Shown here: piece after piece, positions 1-64,000 of the stretch
Layout of the letters: every line of letters starts with the position of its first letter
Position numbering within the stretch: the first letter of the stretch is position 1
DNA from: Tubiluchus corallicola
Lineage: Eukaryota > Animalia > Priapulida
Direction: 5' to 3'
DNA length: 64,000 bases
NCBI GenBank assembly: GCA_030141605.1
Contig: JAQGDQ010000015.1
Coordinates: forward strand, 1,240,001-1,304,000
Program-made: the position numbers and the translations under genes
The notes under the pieces: model-generated
What the model saw: the letters and a program-made list of their open reading frames with translations, nothing else
What the model was told of the DNA's origin: nothing
Databases searched by the model: none

Positions 1-652
1 CCTACCTAAGTTGTATTTAAAAACTTCAATATGATCTAATAATCATACACCATGTAAATGCTACCTACCAAATAATGAAGAATCATTCAGCGCATTGAAT
101 CATACCAGTAGTGGTTTTATAGATTTGCATCTGCATAAAATCTAAGACTATCATTGCCCAAAAACTCATAATATTAGCAAGAACAACTGCCAACCAAAAT
201 CTTAAAACCATTTTATGGTATAACAATGGAAAGTAACACAAAGTAAACAAATGTGAAAACAGTGAGTGAAAAAATCAAAACAATTTATTTCAAGAAATAT
301 TGATATAACTTTAAACCTGTTTATTCAGCAGCAGTGTCCATCTATAGCTGAAGAGCTTGTTTTGTGATACATTCACGAGGTATAAACTTTACCAAATTAT
401 CAGACACCAATAGTTGGCATTATCACAAAATTTCATAACTATATATACTACTAACTGAAGATTCTAAAAATTATGGCTACTTTGAAAAAACTTGATTTAT
501 AACAATGGTGAATTAACTGTCATGAAAAGTTGGTGTGACAAAAGTCAAAATGCAATATTAAAGATTAAAAATAAGCAGAATTGTAGATAGATAGAATTAG
601 ATTTAGAAATAGAATTAGAAATTTATAGATAGAATTAAAAACTGTAACAACC

Positions 653-1915
653 TCAAACTGTCAATGGAATTAAACTTTTTCTGAGTAGTTTAGTCAACCG
701 TTGTCTAACACTGTCATGTTGTTCCTGACTGCTACTAATCAAATTTATACATTCCTGTAAAACAGCTTTTAATGGTCGTCTGACATGGTGTGGTGCACTT
801 CTCAGCAAACCCATATAGCCATTACTGAAACGGTTCGCAAAAATATCTCTGCACAACACCTGCAAGTTACTGTTAATGCGATGATTATGGCACCTTTTTG
901 TGGTGCTATCACAGTACGACAAGCAATCAAAAAACGAACATTCAGCGTCAGAATTACACATAGACGAACATAGTGGGAATGACGAATTCTTGCAAGGCAA
1001 CACATATTCAAACTCTTTTTCTAATTTAGAATCTAGTACCACAGAATCGACATCAATAATGTACACTTCCAAGACGGAAGAGACACCAAAATTTTCTTCC
1101 TTCAAATCGCATACATGAAGTTTTTCATGGTAATCTACCCTGAAGGATTCCTCAAAGTCTAACAGTGCATGAGCAATTTTGGCACGAGTATCCCAGTCTG
1201 TAAAAATTCCTTTCAATAAAAATCTCTGTGGATGAAGATAATGCCCAGGTGGTACACTCCTCATGGCATAAAAATGGCCACATGTGCCTAATAATAAAGG
1301 AATATGTTTTCTGCCTCTTAAGGTAGCTAACAACATATATTCGTCTTGTTGCATCAACATCCAGATGCTACGCATAGCAACTTGTTTTTCACTTGGTGCC
1401 AACTGGCTGAAATTCATGGAAAAAAGTTCAGTAAGCAAGACCTCTTCTGTACTATCAAAGAAATTCAAGTGCATATTTTGCCACAGTGTATCTCTGATCA
1501 TTGCTGAAAAATCTGTAGCTGATGGATAATGCCAACTACCATTGGGAAGCATATAACCAAACAACTGGTAGTCATCAACGTAAGGCTGTTCAGATTTTAA
1601 AATTATGTCATTATTGTTCCAGCGTGCATGATACACTTGCTTGCCAGATTTATAGTTAATACACTCAAGAAAAACAATGTGGTTGTTAACACAAAGGTCA
1701 TGGCACAAGTTTCCAGTCACAAGCCGATCGTGATACTTTTCACACAATATGTTTAAATAGTACAAGGAGTCGTTATTTGAGCACTTCATCAGCCACATCA
1801 TCAGAAGCAGAACTAAGGTTATGATGCACACCACAATTAGTGGCAAACAAGCGCAACGAGAACATTTTCTATATTGCCATCTAACGCAGATGGTAAGATA
1901 GGTAATAAAATGCAT
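653..1915 (-). CDS. DIPK1: Divergent protein kinase domain protein (DIPK1/FAM69 family), type II membrane protein, single-exon CDS, 420 aa
   Basis: N-terminal TM segment (LPLIVVCIITLVLLLMMWL), Cys-rich CEKY...GNLCHDLC, QQDEYMLL, LGTCGHFYA, HVCDLKEENFGV, IIDVDSV and a C-terminal Cys cluster (CNSDAECSFFDCLSYCD...C...SNLQVLC), all typical of FAM69/PIP49 proteins. Paralog (A/B/C) cannot be assigned. Confidence 0.88.
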   Translation of the reverse strand: MHFITYLTICVRWQYRKCSRCACLPLIVVCIITLVLLLMMWLMKCSNNDSLYYLNILCEKYHDRLVTGNLCHDLCVNNHIVFLECINYKSGKQVYHARWNNNDIILKSEQPYVDDYQLFGYMLPNGSWHYPSATDFSAMIRDTLWQNMHLNFFDSTEEVLLTELFSMNFSQLAPSEKQVAMRSIWMLMQQDEYMLLATLRGRKHIPLLLGTCGHFYAMRSVPPGHYLHPQRFLLKGIFTDWDTRAKIAHALLDFEESFRVDYHEKLHVCDLKEENFGVSSVLEVYIIDVDSVVLDSKLEKEFEYVLPCKNSSFPLCSSMCNSDAECSFFDCLSYCDSTTKRCHNHRINSNLQVLCRDIFANRFSNGYMGLLRSAPHHVRRPLKAVLQECINLISSSQEQHDSVRQRLTKLLRKSLIPLTV

Positions 1916-3046
1916 AACTGCTTAACTTGATGTACTGTCAACAGATCTACAGTATTCAATGGACATTCGACACAGTACCCAGGCAAGACTAATACAGATG
2001 AAATTGAGAAATATCCAACTAGAACATAAGAAAAATATCCACTTAAAAAATTTTGTTGAACTTGAGGAAGTTAGAGGAAAAACAAAAGTGAAAACTGATT
2101 AATGAAATTCAGGAATTATAATGAATAAGAAATCACAGCAGAAGACAATATATGTCAGCATGTTCATATGACCAGACATGCTATATAAAAGTACCATTTC
2201 GGCACATTTTAAAAGGTGTTAAAATGCAATTTACATGAAAGATTTTTCTTCTAAAAAGATGGCTGACATCTTTGTGCTCTAGTTACATAATTGGCTACAT
2301 GGTTTTTAGACCACACTTCTGGCTCAGGGAACTGCAGTACAGAAATAAAATTGTGCTATTAATGTTGTTAAGTGGTTTTAAAATGCACTAAATGGGAAAT
2401 GTAATGCAATAAAATTTAATGTATACTGCTAAGTACCTCAATATTTATCAACCTGAACATCCCAACCTAGCTAGTGTAGTATAAAATGTATTTTTGGTAA
2501 GAATGGTGTTATTATTATGTATCAATCTTCTCACTAGACATTCAAGCGACAAGCCTGATTATTTGGCAACAGTGTTTATCATACTTCGAAATAAAAGTAA
2601 AAATGCAGTATTTGAATTAACCTAAATGGTTGTGTACATTAACACACAAATTGCACCTAAGTCTCCTTGAGTTAAATGTTTAACTGAGGATTTTTAACCT
2701 AGCAAAGCACAAATGCTTGCACGTATCTACTTAGTAACTGCTAGTGCGCCGAATGTGCAAATTAGACAGCTACTGCCATTAATGTATTATAATGCAATAG
2801 GACTAGAACAGTAATATGATAATAAAAGCACCTGATACCATTATACTCCATAATCTATAATGCTGCCCAGGGGTAGATTGCAGTTTAGGTTGTTCTTTTT
2901 GAAGGCACTCTCAAATCGCTTAAATCGGAAATATCACTGAAAGCAGAGCTACACTAGAAAGATGCATCCTTTATCTGCACACTGACGTAAAGAAAAGTTG
3001 AAAAATACCTCCTATTTATAAAAAAAATAATATTAAAAAAACTTAC

Positions 3047-3260
3047 TGTTAGCATTGCAAGACAGACTAAAATTGACCGATTTGATGAAATATTTTCATT
3101 TGGGAGTTAGCAGAGAGCGATATTTTTATCTACTACTGTGTGCCACAGCCTAGAAAATCTTTTCACAACGCTTCACAAAAAAGAACCAAATTGGGAACTT
3201 ACTGAAAAGGTAAAAAAAGCTTCGGGTGAATTTTCTCAGTGTGCGCCATTTTGCAGCATC
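3047..3260 (-). promoter_or_regulatory. Possible non-coding first exon/promoter of the DIPK1-like gene
   Basis: Minus-strand donor GTAAGT (plus acttac 3041-3046) and a YY1-like AAAATGGCG (plus cgccatttt ~3244-3252) in a locally CpG-richer patch. Inference only. Confidence 0.3.
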
Positions 3261-4992
3261 TGTGGGTGCTAGTAAGTGGCGTACTCTACCGGCGTTGTTT
3301 GGTAACTTTTGTTTCTCTTTCGAAACGCAGCGCAACCAACAATAATAATAATTGGTTGCGGTTTATACAATAAAATAATTAGTATTGGAACGCACGATAA
3401 TTTGAGGCTTCATACGATACAAAAAAGGTGACTGTACGAATATTTTATTACAGTTAGTTAGTTAGCTAGCTAAGCTAGTCAGTATGTCAATCAATTAGTT
3501 TTGACGAGTTTGTGGTGTGGCAGGTTGGGTTGGGCGGCTTGGAATTCTTGGTGGCATGGTGTTCTTGGTGATGGAGCGGGAGAGGGAGGGGAGGTTTGGA
3601 GTAGGAAGGAGGTAGAGCGTTGGCAGTGGGACTGATATAGGAAGGTAGTAGGGTGTGAGGATAACCACCTAAACTGCAAGTGTGCCCTGCCCAGTTTACA
3701 TAACACTACAGTACAGTATTACTATTACAAACTATTCATACAATACTCCGTCAATAGTAAATTTCTGCTAAAATTGCATGATTTTTCAAGATTATGGGAA
3801 GTGAAATGACTTCATTCGACCGTCGTGATCATAAGCATGTTTTACAATCACACACTGGTTGTAAATGTTTTACAGTCAACACGTGCAGTTTAATTAGTAA
3901 TTATCTGTGTGTTTTGTCTCACCTCGTGATTTTTAAAATATTTAAATTAAGAAATTTGTCAGAAAAACAAGAGGGCGTGTTCTGACTGTGACGTCCTTTC
4001 GGCATCAGAATTTTTGCTGTTCGACTGTAGCACAAACCCTTTTAAGTTATAGCATTGTGATAACTTACACTAGAATTATACCATAGCACTTTAAGTTTAA
4101 CTAAAGTTTAAGCAAACATACATTGTGTCCGTATAGTGTTGGAACAAACTTGTGCAATAAACTGATATATAAACTATCACACGTTTATGTTCATTTGGGA
4201 TTTAACTCACAACAGAAGTAGTCTCAATACGTATATAATGAAAATGTAAACAAAAATAGCAAAACCCCTAATGCCAAATCAGCAATAGGAACTTCCGCTA
4301 AGACATGACGACGGCTTCCGATAACTTCATGTGCGCAAAATTGGTAAAAAGTGCAGTCATTGGACTATTAAGAGAACTCGGCACGCGCCACATGTTGGGA
4401 GATCATCGCAAAGCTTTTTATTGTGAGTTATCAAGTGGACACGTCTTAACACGGCGAAGTCTCAGAGGCCATAAAATTGAGGAAGCTAAACACGTTATCA
4501 AATTTGATGTTTCTTTTAGTAAGAGTGAGTTAAGTGACATAATATACGAAAACAAATTATTAATAAAAAACTTGAGTTAGGCCAAATTCACCGAAAACAC
4601 ACAATCATCACGATGACAACGGCCTATAAAACATATAGTTTTTTTAACTGTTTTTGTAGTTTCAGTCCAACAGAACAGTATAAGCTATTTCACAGGTCTG
4701 CAGTAGTTTGGCTTCATCAATACAGTACATCATAACTGTTCCACAGAAACACAGACTTAAAAAAACATTTTAGAGCAGTGTTGAAGTGGTTATGGGATTA
4801 CTATAAATTAGAATCATGCATGCCATGTATGTATCCTATATTTATATTATATATATGTAAGAGACAGACTGCAATTCATGTGGGTTTACGGAAAGGCCAT
4901 GTAAGCCTTCTGGAAAGTTAGGCTTATTTCAGTGTTCGCAAAAAATGTCAGAAGGATGATTAATAAAAGTATTACAAGTGAATAGTTAACCA

Positions 4993-5390
4993 GGCGATAT
5001 AGTCTAGTGGTAACACGTTCGCTTTCCATCTGAGAGGTTGGGAGTTTGGCACTATGGTAATTTTAATACTAAAATAATATTAAAAATGGCACATGTTGGT
5101 GCTCTGCCTGGCACGTGGTGCTTAGGGCAAAAGTGGGGTAATAATAATCTCCGTTAGTGTAAGTTTGTGTAGTTTGTTATTTACAGTACGTGATAAAAAC
5201 CCTCATAGCTTGTGGCTTGTAACGCTGACTATGTAAAGAGAGTGGCGCATAATGGTTATGATAATTATAACGATAGCAATGACGACAACTGTTACAGCGG
5301 TAGTGCTTGATAGCAAATCTAGCTGATTGGACGGAGGGGGGGGGGCGTCCATGCTGTACGAAAGGTGTGCATGATAAAAGGCGCAAAGCC
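4993..5390 (+). mobile_element. tRNA-derived SINE-like element (degenerate)
   Basis: Head GGCGATATAGTCTAGTGGTAACACGTTCGCTTTCCATCTGAGAGGTTGGGAGTT has an A-box and a degenerate B-box but no complete cloverleaf. The 3' boundary is approximate. Confidence 0.5.
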
Positions 5391-5639
5391 TTTTTTGTTT
5401 AATTACAACTAGACTCTTCGCATCAAAGCGTTATTAAATATTGCCACTATACATAACCCGTTGGCCCAACGGGTTATCATAGTTAAGGAACCAATTCGTG
5501 TAGTATGAGCAAGTAGCACATAGATCATACTGGCAGATCATTACAGATATTACAACTTCCCGTAGTGCTGACCGATGGCAGCAGACACTGGCTTATTGAT
5601 CGTCAGTTACCTAGCTTTGCCGTTCGTTCGTTCGTTTAT

Positions 5640-6430
5640 TTGTTTCGGTGCTGCTACGTTCTAAGAACACATAGCACGTTCTACCTGGTGATGCCACCGC
5701 CCACGATGCATCATCCCTCAAAAGTAGAGTTGTTTTTGTTAAATCTTTTTGCAGTAAATCTGTATATATCAGTAGCTGATCTTCTCTCGGCTTTTTGTCA
5801 TTTCAAAAGCTATACGTAATGCTATAGGAAAAGGAGATTATTGAAGTAACCTTAGTGTATGCCCAATCTTCTTACTTTTATTTGTTTACTCCAAGGATTC
5901 TTCTTGACCACATTATACAGATCATCATTGGATATTCTGTCAGACCATTTTGCATCGTGCAGTTTCCTATAGAGATTGTTACTTAACTTTTATTGTTCAT
6001 ATCTCAGCATTGTACAGAAAACAGGTTCACTAAAGTTGAAAGGATCCGGACTTTGGTTTCATGAGAAGATCTATTGTTTTCAAAAAGAGTTGTGAGATCT
6101 GAATAAGCAGACAATGCCAGAATTTTCCTTCCTTGTATGTCGGCTTTGGTGTTTAATAAGCTACCAAGGTATTTACACCTTTTCCGCAAGTCATTACCTC
6201 CTCTTCGAACATGGTATTCTTCGGTTTTTGTATTGTTGACTGATTATATTTTCCTAAACGGCGGCTGATCGTACATTTTGCATCTTGTAGTTCCTCTTTA
6301 TTAGTTGTAATATATGCAGTACCATCTGCATATTGCATGGAGATTAAAGATGAAGGTTTTCCCAATGTAACGTAGCGCTATGTTTTACTAGTGTATCTGG
6401 TCTGAAGTTTTCTGGATTAAGATCTGTGTA
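5640..6430 (-). mobile_element. 5'-truncated non-LTR retrotransposon (RT C-terminal part), copy 1, frameshifted
   Basis: SMQYADGTAY (degenerate YADD), CKYLGSLLNTKADI; colinear with the longer copy at 41775-42960. Confidence 0.85.
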
Positions 6431-6829
6431 AAAAAGCTTTGCCGTCGTCTGCTCAAACCCTGCTCTGTGTAGCAAGGTTGCCAGATTGGCTAGTTGTTGT
6501 TGAAAACACTTAGTAAAGTTGCAAAAATTAAAATAACTGATAGGTAACTGGCTTCCCTGTTCTGTTTAGTACAAACATGGCTACCAAGCGTTTGTAAGAA
6601 GTGCTAGAGCAAAATTTTTAATGACAAAGACAGTGACTATTCAGACGTTGATATAAGAGACGAATCATATGCAGATCCGATTTACACAAAATAGGAAGAG
6701 GCTGACAATACTAAAAATGTGTGTACGAGTCGGATTTACGGAGTACGGGCAGCAAAAGATAAAGCGCGAAAGAAGCCAAAGGTTGTTTACTTATGCACGT
6801 TCCACTAAATTGGAGAATAGTAGAAAAAA

Positions 6830-7330
6830 TAGGGATGGCAATATCATAAAGAAAGCAACTTGTACAATATGGGAGTTGATTTAATGAATCAGCAGCTCGA
6901 CTCTCTTCTTGTACTGAGAAAAAGCTACAAGTGGGACAAGAAACTTTTCTTGCGCCTGGTTTTACAATGTGCTCTCAGTGCACACAAGCTGTACAAGCTG
7001 CATGGAGGTAATCTCGATTTTTTGCACTTTTTGCTTAGTGTTTGTATTGATCTACTTGCAAAGTTGCCAAAAATGAATCAGACCATGAAATGCCAGGATA
7101 ATCTTTCCGCGCCTCACAGGACGGAATCATTTCCCAGGTAAACGCCATTATAAGCAGACAAGCAAGCAAAAACAAAACAATGCAGAGTCTGCTGTGCTCG
7201 AGGACTGTGAACAGCAAAAGGAAATCCAGTTGAAACTACAGGGATTTGCAAAGCTTGTCCAACTCACCGGGGATTATGCTTATAAGCGGGGTGTTTTGAA
7301 GCATATCACACAAAGCTGGAATACTCATTA
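6830..7330 (+). mobile_element. piggyBac (PGBD4-like) transposase C-terminal remnant, frameshifted
   Basis: YNMGVDLMNQQL...RKSYKWDKKLFLRLVLQCALSAHKLYK (third catalytic Asp region), followed by Cys-rich pieces CRVC...CKACPTH...CFEAYH. No TIRs identified. Confidence 0.8.
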
Positions 7331-7497
7331 GTGTGAATGTACACTGTACAACATGTACATCACGTGATAAATAAAAATACAAATAACGTAACGTAACATA
7401 AAATAAAATTGTATTGTTTTCCAAATGTGCTATTATAGGTCACTTATTGCTATTCGGTCATATAAATGCATTCATGAGAGCCTGAAAAAGTTTGTAC

Positions 7498-7562
7498 CTC
7501 CACTGGACTTGAACCCAAGGCCTTCTGTATTCCCAGCCTCTATGCTGGTCATTACACCACAG
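7498..7562 (-). mobile_element. tRNA-like SINE head
   Basis: Reverse complement GTGGTGTAATGACCAGCATAGAGGCTGGGAATACAGAAGGCCTTGGGTTCAAGTCCAG: A-box-like start and B-box GGTTCAAGTCC. Confidence 0.5.
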
Positions 7563-8531
7563 AAGTGTTATGATTCTTCAGACTCAGAAATATGCACTGT
7601 AAGCTACTAGAGGTCGATCAAAGTGGAATTGCAGTTTACAGCTCAGAGTCTCAAATGTGCACGGGTACTTGTGGCAGCACTGCCAGCTTGTTTGACTTCT
7701 GTAATCAACAGCTTTTGTAATGAGCTAATGAGTCAACAAAAGTGGATTACTGCATTTTTGCCAATTTTTAATTTTATCATTATTGACTTTGGTCAAATTC
7801 TGACAGTTGTGTAATGGTCAGATTCTGTCACTCTAAAGACGTTGGATTTTAGTCAGATTGTGGCCGTTGTGCAACAGTCAGATGTTCTGATAAAATAACT
7901 ATGTTCTTTCCAAGTTCCGCCTACAGTTAACTTTTGCTAATTTTTACACATATTTTTGATATGTTTGCCTTTGCTTACATTGGCTATAGGTGCCCCACAA
8001 AAAGGGATATTAGTTGTTTTCAAGGACATTTAAGATGTGCCAGCTATTGTAGGTTGTTTACCATGGATTATTCTGTGTGTAATGGAAGGAGAATAAGGCA
8101 GTGATGTGAACTGGACCAAAAAATGTATGTTCAGGCCCACACAGATTTGACATTTTCACTAAAATCATTAGTATTATTGCATCAGTCACCCGTGGTTAAA
8201 GCAATGGGTCTCTTCTGCATAGATAGCAGTTTAGTCGATAACCTGACCACTAAAAGTAACATATTTACAATATTCCTAAAATATGAATTAAATATTAAAG
8301 TTAATATACTACTGATATGGCATAGGAGAAATATAAATAATCGGCAAAGTTACAGGCTGTGTCATGCTATGCGAATACCTAACCTGGCATGTAAATTATT
8401 TAGAAATGTATTATTGCTCAGTATTAATCAAATTTAGCGGAATGTCTACAGTCAGACTATTAACATGTACACATAAAACTGGGGACTGATTAAACTGATT
8501 AATGTCAGTAATTTTATTTACACTATGTTTA

Positions 8532-8532
<1 letters not shown>

Positions 8533-8606
<74 letters not shown>

Positions 8607-8614
8607 TGTCTTCC

Positions 8615-8655
<41 letters not shown>
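8533..8655. repeat. (CT)n microsatellite
   Basis: Direct reading. Confidence 0.97.
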
Positions 8656-8657
<2 letters not shown>

Positions 8658-9579
8658 TAGAAACTGTTTAAACATCTATGTGAAACATGCAGATAAACAC
8701 GATATTAAAATTAATGATGATATGACTGAAATTAATTACTACTAAATCGAGCAATATGTCTGGTTTTCAGTTTGGCACATTATTCCTAAGCAGTAAGACT
8801 ATACAAACTCTTGATAAGCAAAAGTACTTAGGGGCACATTATATCATGTGATAATAAAAATGACGAATACGTTTTCCGGCAGCGATCCGTATTTTATTGT
8901 AGAGCTAACCAGTTAATACGCAAATTTAGTTACTGTTCCGTTCATGTAAAGAAATTTTTATTCAATTCTTGCTGTACGAACTTTTACTGCATGGCTACCT
9001 GGCGCAATTACTATAATTATAATTTATATGCTTTAAAAATTGCTTATAATACAGCATTGGACAAAAGTTTTTTAATCAGCCATTTGATGCTAGTGCTAGA
9101 ACGCTGTGTGTAAACTATGGATTAATTTATTTTGATATTATACAATGAAAATGTGTCTATAGTCTACAGAAAAGGATAAGTAGTAATGAAAACCAATTAT
9201 GTAAGTGCATACTAAACTGTGATATAGCGTTTACATCTCCTATTAAAAGAAATTGGCGTGCAATTTTATACTGTAAGTAACTCGATTTTTGATGTATGTA
9301 ATTTGTTCCATTAACTCATAGGGTCACCTATCATTGTGTCACTTTTTTTCACTGTAATTATCTCATTTATTCGTCGTTATTAATTTTTTGTCATTTTCTT
9401 AATTTTCTGTATTTCATTTTTTTAGTAATTTGAGTGTAAATGTGCCATGTTGTATCTTGTAAAATGAACTGTGGTTTGCAATAAAAATATCGTATCGCAT
9501 CGTAACACATTACATCACATGGTATCCTATTTTTCTAATGGGAATCTGGCGGAGAAACTGCACCAGGCTCTTGCCGAAG

Positions 9580-10195
9580 ATACGCAATCGGCGCACTAAC
9601 GTTGCATAAATCTACAGGCACGGATAGTATCAGGCTGAGCATTTTAAATATTCTTCCTTACTGATACCGGTTCTTTTATCCTTGTTATTTAGCTCGTGTT
9701 TAATTCAAGGTGATCTTCTTGAATCCCTCATGATGTATATGTTAATTTCTCTAGTTAAAGTAATAACAAAGATAAATAGGAATGCAAACAACTATAGACC
9801 AATTGCATTAGCTTCTTCTGCCAGCAATTTCTTGCAAATTTTATTACTTAATATACAAACAGCACATTCCAACATCTCCCATCAGTTTGGTTGCGTAAAA
9901 AAAAACTTGGCACATGACGTACCCGAAACTTCCACAAGGACATTAAAGGAGATCATTGATCACTACATTAGTTGTGATAGGTCTGTTCACATTTACATTT
10001 GCGTCAGAGGCATTTGATAAGGTTAATTTCTTCAAACTTTTCCTGAAACTCTAAAAGACTTCAATACCGAATATTGTAATCTGTTTGCTCATATTCTATT
10101 ACACTCCACAAGGCATATGTATTAGGTCCATAACTTTCAAAATTAGAAATGGGGTACTTCAAGATAGCAAGATGTCACCTTTTCTTTTTAATTTT

Positions 10196-10200
<5 letters not shown>
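9580..10200 (+). mobile_element. Degenerate LINE reverse transcriptase fragment (second family)
   Basis: STGTDSIQAEHFK, NYRPIALASS, HQFG, RAFDKV and NGVLQDSKMSPFLFNFY (GVxQGxxLSPxLF motif) spread across frameshifts; the fragment ends in a (CT)n tract. Confidence 0.8.
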
Positions 10201-10261
<61 letters not shown>

Positions 10262-10320
10262 TCTCTCTCTCTCTGTCTCTCTCTCTCTCTGTCTCTTTGT
10301 CTCTCTGCTCTCTTTTTCTC
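10201..10320. repeat. (CT)n microsatellite
   Basis: Direct reading. Confidence 0.97.
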
Positions 10321-11670
10321 TCCTTTCCTCACTTCGCCGCCTCACATAATTATCGATAATTAGTTATTTTTAATTTGTATGTAGATTTTACGTAATTATG
10401 TATGAAAGTTAATAATTACTAACAAATCACGGATGATAATTTTTGCCAAAAATAGACATAATTAACAAACACTCCTAAAACAAAAAAATATGACGTTTCA
10501 GTCCACCAGGAGAAAAAGTCTTTAGGAGAAAAAGAAAAACAGCACTAACGATCTCTGAAAACACATTCACAACCAGCTGTGCTAATGGGATGTAGCTGCT
10601 GTGCGTTTTGTTTTGAATTTGATTGTTTTATTATTGTGTAAATACAAAGATGAAATATGACGGAATAGTCGGCAATGGTGCTTGATTTCTTGTGTTTTTC
10701 TGGGATTGGTTTCTTGTGTGTTTTTGGCTACGTGATTAGGCTTGCAATTAATGTGGAAACATTTTTTGTCTACGTAACTTCAACCAAATGTAACAGGTAA
10801 AGCACAAAAATATTGGATAAGTGATTTGCCACTGATGTTTTAAGTAAATAAATGCGCCAAAATGACGACTGTTATCTTAATTTTATTCTTGCTGCCATTG
10901 TGTAAAAAATTAAATTACAGTAAGGTTATCAAACTATATGTAATACTACCCATTGAAGCAGGTATTCAATACTCATGGAAACAGCAGGTGTTAGTTCTCA
11001 TGTCTAGAATTATCACACACCAACTTCACGATGTGCTGATAGTAAATCTACATAGGCCACACAAACACGGGTAGGCCCACCCAACTGATTTATTTAGATT
11101 CACATATGATATTATATAGCTGCCAGCTATATTTTCAAGTATTTTAAGAAACGAAATAAGTGCTTCTGAAAGGAAGATATAATATGTATGTAATATAGTT
11201 GTAACTAATCAGTAATCCGTACATCAAATGTAATCATGGCGACGTATGTAATTATATGGGACGTATACGTAATCTTTATTTGCTTTAAGTTGCAAATTAT
11301 CATAACACACAAGTGAGTCATTTTATGATCAATTAGAAGGGTTTCTTGTCTATAGACATGGCCATATTGTAATCGTATTGCCGCTTTTCACTCTCTGATC
11401 GTAGCCGCAAAATTTGTACCTAAAAATAACATAAAACACTCATTTAGTGTTTTCAACAACTATAAACTTTTACACAAAAGTGATTGTGCACCAGCAACAC
11501 CACGTTGAAGAAAGCCTGTTGTAGCTGCAATAATCAAACAGGCATATGAACAGACAACCACAAAATAGAGATTTCATAAGTTAGACGGTTAGACGTTCGT
11601 TGCGGTTACTTTCTAAGAGAAACAAAACAAGTAATGCATAATTCTGTTACATGTACGTAGTTGCATTAAC

Positions 11671-14600
11671 TTACACTGCTTCTGGGTTTCCTTTCCGCAC
11701 ATAGATGTCGCCTGCTGTCCAAGTGTCTGTGAATATTCCCCAGGATGTGTCCTCGTAAGAAACATCCATTTTTAATATGTCACCCCAGTCATTATTTGTC
11801 GTTAGTCGGCCCGTGTGCATTTCGCCAGCACGCATTTCTTGATGACTATAAAATTATTAAAAATATAGATTAACTTTAAAATGACAGTCGCAGAAAGAAG
11901 ACGCCTCTACATTTGCTGGCCGAAGAAAACATGCATCACATCACACTTTATCGTTCCCCGCTTCTGCTGCCAATCTCTTTCAAGCCCCAGCCAAGGAAAA
12001 ACGCCTGTTACCTGTGCTTTTTCGTCGACTGTATTTCGTAAATATGTTGTAAATATATTGCATTTTTGAATTAGAATAAGGTCGTAGGATTGGCAAGCTC
12101 TTGTAAATATTTTTCCAAATGGCCTAATCATGCAACAGGAAGCCTAAAATTTGAGTGAATATGCTTACATTAAAGTCCCTTTAAGCCATTTGATCGAAAG
12201 ACAATACAAAAAGGCGAACGTAAGAAAATAAGCTAGTCGTCATTTAGAACATTTGAATGAAAGCTGCCATCTAGTATATTTACCCATTTACTTCAATTTT
12301 AATGACGATAAATTTTATGACTATTTCAAAAATTCTGGTAAGATTTTGCTTCTGTAACACAGCGTGCTTTATGTGGCAACATTTGTTTTGTTCTAATAAA
12401 TAAATTAACAGACAACTTTTCTTTTTATGTTAAGAAGTAAATGTATTTTGGAAATAATTAACGACACTGTGTTGTTAGGCATTGAGTTAGGCATAAATGA
12501 TAGGCATTGAGTTACAGAGGTCACTCGTCTATACTCAGTCAACAACATGTGCTAAAATTTGAAGTAAATCTGAACCATTAGAAATCATTTTATGGCGTCT
12601 ATAACAAAAGTGAGTTTTAGAAAATCTGTTAATCCATAATTTCAGCTTGAAACAAAATCAGATGATAGATAAAAGTGACATGTAGCAGGATTTTCAATAA
12701 ATAAAAACGGCACTGCCGTGAAAAAGAGCTAAAAGGTATGATGAACGAAGGAATGGTAGATTTGGCAAACGATTGATTATTGAGTGAAAGAACTGATGAA
12801 CAACGGAACAAATGTCCAAAAAATCAAGAAGCTACCGACGAAGTCACAAAGCAAGCAAATGAATGAAATAACCGGCTAAATAAGTTTTACAGAATTAATT
12901 TTGAGGGTTTGGTGTGCGTGGCTACGTAATTATAGGCCTTGTTTAAAGAGCAGATGGGAAAATTGCTAAAGAAAACCTTATGCAGTCAAGTCGCGAACGT
13001 GCACATTTTAAAGCTACAATTGCATTAACGCTACCTTATGGTCTGCATGTTGGGAGAATTACCAGATGATCCATATAGTGTAGCTAAAATTCTTCCACTA
13101 ACTTTGTCTGACATGGATGAAGTGTAAATTTCAAATTGAACAGAGAAATCTGTAAAAAAATTTAAAAAGTCTGGATAGCTTTGAATTACAAAGTTTGAAC
13201 TGACTGTAAAGCATTATCATTATCCTTTAGATAATTAAATAAAACACTCTTAAACAGGATTACAAAACAATAAGAAAATCAACCAGTTTACGTCGTGATC
13301 TTTACCACAAAAAGTACAGAGAAACTTTTTGTTAGCTATTGGAAGAAATGCTTTCATTTACTTTTCAGTGAAAATTACAACAATAACATAATTTTCTTCC
13401 CGCATAAATTTTTTTGGCTTGTTGGTTTATGACTTTTCTAACTTTAGACTGATCCAAGAGACTGGATGACCTTAAATTTTTCATTGTATACACAAGAGTG
13501 TTCATAATATCAGCGTGGTAAGTTTTAAGCGATTCCGTTATTTTCTTCTTATAATATCATGGCCAAAACTTCGGCACATTTTTTGCGCAATCAGATATAA
13601 TAATAATAATATTAAAAAATATAAACCATGTTACTATAAGACCATTCTAAACGTTCATTTAAAAAGTTTAAATATAGAAGACTCTTTTTTGTGTTTTCTC
13701 TAATTTTTCTTGTTGAAAACAATTGACGATCTATAGTAAATTATACATATCATCTTTATTCATACATAATGTTACACTGTATATAATATACTAGTGCTAG
13801 TCACATTGTTATATACATTATGTTTTTTTAGCTGCACAAAAACCAAAATGTAACTAATGACATGCGTCAATGATGCTTATAAAGCAATTAGAAAATTGAA
13901 ACGATTTGATATACGGAAAGCTATCCATAATCTATTTACTTACGGCAGTAAGAAGGACTGTCGTCAGTTGACAGGTAAAGTGATCCTCTTCCATTAACAT
14001 ACTTATCAGCGTGAAAGCCCATACTAGAACATTGACCATGGCTACAACTGCCACATTTTCCGACATCAAAATCATCATAGTTACTGCAAGGATATCCCGT
14101 GTATGGACATGTGTCATAGCTGGTGATAGAGTCTGCGTAGAAATCGCAAGCCCTCATGTGATTACAAGAAAATGCTAGAATAATACCTGTCAAAATAACA
14201 ATAACACTAGTACACACTAGTTTTTCTGTAAGGCGTTATCAGTGTTTAGGTATCTTAATGTAAGGAAATATCAAGTAATCAGCAAAAGTGAAGCATGGGT
14301 GCATGAAATGTAAGCAAGAAAAATTGGTCTTTTCAAAAGTCCCCTCATTATTACTGTGTAAAACTTCAAACGCAGAATAAAAAAATTCTGAACTATTGGG
14401 CAAGAATTTACCCCAAGATAAGCATCATAGTATATCAGTTGCAAAGAAAATTAGAAATCAAATTAGTGAGTGAAAGCAACCTATTTAGAAAAGTAAACCG
14501 TAAACAGTACCAAGCAAATCGCCTGTAATTAAATCCCACAGCATGTCCCATAGCATGTCAAAAAGATCGTCGCAGCCAGGTTGTAGGACGCCGCCATTTG

Positions 14601-16079
14601 GATAAAAGTCAACTGATCCTACTGGTTGCTTAATCCCAAGTCCCAGGAGATATATTGGAGATGTATCGGTATGTATAGCATCAACAAAAGTAGCATCCGT
14701 GGGATCCAAACGGACAACAGGATCAGTGCTCTCAAAGTAAGGTCCAGCAGGATCCAAACCTGCAAGGGAAAAATTTGTTTTGTTATAGTCGTTTTTTATG
14801 TCAAAGAAATCACAAAATTTGTTTGATTATTAACTGTAGGAAAATGTGTGTTCTAGGTATTATGGGAAATACAGGTGAAAAAATTATTAAAGACGGCTAG
14901 GCCTTCAAACAACGTAATAGTTTTGCAACCTGAAAGATACAAATTTAATACTTTTACTAGCTTCAATACTAGTTAAAATGGCAAACGCTAAGGTCAGTTA
15001 AAAAAACCATTAACTTAGATCCAAGATCTGAACTTACCAGTTATCCTGGCTAGTCCTGGTAAAATCTCACCAGCGTATCCGGCCGTATGAGCACCAAGGC
15101 TGTGTCCTATGATGTGTACTTGACTATTGGAAATGCCAGTTTGAGCTCTTAACCAATCCACTAGCTGAGCAATTTGTGCCCCGACTACTCTCGTATTGGC
15201 CGTTGACTGACTGTATACCATTTTGGCTCCATCTCGCCAGTCGACGGCAATGACATTGTAGTCACCCTATTAACAGTCAATGATTTTGGACTGCTGCAGT
15301 AAACATTAACAAGAGTAGATGACAACTACAACTGTGTTGGCTGCGAAACTGTGTGCACAAAGGCACCCACAAGCACAAGAAAACCAAAAAAAGTTTAAAA
15401 AGATTTAAACAATGCAGTTCAAGTTTATAATATCAATGGTATCATAAATCCGCGATTACTACGTTTAAACTACGAACTTAGTCTGTGATTTAGATCCAAA
15501 TTTAGTCAAATTTTCTTTAACTTTTAGCTAAATTTGAGTTAAATATTGTAAACGCGTATTCTGTATATTCTTAACGGTTATTCGTAAAATTAAGATTGTT
15601 AAAATTTGAATTAAAACGTGATTACTGATGCATTAGATATTGCATACATAGTTTAGGAATTTGCTAATCATATACTGTGCCCAATCTTCATGAATATTGT
15701 GCGTCCATCCATGAATCAAAAACTTTGTTTCTTTTGTTGGATCAAAGTTAGATGCTTGAAGCAAGGCAATGTTGTCATATTCTAGCACTTGTTCATTTCC
15801 TTCACCGAAGTTCTTCCTGAAAAGAGAAGTAGAAATGACGAAATTCGTTGATGTAATATTCGGAAAATTCCTTTAAAAACATGACATCCTTTGCATCTCT
15901 TCAGCTTTTGGAACCTTCAATTCTGGAAAATTTAAAGCAGTTTGTGAGTGTCGTTACCTGGTGTATAACCAAAACTGTGTGCCAATTTCATCCTGACATT
16001 TTGGAGCTAGGTTGAATGGCCGAGTTCCGCTAATCCACACGCCGCCATTGTCGAAACAACCAAGTCCTGGGCAGCACGC
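11671..16079 (-). CDS. Pancreatic lipase-related protein (alpha/beta hydrolase plus PLAT domain), multi-exon; 5' exons not resolved
   Basis: Phase-consistent GT-AG exons 16079-15958 (CCPGLGCF), 15816-15648 (TKFLIHGW), 15266-15038 ([15 protein letters not shown] nucleophile), 14759-14511 (GLDPAGP, DAIHT, DFYPNGG..QPGC), 14186-13944 (CNHMRA catalytic His), 13149-13035 and 11845-11675 (PLAT-like). Possible extra exon at ~16537-16566 (DSSRMFVVAE). The 3' end is either the in-frame TAA at 11673-11671 or a further exon. Confidence 0.92.
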
Positions 16080-18020
16080 CTGGAGAAAAAACATTTGCCA
16101 GTAATAGGATTTAGGCCTTCTTAAGTTGTATAGCATGTAATACTGGAAAAATAGCGCTATAATCTTCTGCGACTTTTTCATCTAGGCAATAAAAGCAATT
16201 TAATAGCCAGAAATTTACCATACTTTTGTAAAATTTTACAACGACTTAAAATTCCGAGATAAACAAATGACCTATTGCCGCTGGTGCTACCGAAACATAA
16301 ATTTTGCTAGAGATTTGCAAAAACAACGAATAACAGTACAGAAACAGTACAATACAAAAATATTACATCAAAGTGTAACTGAAACAATAGAGAACATATG
16401 ATGCTTCAATATTTACTGTGGAAGCACAGCCAGCCCATACAGCCTGTACTTTAGAGGCAGTACGATTAAAGTAATGGCATGAAAACTCTGAGGTTAATTT
16501 TTTATTAAACTGAATGGCATGGAAATTCACCGGACCTCAGCCACAACGAACATACGGGAGCTATCCTGAAAGATAGAGTAGGAAGCTAAAATGACCGAAA
16601 AAACGCTATTATTCTGTGTTCAACAGACAAAATCGAGACACATTTGTAAGGTGTTTTAAAGGATCTTGAGGTTATTCTGTCACTCCAGTCATATCACTCA
16701 AGATTGTAAGGCAATCTGACACACACGAAGCTTACACTCTATATATTGAAGGCAGAGTGGTTTCTTTATTGATCCAGTAATACTTAACAGAAAGTTACGT
16801 ACCACTTCGTATAACCGATTAAGAGCAAGTGCAATTTTATAGACCAACCTCAGTGCAATTATAGTATAATTGATAGTAGAGGGCTTGCCTTTTTGGTGTG
16901 ACAGATGCTCGAACAGTTTCGCAGGGTTCCGGTCTAGCCGTGACTAGGTTTAATTATTCATTTGGTAATCCGTATTCAGTTTTGTAAAACTGGTCAAAAC
17001 ACCACACTAAGCTGTAACCGTGTGCTAAGCACTATCTTCCAATTCTGTGGTCTATTTTGCATACGTTATAATTTTATTGGTCTGGTATTTTGAATAAAAT
17101 CTATAATCAATCAAAATAATATTTAAGAATTAGGCCGATCTTTCACATTGGCTTTGCAAGTACGTACCAGGGGCAGAATAGGACAGGGAAGGCCAACAAC
17201 TAGGGAATTAGTTGAATGATCCATTTAAAACGGGATCATTACAGGAGATTGTGGGGAAAACAAGGAGTAGACGTGGGTGGAGATAGTCTGTGACGAACAT
17301 CTGGAGACTTACTTCTTGCCACCACTTTTGGTCAGGTTCGGAAGCCTCAGGTACATCTCCTTTTAGGTACTCATTTATGGCTCTTGTCAACTTCTCCTGA
17401 TCAATGGCGCTTGCTGTACGCATAAATAGATTCTTAGCGTAATTCAAAATTTTTAAATGGTTTGAAATGTTGAGCATAAACAGCTTTCATGTACTACTAA
17501 TGACTTTTTATGATATACCAACAAATTATGAACTACGTGATGCAAACTGTTCACTGTGTTTATTCAAACTGTTTCGACATAATTTAGTAATGTCTTGAAT
17601 GTTGTCTTCTTCAGGTGTCCCAGGACTTCAAATTGACAATTCATGTAGTACCTAGTTTCTGTAAAGAAGTTACCCACGTTTATTTATTTTGTCTTTCTTG
17701 ATTTTAGAGTCGTAGTATTTTGTGTCGTAGTCCATAATAAACAAATAATGCATAAATATGAGCGAAAGTGAACAGAATTTTGCAAAAAACACAAAGTATA
17801 TTGATTACTGATATTAATTGCGAATGCTTGTGAATCTAAACGCATTACTATTGCTTATAATATGTTTACATGCTGCATAAAGGATAACTTGTCATCATCA
17901 TTATCCCCTATGAACTGGCTAGTCGTGTAACATAGTGTAATCCAACGCATTGTTCCACCGATTTTCTAAACTCGTCAAATACAAACACAATGGCAGTTTC
18001 GAAACTTGCTTATTGACGGC

Positions 18021-18199
18021 ACGTTCCGACTAGAGAGTTTTCTCTGAGCAAGTTCTGTCGCGAATGCCAGCTTGCGCTAACTATCGAAAAGAGCTTTCAG
18101 CATCTTTCGGAGAGGTTAAAAAAACTTGCCGATAGAACTCGCAAGTCCGTTCACATTTGAGAGTTTGCTCTCAGAGGGAAAACTCTCTAGCCTGAATGT
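18021..18199. mobile_element. ~180-bp MITE-like element
   Basis: Inverted ends ACGTTCCGACTAGAGAGTTTTCTCTGAGCAA ... TTGCTCTCAGAGGGAAAACTCTCTAGCCTGAATGT. Confidence 0.65.
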
Positions 18200-19619
18200 A
18201 GGTTATCATTTTATTTCAGTAAATACTTTACGGACCATTAGCTTTCTATTTTGGTACGTATCAATGAATAACATTTCTTGGGAACAGCAACTATGGTTAA
18301 CTTAACTGTTAGAAATTTTCATTAAAAAGTTTGAATGAGATAAGCACAGTCAATTGTAGTAACGGAAAATCAGCCCAAAAACTAAGTGTAAGATGTGATA
18401 ACTGTTGACGGAAGTCCACAAGGTTTCTTACCTGACACCAAGACAACGAGGCAAGCAATTGTAAGACGCTTAATCCCTCTCATGTCTCAAGCATAAACGC
18501 GCAAAACACCACACTTTACTAAATGCGCGCCGTGCAACTCACGAATGTCTTTTTGTCAATTCAGTGATCAGTGAGCAATTTTTCATCTCCAGCCGGAGGT
18601 GGACCCAGAAGGAAAATGCGAACCATTTGATAAAGCGCGTTTTTTGCCAACCACCGACAGGTGTGGCGATGCCTCGAGTGAAAGTATGGGAAGAAATCAG
18701 CTGTGTTTGCGTTTGACGAGTATGTCACGTACTGGCAATGGTACAAACTGTGTCTTGAATGTGACGACGATAGGCGCGATTATTTGACGAGGTTGGAATC
18801 CAAAAGTCTACTTAGAAGATCACTTCTTTGAGATGTGTAAGCTGTCCAATTGCTGCGCAAGCTTTGCATACGAATTGGAGTGCAATTTCACAACCATCAC
18901 AATTAAGCAACGCTAAAAGTTTTGTCGGGCAAAGGAAGATCATTCTGAGCCCATCTAGGATCATATCATAATGTCACCTGCAAAACTCAAAAAATTATTC
19001 CAAACTGAGGCACTTCAGTGCAGCTGTTATAGCGCAGTGAAACAATTCCGAGAATTATACAGGCGCTTCAATCACCTTCACGGTAGTGATGCTAATATAT
19101 TCTAATTTATTTTTGTCATTAGTCATTTACACAGTACGCTATAACATTAGCTATACTAACAATTTTTCCCTTGAGAAACAGATTCAAGCGATAATGAAAA
19201 ATTTAATTATACAAAAATACAGTTATATAAAATTAACGAAATTCACACACGTCAGTGTTAAATAAACTTTAAACATACGGTCTAGGTAGCGAAGAAGTGA
19301 TAGTTAATGGATGAAATCTTGCATGATTATTTCAATTCATTTGATTGTCAAATGCATATTCTTTCTGAAAGAATACCTGAATGGTTGTTTCTCAAACCAG
19401 TTCGGCAGATGGTGGTAGAAGGTGTTTTGAAAGAATCATAGTTTTATCCACGCAAACTTTCTTTTTGCATGAGAGTTTAAATTTCAAGAACATTTTTGCC
19501 AACGGTCATAATGAACTGCGGAGCTCAACTTAAAAGTTTAAAAAGCCCTAAAAAGAAACTGAACATACATATTTGTTTCCACCATTTGTTAAAGTTATAT
19601 ATGAATACAAAAATGACTC

Positions 19620-20220
19620 GGACCCAATCTTAAACTGTAGGTTAAAATAATTTACTCTTTAAAATATTGAAAGGATACTTTTTCGAACATAACTTACGTG
19701 GAATTTATTTTCACACAAACACAATTTCGGTTTCGCGTCACTAGTTCTTCGCTGTTACATGCATTTCGCTATAATAATAGTTAGACGGGCACTAGCGCCT
19801 GCATTTCGGTAACGCATTGTACAAAAAACAGATGCTGTGTCTCTCGGTTCAGGCCTTGTTAGTTTGTGATGAACTACACACGTTTGACAGCTTATGCGTG
19901 AGCAGAGCAGTAAATTTGCGATTTGAATTTTCATCTTAAAACTTGCCCCAAGTTTTAGTGCAACACATTAAATCTCTTACAGCAACAACGTACTTCAATT
20001 TTCTCTTTCGCAAATGTGGAATATTTTTTCTGTTGAAACTGAAATTATGTTAGTTTGTGATGTCATCAATAGTTGGGCTCGCTCGCCGTTAATTAAATTT
20101 TTAATCTATTATTTAACTATTAGAAACGCTTTTGCAGTATAAATTGTGTTAAAATGTTTACTTTTTATCGGACTTGAAAATAGCATAGTATATGAAAAAT
20201 CATCCTGTCTTTATTTAAAT
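19620..20220. repeat. Dispersed repeat, copy A (inverted relative to 57003-57597)
   Basis: Colinear blocks gacccaatcttaaactgta, ctagttcttcgctgttacatgcatttcgc, tagttagacgggcact and tttatcggacttgaaaa match the reverse complement of 57003-57597. Confidence 0.85.
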
Positions 20221-20519
20221 TTCATCGAGGTGGCTTTACTTCTTTGTAATTAATATTTGTCAAACAATTTTTTTGTCAAATTTGTAAACAAATACAAAAG
20301 GCACTTGTGATTATCAAAATTATCAGTCTTTTGTAGACAAGCTCATCTCATGATTGTATGTATACTTCTTTTCAATACTAATATATCAAAACTAGCCTAC
20401 ATATACATTAGGTGGTCAACAGTACCGATAGATGTATTTGGCAGTTATCAAAACAGTTATGATGTTTGATGCCAGACGATTTTGGCTGCCGTGTGCTAAT
20501 GAATTATACTCAAAGAGAG

Positions 20520-22669
20520 TCAGCGTAACACCATTCTCATTTTATACTCTGAAGGTGAACAGATGAAGCCAACAACCGGTTCCAAGTCAAGCTCAGTATC
20601 GCATTCTTCCTTTTCTATATCGAAGTGTTGAAGTGCGCAGGTAAAGTAAAGAAAAAGCTCCATTTTTGTCAGCGATTCCCCGAGACAAACTCGTCTTCCT
20701 ATAAAAAACACTCACATAAATAGTATTAATGGTTTTAATGATATAATACAGAAATTTTTGACACTTATGTTGTGCTAAAAACCATAAAAATCATATAAAC
20801 GTATAAACGTAAGAGTTTATCATAAAAAAATAAAATGAACTAACTGTAGCAGCGGCACATTTTACAACATATCGGATGTTTCAAAATTTAATAGCAATAA
20901 TTACGGAATGAATCTTAGTGGCAACAAACTTGGCTTCATATTTTAATTTACACCTATATATTACGCTGTTCTCTATATATGGCCATGGATTAGATTCAGA
21001 TTTCAGAGATTTTCCACCTTTACTCTAGAATCAGCATGGTAACAGAAGAAAACGGCGCAAAACATAGGCTCGAAACAAGAACAATTCTCCACAATTTACC
21101 AAATCAGATTTTACCGAAAGATGAATGTCATTGTTTGATTAGCTGCAGAAAAAAACTGAAAATCAAATTAGTTGGTGACTTATAAAACGCCCTACACTGT
21201 TAACTTTTACCAACTGAAAATGGTAGAAAATCTTCATTTTTTATGAATTGTCCGCTCTCGTTCAGATGTCGCTCTGGTCGAAAAACTTCAGGTTCTGGAA
21301 AAACTTCAGGATTCATCAGCACCGCCGTGGGATTGAAAGTTACAGGAGTCAGCTTTGGAATTGTGTAATTGTCAAGTAGTACTTCTTCGCTGTTAGTGTG
21401 GGGTGCCACAATTGGCACAATGTTACCTATATAATAATAGTACAATAATTACCGGTACAATAACATTAAAGGACAAGGAAAGAGCATAAATAAAGTGTAA
21501 AACAATTGTCCTGAAATTTTGCACCACTTACATCCTGTCTTTTTGCATAGAGAGCTTGCGTTAGCAGTAATGTTGCACAGGTATTTGAAGAAACTGAAGC
21601 AAGTGCAGACAAAATTAAAAAAACAATCGGATCATCTGCAGCCCACATGTTAAGGAAATATATGAAGGACTTTAATTTGTTGATAAACTTAATAGTATGT
21701 TTTCTGGCAGGAAGCAGTAAGCGCAAAGTGGTACAAACATGATTCGCGTGGTGTAACAATATCAATATTGAAAAAAATTGTTTCGAATCGTTAAAAATGA
21801 GTTGGTTAAAGAAACTGAAAAATACTGTGTTAATAGGACACGCACCTATTCGTTGAATCTCTGTCAATGTTGCTTCTACATAAGGCATGAGAGGGCGGTC
21901 GCTGCAAGAGGGCATGCGGCTTCTTCCAATAATGTCATCAATCTCTTGCTGAACTTTCTTCATCACTTCCGGGTACTTCATCATAAAAAGAAATGCCCAA
22001 CGTAACGTTGTGGCAGTTGTTTCAGTACCCGCGAAGAACAGATCGGCTGCAACAGCGCTCAGCTCATCAACTACAAAATAATGACAAAACGCATTGCAGA
22101 AAGAAGTTATTAATTGCCTATTTTTAATAAAACCTTGATTCAATAAGTTCTATCATAGTACTAATATATGTGGAGCAAAAAGAGAGAAAGACGTTTGTTT
22201 TGCTTTGATTTGATTTAAACTTACATTTCAAATTAACGCCATAGGTTTGTATGTGGTGCATTGCGTGTTTTGTATTATTTTTACAATATTTTATTTTTAT
22301 TATAATCCATTGATATACTGATTAAAATTACATGTAAAGGCTTTCTTATTTTTATTTATTCTTATTTGATGTGGTGCAAGTACCAACTTGGTAACGTCGT
22401 TACATCTATAAAACTCTATCTACCATAACCGTGTTTAAACTATAATGTAAATTTTGAAAATAGGCAGCCTTTTGCTGCTCTTGAGCTACTTCATTCGTAA
22501 AGAGAGAGAAAAGAAAGAGAAAAAGAAAAATGGTAATATTTTTAATTAAGCTCTGGTTGTTTCAGCATACAGTATAGTTCTCAGGTGTTAAAATAAGATA
22601 AATTAAAATTAACTTAACTCAAATTAAATTAAGTTAAATTAAATTAAATTATAAAATCTCCGTCGCCTA

Positions 22670-22742
<73 letters not shown>

Positions 22743-25700
22743 CACAGGGAGGATTGAAACGAAGAGAAAAAGACAGAAAGACCGAGAGAGGGAAAACACA
22801 GAGTTACAGAGAAAAAGGGTGGAAACAGGCATGTACACTTACTGTTAAACGTTGTGTCAGCATTTCCGTCTTTTTCTTCTTGCTTCATGTGACTTATATA
22901 AGCATCTATGAAGTCCCTTATATTTTCCGAATCGAAAGATTCTATATGGTTGTCTATGTGTTTCACAATGAAGTCAAATACCAATTTCTGATTGTTGATG
23001 AAGCTCAGATAGCTGAAAAAAGGAGACTCGTCATCATCATCGTTGTCGTCGCCGTCATAGTCGTCATCATCATTATCATCGCCACTTTCTGAAATTATCA
23101 CTCGTCATCATCATCATCTGATCAACAATGTTACTATTACGAATGCCGCCTCCCTCGATCTTTTTGGTTGCGACTGCCGGCAAAGCGGCACAGTAGAATT
23201 AAGAAGTTGCAGTAAAATATTATGTAGTTTCTTATACTACAATTTCTCAGATCCCTGAAGATCATTACAGCATTGCTTTATGCCACTACAGTTTAACACA
23301 GTTTAATAATTATCTTACTAAATACCTGTTTCGAACTCCAGGAAGAAATCTTGTCCAAGGAAAGACATCAATGACACCCATTAGTAGTGTATTTGATGCA
23401 TCTTCGCAAATTGCCCTCATTAATTTTAGAAATTCCTCATTATCATAATCGTAGCAGGCTCCTAACACTATAGATGAGATAACATTGGAGACACTATTGT
23501 TCATAAGAATCCGGATGTTAAAAGGTTGTCCGTTCTTTAGTTTGATTTCGTTTAGAAAACGGGCAGTTTCTTCCTTGATTTTCGCTTCCAGGCTAACTTT
23601 TCCCATACCAAATTCCCTGAGGGCAATCAGAGCAAATTTTCTTTGTTCTTTCCATACTCTGCCTTCAGAAAACACCAATCCTAAATAAAAAAAATAACGA
23701 ATGCTGAAAAGCGGTTAGTTTGGTGATAAAAAGTAAAATCACCTAGCCTGTGACGAATGTAATTCGTTGTTAAACATAACTAAATTTTAATACCAAACTT
23801 GAAAGAGAAGAAACGTAAACAGTCACAGTACAGTCAGGGACTTTCTTACATCGGCCTCAGCCTCAGACTACTAAACCACTGCATTGCCTGTGGTCAAGGC
23901 AGTCCAAACTTTATCCTTATAGTTGTCCAGTTAATTCAGCTTTTCCAATATGTTAGGTCGCTCACACTAAGGTGATACTAACTAATCAGATTATTTTTTA
24001 TTTTGATTAATTTAGAGCCTGAAATTTCCGTGAGTCATTAATTAAGTATTGCAAACTTAATGTCATGATTAATATTAATGACGTTACATACACGCAATTG
24101 AGTAACTTTTGGTACCAATCTTGAAAGACAGGAAACGTGCAGAAGTTGAACTTGATATGCATCCCGGCTGCACATTCTGATATATTCACATTATCTGTTT
24201 TTCGAGTTTGACATCAAAATTTAATGAATTGTGGGTTTGCAACGTAATTAATAATAATTTTCACATAAAGGTTATTATAAACATAATTTATTAGAGGTCG
24301 TCTATTAATTGATGTATAAACATATTGACAATTGCGTGTAAAAAGTACCAAATATCAGCTGTTATGATTTGTCTTAGCTATTTATAGAGGAAAACATGTC
24401 AACGAACAGATCTGCGTCTCGAATAAGCTGCACGCTATGGCTCTTATGTAAACATCCTAGGAGTTGAAGCTGCGTTCGCAAAGGCGTACATATTATACTG
24501 CTCAATATTTTGAAGAAAGCAAGTCACTGCTTCCAGTGCAGAAAAGGCATTAACGTAACTATAAAGTGCAATGTCAGGATTAGCTGCTACAACTGCAAGG
24601 AAAATCGTCATTTATCAGTCTTATATGGCTTATTATATGGCTACTTAACTCGATTTTGTTAATATATGTTCACAATCTGTAGGCATGGGGGATTGATAAA
24701 TCATATTATAATTATCAATATTAAACTAGTTGACAATGTTTCTGACGTGGTCAGAAACTGAAGATTTTGCAACAATAGTTATAAAATTGTGTCTTAGCAA
24801 TGAAGAGAGACTCTTGAAAGTGCTTATTTTCTTTTATTGAATTCACCTTGCTTGAATACATGGGAAGTGCATTTCACAATGAAACCTCAGCAGCCTATCA
24901 CCCATTTCTTTTCATTTGATATACAACAAGTTACTTTTGGTAGACCCTGGAAGTTATTTGTCTCCTCGACCTTATTTTGCCCCTAACTAGGTCACTACAA
25001 TACAAGGTCAATACAAAGTGCATTGCTCAACACGCCGTGCATTTCTGTGATGTGGTCAGAAACTGAAGTTTTTGCAAACAATAGTTATAAATGAAGTCTT
25101 AAAAATGAAGAGACGACGGCCTTTGTTTGAAAGTTATTATTTTCACCTTGCTTGAATACATAAGAAGTCAATTTCTAATCAGCCCGTCACCCACGGGTCA
25201 AAGGCCAGCCAATCTTGGCATTACTTATACCATTACATTTGGCTCACTGAGACCTTTCATTTTGTGTATTAGCTACTTTTGGTCGACCCTGGAAGACGTT
25301 TGTCTCGTAGACCCCTATTTTGCCCCTAATGAGGTCAAAAGTTAACGATTCACATTGTAACCTATGCCATTCGATTCGGCTCACCAATACCGTTCATTTG
25401 ATATGTTACATAGTGCTATTCCTAGATACTCGATGAATTTCTGTTCCTGACCGCCATTTCTCAGTTTTTACCCCCTACTGGGGTCAGAGATCAACCAGTC
25501 GCTCAGTAATTATTACCATTCAATTTGTCCCATCGAGACCTTTCATTTGCTGTACTACAAACTAGTTTTGGTACATAGTGAAAGGCGTTTGTCTCCTCGC
25601 CCCCTATTTTGCTCCCTAGGTGGGTCGCAGGTTAACTATTGTAATTTCATTACGCGGGAAACTTGTAATTTCATTGTGAAGTACAGTTCCTATGTAGTCA

Positions 25701-27908
25701 AGCAACAATGTGAATTCAATAAAATGCCAAGCTACAATTTTCAAGAAAAAGGCTAGCGTTTTTACAAGGCCCAAATCTGTAACTATTGTCTGCGAAATCT
25801 TCAGTTTCTGACCAGGTCAAAAACATTGTCAACTAGTTAATATTTTGCTATAGCAAAATCTTGCTGTTTTTCATCCGGTTATTTATATTATTTATTAATT
25901 ATTCTCCGCCACTTTAACGCTTAATAACTCGTAAGCTTTGCAAGCTAAGGTCACCAAACACACAGGGTTGGTAGTCGTGGGTGGGGACGTACAGCAGTAT
26001 AGCAACTGCTGACCGCTGGTCAAGAGGGAAAGACAGTGGGCGTTGGTCTATTGGCTAGTGGGCATAGCCCTATTCATATGCACTAGATACATTTCTGTTC
26101 CTGACCCCCACTTTTCGGTTTTTCACCTCTACTGTGGTCAGAGATCAACCAGCCTCGGCATAACTTATACCATTCGGTTTGTTTCATCGACAATATGCTA
26201 CAAGCTAGTTTCGGTCGACACTGGAAGACATTTGTGTCCTTGACCCCTATTTTGCCCCATAGCCAGGTCGCAGACTAACTATTCTAATTGTAACCTATGC
26301 CATTCGATCCGCCTCATTGGAACCTTTCATTTGTTGTGCTACAAGGTACCATTGCTCAACACTCGGTGCACTTCAGTTCTCGACCCCCATTTTTCGGTTT
26401 TTGCCCCATAGCGGAAAATTTTCCTACACGCGCGCGTCCCATATTTTGTGATGTGCAAGACCCCATCTAGCAACACACCAAATATTGTGGCCTTAGCTCA
26501 AAATTATGGGAGCAAATGGATCCTAAAGAAAAATAAATGAAAATCCGACCGCTCCGTGACCTTTGACCCGACATCTCGGGTAACATGTATACATAGATAA
26601 CTTTGCCAAGAGAGTGTACCCTGTTAGTTTTGTGTCCCTAGCCCTCACCATGCCAATTGGGTGACCTCCTCACTTCGGCGTTTAAAGTTTGTCAGCTTTT
26701 TAAAACCCCAGGTGCACATCTACCCCACAGTGCCCATATACTTGTGATAAAAATGGAAAAACCCGAAAACCCTAGGAGGAGATGCATTCTAAAGGAAAAA
26801 CTGACCAACGCTTACTGCCCTTCCCCCTTGACCAGTGGTCATAGGTCACCACACTTTTGTACGTTCCCACCCAGGGCTACCAATCCTATGAGTTTGGTGA
26901 CCCTAGCTTGCAAGGCTTACAAGTTTTTAAGCGTTAAAGTGGCCGAGAATAAATAAGAATAAAAATAAATAACTCAATGGAAATCAGTAAGATTTTGCTA
27001 TAGCAAAACCTTAATAAATAAATAATAACTATATGAAAAACAGTAAGACTTTCCTATGGCAAGATCTTAATAGCTGTATGGAAAAGAGTAAGATTTTGCT
27101 ATGGCAAAATCTTAATAATAATAATAATAGCTCAATGAAACACAGTAAGATTTTGCTATGGCAAAAAACTTAATAATAATAATAATAACTCAATGAAAAA
27201 CAGTAAGATTTTGCTATAGTAAAACCTTAATAATAACTCGATGAAACGCAGTAAGATTTTGTTATGGCAAAACCTTAATAATAACTCGATGAAACACAGT
27301 AAGATTTTGTTATGGCAAAACCTTAATAATAACTCGATGAAACACAGTAAGATTTTGTTATGGCAAATCCTTAATAATAATAACTCAATGAAAAACAGTA
27401 AAATTTTGCTTTGGCAAAATCTTAACAATAACTCAATGCAAAACAGTAAGATTTTACTATAGCAAAATCTTAATTAGCTGTAGAAGATACTTTCTTCTCG
27501 TTGGAATCGCTTCAGCTTTAATTTAAAATCTTTACCAGGTATATGACTGATATGTCCAAAACCGAGTCTCGGCAATAGATTATCAAAGATAAAACTGCGA
27601 CCTCGCCCAGAGAAGACGTCGCCATGTTTTAGGAAAGCTTCGCGTGCTAATGCAGCGTCATTGATGATAACGTTCAATTTGTTGCCAATATAAATGCTGA
27701 ACATTTTTCCATATTTCTTGGACAACTTTGCGTAGAATACACCCGGGTGCTTGCCCATAGATAAAACGGATCCTACATAGGGCCAACCTAACGGTCCAGG
27801 TGGAATGTTCGCCGGTCTTTTCATGTGCTGCCACACTAAAGCACCCAAGATCATGCAAACGCCTCCGAGCAAAACTTTTAATAGCCAACAAGCAACACTC
27901 GTCACCAT
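20520..27908 (-). CDS. Cytochrome P450, CYP2 clan (CYP2J/2U-like), 6 exons
   Basis: Phase-consistent exons 27908-27536 (TM anchor, PPGPLGWPYVG), 23680-23326 (WKEQRKF), 23012-22843 (IRDFIDAYI), 22070-21846 (DLFFAGTETTATT I-helix, EIQR), 21426-21211 (FRPERHL) and 20698-20520. The spliced heme motif is PFSVGRRVCLGE. Confidence 0.95.
22679..22741. repeat. (GA)n microsatellite in a CYP intron
   Basis: Direct reading. Confidence 0.97.
24723..25839. mobile_element. Non-autonomous TIR element in CYP intron 1
   Basis: Left AACTAGTTGACAATGTTTCTGACGTGGTCAGAAACTGAAGATTTTGCA is inverted to right TGCGAAATCTTCAGTTTCTGACCAGGTCAAAAACATTGTCAACTAGTT. There is an internal repeat of the left subterminal block at ~25045. 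Confidence 0.8.
25843..27012. mobile_element. Foldback/MITE-like element with ~200-bp imperfect inverted repeats ending in the palindrome ATTTTGCTATAGCAAAA
   Basis: 25843-26048 (…gccactttaacgctta…gcaagctaaggtcaccaaac…gcgttggtc) is inverted to 26803-27010 (gaccaacgc…gtttggtgaccctagcttgc…taagcgttaaagtggc…). Confidence 0.8.
26965..27473. repeat. Minisatellite, ~10 units of ~45-58 bp (modal 48), each with a palindromic core
   Basis: Unit AATAATAACTCGATGAAACACAGTAAGATTTTGYTATGGCAAAACCTT; length varies mainly with AAT number. Confidence 0.93.
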
Positions 27909-29365
27909 TTTAACAGATGTCTCCGACAGCTTTTCCCAAGATGTAAGTTACTAAACCACTAATAATCCACTGTCTCCGCTCACAAAACTGAAAGCTATGT
28001 CACGCATAGCGATAGTTTAATTTACACGCATCTGTGTATCAGTCCCCAGAACATAGTTTCGCAAATTCACCAGAAAAAACAGTTAGTTACATACGCATTA
28101 TCGCAATGGCTTTGCACATGCCTTCAGTTCTTCAGAATACTATTTTGATTAGTTCCCGCTGCTCACGCGCCGAGGCGCTCTACAAGTTTATTGTACTTCA
28201 GCCTGGTTTACTCACAGCTTACTTAAATAACCCAAGGCAAAAGTTTTTATTCAACACTCTTTTTGCACAGTAACTATCATTAGCTGACGACTTTGATTGA
28301 GTAATTTCTAGTAAGCTGTAAGTACATGTAGCTAATAATGAATTCCCAACAACTCAATAGTAGCTTGAAACTGAGCATCCGGTTTGCATTTCGGTAGCCT
28401 TGGACTTGCTCTGCTCTGGATACTTGATATATACAGCACAAACTGTCAAATAACCAGAATTAGCAATTCTACATATTACTGGACTGATTAAATGCAACAT
28501 TGGTTTAACTGACAGTTGCATATTTACATAATTGTTTCTACATAAGATAATCATACGGCCTATATATTGCATACACTAGCCTTAGTTCGCCTAGTTAAAT
28601 TAAAATTCGAAAATTTTCAAATTTATATATTCAGTTGTCATAAGTCTCTGTACAAAATGCTTGTTTGCCAAGAAGACTGCCTTAACAGATTATGAACATA
28701 GATGATCTTCTTTGAAATTTGATATATGAAGAGAGATCTTCCTTGAAATTAGGTATGCGAAGAGAGCGTTCATCACTGATCAGGAATTGCTGGCATGAAT
28801 GAACGCTTAAAAATTATCGCATAAAATATATTAAAATGGTTGACGTTTAGAGCTCAGCGCATTGTGCATAAGGACTGCTGAAGAACACAAAAATTAAATC
28901 TTCGGTTATCAGTTTGCAAGTAAATGTGTTCTTTTCACTTAGTTCGCTGTAGACATCGACAAGTTACGTAAGCTACGCCAGTACTGTTAATGTAGTCTGC
29001 GTGACATTTTTATTTCAAATAAAAACCTTTGTAAGATTGATCAAAATTTTACTAATTAGTAAATTTAGCACCAGTTCATTAATAAAAGCGTAACTTCTGG
29101 CAGATGTTAAAGAAAAGCCACGAGGAAACTCATATCCGGGCGGGGAATTCCGTTGATGAATTTGGGGTAATTACTAGAAATCCCCGAAACTGGATTGCCT
29201 CAAGCAACTAAGCTGTCACGACAAGTTCTTTTATTGAAGGTCTGAGGTATGTATTGTGGCGTACACTTTGTTGCAAGTTTCCTTAGGCGGCTGTTGATCT
29301 GTATTTTCTTATTTATTAGCTTTCGTGAACACATTACCGTGTAGTTTAAACTGTATGTTTAAAAT

Positions 29366-32300
29366 ATGTTCGAGCGTGTGTCTTTGTGTTGTTTTTTAAC
29401 TACAGTTTTATCCGCATTTATAAAATTGGCGTGCTGGTATGATTGATTGCATTACTTATGGTGATATGATTGTTTTACTAAACTGAAAGTTTAATGCAGT
29501 ACCTTTTAAGCTGTAGGATATACAGCATCACGTAATTTAGTGACAGACAGTCCGAGATTGTTAATTTAGCTGGCTGGACGATGCGAAGGATTACTGCAAT
29601 ATAACAGATTCTAATCATTCTATACCGCTTCAAAATTAATCCATAGACTAATTTTACATTTTACACTAAGTAACAATGAGATAAATAAGAATTGTAAAGA
29701 AAGGAATCAAGTAGTAAGCATGTTATTGATGATTAGTGAAGTAGCTGCAATTAAAACGAATTATATAATGACTGTATATACAGTATAATTCGAACTGCTG
29801 TGCAGTCTTCACAGAATATGCAAACTGTAAGATGTGTCTTAATTTTTCATATCGTATCAACTTTGGTAAAAAAATAAGAAACGATCAGGACTGACACCGA
29901 CTTTCATATGATGTAGCTTACTTTGCAATACTAAAAAGGTAGTTTTGCTTTTTCAGTCAAAAGATTAATCACCACGTGTTAAATCCATCGATAGCAGTTG
30001 TCGGAGGAAATCCGGTTCCGTCAGGACCTACTCTTGTAATCGGAGGTAGTCCAGTGGTCGCTCAGCCAATTAGGTCTGGAAACGGAGGTGTTTTCCCAAA
30101 TGTAGTAGGAGGTATTCTTCCGTTTAGTTGTTACGATAAATAACTGAGACATAAATAAACAAGAATATCGTTCTGAAAAAGCTGAAATTGTTAATTTGAA
30201 TAAAACTTTTAAGATTTGTTTCATTCAAAAGTCACGCATGTTTTCTGGCTAATGTAAAAACCTAAATTAATAATCTTTGCACTAAGACAAGAACGTCCGT
30301 AGAGCATTTCACTTCACAACAGCCATATATACTAATTTAATTTTGCGTAATCTTTCCGGCCAATTTCGGCGAGGAACTTTAATTGATTTATTAATTTTTT
30401 AATTGTCGTAATTAAAATAAACATAGAGTACACTAGCTTGTAAAAAAGAGTACATGTATAGTAATTTTATAAACATTATTTGTTAGCAGGTAATTTTCGA
30501 AATCAAAGAAAGAAATTTGTTGTAAAAGTAGTCAGAGGTGCGTGAAATTTAAAATTTCTAAATCTGATTTTGGGTTGCATTATGTTAAATCCATAGAAGA
30601 TCCAAAAATATTAATTTTATGCAAGCAAGGTTATCTAATAATTGTGATAACAGATAGGACCGTTGAACAATAATACATCTTCAACATGACGATCATTGTT
30701 TATAAACGTCACCGTTATTTACAAGTATAGCAAAAACATGACCAGGATAAGGATCAGCAAAGCCGACAAACAAATAAATAAACAAACATGCAGCAGGTTT
30801 TGTATCTTTTGCATGCATATCAAGATAAAAGTAATGTACCAGTAGACTAAAATTCAGAGTTAGATTGCATTTTCTTTTTAATTTGTTGATTAGATTACGA
30901 AAAGCCAGTAAGTCTATATACGATGTAATTGGTAACATTTACCGCATTTCTACTATTAATGGTTACAACAATACGAAGAACTCTGCTGATCATAACAGTT
31001 TCTACATTCAGCTTTCTACATTCAGAAAACGGAGTCATTTTTCATCAACATCTACATCTGCAGTGTATTATAACAGTCATTTTTATTTTAGGGAGTCCCA
31101 TCACAGCACAGCAAAGATATCCCTGGCAAGTTCTCATAAAAGTCACCGGAGATTTTACATGTGGAGGCTCACTTGTGCATCCATGTTTTGTACTCACAGC
31201 AAAACACTGTTTAATAGGACTTACTGCTAAAGACGTTAGTGTTGTACTAGGTGAGCACCCTTATTTTTCTTGCAAATTAATAATTTCTTGCATTAATTTG
31301 TTAAGGATTAATGTGTTAAGGATGTGTACACTATACGCATAATTACACATAAAGATGCTTTATATGCTGTGTAGGAAAAGAATGTGTTTGGACGGCGGTC
31401 GCTGGTCCGTGGCACGTATGATGCATGCAGATGCCATCTGGATCATCTAGAATATTCTGTATGCTGTTGCAGACGGGATACCTGAACTATCGCACAAGAT
31501 GTCTATATTTTTGACAGAACCAGATGCATGTAAAAGGGTCTTTAAGGGGATTTAGTAAATCCAACACGTCAGAGCGGTTTTAAAAGAAAGCAGGACCTAA
31601 TTTCATGCCATTAGCGTAAAATAGCTAACCTAGGGTTTGAAATGTTGGAAATACAGTTTTTATGAGTGATTTTGTTTAATTATTCAAAAATTTTCCCCAC
31701 TGAAGTCGAGTTTCAATTTTGTCAGTTTTTCCAATAAAGCGACTCGTAGTCATATAACATTTTCAAGAAATGATGTCCAAAAAGCAAAATAGATATGTTA
31801 TCAAATCAGAAGTCAAAGTATCACTAAAATTTTTTTAACAACTTCCTTCATTATGTTTAAGTAGCTTTATTGTTAAATTGCAATAAACAGTTTTAAAGGT
31901 AAACCAGCCTTTTATCAAAGTTTTTATCAAAGAAACGTGATTACATATTTTTTCTGAAAAACAACGTTAAAAAGTTAAAAAATTTTACAGGTGAACATAC
32001 ACGTTCCATCCCAGACCCAACGGAGCAACATATAGCAGTTAAAGAGTTTAAAAAACATCCTGATAGGGATGTTGCGATCTTGCAGTTAACCTCCAGTGCC
32101 ACCCTCACAAACAATGTTCAGGTAATTCCCATGGCGCAGTCTGCTCCAGCCGTTCCTAGCCTAGCTACTGTTACTGGATGGGGACAGACTGAGTCAAACA
32201 AGATTTTTGGAGGAGCTCAAGCTGATGTTCTTCAATATCTGGAGATTTCAGTAGTGGATAATAGCAAGTGTGAAGGTGAAGGCATACCTGTGCAATCACA

Positions 32301-32604
32301 CCAGATATGTGCAGGCAAGTCAAATGGCCCTTACTCGAATGCTTGTTACGGTGACTCAGGCGGACCATTTGCTCAAGTGCAAAATGGAAAGTGGACGCTG
32401 ATTGGTGTAGTGCAAGGCGGAAAGGCTGGCTGCCCTAGCAACAGTAACTACGCTGTATACGAGAACGTGGCTAGTTCTTATTCGTGGATTTACTCACATT
32501 TGCCTAAAGTAAAGATAGCACAATCATCAACAAAGATTTTTTCGCTTATATCAGCTTTAGCTGCAAGACAAGATGGCCCTCTTTCTCAAACATGCCCTGC
32601 TTAA
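29366..32604 (+). CDS. Secreted S1A (chymotrypsin-fold) serine protease, paralog 1, 4 exons
   Basis: Exons 29366-29436 (signal MFERVSLCCFLTTVLSAFIKLAC, least certain), 29957-30111 (propeptide to VVG), 31092-31250 (YPWQV, CGGSL, LTAKHC) and 31991-32604 (RDVAIL, TGWG, GDSGGP). Intron phases 2,1,1 are consistent. Confidence 0.92.
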
Positions 32605-33099
32605 CTACGGCAAGACTTTAGGGGAATTTTTGCCATGTGAATGTTGATGGGATTTTTTTTAGAAAGTAATATTTTCAGAAAGAAAGCTAAACTTAAACAC
32701 TGCAATTTTAAGCAAATTCATTGCAGGAAACTGTGTCACAATGCGGTTACATTAGTGAACTGTATTTTTGCTTTAGAACGTATTGCATATTTCATGCATG
32801 TGTAAAATACCATGACATAGCATAGCATAGTTTTTTATTTAATTTAAATTTTAGTCACCTATAATTGATATTAAGAAATATGATTATTTAAAATAAAAGT
32901 TTACTTTAAAAATATTGTCAATGAATAAAAATATTCAGCATTCATGCAGACATAGAGCATGCAAGTATTGGAGAACAGGGGAATTGTTATCGAAAAGTAC
33001 TACTTTACCAAAGCCTTTGCAATGAACTTTCACATAATTTTGTAAAAATGAACTCTTATTATAAGAATTTTTTGGTCACCAAATTCCACCCAATAGAAT

Positions 33100-33300
33100 G
33101 CAGATTTAAGATTGCTTTTGGAAGAAGGTATTATCAGCGGAAAGCGCAAGAGAGGAGGTAGCAAAGGAAATGGTCAGCGGATGTGACGTCACAGGAACAT
33201 CGTGTTCTGAATGTATGAGGCTGCCAGAGAGGAAATGCGATGGGAGAATCAAGACAGTCCGCCTCCTATAGGGATGGCACTGATGATGATGATGATGGTT
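33100..33300 (+). mobile_element. 3' end of an RTE-like LINE with (TGA)n tail
   Basis: LLLEEGIISGKRKRGG...AAREEMRW resembles the RTE C-terminal GKRxRGRP...W segment and is followed by tgatgatgatg. Confidence 0.55.
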
Positions 33301-36300
33301 TTGACAATGACGATGGCGTCGATAACGATAATTTTGATGTTGATAATAATGGTGACGATTATAGTAATGACATTCTCTTGTCTTTATAGTGACATGCATA
33401 AGAGAATATGAAAATTGTAAAAACTAACAATGTGAGTGGTTACCACAAATGTTTGTTAAGCTCAATCACCAGCTGTGGTTTAATAAACGAGCTTAGGTCT
33501 TATTCGCCTTCAAGCATACCGTCGACAATTACAACTGATAATAGATAGTAACAATTGCTAATAGCATTGCTTTACTGAGCATAATAAGAGAATCATAAAC
33601 ATTACGCATATAAGTTTAAACCACATATATTCTATAATTAAAAAGACAAAAAATTATATTTATATTCCACAATATAAAAACTAATAAAACGCTTACTTTG
33701 TATTATAGAAAGTAAAATATGAAGTGTTGTAAAAGCGCAAATGACACACACACACACACACACATATATATATGTGTGTTGGCGCTGAGTATTTTCACAC
33801 TCGGTGGGTACAGTTTTACAGGATTGGAATCGCGTAAGAGCGCAATGGCTTTAATTGTGCCAATACTCCCCTCTGTCACTTTGGTTACATCCTACTTGTG
33901 ACATAGGCAGCACTACTTAACCGTTAGCCTCCTTCCCTGTTGCAAGCCAGCTGTAACATTATCATCTTTAGCTGATGAGTCTGTTGCTATGAAACTTCTT
34001 TACTGTTTTCAATAAAATAGTTTATTTTGTCTAAAACTGTGCAGTTTTGATGTTTCCTGCCAGTGACTTTGCAATCGGCATCTGGTGCTTATTTTTGTTG
34101 AAGTTGTTGTTGCTTACGTCAAATCTGCAGGAAAGTGCTCTTTCACTGGTTTTCTAAAATCAGGAGTGTTAAAAAATAAAGCAAGACTAATGTTATGATG
34201 AAAACTCTCATTTATTTAAGCAAATTTGGTGTTTAGCTACATTGTACAAGTTCGTAAAGATTTTGTCTTCACAGAAATTATCTATCACGAATTTGCGTAC
34301 TGGTATGCTTTGCCTATTTATTCACGTGTAAGGTCACTTAGGGCAATGAGCCCCAAAGTGTGATCATGGTTTATAAGAAAATGTCAAGATTGAAAAATAA
34401 TTACCGATTCGTTTATTTACATAAATATAAAATAGTTTATTTAAAACGTGCACTTACAAGTGTAAGCTATACTTCAATTTAGTGAATTATTTACATGAAG
34501 CAATAGCACAACAACATGTATTTACAATGAAAGGGAAGGTTTAGCATAGCCTAATGCTATTATTTGCAACGAAGCACACAAAGTTAAAAAAGAAGAAACG
34601 CAAACACACGTACAGTGTTATCTGATATAAAATCATCATGGCTGTAGTAATCATCATTTTTTGTAGGTAATGTCCCAACACATACTACCATATTGGTAAA
34701 GACAAATCACTACTTACTACATATTAAGGCTACCTACTAAAAGGTAGGGATTAACACACACAAAAGAATTCAGACGTACTTTCAGCATCAGATAGATCCA
34801 CTTAACTAATACTGAACAACGAGTCTGAGCCGGAGCGCTACTTGTTAGAATTAAAAAAATCTTAGATAAAGAGATTCTGGTGACTACGTAATTAAGTTTG
34901 ACTTTGATTTCGATTTGCTTCAGTTAACAAACGTGAACTTTTTTGTGAATAAGTCTTTTTTGTACTCGTAATTCAGCAGAGACGTTTTTATTACGATGTC
35001 TCCTGTAAATACATGAGTTATCACATGCACATACTAGTACCACACGTGCGTAGGTTAGTAGTTTGTTAATGCCCTAGATGCTTAAAAAAGACAAAATTAT
35101 TTTTATTAAAATGAAGGTTAATTCGGGAGCTGTTAAAAATATATGCTGTACGTACAGGAAGCATTTAAATAAAAACAGTTATTAAACGCAGTATGCAAAA
35201 CTGTTTAATGATCCATTTCACAAATTAAAGTGCGAGTTACATGTCTCGTTCACAACATTTAATAACACAAAATTTTCGACAGTTTTACCCTCTCATCTTT
35301 AGGTACGTGTAATGGCATTTTTATGACTCCGTCTCTAATGAAATTGTTTATTTAAAAATATTCTATTGCCGGAAGATTCGAAGTTATAGAGAGAACTAAA
35401 TTACTTGAGCTGTAAAATTAATGTCTGAGTAATTTTAATCGTGTAATCTAATTCAAAGCTATCAAAAGGTAAACGTTCCATGATTAAGTCTCAAGCACAG
35501 ATTTCTGTGAAACTCTGTGTGGGAGAACGAAGAGAGAATGAGAAAGTGAGTGAGAGTGAGTGAGTGAGCAAGTGTAAGAGCGGGAAAGGCAAGAGTAAGA
35601 ACAAAAGTGACGAGAGAAAACATAGAGAACAGGAAGAGAGCACTCGTGGAAAAAAAGAGATACAGAAAGAAGAACTTTACCAAACATTCACCATTACGGA
35701 TTACGCTAGAGCATGTAGATGCTGACTTTTAATCATCACCCTGCTAGAAATGATTCTAAGCCCAGAACCCTTGTCTGGTACCTTACAATTTCAACAGGGC
35801 GGAATCTACGTTGTAACAAGTTTGACAACCCTGCCTTCAGTGATCTCCTCCTTTCTTGGCCTGTGATCTAACTCTTCAAAAAGCAAACTGCAATGACATG
35901 CTTCATGTTGTTTGCAAGTCTCAATCGTAAATTGAAGCCCCTGCAGGAAACTTGACTAAACATTTCTTTAGATCTTACAGAGCTCTGTTGTAGTTCCCCT
36001 TGTTAATGGTCAAGACAACACGTTTGGAAGATTTAAGAAACTAGGTATTGTGTCACACGCATCGTAAAAAAATCGTCACAAAACTTAGTCTCAAGGATTT
36101 GTGTTTTGTCTTATATACATTTTGACTTGCATTCTACAAGTACATGTAAGTAATTATTTATAATCTGAGTTTCAAGGTTATCAATAATTAACGTGTGATT
36201 TCAGAATTATTGGATACCAAGAGTGACCGAAAGGAAGATAATTCTGAATAAGTTGGGACAGAGCTCGGAATTGACTCACAGACTCTCTATATATTAATTT

Positions 36301-39300
36301 AAGAGAGACAATTTCAAAGGGAATTAGTTCCCTATCCTACTGTCCTATAAGAATGACCGAGAAAAATATCCACCTATTTTTAGAAAAAATCATTTGTAAA
36401 CAATCTAACGAAATGTTATGAGAATAAAGGCTAGTTATAATAAATAACTGCATGAGATTTAAGGATATTTCGCTATTGCAAAATGTAAAAAAAAGAAACA
36501 CAAGTGAACTCCGCAAAAGCAATAGTATCTGCAATTAGATGTATTATAGCCATATTTGCATAGGAACTTGCACGTGTGTTTGCCAAACAAAATGTAATTA
36601 TAATAGAAATGGCAATGCAAATAGCATAACAATGACTATAATTAAGCCTGAGGAGAACTGGTTAAATGACTCAGACATTCCATGACAATAGAACTAACAT
36701 GACCCTGAGCCTGTCTTGGAACAATGATATTGCCCTTATTCTAAAAGTTATCTCGATTAAGGAAATTTCGCCACAGTATAATATATAGGATTTGTTGTGA
36801 AGTGGCTCTTCAGGGCATCCATTTTCTAGCTGATGTCGTTTATTGTTCTGCTGTTGCTGTCAAGTGTCATCCGAATACCATAAGTGAATTGTATCTAAAT
36901 GTGGTAAAAGTCAAACAATTAGCAGAAGATCAAATTATCTTGAAGTATGTTTTATGAATACTTGTACAATATTTTATAAAAAAATACATCAGTGACGGAG
37001 ATGTATACTACAAAGAAAAATATATCATTGGTAAAATGCTAAAACAGCATAAGTATGACAAGCAATGCTTTCCCTTTCTTTACTTTGGGTTTTTGGGACA
37101 TATCAAGAAAAATGAGACTGAATTATTCTTCTCAAAAATTTCACGAGAACATTAAGATTTTATTAGCCATAGCTGCATTGCGTTCGTCAACCGCTGTTTT
37201 TAAAGCGTTCAAAGTAAACACATGCCACAGGATATACCAAGAAAGAGTGCATCTAGCCAATTTATAAGTGCGACTAATTTATTCTGGTAGGTTAGGTGTG
37301 ATTTGCTAATAATGTCAGAACAATTTACCGAAATATATAAAGAAACGAGACCGTCTTACGACAAGAATTTTGTGTAATTTTTGTCTTATTGTTACTCCTG
37401 TATTTTTCTTTTCTAAAAATCATCAAAGCAATATGTACTTCTTAGCTAATCAGTCTTTCTAACAATCACCTTTAACTTCACAGGAAAGAGATTACCGTTA
37501 GGTCTCCTTACGGTTACTTAGAATAGTGAATTATGCTGGCTCAAAGCAATAATGGAACACAATTAATTAAATCTATACACTCAGTGCAAGTTTTGATTAG
37601 CTAGCAGGCCGACAAACTGTGCGTGTAGCTGAAATCTGCTCATAGTCGGGACAATTTTTTCCGTCTTGCATTCCAGGCACAAAATTATAATTAATAGGCT
37701 GGAGCTAAGATTGTAGAATTTCGCTGTAATATCTCCATTTGCTGATAACATGCATTGCTGATTACTATTGCTCTATGATTCGGGGTCGGGAACTTTGATC
37801 CCGAACCTAGAACACCCTTAGCAAATGTCCACAAAAGTGTGTGCCTTAGTAATTACCTACTACAAGACACAGCACAAGGCTGTCTCGAAACCACAAACAC
37901 AGAATGCATCCAAGTTAAGATAAAAAATAACTAATATGAAAAAAACTCATATTTGTACTATTTCGTGTGCTCTAATGAACACCAGTTTTCATATCTACTC
38001 CTTCTACATTCCAAACAGTCTGACTTTTGCTTTTAATACAGCAAGAAATTACTTACAAATTGTATCATTCGTTCAAATTAGCGGTCCATTAGAATTTATT
38101 CTGTGTCATTGCTTCTTACACAATTGCTTTCGCAAAGTTGGTGTAACAGATCGGTTGAACAAGCGCTTCTCCACTTTCTCTCATTCCCTGTTATCATTGG
38201 GTTGTATTCCTCTTGCTGTCGTGATGAAAGCGGAGGGATTAAGTCATACACCTTTTAGCCACCTTTTGGATACTACGTTCTCCCAATGACATCGTCTTCT
38301 GTTCACTGTGCCTCAATGTCATTGTTGTCATCAGAGTGTGGTATACAACTGCAAACTGGTCAGCAAGCTAAAATGATAATGATAAGGTTAGGTTTCGATG
38401 GTGTGTTCTGTGTTTAATTTCTGAAATATAGTTTACAATTTTCTATTCTGTTACGAACTTAGGCGATTTCTATTGTTAGTAACTCTGTAATTTGTAAATG
38501 ACAAAGTGAAATAACGAATAAGCGAATACATTTAAAAAATGTTCAATTTAATACGGATTTGCAGGTGGTGCGAGTCAGGATGCTGTCTCCATTTAGGAAA
38601 GGAAACGAGATATAAGGTAACAACGTTTGTTCTTTACTCCTATATCTAGCATCTAAAAATACAAAAACAGAAAAGTGTCACTGCAAATGCATTATTTCAT
38701 GGCAGAAGCACATGTACGATTGTTCGATATTTGTGTCCAGCAAAACTTAATTTCATCAACAAATCGTGCGTAATTGCACAATAATTGTAGAGCCTTTTCA
38801 CACAAAAGGTCGATTAAATTACTAATTCTCTACTCAGAAAATTTGACGTCAAATTTCAGTCAAGGATGACCATAAAAGTGTCTTGCCAAGGGCGACAGCA
38901 CGTGTGTATTAAGGTAATTATTTGAACGCCACACCTTAACTCACGACTGTAAGCTATAAACCGGATGTCCTGGTTCAAATTTCCTTTGCAGCAATCAAAT
39001 GAGGCTCTTCGTCAGCTTCAGTTTTAAACTGAAATGGTTATCACACCACCAAAGTTTATCTTATCAAGCCTACTACAGAAAACGTTAAATTTTATTTTTT
39101 ATTCTAAACTAATTTGCTGATCTAGTTTTATGGTTTGCTGCCAGTTTGCATGTGCTTTTAGTTCTTTAATATAATTTCACTATTATATTTTTAGTGTTCA
39201 AAATCGCGTTGATACGTATAGGAAAAAATAAGTATTAATAAGCTGTAAGATTCAGTGATTTAGTAATTGACGGTGCTATCATTCTGTCTTCAGAATTAAA

Positions 39301-39303
39301 AAA

Positions 39304-47537
<8,234 letters not shown>

Positions 47538-48339
47538 TTAGTGGTTCCAGTATAAGTCAACTATTATTAAAGATAAAACTTGAGGAGTTTCATTAAACAA
47601 ATGAAAAAAAGAGATTTCCGATACCATCTTGAAAGATCTGTGCGTCTACACGTACCGCAAATAAGCTTAACATGTATTTTTATGTTACTGCGCCTTTGCA
47701 TGAGCTTCAATTGAAAACTGAGTGTAATTTTTGTGCAATGATTAAGTAGTATGTTTATTATTCAGTAATTACTGGTGCAATAATAAGTGCATGCTTCCAT
47801 GTGCGCAAACCTCTAAAGCTTGTGACGTCTTACCATATTTTTTTATGAGATTTCAGACTTTTGCAAGAGCAATCTTCACAGTATTATTTTGGAAAGTCTA
47901 TAGATTTTACAATAGCGACAAAGTGAAACAATAGGCATATGTAAAGAGAAATTATTGACTAAATAAATATCTGAGTGAGTCCGGAAGTTTCCACAGTTGA
48001 TTTTAATGACGTAATACAATTACTAGATGGTGATATTGATACGATAGGCCTACTCGGTTATGATACTGCTTTTTTGTTTTTGCTCGTCATCTAATGTACA
48101 AAATAGTTGTAGCTATATGTAGCGCATTTGAATGACTATATCAAGTAATGGTACACTGTGTAATGTTTTTCTACAAATCAGTCAATTTAACGAATAAATT
48201 CTTTAGTAATTTAATTAGCACCACAAATGTTTTGTTACAATACCTCTATAATAATATTTTTTGCAAGAAAAACATTTGTTTTACAACTACCTTCAAATTT
48301 GTACTTGATAAATTAATGTGTATATTCATTACCATGATA

Positions 48340-48720
48340 CAGTAGTAGAACAGCTGCAGCGGCAGTGTAAGCCGCAACAACAGCAGCAGCAATTAATACA
48401 GAATGATTGCAGCAAAGAGTAACAGTAGAAGGTAGTGCAACAGCAACAACAGAAGGCTAACAACAACAACTACAACAGCAGCAGCTGTAATAGATATAGC
48501 AAAGCGATACAGCAGCAGCATTAACAACCAGAGCATCAATAGCAGCGCAGCAATAACTATAACGACAGTAGCAGCAGCAGCAACAACGACAACAACAGCA
48601 ACAACAAAAACGGCAGTAAAACAACAACAGCAGCATTAACAACACCAACAGCAGCCGCAACAGAAGCAGCAACAACAGCAGTAGCAACAGAAGCAGCAAC
48701 AACAACAGCAGCAACAACTG
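48340..48720. repeat. (CAA/CAG)n degenerate trinucleotide tract
   Basis: Direct reading; it is the source of the spurious poly-L/poly-C ORFs. Confidence 0.92.
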
Positions 48721-49766
48721 TTATGTTATAGGTTGATCTGTTAGATGACGTCACTTTCACGTTAGGTCCACGTGTGAACTTTGAATTCAGTTGTTCATGC
48801 TACTAAATTCCTATTTTGTTAGGCCCATGTTAGAAGTTAAGCTGTTGAACAACAACAGTAATTAAAACTTATTTCTGAGAAACACTTTTTCTAAGAAACA
48901 GACATAAACCAACATTATCGTGCAATATATTTCGCAAGTGATACATGAAAAATGTTTACAATTATTGCTGATCTTAATTTACATTCGTATTTAATTCAAT
49001 AATTGACGTACTAATTGATCTGACTAGTCCTGATGGAGTTGACAGCTACAAGCAACTGATGAAGCAAACAACATATTCAAGGTCGGTTTCTTCTAAAGCA
49101 CACCAAGCGTTCTGTGAATATAGTGTTGTAATTATATTAAGTTCAAGGACTACTATACGACAAGAAATTTATCTCAGCTGTTATAACGTGCAATATAGTT
49201 GCAAATAGATGGCCTTTTTTACTAAATTTTAACATCAAATCTCGCTTCTTCTAAGGTATAATCACGAAAGTTTGTATGGTATTATCATTCTAACCATTCT
49301 GATTCAAACCATTTTTGTAATAAATTAGTCTTTCCTGATCATTTAATAAAGTGGGAAATTAGGTAAGCTGTACACATAATATGTCAAATAAATTCAAATA
49401 AGCATCAAGAAAATTAGGCAAATTGTACACATAATATGGCAGAATTCCTACGAATCTTATAAAGAACCAGAACTAATACTCACTTGAAGTATTAGAAAAT
49501 CTTGTGCTTTGCAAATAAAATGATTACAGTAACAATGATATTAAATTTCATTGCTAGTTTATGTGTTTCATTGCTAAAATATCTGGCATCTATTATAATA
49601 TGGGAAATGAAGCAAGAAGTGAAAATACAACAAAATACTTGTAGATAACAGATAGGGAATAATAATATAGGTAAATAGTAACAAAAATGGGTAATAAGAT
49701 AGACCCTGTTCACAACAATAATATCCTCGTGTAGAATTCTGTGGAACTGTATATGTAAAAGCTCAC

Positions 49767-50550
49767 CATGCCAAGTGCAGTGATATTAAAACCGGCATCT
49801 CTGATACAAGTTATTATTCGACCACAAGCACCTAAGAAAACATAGAATTACTATTATATAAAAAAGACAACATGAAATCAATACGATTTGAAAAGAACTT
49901 TTTTGTTTTTCATAATAGGTAACATTATTGTAATTAAATAGAAAAAATGAGCAAAACAAAGGCAGAGAAAAATATACACAGTCAGACAAATATAAAGAGA
50001 GAGAGAGGGAGAAGACATAAATTTAGATAGACAGAGAGAAAGAGAGAGGGATATAGAAAGAGAGAGAGAGATGTAGCACTTGATCACAATTTAGGAATCA
50101 CTAAATGGTAAATCAGATACCTAAATTTTTAATAATATTGTAGAATTAAGCAAAAGTTTAAAGGCACTTTTCAGCTAACCACATTTTTTACTAAATTGTA
50201 GTCGTAAAAACTTTTTGATAAGCAAACATGAGATCTCCCTAAAGCTTTTTAGACCTGCACTAGAAATAAAAGGTTAAAGCTTAATGCAAATAAAAATCAA
50301 AGAGCTCACAAAAATAATAACCAAATTATGACTTGCAGTAGTTAAAAGACCAATTTAAAAACAACACATACAAAAATTCATGCAAAAACTGGATTTGCTA
50401 ATAATTTTTATAGCCAAAATTCAATTAATTTACCAGACAATACTTACCAGACAGCAACATATGAGGTTTAATTATGCAGAGTGTAAAATGCTGGAATTGA
50501 GCTGTATTCCTTAAACGACCAAATTTTCTTCCGAAGAAAATGTCTATCTC
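49767..50550 (-). pseudogene. NME7: Two NME7-like (nucleoside diphosphate kinase 7) internal exons carried inside the transposon
   Basis: GT-AG exons 50550-50448 and 49831-49767 splice in phase 1 to EIDIFFGRKFGRLRNTAQFQHFTLCIIKPHMLLSGACGRIITCIRDAGFNITALGM. This aligns with the NME7 linker/second NDK-domain start recalled as EMELFF...NTAKFTNCTCCIVKPHAVSEGLLGKILMAIRDAGFEISAMQM. Confidence 0.85.
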
Positions 50551-51599
50551 CTAAAATTCACTATTACTCATATTATACAGGTTTCAATGGCTTTACTTAT
50601 AGTTACATTGGGGCATATTCATTCAAGCAGTTTATATAGCAGCAGCAAATGCATTAAATCTGGTAAAAGTGATACCAAAATAGTTCTTAAAAAAGCCACA
50701 CCAAAACAGCAACAAGTGGCCTTAATGAAAGGCGGTTCTATTATATGCCAGCAGAATGAGAATCACTTATTTGTCTTCATAAGACAGTCAAGTCACAACA
50801 ATGAATACATAATAATTTACAAAATCAAAGGACGAAGGGATGGTGAAAGACACAATGGTCATCTAGACAGCAAATCTAGCTAGCCAGTTAATTTCAACTG
50901 CAAATTTAAAATTTTAATTTAAGCCAGACTACCTCATTTTGGACTTTGTTTTTTATTGATTTTATTGCTTATTGTTGAAAAATCTGGTCATGTCTATATA
51001 GTCACCTAAATGGGTTTGAAATGTGCGACATTTTACTTTTGGATACATCATGTGAACTGACACCTTCACTGAACAATCATATACATTCCATATATGTGTA
51101 TGCCCTAGGCATATTTTAAGGTAAAGAATATTTTAACTCTTATTAACATTCTGAGCACAAGACACGAGAGGAATCTATACAAGATATGGTGCTGCATTTT
51201 TGGTGCAGCACACAATAAGAGTGAATGATGCAGTGCATTTAATGTCAAAGTAGTTGTTAAGTTTGCGGTGCCATTATACAGTCAGAACCATCACACCGAC
51301 CTGTCTCAAGATAGTTATACACAAATAAAATCATCGCAAGTAGAAGTTGTTCATGGGTAAATCATTCTTCCTACTTGCTACAGTAAGACTAAAAACAAAG
51401 CTTGAAAGAAACTATTACATTATTGTGTTTACAAATTCTTTGCTGCAACCCAATTTCATAAAATTTAAGATACATATGGCAATACCAAAATATTTTATGG
51501 AAAGTGCTTTTGACTTTTGCCTCTTAATAATTTGCTAGAAATCTACCAAACCCAAACACTGTGCACAAATTTAGTTTGCCAATTACTATATATATATAT

Positions 51600-54500
51600 C
51601 AAGGACTACTATACAACAGGACGTGCACGCTCAGATCTCTGACTGTGCTAGCGGAGGCGATCAATACTTGTATGAACGTAATCTAGAAATAGTGCGCTTT
51701 AGAGAGTAGTGATCTTGGAAATTAAAGAATGGGCGGATCGGTAGATAGCGAGAATTATTTTTCATTTAATTGGTTCTTTACATTACGGGAGAAAAGTACC
51801 AATTGTTTATTTTATGTATCAAAGGAAATTAGTGTTCATTTTTACTTCTTAAATAGCGCACTACTTTAGGCGTAAGTGTGGTTTACCGGAAGTAGTGCTT
51901 TGTCATTGTTAATGTGTCTGCTTGTGTTTGTTTCTTTGTGGATTATTTTCAAAATTTCTGGTGGATTTTATACATCTGTGCTCAGCAGCATGCCTAACAA
52001 GTGTGGTGTTGTTAAATGCAAAGGTAACTATGACACGGAGAACAAGTGTCGTGTGTTCAGACTGCCAAGAGATCATGTAGAAAAACAGAAATGGCTAAGT
52101 GTTCTTCCCCCACGCGAAGGCTTTGTTGTTGATCCAACGAAATTTTTCATTTGCGAAAAGCATTGGCTATCGGATACTCAAATGGTCAAAATTCCAGGTG
52201 GTCACACCAGGCCAGTGGATCCACCCAGTTTTTTCAACGTTCCAACATCATGCTTGCCCACTCCAAAGCCACCACCTCGCCCTCCAAAAACTGAGGACCA
52301 GCAGCTGAATTATTTCTTTAAAAAGGATAAAATAACTTCTCTCAATGAATTCACTCCTGAGAAAGACCTGCATAAGACGTATCAGAACCTCATTATATCT
52401 CGCACACAAGACAAATTTGTGTGCATGTTCATGGAAGAGGACCACAGTCAATGTTATATGTCAATTATTGTTCACAATAAGCCTACCTTGTGTTCCCCTC
52501 TTACTCTGTATGCTTTCAAAAACGGGATCAGTGTGCCATTAAGTAAAATCCTCAGTCCGAACAATGGGCTGTCCTCTTACTCACAATTTTTCGCGGTTGT
52601 GAATTCTGTTGTCAACCACATTCATCATGTTGATGATATTGTCAACAAAGTGACAAAGTCTCTTGAACTTGAACTAGCTCAAAATCGAGAACAATCTCTT
52701 AGTGTTAATGCTAAAGCCAAGAAGCTCAAATTTCTAACACGACAGCTTCGACTATTATGTGATAAGACTTTCACAGTGTCTGATTATTGCTTTGCAATAG
52801 AGTCGTTTCCCCATTGCAATTACGAACAACTGCGTGACTTTTTAGTGTTACCCAGCAATAGAAAGCTGCAGTCAGTTATTTCATCGACAGATATTGACAA
52901 GGTGCTAGGTAAAACATTTCAGAAAGTGAAAAGCTCTGAGCAGAAACACTGTATGCTATTGGTGGATGAAGTGAAAATACGCCCAACAGTGGCTTTTTCA
53001 GGGGGTGTGCTAAATGGCATGGCAAAAAATGAGCCAGACAGTAAAGCTACATCAATGCTATGTGTGATGGCTAAATGTCTACATGGTGGCCCCAGCGTGA
53101 TGATATCAGTGACCCCCGTTCACAAGCTGACTGCTGCATATCAATTCTCTGTCGTGAAGGAGGCTGCTACAGTGGTTGAGAATTCGGGAGGAACTGTTTT
53201 AGGGTCCATGACGGACAACCACAAGATCAACCAACAATACTGCAAATTGTTTACCAGACGAACAGACTGGGAGGCTGAACATCCCCTGGAAAATACACGA
53301 GTGTGGTTCCTGTTGTATGATACCGTCCACATTCTGAAATGTATCAGGAACAACTGGATCACGGAGAAATGTCAGAGATTATCGTTTGACAAGAAAACTG
53401 TTGGCTCATTTGCTGAAGTAAAAAGTCTTTACAAAGCTGAGAAAGACTATGTGCTCAAGTCAACACCTTTCACATATTCTGCAGTCTTCCCATCGAAACT
53501 TCAGCTCCAGAATGTGCAACATGTCCTGAGGGTGTTCAACGATCGTGTCGTTGCATCGCTGAGACTTCGAGGAGCCCAGGACACTGCAGAATTCATTCAG
53601 CAAGTGCTACGCTGGTGGAATGTGGTAAATGTTTCTGCCAGAGGTCAAGACACGAGGATGAGAGACCCTGATCGATCTGCTCAACAAGATACATCTGATA
53701 CTCTTCAGTCGTTGTTGACTCTGTTTAAGCAAACCGAATCAGGACACGGACCAAATAGAATTGAATGCCTGACACATGATACGCGAAAAGCTTTGATTCA
53801 GACCACGGAGGGACTCCTCGCAATCTGTAGGCACTTGTTTTCTGTTGGATTTCACTGCGTATTATTGCGTGAGCTTCAGAGTGACAGAATAGAGGGTGAG
53901 TTCTTAGTTTACAGGCAGTCAAGGGGGGCCAATGCATTCATGCAAGCTGGAGATGTCTGTTCAGCATTCAAGCGGAGACTGGCGTGTTTCTCTGCATCAT
54001 TCCTGGAGTTTGTGGACACAGACACATCATCCGAAAGCCAGTTGCACACATGCAATGGGATTGATTTCGAGGATGCCAAAATTATGGAGATTTGTGTTGA
54101 CGAGACTCTTTCCAAAACTGAACTGAACGCGTGTGCATATGTCGCAGGTTGGTTGGAGAGTAAGTGCCAAAATGACATTTCTTTTCCCGAGGATGAGCCT
54201 CTCCTTTCTGAGGAAATGAAAATGTTCATTGAAGAAGTGTCTAAGGGAGGTCTTACAGTGCCCCACACATTCACGTTCGAATTCGTAACAACTGGCTTGT
54301 GTTTTGTGAAGAAGTCAACTCACACAGTCTGCTGCCGCAACAAGCTCATGAACATCCTCTCCATAATTAATGCCTACTTTGATTTTGGAGAATTTTCAAG
54401 AAATGCTCTGAGACGCCTGGCGAATGTACTGCTGCATGGACTACACAATTTGGAGAAGGATCACCAGCAGAACTCAGCCCTTTACCAGACCTCCATTAAG

Positions 54501-54907
54501 AAGGCGCGACTAGCCGACTAATTGTCGCAAACATCTCTGCAAAATGGTGAGTGCAATAATTTCATGTATTCTAATTTACACAGAGGAACCTATGAATGAG
54601 TTTATATAGTCCTGACAAAATGGTGCAGTCTGTTTATTCTCTATAGAAAGTGACAGGTAATCTTCGGGACACAATGAGTTGCAGATATGGTGTGTTTTTT
54701 TTTGGGGGGGGGGGGATATCATAGGTACCACTGTTTTTAAATTACTAGATGAATGAGGAATATGTTCTATGTGTATTGTGGCATGCTATAGGTCACCATT
54801 GGGGGTAAATATGTCCAAATTATTAGCACTAAATGTTAAAAATAGATCGCCTCCGCTAGCCGAATCAGAGATTTCAGCGTGCACGTCCTGTAGTATAGTA
54901 GTCCTTG
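51600..54907 (+). mobile_element. Core autonomous P-element/THAP transposon with 63-bp TIRs
   Basis: 51600-51662 versus the reverse complement of 54845-54907: 57/63 identical. The inner left end is preceded by (AT)n and has no matching TSD. Confidence 0.93.
51990..54521 (+). CDS. P-element/THAP9-like transposase, intact and intronless, 843 aa from ATG 51990
   Basis: THAP zinc finger MPNKCGVVKC...FRLP...W...ICEKHW; catalytic motifs LLVDEV, SMTDN, YDTVHILKCIRNNW (D(2)H) and LQSDRIEGEF; C-terminal AYVAGWL and SKGGLTVP. Confidence 0.95.
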   Translation: MPNKCGVVKCKGNYDTENKCRVFRLPRDHVEKQKWLSVLPPREGFVVDPTKFFICEKHWLSDTQMVKIPGGHTRPVDPPSFFNVPTSCLPTPKPPPRPPKTEDQQLNYFFKKDKITSLNEFTPEKDLHKTYQNLIISRTQDKFVCMFMEEDHSQCYMSIIVHNKPTLCSPLTLYAFKNGISVPLSKILSPNNGLSSYSQFFAVVNSVVNHIHHVDDIVNKVTKSLELELAQNREQSLSVNAKAKKLKFLTRQLRLLCDKTFTVSDYCFAIESFPHCNYEQLRDFLVLPSNRKLQSVISSTDIDKVLGKTFQKVKSSEQKHCMLLVDEVKIRPTVAFSGGVLNGMAKNEPDSKATSMLCVMAKCLHGGPSVMISVTPVHKLTAAYQFSVVKEAATVVENSGGTVLGSMTDNHKINQQYCKLFTRRTDWEAEHPLENTRVWFLLYDTVHILKCIRNNWITEKCQRLSFDKKTVGSFAEVKSLYKAEKDYVLKSTPFTYSAVFPSKLQLQNVQHVLRVFNDRVVASLRLRGAQDTAEFIQQVLRWWNVVNVSARGQDTRMRDPDRSAQQDTSDTLQSLLTLFKQTESGHGPNRIECLTHDTRKALIQTTEGLLAICRHLFSVGFHCVLLRELQSDRIEGEFLVYRQSRGANAFMQAGDVCSAFKRRLACFSASFLEFVDTDTSSESQLHTCNGIDFEDAKIMEICVDETLSKTELNACAYVAGWLESKCQNDISFPEDEPLLSEEMKMFIEEVSKGGLTVPHTFTFEFVTTGLCFVKKSTHTVCCRNKLMNILSIINAYFDFGEFSRNALRRLANVLLHGLHNLEKDHQQNSALYQTSIKKARLAD

Positions 54908-56564
54908 ATTAAGTTGTAATTATATTATAGTATATTAAGCTACACAAAAAAACTAATGAAAAACAAGAAAGTGCAGTCAGTCAATTTCGCTTTAATTATT
55001 ATTACAGCATTATCACATATTATTGTGCATGTTTAATTTAGTGAGTTTTAAAAAATATTATGAGAACTAGGAAATTATAGTGAGTCGTTAAAAATTTAAT
55101 AAATGAATATTAAAAATAGGAACAACATTAAATTTTATTGGTGCCCATACGTTTCGTAATCAAGTGTCCTGTGTCCCATATGTAACGTACACCTCCCAGG
55201 CAAGCTACGCTTTGGCACCCTTACATATCTGTAAAATGGGAAACAGAAGAGCTTCTATATCATTGGGCTTTGGCTATGACGTGTTAGTATCATTATTACC
55301 TGCTGGTGTGTAGTTACAATGTAATTGTAAACGTTTATGTCTATACTGGTATATGGGCAAACAATAATAGAGGCTGCACAACTGTTTGTGGTGTACTATA
55401 CTTGATCTATACCTGTAACATATATCTATTGTGTACTAACTTATATTATATATATATATATATATACTTGTTGTATAGCACGTATGTAAAAATAGAGTCA
55501 ATAAGTGCCCAAGTTAACAGATTGGATAAGTTGGATTAGCTTATAACGTCAAGGTTAACCTCAAATCTAATGAACTTTCTCCCAATGAATTAAAGAATAT
55601 TTGTAAAAGAGAGCTACATAGTTCTTTTCCTTGACTTTATATTGGTAAATGGTTGTATATTGTATAATTCGTTATACCAAGTTTTAGCGAGCTCATTTTT
55701 TATTAGCAAAGTTGCCAAAAAATTAACCTGTTTTGCGTTATAGTCTATCGTAAGGATATTATGCACATTCAGCGGTTTTCAACGCTTCACGGTTCTTTAC
55801 ATTCCAAAAATTACTTTTTCAGGAAGAACAAAATGCAATCATATTACGTTATTACTTTTTAGGATCTTAAAGAATTTTCGAGATCCAGGAACCCTTTCAG
55901 GAAATACGATTTAAATTCATTACGTAAAATACAGTGCACAGAGTGAACTTTTCTGCGTCCCCTAAGTCTGCTAACTTGCCAACAGGAATTAAATACTTTT
56001 GCACATAACATGAACGTATTTCCATTTTGTTGTAAATTCACCATTGTCCAACGTCACTAACACAATTCCTACTTCCACGATTTGAATGAAGAAATGTTGC
56101 ACAGCAGTCTGAACGTTCACATCCATTCAGTAATGCAATCCTTTAACATGGAGTAAATAAAGAAACTGCGTCTCTCATATGGTGGGAGCTTGCAGAGAGC
56201 CACTTCCGTCGACACAGCCGCCCTAGCAATGAATCATACCGAAGGTGATAAGGCTGTGTATATGGTATACACAGTTTCAATTTAGCAAAAGCGCTTACCC
56301 TAACAAGGTGGAGGAACAGTGTATAAAAGATACTTGGATATTTATATGGAATGTTTTAGGATGAGCACGAATCAAAATGGCTCAATTTAGGCCCTAACAA
56401 TAAACAACATTTTTAAACAGTAATCGCGAAAACGGGCAGAGAAAACGTTGGTACATTATCGTGGTTGTCTTTTTTAGTCAGACGTGCGTTCTTTGGCGAT
56501 AATAAGTTTAGGCCTATTACCGAAATTAACTTATTTCCGTGCTGGTGTACAGACATTTTGACAT

Positions 56565-56945
56565 AAATATTTGGACACAGGACGATACAGTGGGCCATAG
56601 AGGTTATTTAGACGCTAAGTACTTTAGACACAGGGGATAGTTGGACGAAAGTTATTATGGACGTATACGAAATTTGGATGCAAGGTATTTTGGACACATT
56701 ACTTGAACAAACAGGTATTTGAACACAAATTCTTTTGGACACGTAGGCACTTTGGGCACAAAGCTATTTGAACACAGGCCATTTCATTCAGACACAAGAT
56801 GATTTGGACACATAGGTCATTTGAATACATAGGCTATTTGCACTCATAAGCCATAAGGACACCAGGCGCTTTGGACGTATAGATCATTTGGATGCACATA
56901 TGTCATTATGCACAAGAATTGGGACACTTTGCATTTAGACACGCG
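56565..56945. repeat. Degenerate ~21-bp tandem array with TTGGACAC core
   Basis: Repeated ttggacac/ttgaacac/ttagacac at ~21-bp spacing; the opposite-strand version (gtgtccaa) is at 60220-60440. Confidence 0.8.
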
Positions 56946-57002
56946 TAGCCTATTTTTCGCTGTCTAACGTTGGGGAATCCATATTGGAAGAGGCATCAAT
57001 GA

Positions 57003-57597
57003 TATTTAAAGGAAGACAGGATGATTTTCATTATACTAACCCGTTTTCAAGTCCGATAAAAAGTATGCATTTTAACATAATCAATACTACAAAGGCGTTT
57101 CTGATAATTAAATAATAAATTAAAAACTTAATTAACGACGGGTTAGCCCAACTATTGATGACAAACTAACATAACTTTTTATACAACAAAAATATTCCAT
57201 GAGCGTGTTGCACGTGTTGCGCGAAAATTGAAGTACAGTGCTATTGTAAGATATTCAGTGTGTTGTACTAAAACTAGGCAAGTTTTAAGATAAAAATTAA
57301 AATTTCAAATTTACCGCTGTGTTCATACTGGGCTGTCGATGTTTGTGTAGTTTGTCACAAACGAACTCACCTAAACTTAGATGTACAGCGCCTGTTTTTT
57401 GTGCAATGCGTTTCCGAACTAACTACGTTTCAGTGCCCGTCTAACTAACGAATGGCGAAATGCATGTAACAGCGAAGAACTAGTGGCGCGAACATGAAAT
57501 TGTGCGTGTGTGGTAATAATTCTTTCGTAAGTAATTTCTGAAAAAATAGTATGTTTCCTTTCCGTATTTTTTTAACTTACAGTTTAAGATTGGGTCC
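57003..57597. repeat. Dispersed repeat, copy B (inverted copy of 19620-20220)
   Basis: See copy A; begins TTTAAAGGAAGACAGG. Confidence 0.85.
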
Positions 57598-57611
57598 GGT
57601 TTTGCTCTCAG

Positions 57612-58915
57612 ATTCAGCATATAGCAGAATCTTATTGGAAATCAACCGTTTATTTCTTCAATTTTGAAATCATAATAACTTCAAAACTAAAACATCTAGA
57701 ATCACGAAACTTGCGGGGTATGTGACTAACACTAGCATGGTGACCGGTGACTTTGGTTCAAAGGGTCAAGGACACTGGACATCGGTCAGTTTTTTCGATT
57801 ATTACTCAACTCCTCCTAGGGCTTTGAGTTTAATTCATTCTTTTCCACGGGTATATGCGCACCTAGGGTGTTAAGAACCTAGAATTTTTCAAGGGCCGAG
57901 ATAAGAGCCAATGTGAAAATTAAGGCAAACGGCTTAGCAGAATCACGAAATTTACAGGGGTAGGCACCTAACATAGGCAGCCACAAAGTGGTATAGGAAT
58001 GGTGACTTCTGCATCAAAGGTTACACCAGTAGGCCCCAAAATCTGGAAATTAGGGCGATTGACTTTGTCACTCAACTGTTCTTACAATATTGGATTAGGA
58101 GTCACTGTTTATGCATGTATGGGTAACCCAGCAAGAATAGATGAGAATTAAGTATTTTTTTTGAAAACTGGGCGTGACCAGATCACGCGACATAGGGAAA
58201 AGTGTTAAATTGAGGTCTGATGAATAAATCCAAAACTAAAACAGCTAGAGTCATGAAAGTTCCAGAGAAGACACCTGAGCTAGGGGACTAGCACTGACGT
58301 AGTGAACGGTGACCTCGAGTCAAAGGTCAAGGAGACTAGACATTGATCTATTTTTCGTTTGTTGCTCAATTCCTTTTAGGGCTTCAGAACTTTTTCATAG
58401 TATGCCCTGTGGAGTAGAAGTACATTAAATATTTTTGGAAAAATTGTAGTCTAGGAAAGTTCCTGGTTAGGGGCCAAAATGTGAAAATTAGGTTAAACGG
58501 CTTTGTCACTGAACTCCTGTTGCAGTATTGGACTAAGAGTCAATGTGTATTCATGTGTGGGTAGGCCCGTGGGCGTAGATGTGCATTAAGAATTTTTCGA
58601 AAACTGGGTATGGCACGTCACGAACATAGGCGAAAGTGTTAAAATGGGTCTGGTCAATAATTTTATAAGTATACGAGCTATAATCACGAAACTTGCAGGA
58701 TAGGCACCTAATACAGGCTCCTAATAGCTCCACTTACACCATTGGGCTAGTTTTTGAATGTATGCATAGGCTGGTAAGGGTAGATGTGCAGAAGGTATTT
58801 TTCATATTGTGGGCGTGGGCACGTCATGTAACATAGGTAAAAGTGTTAAAATGGGCTTGTAATAAAATGAATTTCTTATGTAATCATGTATGGAGAATTT
58901 AACAATAGCAAAATC
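57612..58915. mobile_element. Modular repeat element related to the one at 25843-27012
   Basis: Starts ATATAGCAGAATCTT (compare CTATAGCAAAATCTT); internal repeated modules (ctagaatcacgaaact, aaagtgttaaa, ggtgac..tcaaagg). Confidence 0.55.
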
Positions 58916-60219
58916 AGGATCTTGAGACAAAGATCAAGTCTGCAACGATTTTTCGCTGTCTTCATCATAATGTAGAATCTTAAGTTTATAACGCGGCCAG
59001 AAACAGCAGCCTATTTCTTTTTTATTTTGAAAATCAAAACAGTTTTGCGCCGAATTCGCATATTTACAGAATACATTTCGTGACAGAAACAAAGTTTGCC
59101 CGCATGGCTGACTATGTTAATAATTGGGGCAAAACAGCACTAGCTTTGTTGACCGAAGCTATTTACTCTGTAAAAAATTCAAACAACATAACCTTGTAAA
59201 GAGCTAAGACAAATGCTACGTGACTTTGATCCTTTCGCACACACTGACACTCGAAATAAGCACTTTATTATATTATGATCGACTGGTGATCACAGATTGA
59301 TCACTTCTGAAAAGGATAGCCGTACACATTGTTTTTAGGGATGTGATGCTTGCAGATATCAGTAAGTGACGCGGCGAGAATGTCATTTACACTCTCGACG
59401 AACTCAGGCAAAATTCTCATCACATACTAAACTTTATGTACTAATTTTTTTTTCATTTTCCATTTTAATAAGTACTTGCAAAGGGAAAAATTCCAAGAAA
59501 AATTTGATTATCTTGATAGAAAAACTATTTTATCTTCATTAATACCTAAACACCTTAATCTATAATGCATTATTATCACACTTATAGTGCGGTTTCACAC
59601 AAGAAGAAATCGCGCCGCATCTGTCGCAATAGTTGTCCGTACCAATCGTAATTACCACTAACGCCGTCACCGTATGTTATGTACCTTAATTATATTAAGT
59701 TAAACAGGCCTATTTTTGCAATTTTTAACCTGTAGGCTGCTGTTACTTCTTGGCGGGGGTAGTAACGGGCGTTGGCATCGAAGAACCTTATTAAAAGCTG
59801 ATAATATATCACTCGTTTGATCCATGTTTTTTAGATATAAGAAAGCCCTTGAATTAAAAAAAGCGGTTTAAATTCCTCAAGAGCATGGTATAGCTAAATA
59901 ACCCATTTTGCTAAATGATACCACTTCCCGCTTAGATCCAAATGGTACCTGAAGTGAGCCCAAACAGGGTGCGTCTGAATAACCTATGTATCCAGATCAC
60001 TTGCGTTAAAATTACAACATACACTGTATTTGGCTTAATTTATTTATAATCCTAAATTTCAAGATTACTATTAATCATTAAACGTTAGAAACAAATACGG
60101 CCGAAATACAGAACACATGACAAAGTCAGGACTGAACTTGAATTTGAACTATGATCCCTTACCCATAGGTGACATATGCGGTATGTGAAACTAAGTACGT
60201 TTCGACTTTGAAGATGAGT

Positions 60220-60440
60220 TTTATGTGTGTTCGAATTACCTACGTGTCACACTAACATATAGGTAAATGGCTTGTGTGCAAAAAATTACATAAGGTAAAC
60301 GACGTTGACTTAGTATCTAAATAAGCTACGTGTTCGAATATCACTTATGTCCAAATTACCTATGGTCCAAAATATCTAGTGTTCAAATGCCCTACACGAC
60401 CAAAATACTTGGTGTCCAAATGTTCCATGTGTCCAAAACG
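60220..60440. repeat. Degenerate ~21-bp tandem array with GTGTCCAA core
   Basis: Direct reading; inverse orientation of 56565-56945. Confidence 0.7.
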
Positions 60441-60442
60441 GG

Positions 60443-61680
60443 GTACACTCGTTTGTCAGAAAAAATTCACAGAAAGCTTTCTTGCCAGAAAAATTTACTT
60501 CCCAGAAAAGAGTTTTTCCAGAATTGTCATTTTCCAGAATTTTTTCCCAGAACCATCATTTAGAAGATAAATTTTACAGAAAATATAAATATTTTTTTAA
60601 AGCGCAGTTATATAATACGCAATAAAAGAAAATTAGTTTACTTTAACTCCGTGTTTTGCTTAATAGGGATCATATGATCAAAAAATCTGGTCAAGGCAAG
60701 AAAGTGGATTTGTAACGTCAGAACTATTGAATAGCGAATCATGTTCATCTTTGCATATATGTAATAGTGAATGATTATGGCGTGTGATTCGTTATCAAGG
60801 TTAAAAAATACTGACTGACAACTAATTTGTTGGGAAACCGCTTAGGAATCTCACTCTTGGGCAGTTACTTTTACGATGATTTTGTTCGCTTCTCGGTATT
60901 TAGAGAAGTTAACCATGCATCCGAATTTGACTGTGACATCTCTGCTTATTCAACATATTATCTCTGAGGTTTATTTTGATGATGAACTGGGATCTAGTCC
61001 TGCACTAAAAGAACCTTTTTTGCAAAGGAACATAATTTTTTAAGCAAATGTTGACCCCAAGATATTTACAAATCTATAATTACGGTTTGCAAAGTCTTGG
61101 CGTTTTCAACAAATAATGCAACACAGATTACTTTGCGCATGCGATTTCATCCTAAAACAGCTTGAAATTGTAATAACGAAGTTTCAAAATAAAATATTTT
61201 TCCAAAATAAAATAAGTTGACCACAAATAACGCTGATTTTTGATAGCATTAGTCAAACCGCTGTAGATAATTTAGGAAAGCAGAAAGAGAAATGACGAAA
61301 GGGGGGACGAGGGAGGGAGAGAGAGACCAACAAGGGAGAGAGACGGTCGAGGGAGAGAGAGGGGGGAAGGAGAGAGCTAGAAGGGGAGGGGAGAGAACGG
61401 GAGAGAATGAGAAAAATGATGAGGAGAGAGAGAAAGAAGGAGAGAGGGTAGGAGCGAGAGGGAGGAAGATAGAGAAGAAGATGTCGTAGTGACTTTTGTG
61501 ATGACAGTAAAACAAAAACAAGAACTTTTCCTTCTGCCATAACGCTAAATTTATTCTTTTCTCGAAGGCGCAATAAACATTTTCTCTCTTCCATATCCAG
61601 TCAACAACTAACTTCCTATTTTTCCTACAGCTATACGTAAATTAATTCACTTTGGCTTCTTTACGGCGGGTGAATCGTGA

Positions 61681-61721
<41 letters not shown>

Positions 61722-62128
61722 CGAAACGGAAAAAGAAGAGAGAGAGAGAAGGAAGGGATGGGAATGAGATAGAAGACACAGAGAGAGATTGAAGAGGAGG
61801 ATGCGAAACGAGTACAGGGGAGTGACAGAGGAAAAAGGAGGAATAGAGAGAGTAAGAAAGACAGACAGGGACGCACAGATGGAGAGAATGAGAGGAGCAG
61901 GAACGGACGGAGGCAAAGAAGAAGCAAAGAGAGAAAGGCTTTATCCTACTAAAATAGCAGATCTTGCAATTAGAAACATAACCATGATTTTCCTGTTGAA
62001 AAATCTTTCTGGAAATGCTTTTTTGTGAAACGAGTTTTCTAGAAAAAATATTTTCTGGGAAAATTTTTCTGATAATTTTTCTGCAAAGTCACTTTTTCTG
62101 TGGAAGAAAATTTCTGGGAAATGGACCT
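60443..62128. mobile_element. Foldback-like element with inverted arrays of ~15-bp subterminal repeats
   Basis: Left array of TTYCCAGAA motifs (60450-60580) and right array of TTCTGGRAA motifs (62000-62122), enclosing GA-rich low-complexity DNA (61285-61935). Confidence 0.6.
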
Positions 62129-64000
62129 AAACTAACTCGACTTACCCACCAACGAACCTACCTACTTTACCTATCTACCTAACAATCTACCTACCTACCT
62201 ACCTACTTACTCTCCAAACCTGCCTATGAAAGTTGAACACAAAGAATACAGTAACTTCAATTGTACTTGACAATGTCATTTTCCATTTTCAAGAAATCGT
62301 TACGTTAGACCCATTTCACAGCGAGGGCGTGCAATGCCTGATGAGAAATTCTGCCGCCTACTAGAACTATGCGTCCTCCTCGTAAGGAATTTTGCCGCGA
62401 AATTCAGTCTTAAATTTAACTACTTAATTACTTTTTTCTTATTTAACGAACAACAATTAGCGCATTTCAGCATAAAATTGTAAGATTTGTTCTCTCTTTT
62501 AACAGACCGACATTTTATGTTTTATTAATGCAAGACCGATGGCTATATTCGTGAAAAATAAAAATAACGCAAGCATATTTTTATTTTATATGTATGTATA
62601 TTTTCAGGTTTTGAATTGGTTAGTAGAACTTTACTAAAAAAACAAACAGGTCTGACATTGCACTGACTAACATTATCAATAATTACTTTGTATTATGAGG
62701 AATACGGCAAGTATAACTTGATTTAGTCATGCTTATATAAAGTATAAAGTCGCAAAATAGCTGCAGCTAAGTTGGTATTGCACCACTGACTGCAGGGATG
62801 TCAATTCTATGGTACGACAGCGAGACATGCACCCTTTCCGCTGATACCGCGGACTCTTTCCACTTAAGTCGCCTTTGTACTAGAAAGGGAGTAACCCATT
62901 CCAATGACTACTATTATCAAGAGGCGCTGTCTTAGTGTCCTCCGCTAACAAACTGGTTTAACTACCTCACATCCTCCACACCCCCGTCTTGCTTGGGTCA
63001 AACAAGTGCATAGGTGTAACACATTATGAAGTACCTCTCTATTGGCTAAGCTTCCTTCCATGATCTGGTTGCCACTGCCACTTAAGAGGCCAAGCACGCA
63101 AGTAAAATAAGAAGCAGTGGTGCTCTAAATGACCTGACAATGGCGTTGTGACGTCGCAGTCAGACATTAACCCATAATTTCCTTCTAGGATCGATTGTTT
63201 ACGAGAAGCAGTCGACTTTCGACTTCTATAGGCACCATCTAGACCATTATATGCCAAGGAAATGATGTCATTGGACACTGATGATATGCAAGGCCAATCA
63301 CTAACTGATTTTTGATTTCTATTGCAAGCACTGATAACGAAAAATCAATTTTCGTGACCATTGTCAGCAACAATGAAGCAGTGATACGTCATAGCAGTAT
63401 TTGACGTCACCATGAGATAACAGGTGAAAAACGACAACATTTTTGGAATCTTCTGGTTGACTTTCCTCTCAGTCAATGATATATATTTTACCGCAGGTGT
63501 CATCTTGGATTTATGCATATATCTCAAAGGTACTAAAGCGAGTACCTAAAACCACATTCTAAAACAGAATCTGAAGGGAAAAATTCTATAGCAATATGTT
63601 CTAGGTACCTTGGTACTTGGGTTACTTGGAGCTATCGTTACCGACGTAAAACGTTTCAATTTTTCAGTAAAGACGCGACTCTGCAGGAAGTACGCCTATA
63701 TTGTGGCTACCGGTTACTATGATTATGTGAATGAAACGTGTGAACTTATGACGCCGCATATGTTTCTATAGCAACTACGTCTTTTTGTTTGGAAACGGAA
63801 AATTTGCTCGGCATTGCAAATAAAGAGTACTTGGATATGGCACGCCTGCTTTTTATAACTGCCCAGTTTGTGATTATAGCAGATAACAGGTACAGTACAA
63901 ACATGGTTATTTTGACATTTCCACAGTACATCTCAATCGTTGACTACCAAATTGAAACTGTCACGTGAAACCACGACATTTTATGTGCTATGCACTAAGA

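What the first reader, a model, noticed from the sequence alone, without database searches (positions are those of the whole stretch)
49136..54915. P element with two left ends: the TSD belongs to the outer end, 2.4 kb upstream of the canonical TIR
Seen: the 63-bp TIR pair (51600/54907) has no TSD (left flank ATATATAT, right ATTAAGTT). A second, short left end CAAGGACTACTATACGACAAG at 49144 is preceded by exactly ATTAAGTT. Removing 49144-54907 and one TSD restores a plain local repeat (GTTGTAATTATATTAA GTTGTAATTATATTAT). Known: P-superfamily transposases make 8-bp TSDs and can pair ends from different elements (hybrid/alternative transposition). Inference: the last jump used the outer end, bypassed the inner end, and moved 2456 bp of foreign DNA together with an intact transposase. 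That makes it an autonomous cargo-carrying P element, and only ~21 bp of recognisable terminal identity was enough.
Basis: partly seen in the sequence, partly recalled or inferred. Interest (0 to 1): 0.9.

Follow-up and report, generated by a model that had tools for sequence, protein, structure and literature searches.

The report
P-transposon scar with captured NME7 exons
A P-type jumping gene carries an extra 15-base piece of its own left end and a 2.4-kb copy of part of a host cilia gene (two NME7 exons); the piece is likely the scar of a cut that DNA repair patched with copied DNA, not a working second end.

Summary
ATTAAGTT flanks the outer left end (49144) and the right TIR (54907); the inner TIR pair (57/63) has no TSD. 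The outer end matches the TIR exactly for 15 nt only (19/21 overall). The core encodes an open 843-aa P-superfamily transposase. In public contigs the core is at roughly 16-130x flank depth (medians), the cargo at only 1.3-1.7x. No second stub+cargo copy with another flank appeared. A second cargo version has a longer (TA)n where the core starts. One sample holds an excision-scar-like contig with a right stub of exactly 15 nt. In Drosophila, P cleavage leaves TSD plus up to 17 nt of TIR on the flank. Most likely (0.6) the outer end is such a scar, and repair copied in a family member's NME7 flank. Rivals: a two-copy composite whose outer copy later excised (0.15), or a true jump using the stub (0.12). 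It is Pack-TIR-like, a new case of known processes. The scan noted a P-type scar before on other DNA (e1-9846307), not this structure.

The parts
49136..49143 (+). Left 8-bp target-site duplication ATTAAGTT
   Evidence: Sequence; chance at a fixed place 1.1e-4
49144..49158 (+). 15-nt stub identical to TIR positions 1-15; likely cleavage scar
   Evidence: bridged by contigs X1 rec1, X2 rec9, X4 rec25; same length as the right stub of the scar-like contig in table 5c
49157..49165 (+). Possible microhomology: 7 of 9 letters match TIR positions 14-22; an X3 contig carrying second-version alleles starts exactly at 49157
   Evidence: reading as microhomology is inference
49159..51599 (.). Captured host genomic DNA (NME7 introns and two exons), 31% GC, present in two versions in sample S1
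49767..49831 (-). NME7 coding exon B (65 nt, AG/GT), aligns from about NME7 residue 252
   Evidence: Best hits NME7, E 5.9e-6; splice sites and phase
50448..50550 (-). NME7 coding exon A (103 nt, AG/GT), aligns to human NME7 residues 218-252; in phase with exon B
   Evidence: best E 0.0086; all 10 listed hits named NDK7, NDK or FAP67
51587..51599 (+). (TA)n run, 13 nt, abutting the inner TIR; longer in the second cargo version
   Evidence: Loose ends behind 51599 in X1 and X2
51600..51662 (+). Inner left TIR, 63 bp
51990..54521 (+). Intronless P-superfamily transposase ORF, 843 aa (THAP + RNase H; D326/D409/E635 invariant in alignment A1)
54845..54907 (-). Right TIR, 63 bp, 57/63 to the left TIR
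54908..54915 (+). Right 8-bp target-site duplication ATTAAGTT
   Evidence: contigs X1 rec7 and X2 rec15 run from 54881 into the flank

Best explanation
The outer 'left end' is likely a 15-nt scar left when transposase cut the left end of a P element that already sat at this site, and the NME7 fragment was likely copied in while that break was repaired. Shown: TSD + 15-nt stub + NME7 fragment + (TA)n + full core + TSD; the core family is multicopy; the cargo has a second version. Inferred steps: (1) an ordinary P copy inserted here with both full ends and made ATTAAGTT. (2) Transposase later cut its left end (or both ends) with a long stagger, leaving TIR 1-15 on the flank. (3) The element-side end used another family copy, sitting in the (TA)n of an NME7 intron, as repair template and copied 2.44 kb past that copy's left tip. 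A variant without a donor copy: the cut left end itself was strand-transferred into the NME7 (TA)n. (4) The new strand was joined to the stub at a short microhomology. The TSD is then older than the cargo, and the composite need never have jumped.
For: Stub length and position match documented P donor-site junctions: 8-bp target + up to 17-nt tail + filler (PMC2895639 Table 1). The same paper says most repair products are incomplete synthesis followed by end joining. PMC7776569 section 7: 17-nt stagger, sequential cleavage of the two ends, internal 10-bp binding sites. Gap repair driven by P-end homology and replacement of one P by another are described in PMC3887531 (passages). In this family, runs X1, X2 and X4 (one sample) hold a contig with 20 nt of left TIR + 12-nt filler + exactly 15 nt of right TIR, at about flank depth (table 5c). 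No loose end before 49144 in 3 of 3 runs, and S1 contigs run unbroken across 49144 (X1, X2, X4), so no second flank for stub+cargo is seen. Cargo/flank depth is 1.29-1.68; median core/flank is 16-131. A second cargo version (window-type:other 1.09-1.51 at 8 of 8 bubble pairs computed) has a longer (TA)n at 51599. Other family ends are flanked by (TA)n: loose ends before 51587, 51588 and 51592, 5 contigs in X1 and X2. So the inner junction looks transposase-made. An X3 contig starts at 49157, not 49144, which fits a parent locus lacking the stub.
Against: No core-only allele at this site was seen: no joint from the stub to 51615 table 5. No donor P in the NME7 (TA)n was shown; the microsatellite breaks the contigs. 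The parental sequence upstream of 49157 was never displayed (206 loose-end rows hidden; nothing laid there at 94%). In S1 the second version merges only at 49198 or 49216. The scar-like contig is one example from one sample, its left part is 20 nt, and its locus is unknown. The cut offset of this transposase is unmeasured. The final sequence is the same under the rivals, so the ranking rests partly on parsimony. Contig depths are not copy numbers.
Confidence: 0.6

Rival explanations
1. Composite (macro)transposon: two full P copies 2.44 kb apart in an NME7 intron moved together using the full left end of the outer copy and the right end of the inner copy. The outer copy was later excised, and end joining removed its right stub. 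Cargo moved by transposition, but with canonical ends.
For: Explains TSD, 15-nt stub, microhomology and the precise inner junction equally well. Local hopping is a P feature. Junctions that lose most of one tail occur in PMC2895639 Table 1.
Against: Needs two insertions in one gene, a composite jump, an excision and a one-sided deletion. No trace of a right stub or inner TSD after 49158. No allele with two cores seen.
Confidence: 0.15
2. One reading: stub+cargo+core existed elsewhere and transposase paired the 15-21-nt outer end with the right end, ignoring the intact inner end, so the 5.76-kb unit is a mobile cargo-carrying P element.
For: The TSD brackets the whole unit. End bypass by P is on record as an anecdote under induced transposase (described in PMC8277862). 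A contig in 1 of 4 runs joins 49112 to 55046, lacking both cargo and core (weak, 29 letters on the short side).
Against: A 15-nt exact match cannot be chance (1.2e-9 per site), so an earlier cut is still needed to create the stub, plus an extra atypical jump. The outer end lacks TIR positions 23-63 while a full end lies inside. No second copy with another flank. At least 8 core positions differ from all laid contigs in all four runs (shown rows table 3), suggesting the copy has sat here a while.
Confidence: 0.12
3. Transposase-independent insertion: a break inside the left TIR was patched with NME7 DNA, duplicating the 15-nt tip (gap-filling, or a retro-type insertion with a 15-bp TSD and a TA tail).
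For: The cargo is bounded by a 15-bp direct repeat and ends in (TA)n (family D14). PMC8277862 finds most single-copy Pack-TIRs arise without transposition.
Against: The cargo keeps introns and is antisense genomic DNA with no RT hit among 21 cargo ORFs scanned, so it was not retroposed. The (TA)n is parental and longer in the second version. The duplicated piece is exactly the element tip, where transposase cuts.
Confidence: 0.08
4. Assembly error at the inner junction: stub+cargo and right end+flank are real but are joined differently in the genome.
For: No listed contig piece bridges 51599/51600; the (TA)n and the multicopy core break the graph.
Against: The outer junction is bridged in three runs of one sample, the right TIR runs into the unique flank, and both carry the same TSD.
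Confidence: 0.05

Closest known systems
Drosophila P-element donor-site repair products (P{wa} assay, PMC2895639; passages, section 7 and Table 1 read)
   Same: 8-bp target duplication directly followed by a short TIR tail, then other DNA; short microhomology or templated filler at joints; synthesis followed by end joining.
   Different: There the template is the sister chromatid or nearby DNA and fillers are tens of bases. Here the filler is 2.44 kb of another gene plus a whole element, the tail is 15 nt rather than 16-17, and the case is natural, in a non-Drosophila animal.
Pack-TIRs, transposition-dependent gap filling (Tan et al. 2021, PMC8277862; passages read)
   Same: Host gene fragment held between TIR-transposon sequences, low copy, parental copy retained, possible microhomology.
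   Different: Breakpoint at the element tip rather than inside; a complete transposase ORF lies within the unit; parent locus not located.
End bypass / capture of flanking DNA by a P element (Tsubota and Huong 1991; paper not held; known here only from its description in PMC8277862 and from recall)
   Same: P element plus adjacent single-copy DNA within one TSD.
   Different: There a native flanking sequence stood in for the TIR (an 8-bp match and later remobilisation, both recalled). Here the outer end is 15 nt of real TIR and no remobilisation is seen.
Targeted transposition / P replacement by gap repair (PMC3887531; passages read)
   Same: P-end homology lets one P copy template repair at another P's site; flanking DNA can be duplicated.
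   Different: Laboratory constructs; copying of an ectopic donor's host flank was not shown in the passages read.
Drosophila P transposase (PDB 6p5a)
   Same: THAP, RNase H and GTP-binding region align to the family profile (E 1e-21).
   Different: Intronless 843-aa ORF, 63-bp TIRs; the single sequence alone did not hit 6p5a. Closest database relatives are 50-69% identical and mostly unnamed.

Membership tests
P superfamily DNA transposon | N-terminal THAP (C2CH) domain | tested here: met
   PF05485 24.4 bits vs cut-off 23.9; C55 and H58 invariant in 38 sequences
P superfamily DNA transposon | RNase H DDE core homologous to Drosophila P transposase | tested here: met
   PF21787 E 3e-12; profile A1 hits 6p5a E 1e-21; D326, D409, E635 invariant. 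Their catalytic role is inferred from the alignment and recalled numbering.
P superfamily DNA transposon | Terminal inverted repeats | tested here: met
   57 of 63
P superfamily DNA transposon | 8-bp TSD | tested here: met
   ATTAAGTT at 49136-49143 and 54908-54915; absent for the inner pair
P superfamily DNA transposon | Long staggered cut inside the TIR (17 nt in Drosophila) | tested here: inconclusive
   Two 15-nt stubs (this site; scar-like contig table 5c) and one 20-nt stub; no biochemical test
P superfamily DNA transposon | GTP-dependent transposition activity of this copy | not testable with these tools
   ORF open, but 8 departures at columns at least 90% conserved in the 30 closest homologs, 3 of them at 30/30
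Pack-TIR (Tan et al. 2021) | Non-TE host sequence between TIR-TE sequence on both sides | tested here: met
   Two NME7 exons between a 15-nt stub and the core; the left TE part is minimal
Pack-TIR (Tan et al. 2021) | Parental copy elsewhere in the genome | tested here: inconclusive
   Second version at about 1:1 depth in S1; locus not placed, no genome held
Pack-TIR (Tan et al. 2021) | Microhomology at the breakpoint | tested here: inconclusive
   2 nt exact, 7 of 9 imperfect, inferred from one X3 contig start; parental upstream sequence unseen
Multicopy Pack-TIR / mobile end-bypass element | Further copies of the whole unit with different TSDs | tested here: not met
   No loose end before 49144 in 3 of 3 runs; cargo/flank 1.29-1.68 in 4 of 4 runs; two samples only, contigs only
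End bypass (Tsubota and Huong type) | Outer end is a native cryptic sequence of the parental flank | tested here: inconclusive
   Chance of a native 15-mer is 1.2e-9 per site and the X3 contig starts at 49157, both against; parent not read directly
Hybrid-element insertion / alternative transposition | Ends from two elements with a reciprocal flank rearrangement | not tested
   Needs the assembly or long reads; the two flanks here fit as one original site, so no rearrangement is apparent

The most novel reading that the evidence does not exclude
A naturally occurring P element that adopted a 15-nt excision scar as its working left end and jumped with two host NME7 exons and its own transposase, in preference to an intact inner end: scars would be reusable ends, and P elements would be exon shufflers like Pack-MULEs.
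Probability: 0.12. Interest if true: 0.65.

Novelty: new member of a known kind. Interest (0 to 1): 0.35.

Why it matters
It is a clean natural example, outside Drosophila, of a P-family element duplicating host coding exons. It shows that a TSD around a composite does not prove the composite jumped: P's long staggered cut leaves TSD-plus-stub scars that mimic ends. The 15-nt stubs give a testable prediction for the cut offset of an uncharacterised, intronless, multicopy P family. If the stub did work as an end, minimal-end requirements known from Drosophila would need revising.

Tried and rejected
No paralog of either flank of the insertion lies in the window. Searches for a full-length NME7 with the 45-aa exon-B frame found nothing, so no tblastn for more exons. 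A Pfam scan of 101 of 114 minus-strand flank ORFs (13 dropped as low-complexity) found no NDK or DM10 hit, but the positive control, exon A, also gave none, so this is uninformative. Four NDK motif patterns (recalled) hit only exon A in six frames. Metagenome scans: none with the single protein; 46 mostly distant loci (24-54%) with profile A1. 23 of 46 were examined for TIR and TSD: no 8-bp TSD among the top pairs, uninformative; double ends were not searched there. No RNA holder listed. The joint 49112-55046 is seen in 1 of 4 runs with a 29-letter side and removes 31 + 138 extra flank bases, so it is treated as weak. The X3 gap at 49155-49156 has no bridging contig; a hole proves nothing. Retroposition of the cargo was rejected (introns kept). 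Zygosity could not be settled from contig depths. Paper searches listed no report of this structure; two searches returned nothing. Four older papers were not held, so the classic P-replacement literature was not read. No supplements were opened.
Full report
Observation. The inner left TIR begins at 51600 and the right TIR ends at 54907; 57 of 63 positions match. Their flanks, ATATATAT and ATTAAGTT, differ. A third copy of the TIR tip begins at 49144, preceded by ATTAAGTT. The 15-mer occurs only at these three places in the window at up to 2 mismatches. Chance expectation is 1.6e-4 for the 15-mer and 1.1e-4 for the matching 8-mer. The outer end is exact for 15 nt. Position 16 differs in all three ends (G, A, T); positions 16-21 match 4 of 6 and 22-30 match 3 of 9. 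So the real terminal identity is 15 nt, with a weak tail that may be microhomology.

The core. The ORF at 51990-54521 gives 843 aa with THAP and TNP-like RNase H domains. 109 proteins matched at E <= 1e-20, the best 69% identical. A profile of 38 sequences hits Drosophila P transposase 6p5a at E 1e-21, and D326, D409 and E635 are invariant. The single sequence alone did not hit 6p5a. This copy departs from the family at 8 columns that are at least 90% conserved in the 30 closest homologs, three at 30/30. At least 8 core positions differ from all laid contigs in all four runs (40 rows shown, 57 hidden). 'Autonomous' is therefore possible but not shown.

The cargo. 49159-51599 is host genomic DNA. 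It holds two consecutive minus-strand exons, 50550-50448 and 49831-49767, with AG/GT ends and matching phase. They align to adjacent parts of NME7 (exon B frame E 5.9e-6; exon A frame E 0.0086). Each hit is modest; collinearity and splice phase make the assignment firm. Whether the rest of NME7 lies nearby could not be tested sensitively.

Public contigs. Six runs were listed, four holding the stretch: X1, X2 and X4 from one sample that may be the window's source, and X3 from another study. All are contigs, so depths are rough. The outer junction is bridged in X1, X2 and X4; X3 reaches only 11 letters into the stub. The right TIR runs into the unique flank in X1 and X2 with 27 letters on the TIR side. 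No listed piece shows the inner junction. Median core depth is 79, 131, 16 and 104 times the flank in X1-X4; cargo depth is 1.51, 1.68, 1.29 and 1.45 times. In S1 the cargo has two versions at 1.09-1.51 to 1 over the 8 bubble pairs computed. One contig each in X1 and X2 continues as (TA)n past 51599 instead of entering the TIR, as expected of a parental intron with a longer microsatellite. Five contigs in X1 and X2 have (TA)n plus TIR with unrelated DNA further left, so the family often sits in (TA)n. No loose end lies before 49144 in 3 of 3 runs (that table was not marked as cut). The X3 contig over the cargo starts at 49157 and shares some second-version alleles; if its start marks the branch between parent and composite, the parent lacks the stub and shares 7 of 9 letters with TIR positions 14-22. 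Against this, in S1 the second version merges only at 49198 or 49216, and the parental upstream sequence was never displayed; unexplained extra depth at 90% in that bin may be it. Finally, X1, X2 and X4 hold a contig with 20 nt of left TIR, a 12-letter filler and exactly 15 nt of right TIR (table 5c). It is probably at another locus, since the right-junction contigs here are unbroken at 54893. It looks like an excision scar, but it is one example from one sample.

Mechanism. Drosophila P transposase cuts 17 bp inside the TIR on one strand and cuts the two ends sequentially (PMC7776569 section 7). Donor sites keep the 8-bp target and up to 17 nt of TIR, joined by microhomology or filler (PMC2895639 Table 1), and most repair products combine partial synthesis with end joining. 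P-end homology can template replacement by another P (PMC3887531). TSD plus 15-nt stub is therefore what a cut leaves behind. The simplest history is inferred: a normal insertion made the TSD; a later cut left the stub; repair copied a family member lying in the NME7 (TA)n and ran 2.44 kb into its flank (or the cut end was joined into that microsatellite); the strand was then joined to the stub. I give this 0.6. A composite of two full copies with later loss of the outer one gets 0.15. All three give the same final sequence. Neither a core-only allele nor a donor copy was observed, so the ranking is not proof.

Comparison. It is a P-superfamily element by domain, TIR and TSD tests. It works like a transposition-dependent gap-filling Pack-TIR (PMC8277862, passages); membership is met for captured host DNA and inconclusive for parent and microhomology. 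It fails the multicopy test on two samples. PMC10983969 (passages) repeats the 17-nt cut for the fly enzyme; PMC1978519 (abstract) reports linked DNA moving with an atypical Ds. Nine paper searches listed no report of this structure, but the library lacks most older genetics papers. A sequence look-up found no look-alike window.

Verdict. A real, well-formed structure and a new natural case of known processes, with the added fact that it duplicates two NME7 exons. Interest 0.35; novel reading 0.12 likely, worth 0.65 if true.

Noticed in passing
contig in runs X1, X2, X4 (table 5c), laid as 51619 to 54893: Probable excision scar of this family elsewhere in the genome: 20-nt left stub, 12-letter filler resembling the TIR, 15-nt right stub.
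   Followed up: partly
window 51615 (TIR position 16): Position 16 differs between left, right and outer ends, and a one-base loss there appears in contigs of all four runs (table 4); it may mark the boundary of the staggered cut (speculation).
   Followed up: no
window 51587-51600: Several other family ends are flanked by (TA)n: possible preference for TA microsatellites as targets.
   Followed up: partly
window 49154-49157, run X3: One contig ends 11 nt into the stub and another starts 2 nt before its end, with nothing laid between; possibly allelic variation within the stub in a second sample.
   Followed up: partly
window 31903-32604 and 46749-47537: Two trypsin-family paralogs, 86.7% identical over 566 nt; a 104-bp tandem duplication at 46662-46868 lies at the start of the second.
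   Followed up: no
window 21466-27947 (-): Frames that look like cytochrome P450 exons (motifs recalled, not searched).
   Followed up: no
window 653-1921 (-): 422-aa single-frame ORF resembling a secreted divergent kinase (recalled likeness, not searched).
   Followed up: no
window 42356-42694 (-): Reverse-transcriptase fragment, PF00078 E 6.8e-4, below cut-off.
   Followed up: no
window 56996-57598 vs 20228-19619; 57674-58865: A 75%-identical inverted dispersed repeat and a degenerate tandem array.
   Followed up: no
L001 188-3245; L009 116-3903: L001 (34% protein identity) has a TIR sharing the first 7 letters with this family; L009 shows a 7-bp flank duplication rather than 8.
   Followed up: no

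What the first reader, a model, noticed from the sequence alone, without database searches (positions are those of the whole stretch)
49767..50550. Host NME7 exons with intact splice sites carried as transposon cargo (Pack-type capture by a P element)
Seen: two minus-strand exons (103 and 65 bp) with AG/GT boundaries and a 616-bp intron splice in frame, without stops, into a peptide with IIKPH and IRDAGF. Both exons are absent from the ORF track. Known: this matches NME7, the ciliary/centrosomal NDK, at the start of its second NDK domain. Retained introns mean DNA-level capture rather than retrocopying. I found no convincing NME7 exons outside the TSDs. Inference: the element previously sat in an NME7 intron and carried off part of the gene. 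Gene-fragment capture is best known from Pack-MULEs, CACTA elements and Helitrons; I know it much less from autonomous P elements. The cargo is antisense to the transposase, so it could seed exon shuffling or small RNAs against NME7.
Basis: partly seen in the sequence, partly recalled or inferred. Interest (0 to 1): 0.88.

Follow-up and report, generated by a model that had tools for sequence, protein, structure and literature searches.

The report
P-element repair copy of NME7 exons
Two exons of the cilia gene NME7 sit with their intron between a short stub of a P transposon end and a whole P transposon, most likely because the cell patched the hole left by a jumping P element by copying another P copy and running on into the neighbouring gene, a route known from laboratory flies.

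Summary
The exons are real. Both match NME7 in order, with AG/GT ends. They lie in a three-ended block: a 15-22-bp P-end stub, about 2.4 kb of host DNA, then a whole 3.3-kb P element, all inside one 8-bp target duplication. Contigs of three libraries (one sample) bridge the flank-stub-host joint. In the most even library, host-DNA contigs are 1.2-1.8 times single-locus depth, which points to a second copy beginning near 49198 and lacking the stub. The block is not amplified, and the transposase copy looks to be decaying neutrally (11 of 15 listed changes non-synonymous). Best reading (0.55): a P element left this site, and repair copied a donor P and ran on into NME7 DNA before joining the leftover tail. 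The unit then need never have jumped. Main rival (0.22): it moved as a composite. The parent locus was not seen. An NME7-like motif just past the last splice donor leaves open that the source was a decayed copy. The cargo lies upstream of the transposase, so the antisense-RNA idea is weak.

The parts
49136..49143 (+). Left copy of the 8-bp target-site duplication
   Evidence: Identical to 54908-54915; chance about 6e-5
49144..49165 (+). Outer left P-end stub: 15 bp exact, 20 of 22 matching either full end; lacks the rest of the terminal repeat
   Evidence: bridged to flank and host DNA by contigs of X1, X2 and X4
49166..49197 (.). Junction stretch, probably end-joining filler; single-locus depth in X2
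   Evidence: X2 depth 175 with one contig only; contig break and depth step at 49198 in X2 and X4; in X3 a contig runs through it from 49157 without a break
49198..51599 (-). Copied host DNA (NME7 intron-exon-intron-exon-intron), 31% GC over 49165-51599
49700..49766 (-). Stretch after the last donor with an in-register NME7-like EFY triplet, then a stop: chance, or a relic of a broken next exon
   Evidence: the other frame gives no PDB hit
49767..49831 (-). NME7 exon, 65 bp, early second NDK domain
49832..50447 (-). 616-bp phase-1 intron with a GA microsatellite
50448..50550 (-). NME7 exon, 103 bp, linker and start of second NDK domain
51592..51599 (+). TA run next to the inner left end; probably the old target site of the donor copy, not matched at the right end
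   Evidence: the role is inference
51600..51665 (+). Inner left terminal inverted repeat (about 66 bp)
   Evidence: 56 of the first 62 bases match the right end
51990..54521 (+). 843-aa THAP / P-type transposase ORF; open, with D326, D409 and E635 invariant; this copy carries private changes
54842..54907 (-). Right terminal inverted repeat
   Evidence: joined to the right flank in X1 and X2 contigs, by 27 bases of element only
54908..54915 (+). Right copy of the target-site duplication
49044..49129 (.). Left part of a dispersed repeat whose other part lies at about 55046-55147; the block interrupts it
   Evidence: Two X1 contigs join 49112 to 55046 and 49129 to 55053; other loci match 49044-49129

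Best explanation
This is most likely a one-off repair copy: a P element probably once sat at this site and made the 8-bp duplication, was likely cut out leaving short tails of its ends, and the break was then likely repaired by copying another P copy that sat in NME7 intron DNA, with synthesis running about 2.4 kb past that copy's left end before being joined to the leftover left tail. Shown: the three ends, the duplication, the exons and the left joint. Inferred: the earlier resident element, tail-leaving cleavage in this family, the donor copy in NME7 and the order of events. The product is probably an inert two-exon fragment with no start codon next to a decaying transposase gene.
For: (1) The stub is 15 bp exact and carries its own target duplication. 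This is the size of tail left by Drosophila P (17-nt overhangs; repair mostly by partial copying plus end-joining, with filler; PMC2895639). (2) Run contigs of X1 and X2 hold a footprint-like joint of this same family: 20 bp of left end, 12 filler letters, 15 bp of right end (table 5c). (3) In X2, nine contigs from the flanks and from unrelated loci lie at depth 160-213, while host-DNA contigs are 1.68, 1.82 and 1.17 times their median. (4) The contig break and depth step fall at 49198 (X2, X4), 49216 (X1) and 49157 (X3), never at 49144, so the second copy seems to lack the stub. (5) The stub lacks the inner part of the repeat, where Drosophila P has its transposase sites (PMC7776569). (6) There is no amplification: summed X2 depth over the P body is 10,954-39,256 against about 300 over the host DNA. 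(7) No NDK or DM10 hit in 245 of 245 flanking minus-strand segments; Nme7 spans about 5-14 kb in five marine invertebrates listed in PMC2978717.
Against: The parent locus was never seen: no genome is held and no contig with a different left neighbour was listed. Depth is called no copy number by the tool, and the ratios are weaker in X1 (0.96-1.68) and X4 (1.38). In X3 a contig runs from 49157 to 50341 with no break at 49198, and none bridges 49154-49157. No listed contig spans the host-DNA/inner-end joint at 51599/51600. The stub matches 20 of 22 bases, more than a 17-nt tail. Where the footprint contig lies is unknown. A 5.7-kb copying tract is long, since this synthesis is described as poorly processive.
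Confidence: 0.55

Rival explanations
1. Composite transposition. Two P insertions flanked the exons in NME7, one lost all but its left tip, and transposase then moved stub + exons + second element as one unit, making the 8-bp duplication on arrival.
For: An exact duplication outside the outermost ends. The same route is proposed for Arabidopsis Pack-CACTA (PMC6379663, section read). The stub may be 22 bp.
Against: The second copy seems to start at 49198 without the stub. Transposase would have to prefer a bare stub over an intact left end 2.4 kb closer. There is no sign of further copies of the block.
Confidence: 0.22
2. The source was an older, already decaying NME7 fragment and not the working gene. 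This concerns the origin of the cargo and is compatible with either mechanism.
For: The NME7 match runs in register past the last donor to EFY and then breaks. Contigs of X1, X2, X3 and X4 all follow the window through this stretch, so the second copy probably shares it. Searches with the exon peptides found no near-identical protein (weak, the queries are short).
Against: There is no stop or frameshift in the 168 exon bases. The three exon edges fall where human NME7 introns lie (recalled exon sizes, not checked by a call; intron structure is reported as conserved in PMC2978717). No more-diverged copy was laid on either exon at 88%. The one listed exon difference (50486, X2) changes an amino acid.
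Confidence: 0.3
3. This is the native NME7 gene, with P insertions and a chance 8-bp match.
For: Clean splice sites and an open frame; X3 shows no second-copy break inside 49157-50341.
Against: Chance of the 8-mer is about 6e-5 and of the 15-mer within 10 kb about 1e-5. The flanks are two parts of one repeat. No other NDK or DM10 exon was found in 15 kb to the left or 9 kb to the right. X2 depth steps up inside the block.
Confidence: 0.07
4. An assembly error across the high-copy P repeat joined host DNA to the wrong element or flank.
For: No listed contig spans the block or the 51599/51600 joint, and the right joint rests on 27 bases of element.
Against: The left joint is bridged in three libraries. 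The duplication and the interrupted repeat tie the two flanks together.
Confidence: 0.06
5. End bypass: transposase used a chance host sequence as a left end, as reported for Drosophila P.
For: The model is named for P in PMC8277862.
Against: A 15-bp exact match by chance within 10 kb has probability about 1e-5, and the second copy appears to lack it.
Confidence: 0.02

Closest known systems
P-element-induced gap repair / gap-filling capture in Drosophila
   Same: Short leftover tails of the element ends inside the old target duplication; copying followed by end-joining with filler (PMC2895639; model named in PMC8277862).
   Different: The published cases are induced in laboratory flies. Here it would be a natural event in a non-insect genome, with a whole ectopic P plus 2.4 kb of its neighbour copied. 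Related fly work on P replacement with captured DNA is recalled only and could not be opened.
Animal Pack-TIRs (Tan et al. 2021, PMC8277862)
   Same: Host DNA between two ends of one TIR family inside a target duplication; mostly single copy; gap-filling favoured.
   Different: 0 of 370 listed Pack-TIRs are labelled P superfamily (Supplementary Data 1, all four parts read). Their median cargo is 224 bp with breaks inside the element. Here the cargo is 2.4 kb, keeps two exons, and lies outside a complete inner element.
Hybrid Pack-CACTA formation (Catoni et al., PMC6379663)
   Same: Two same-direction ends around genic DNA, one end truncated.
   Different: A non-autonomous plant element; that route needs the stub at the donor site, which the contig breaks do not support.
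P end-bypass capture (Tsubota and Huong 1991)
   Same: A P element next to single-copy DNA inside one target duplication.
   Different: That model uses a chance host end; here the end is a true 15-22-bp P stub. The paper was not held; it is known here from the summary in PMC8277862 and from recall.

Membership tests
P superfamily transposon (inner element) | N-terminal THAP domain | tested here: met
   PF05485, E 5e-5, below Pfam-strong but above its cut-off (24.4 vs 23.9 bits); the profile hits THAP structures
P superfamily transposon (inner element) | Split RNase H DDE core homologous to Drosophila P transposase, with GTP-binding insertion | tested here: met
   PF21787 E 3e-12; profile A1 vs 6p5a E 4.5e-23; D326, D409, E635 invariant in 30 of 30 and D632 in 29 of 30, aligned to fly D230, D303, E531 (catalytic role recalled) and D528 (GTP contact)
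P superfamily transposon (inner element) | Terminal inverted repeats and 7-8-bp target duplication | tested here: met
   About 66-bp repeats; an 8-bp duplication at the outermost ends, none around the inner element itself; relative L001 also starts CAAGGAC
P superfamily transposon (inner element) | 17-nt staggered cleavage leaving tails at the donor site | tested here: inconclusive
   Indirect only: a 15-bp exact stub and a 20+12+15 footprint-like joint; needs biochemistry
P superfamily transposon (inner element) | Active (autonomous) copy | tested here: inconclusive
   The ORF is open, but 11 of 15 listed differences from run contigs are non-synonymous, two at columns where 21 of 21 close relatives agree; 42 rows table 3 were not shown
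Pack-TIR / Pack-TYPE element | Non-TE host sequence between two ends of one family inside a target duplication | tested here: met
Pack-TIR / Pack-TYPE element | Parental copy identified elsewhere in the genome | tested here: inconclusive
   No genome held; depth and contig breaks suggest a second copy
Pack-TIR / Pack-TYPE element | Cargo lies within one element, between its two full ends | tested here: not met
   The cargo lies outside a complete inner element; the outer end is a stub
Pack-TIR / Pack-TYPE element | Mobilised as a unit (several copies with different target duplications) | tested here: not met
   Host-DNA depth is at most about 1.8 times single-locus and the stub joint is single-locus; one past jump cannot be excluded
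NME7 | Sequence match to NME7, exons colinear | tested here: met
   Pfam NDK E 0.056 for the exon-2 stretch
NME7 | Complete gene (DM10 + two NDK domains) | tested here: not met
   Only about 56 of 376 residues; no other hit in the flanks or in the other 35 of 36 cargo segments scanned

The most novel reading that the evidence does not exclude
The 15-22-bp stub is a working end, so the 5.76-kb block is a natural Pack-P transposon that moved, and could again be moved in trans, carrying two spliceable NME7 exons: P transposases outside insects would then shuffle multi-exon cargo using bare excision tails as ends.
Probability: 0.2. Interest if true: 0.7.

Novelty: new variant of a known kind. Interest (0 to 1): 0.45.

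Why it matters
If the best reading holds, this is a natural example, outside flies, of P-element break repair duplicating a multi-exon piece of a gene. No P-family case is among the 370 Pack-TIRs of the animal survey read here. It also warns that a target duplication around cargo does not prove the cargo ever jumped. The stub and the footprint hint that the long staggered cut of Drosophila P is shared by marine invertebrate P elements, which can be tested. The exon fragment itself is probably without function.

Tried and rejected
No genome is held, so the parent locus could not be searched. No full NME7 protein could be fetched: word searches gave 7 and 3 candidates, none at E<=10; the representative search gave 0 hits at E<=0.001; the Atlas did not answer. 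A tblastn of full NME7 against the window was therefore not run. Instead: seven short recalled NDK motifs over all six frames, where only the exon-1 motif and three isolated H-x-x-D matches appeared, and Pfam scans of 105 + 140 minus-strand stop-free segments of at least 25 aa at 54916-64000 and 34001-49143, after dropping low-complexity segments. Positions 1-34000 and the plus strand were not scanned with Pfam. The scan finds only 1 of the 2 true exon segments. No RNA holder was listed; the guessed-RNA run X6 matched only the microsatellite; neither is evidence on expression. X3 has no cover over exon 1, and three long contigs seen were absent; the tool filters records, so holes were not used. 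The idea that the footprint joint is the other allele of this locus was rejected: right-flank contigs start at 54881 and run unbroken at full single-locus depth. A transposase scan with the single protein found no loci; the alignment found 46. Five terminal 15-mers searched across those 46 loci showed no third end. Earlier-findings look-ups by place, sequence and words returned nothing. Literature searches (listings only, apart from the papers cited) showed no natural P-family exon capture; the library lacks most subscription papers.

Full report
Observation. The two minus-strand exons (103 and 65 bp), the 616-bp intron, the AG/GT ends and the stop-free joined reading are as reported. Each exon alone finds NME7 as best PDB match, at residues 218-249 and 254-272 of a 376-aa chain. 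One caveat is new: reading on through the last donor strengthens the match up to an in-register EFY triplet (E 6e-6), which occurs at 14 of 127,924 frame positions in the window. Allowing for ten to twenty places where such a motif could have been noticed, this is about a 1-in-500 to 1-in-1000 coincidence or a relic of a broken next exon. It is unexplained.

Anatomy. The window holds exactly three matches to the element end at up to 5 mismatches in 21 bases: 49144, 51600 and 54907. The inner pair are about 66-bp inverted repeats around an 843-aa THAP/RNase H ORF. A profile of it and 29 relatives hits Drosophila P transposase at E 4.5e-23, with the acidic core invariant. There are 110 homologues, the named ones from marine invertebrates and other arthropods. 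The outer end is a stub: 15 bases exact, 20 of 22 in all, with none of the rest of the repeat. The 8-bp duplication lies outside the stub and the right end, not around the inner element (chance about 6e-5). The host DNA therefore sits outside a complete element, and upstream of its gene.

Is the block real and foreign here? Contigs of X1, X2 and X4 (one sample) bridge flank, stub and host DNA. X3 (another sample) reaches the stub from both sides, but no contig bridges 49154-49157. X1 and X2 contigs join 27 bases of the right end to the right flank; no listed contig spans 51599/51600. Two X1 contigs from other loci join the left flank to the right flank (49112 to 55046, 49129 to 55053), so the block interrupts a dispersed repeat (short sides, letters between unknown). 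No NDK or DM10 hit appeared in 245 of 245 flanking minus-strand segments; that scan detects 1 of the 2 true exon segments. Nme7 spans about 5-14 kb in five marine invertebrates in the table of PMC2978717 (passages), roughly the range scanned.

Is it a duplicate? The tool warns that depth is no copy number, so this is indirect. In X2, six unrelated contigs and three flank contigs lie at 160-213 (one 54-bp repeat contig at 278.5 was left out); host-DNA contigs are 1.68, 1.82 and 1.17 times the median. In X1 the ratios are 1.68, 1.43, 1.27 and 0.96, and in X4 1.38; the longest X1 and X2 contigs touch a microsatellite that can inflate depth. Contigs break, and depth steps up, at 49198 in X2 and X4 and at 49216 in X1; in X3 the host contig starts at 49157 and has no break at 49198. 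None starts at 49144. The simplest reading is a second, near-identical locus without the stub. Its left neighbour was not listed, and X3 does not fit cleanly. Summed X2 depth over the P body is 10,954-39,256 against about 300 over the host DNA, so the family is abundant and the block is not.

A footprint. X1 and X2 each hold a contig joining 20 bases of left end to 15 bases of right end through 12 other letters, at depth 16.9 and 177.3. The shortest pieces listed were about 35 bases, so this contig probably has an anchor left of 51600: either the second copy of the host DNA (then the donor site, now holding a footprint) or any TA run. I put these at about even odds. Either way the family seems to leave 15-20-base tails, as Drosophila P does with 17-nt overhangs repaired by partial copying and end-joining with filler (PMC2895639, passages and one section; PMC7776569, passages).

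Mechanism. Best (0.55): a resident P was excised, the right tail paired with a P copy in NME7 intron DNA, synthesis copied that element and 2.4 kb beyond it, and the new strand was joined to the left tail with filler. This gives the stub length, the old target duplication, the unmatched TA run at the inner end, a stub-less second copy and no amplification. All steps are inferred. Rival (0.22): a composite jump using the stub, as in the hybrid Pack-CACTA model (PMC6379663, abstract and one section). Native gene 0.07, assembly error 0.06, end bypass 0.02. Separately, there is about a 0.3 chance that the source was an already decayed NME7 copy. The transposase copy differs from run contigs at 15 listed ORF sites, 11 non-synonymous, two at fully conserved columns (42 rows not shown). 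This is the ratio expected without selection, so it is probably no longer a source of enzyme.

Function. The fragment has no start codon and covers 56 of about 376 residues. It lies 1,050 bases upstream of the inner left end, on the opposite strand, so a transposase transcript would not cross it. Antisense RNA would need read-through from the left flank. No expression evidence was available.

Comparison and verdict. Tan et al. (PMC8277862; passages, one section and Supplementary Data 1 read) name end bypass and gap-filling for P in laboratory flies and list 370 animal Pack-TIRs, none labelled P. Six literature searches listed no natural P-family exon capture; the older fly papers could not be opened. 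It works like P gap-filling capture. It fails two Pack-element features (cargo within one element, mobilised as a unit). It is a new variant of a known kind; interest 0.45.

Noticed in passing
window 49125-49143 and 54908-54927: The rebuilt empty site contains a 16-bp tandem duplication whose joint is the 8-bp target duplication (15-bp match); possibly a scar of an earlier event.
   Followed up: partly
window 653-1921, minus strand: A FAM69/DIPK1-type protein encoded in one 422-codon stop-free stretch (Pfam PIP49_N and PIP49_C); apparently intronless.
   Followed up: partly
window 31903-32604 and 46749-47537, plus strand: Two trypsin-like exons (name from recalled motifs), 87% identical over 566 bp; a 103-bp tandem duplication at 46662-46868 lies at the start of the second.
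   Followed up: no
window 14485-14826 and 21466-27947, minus strand: A lipase-like exon and cytochrome P450 family 2-like exons (names from recalled motifs).
   Followed up: no
window 42356-42694, minus strand: A reverse-transcriptase fragment (Pfam RVT_1, E 7e-4); a repeat at 41772-42609 is 78% identical to 5639-6429.
   Followed up: no
L009 116-3903 and L013 5298-8483: Distant P relatives with 7-bp rather than 8-bp target duplications and two-part terminal repeats.
   Followed up: partly
window 52839-54634: Run contigs show several internally deleted P derivatives (skips of 78-956 bases), as expected of an abundant family.
   Followed up: no
window 62736-62879, minus strand: A weak u-PAR/Ly-6 domain hit (E 0.006).
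   Followed up: no
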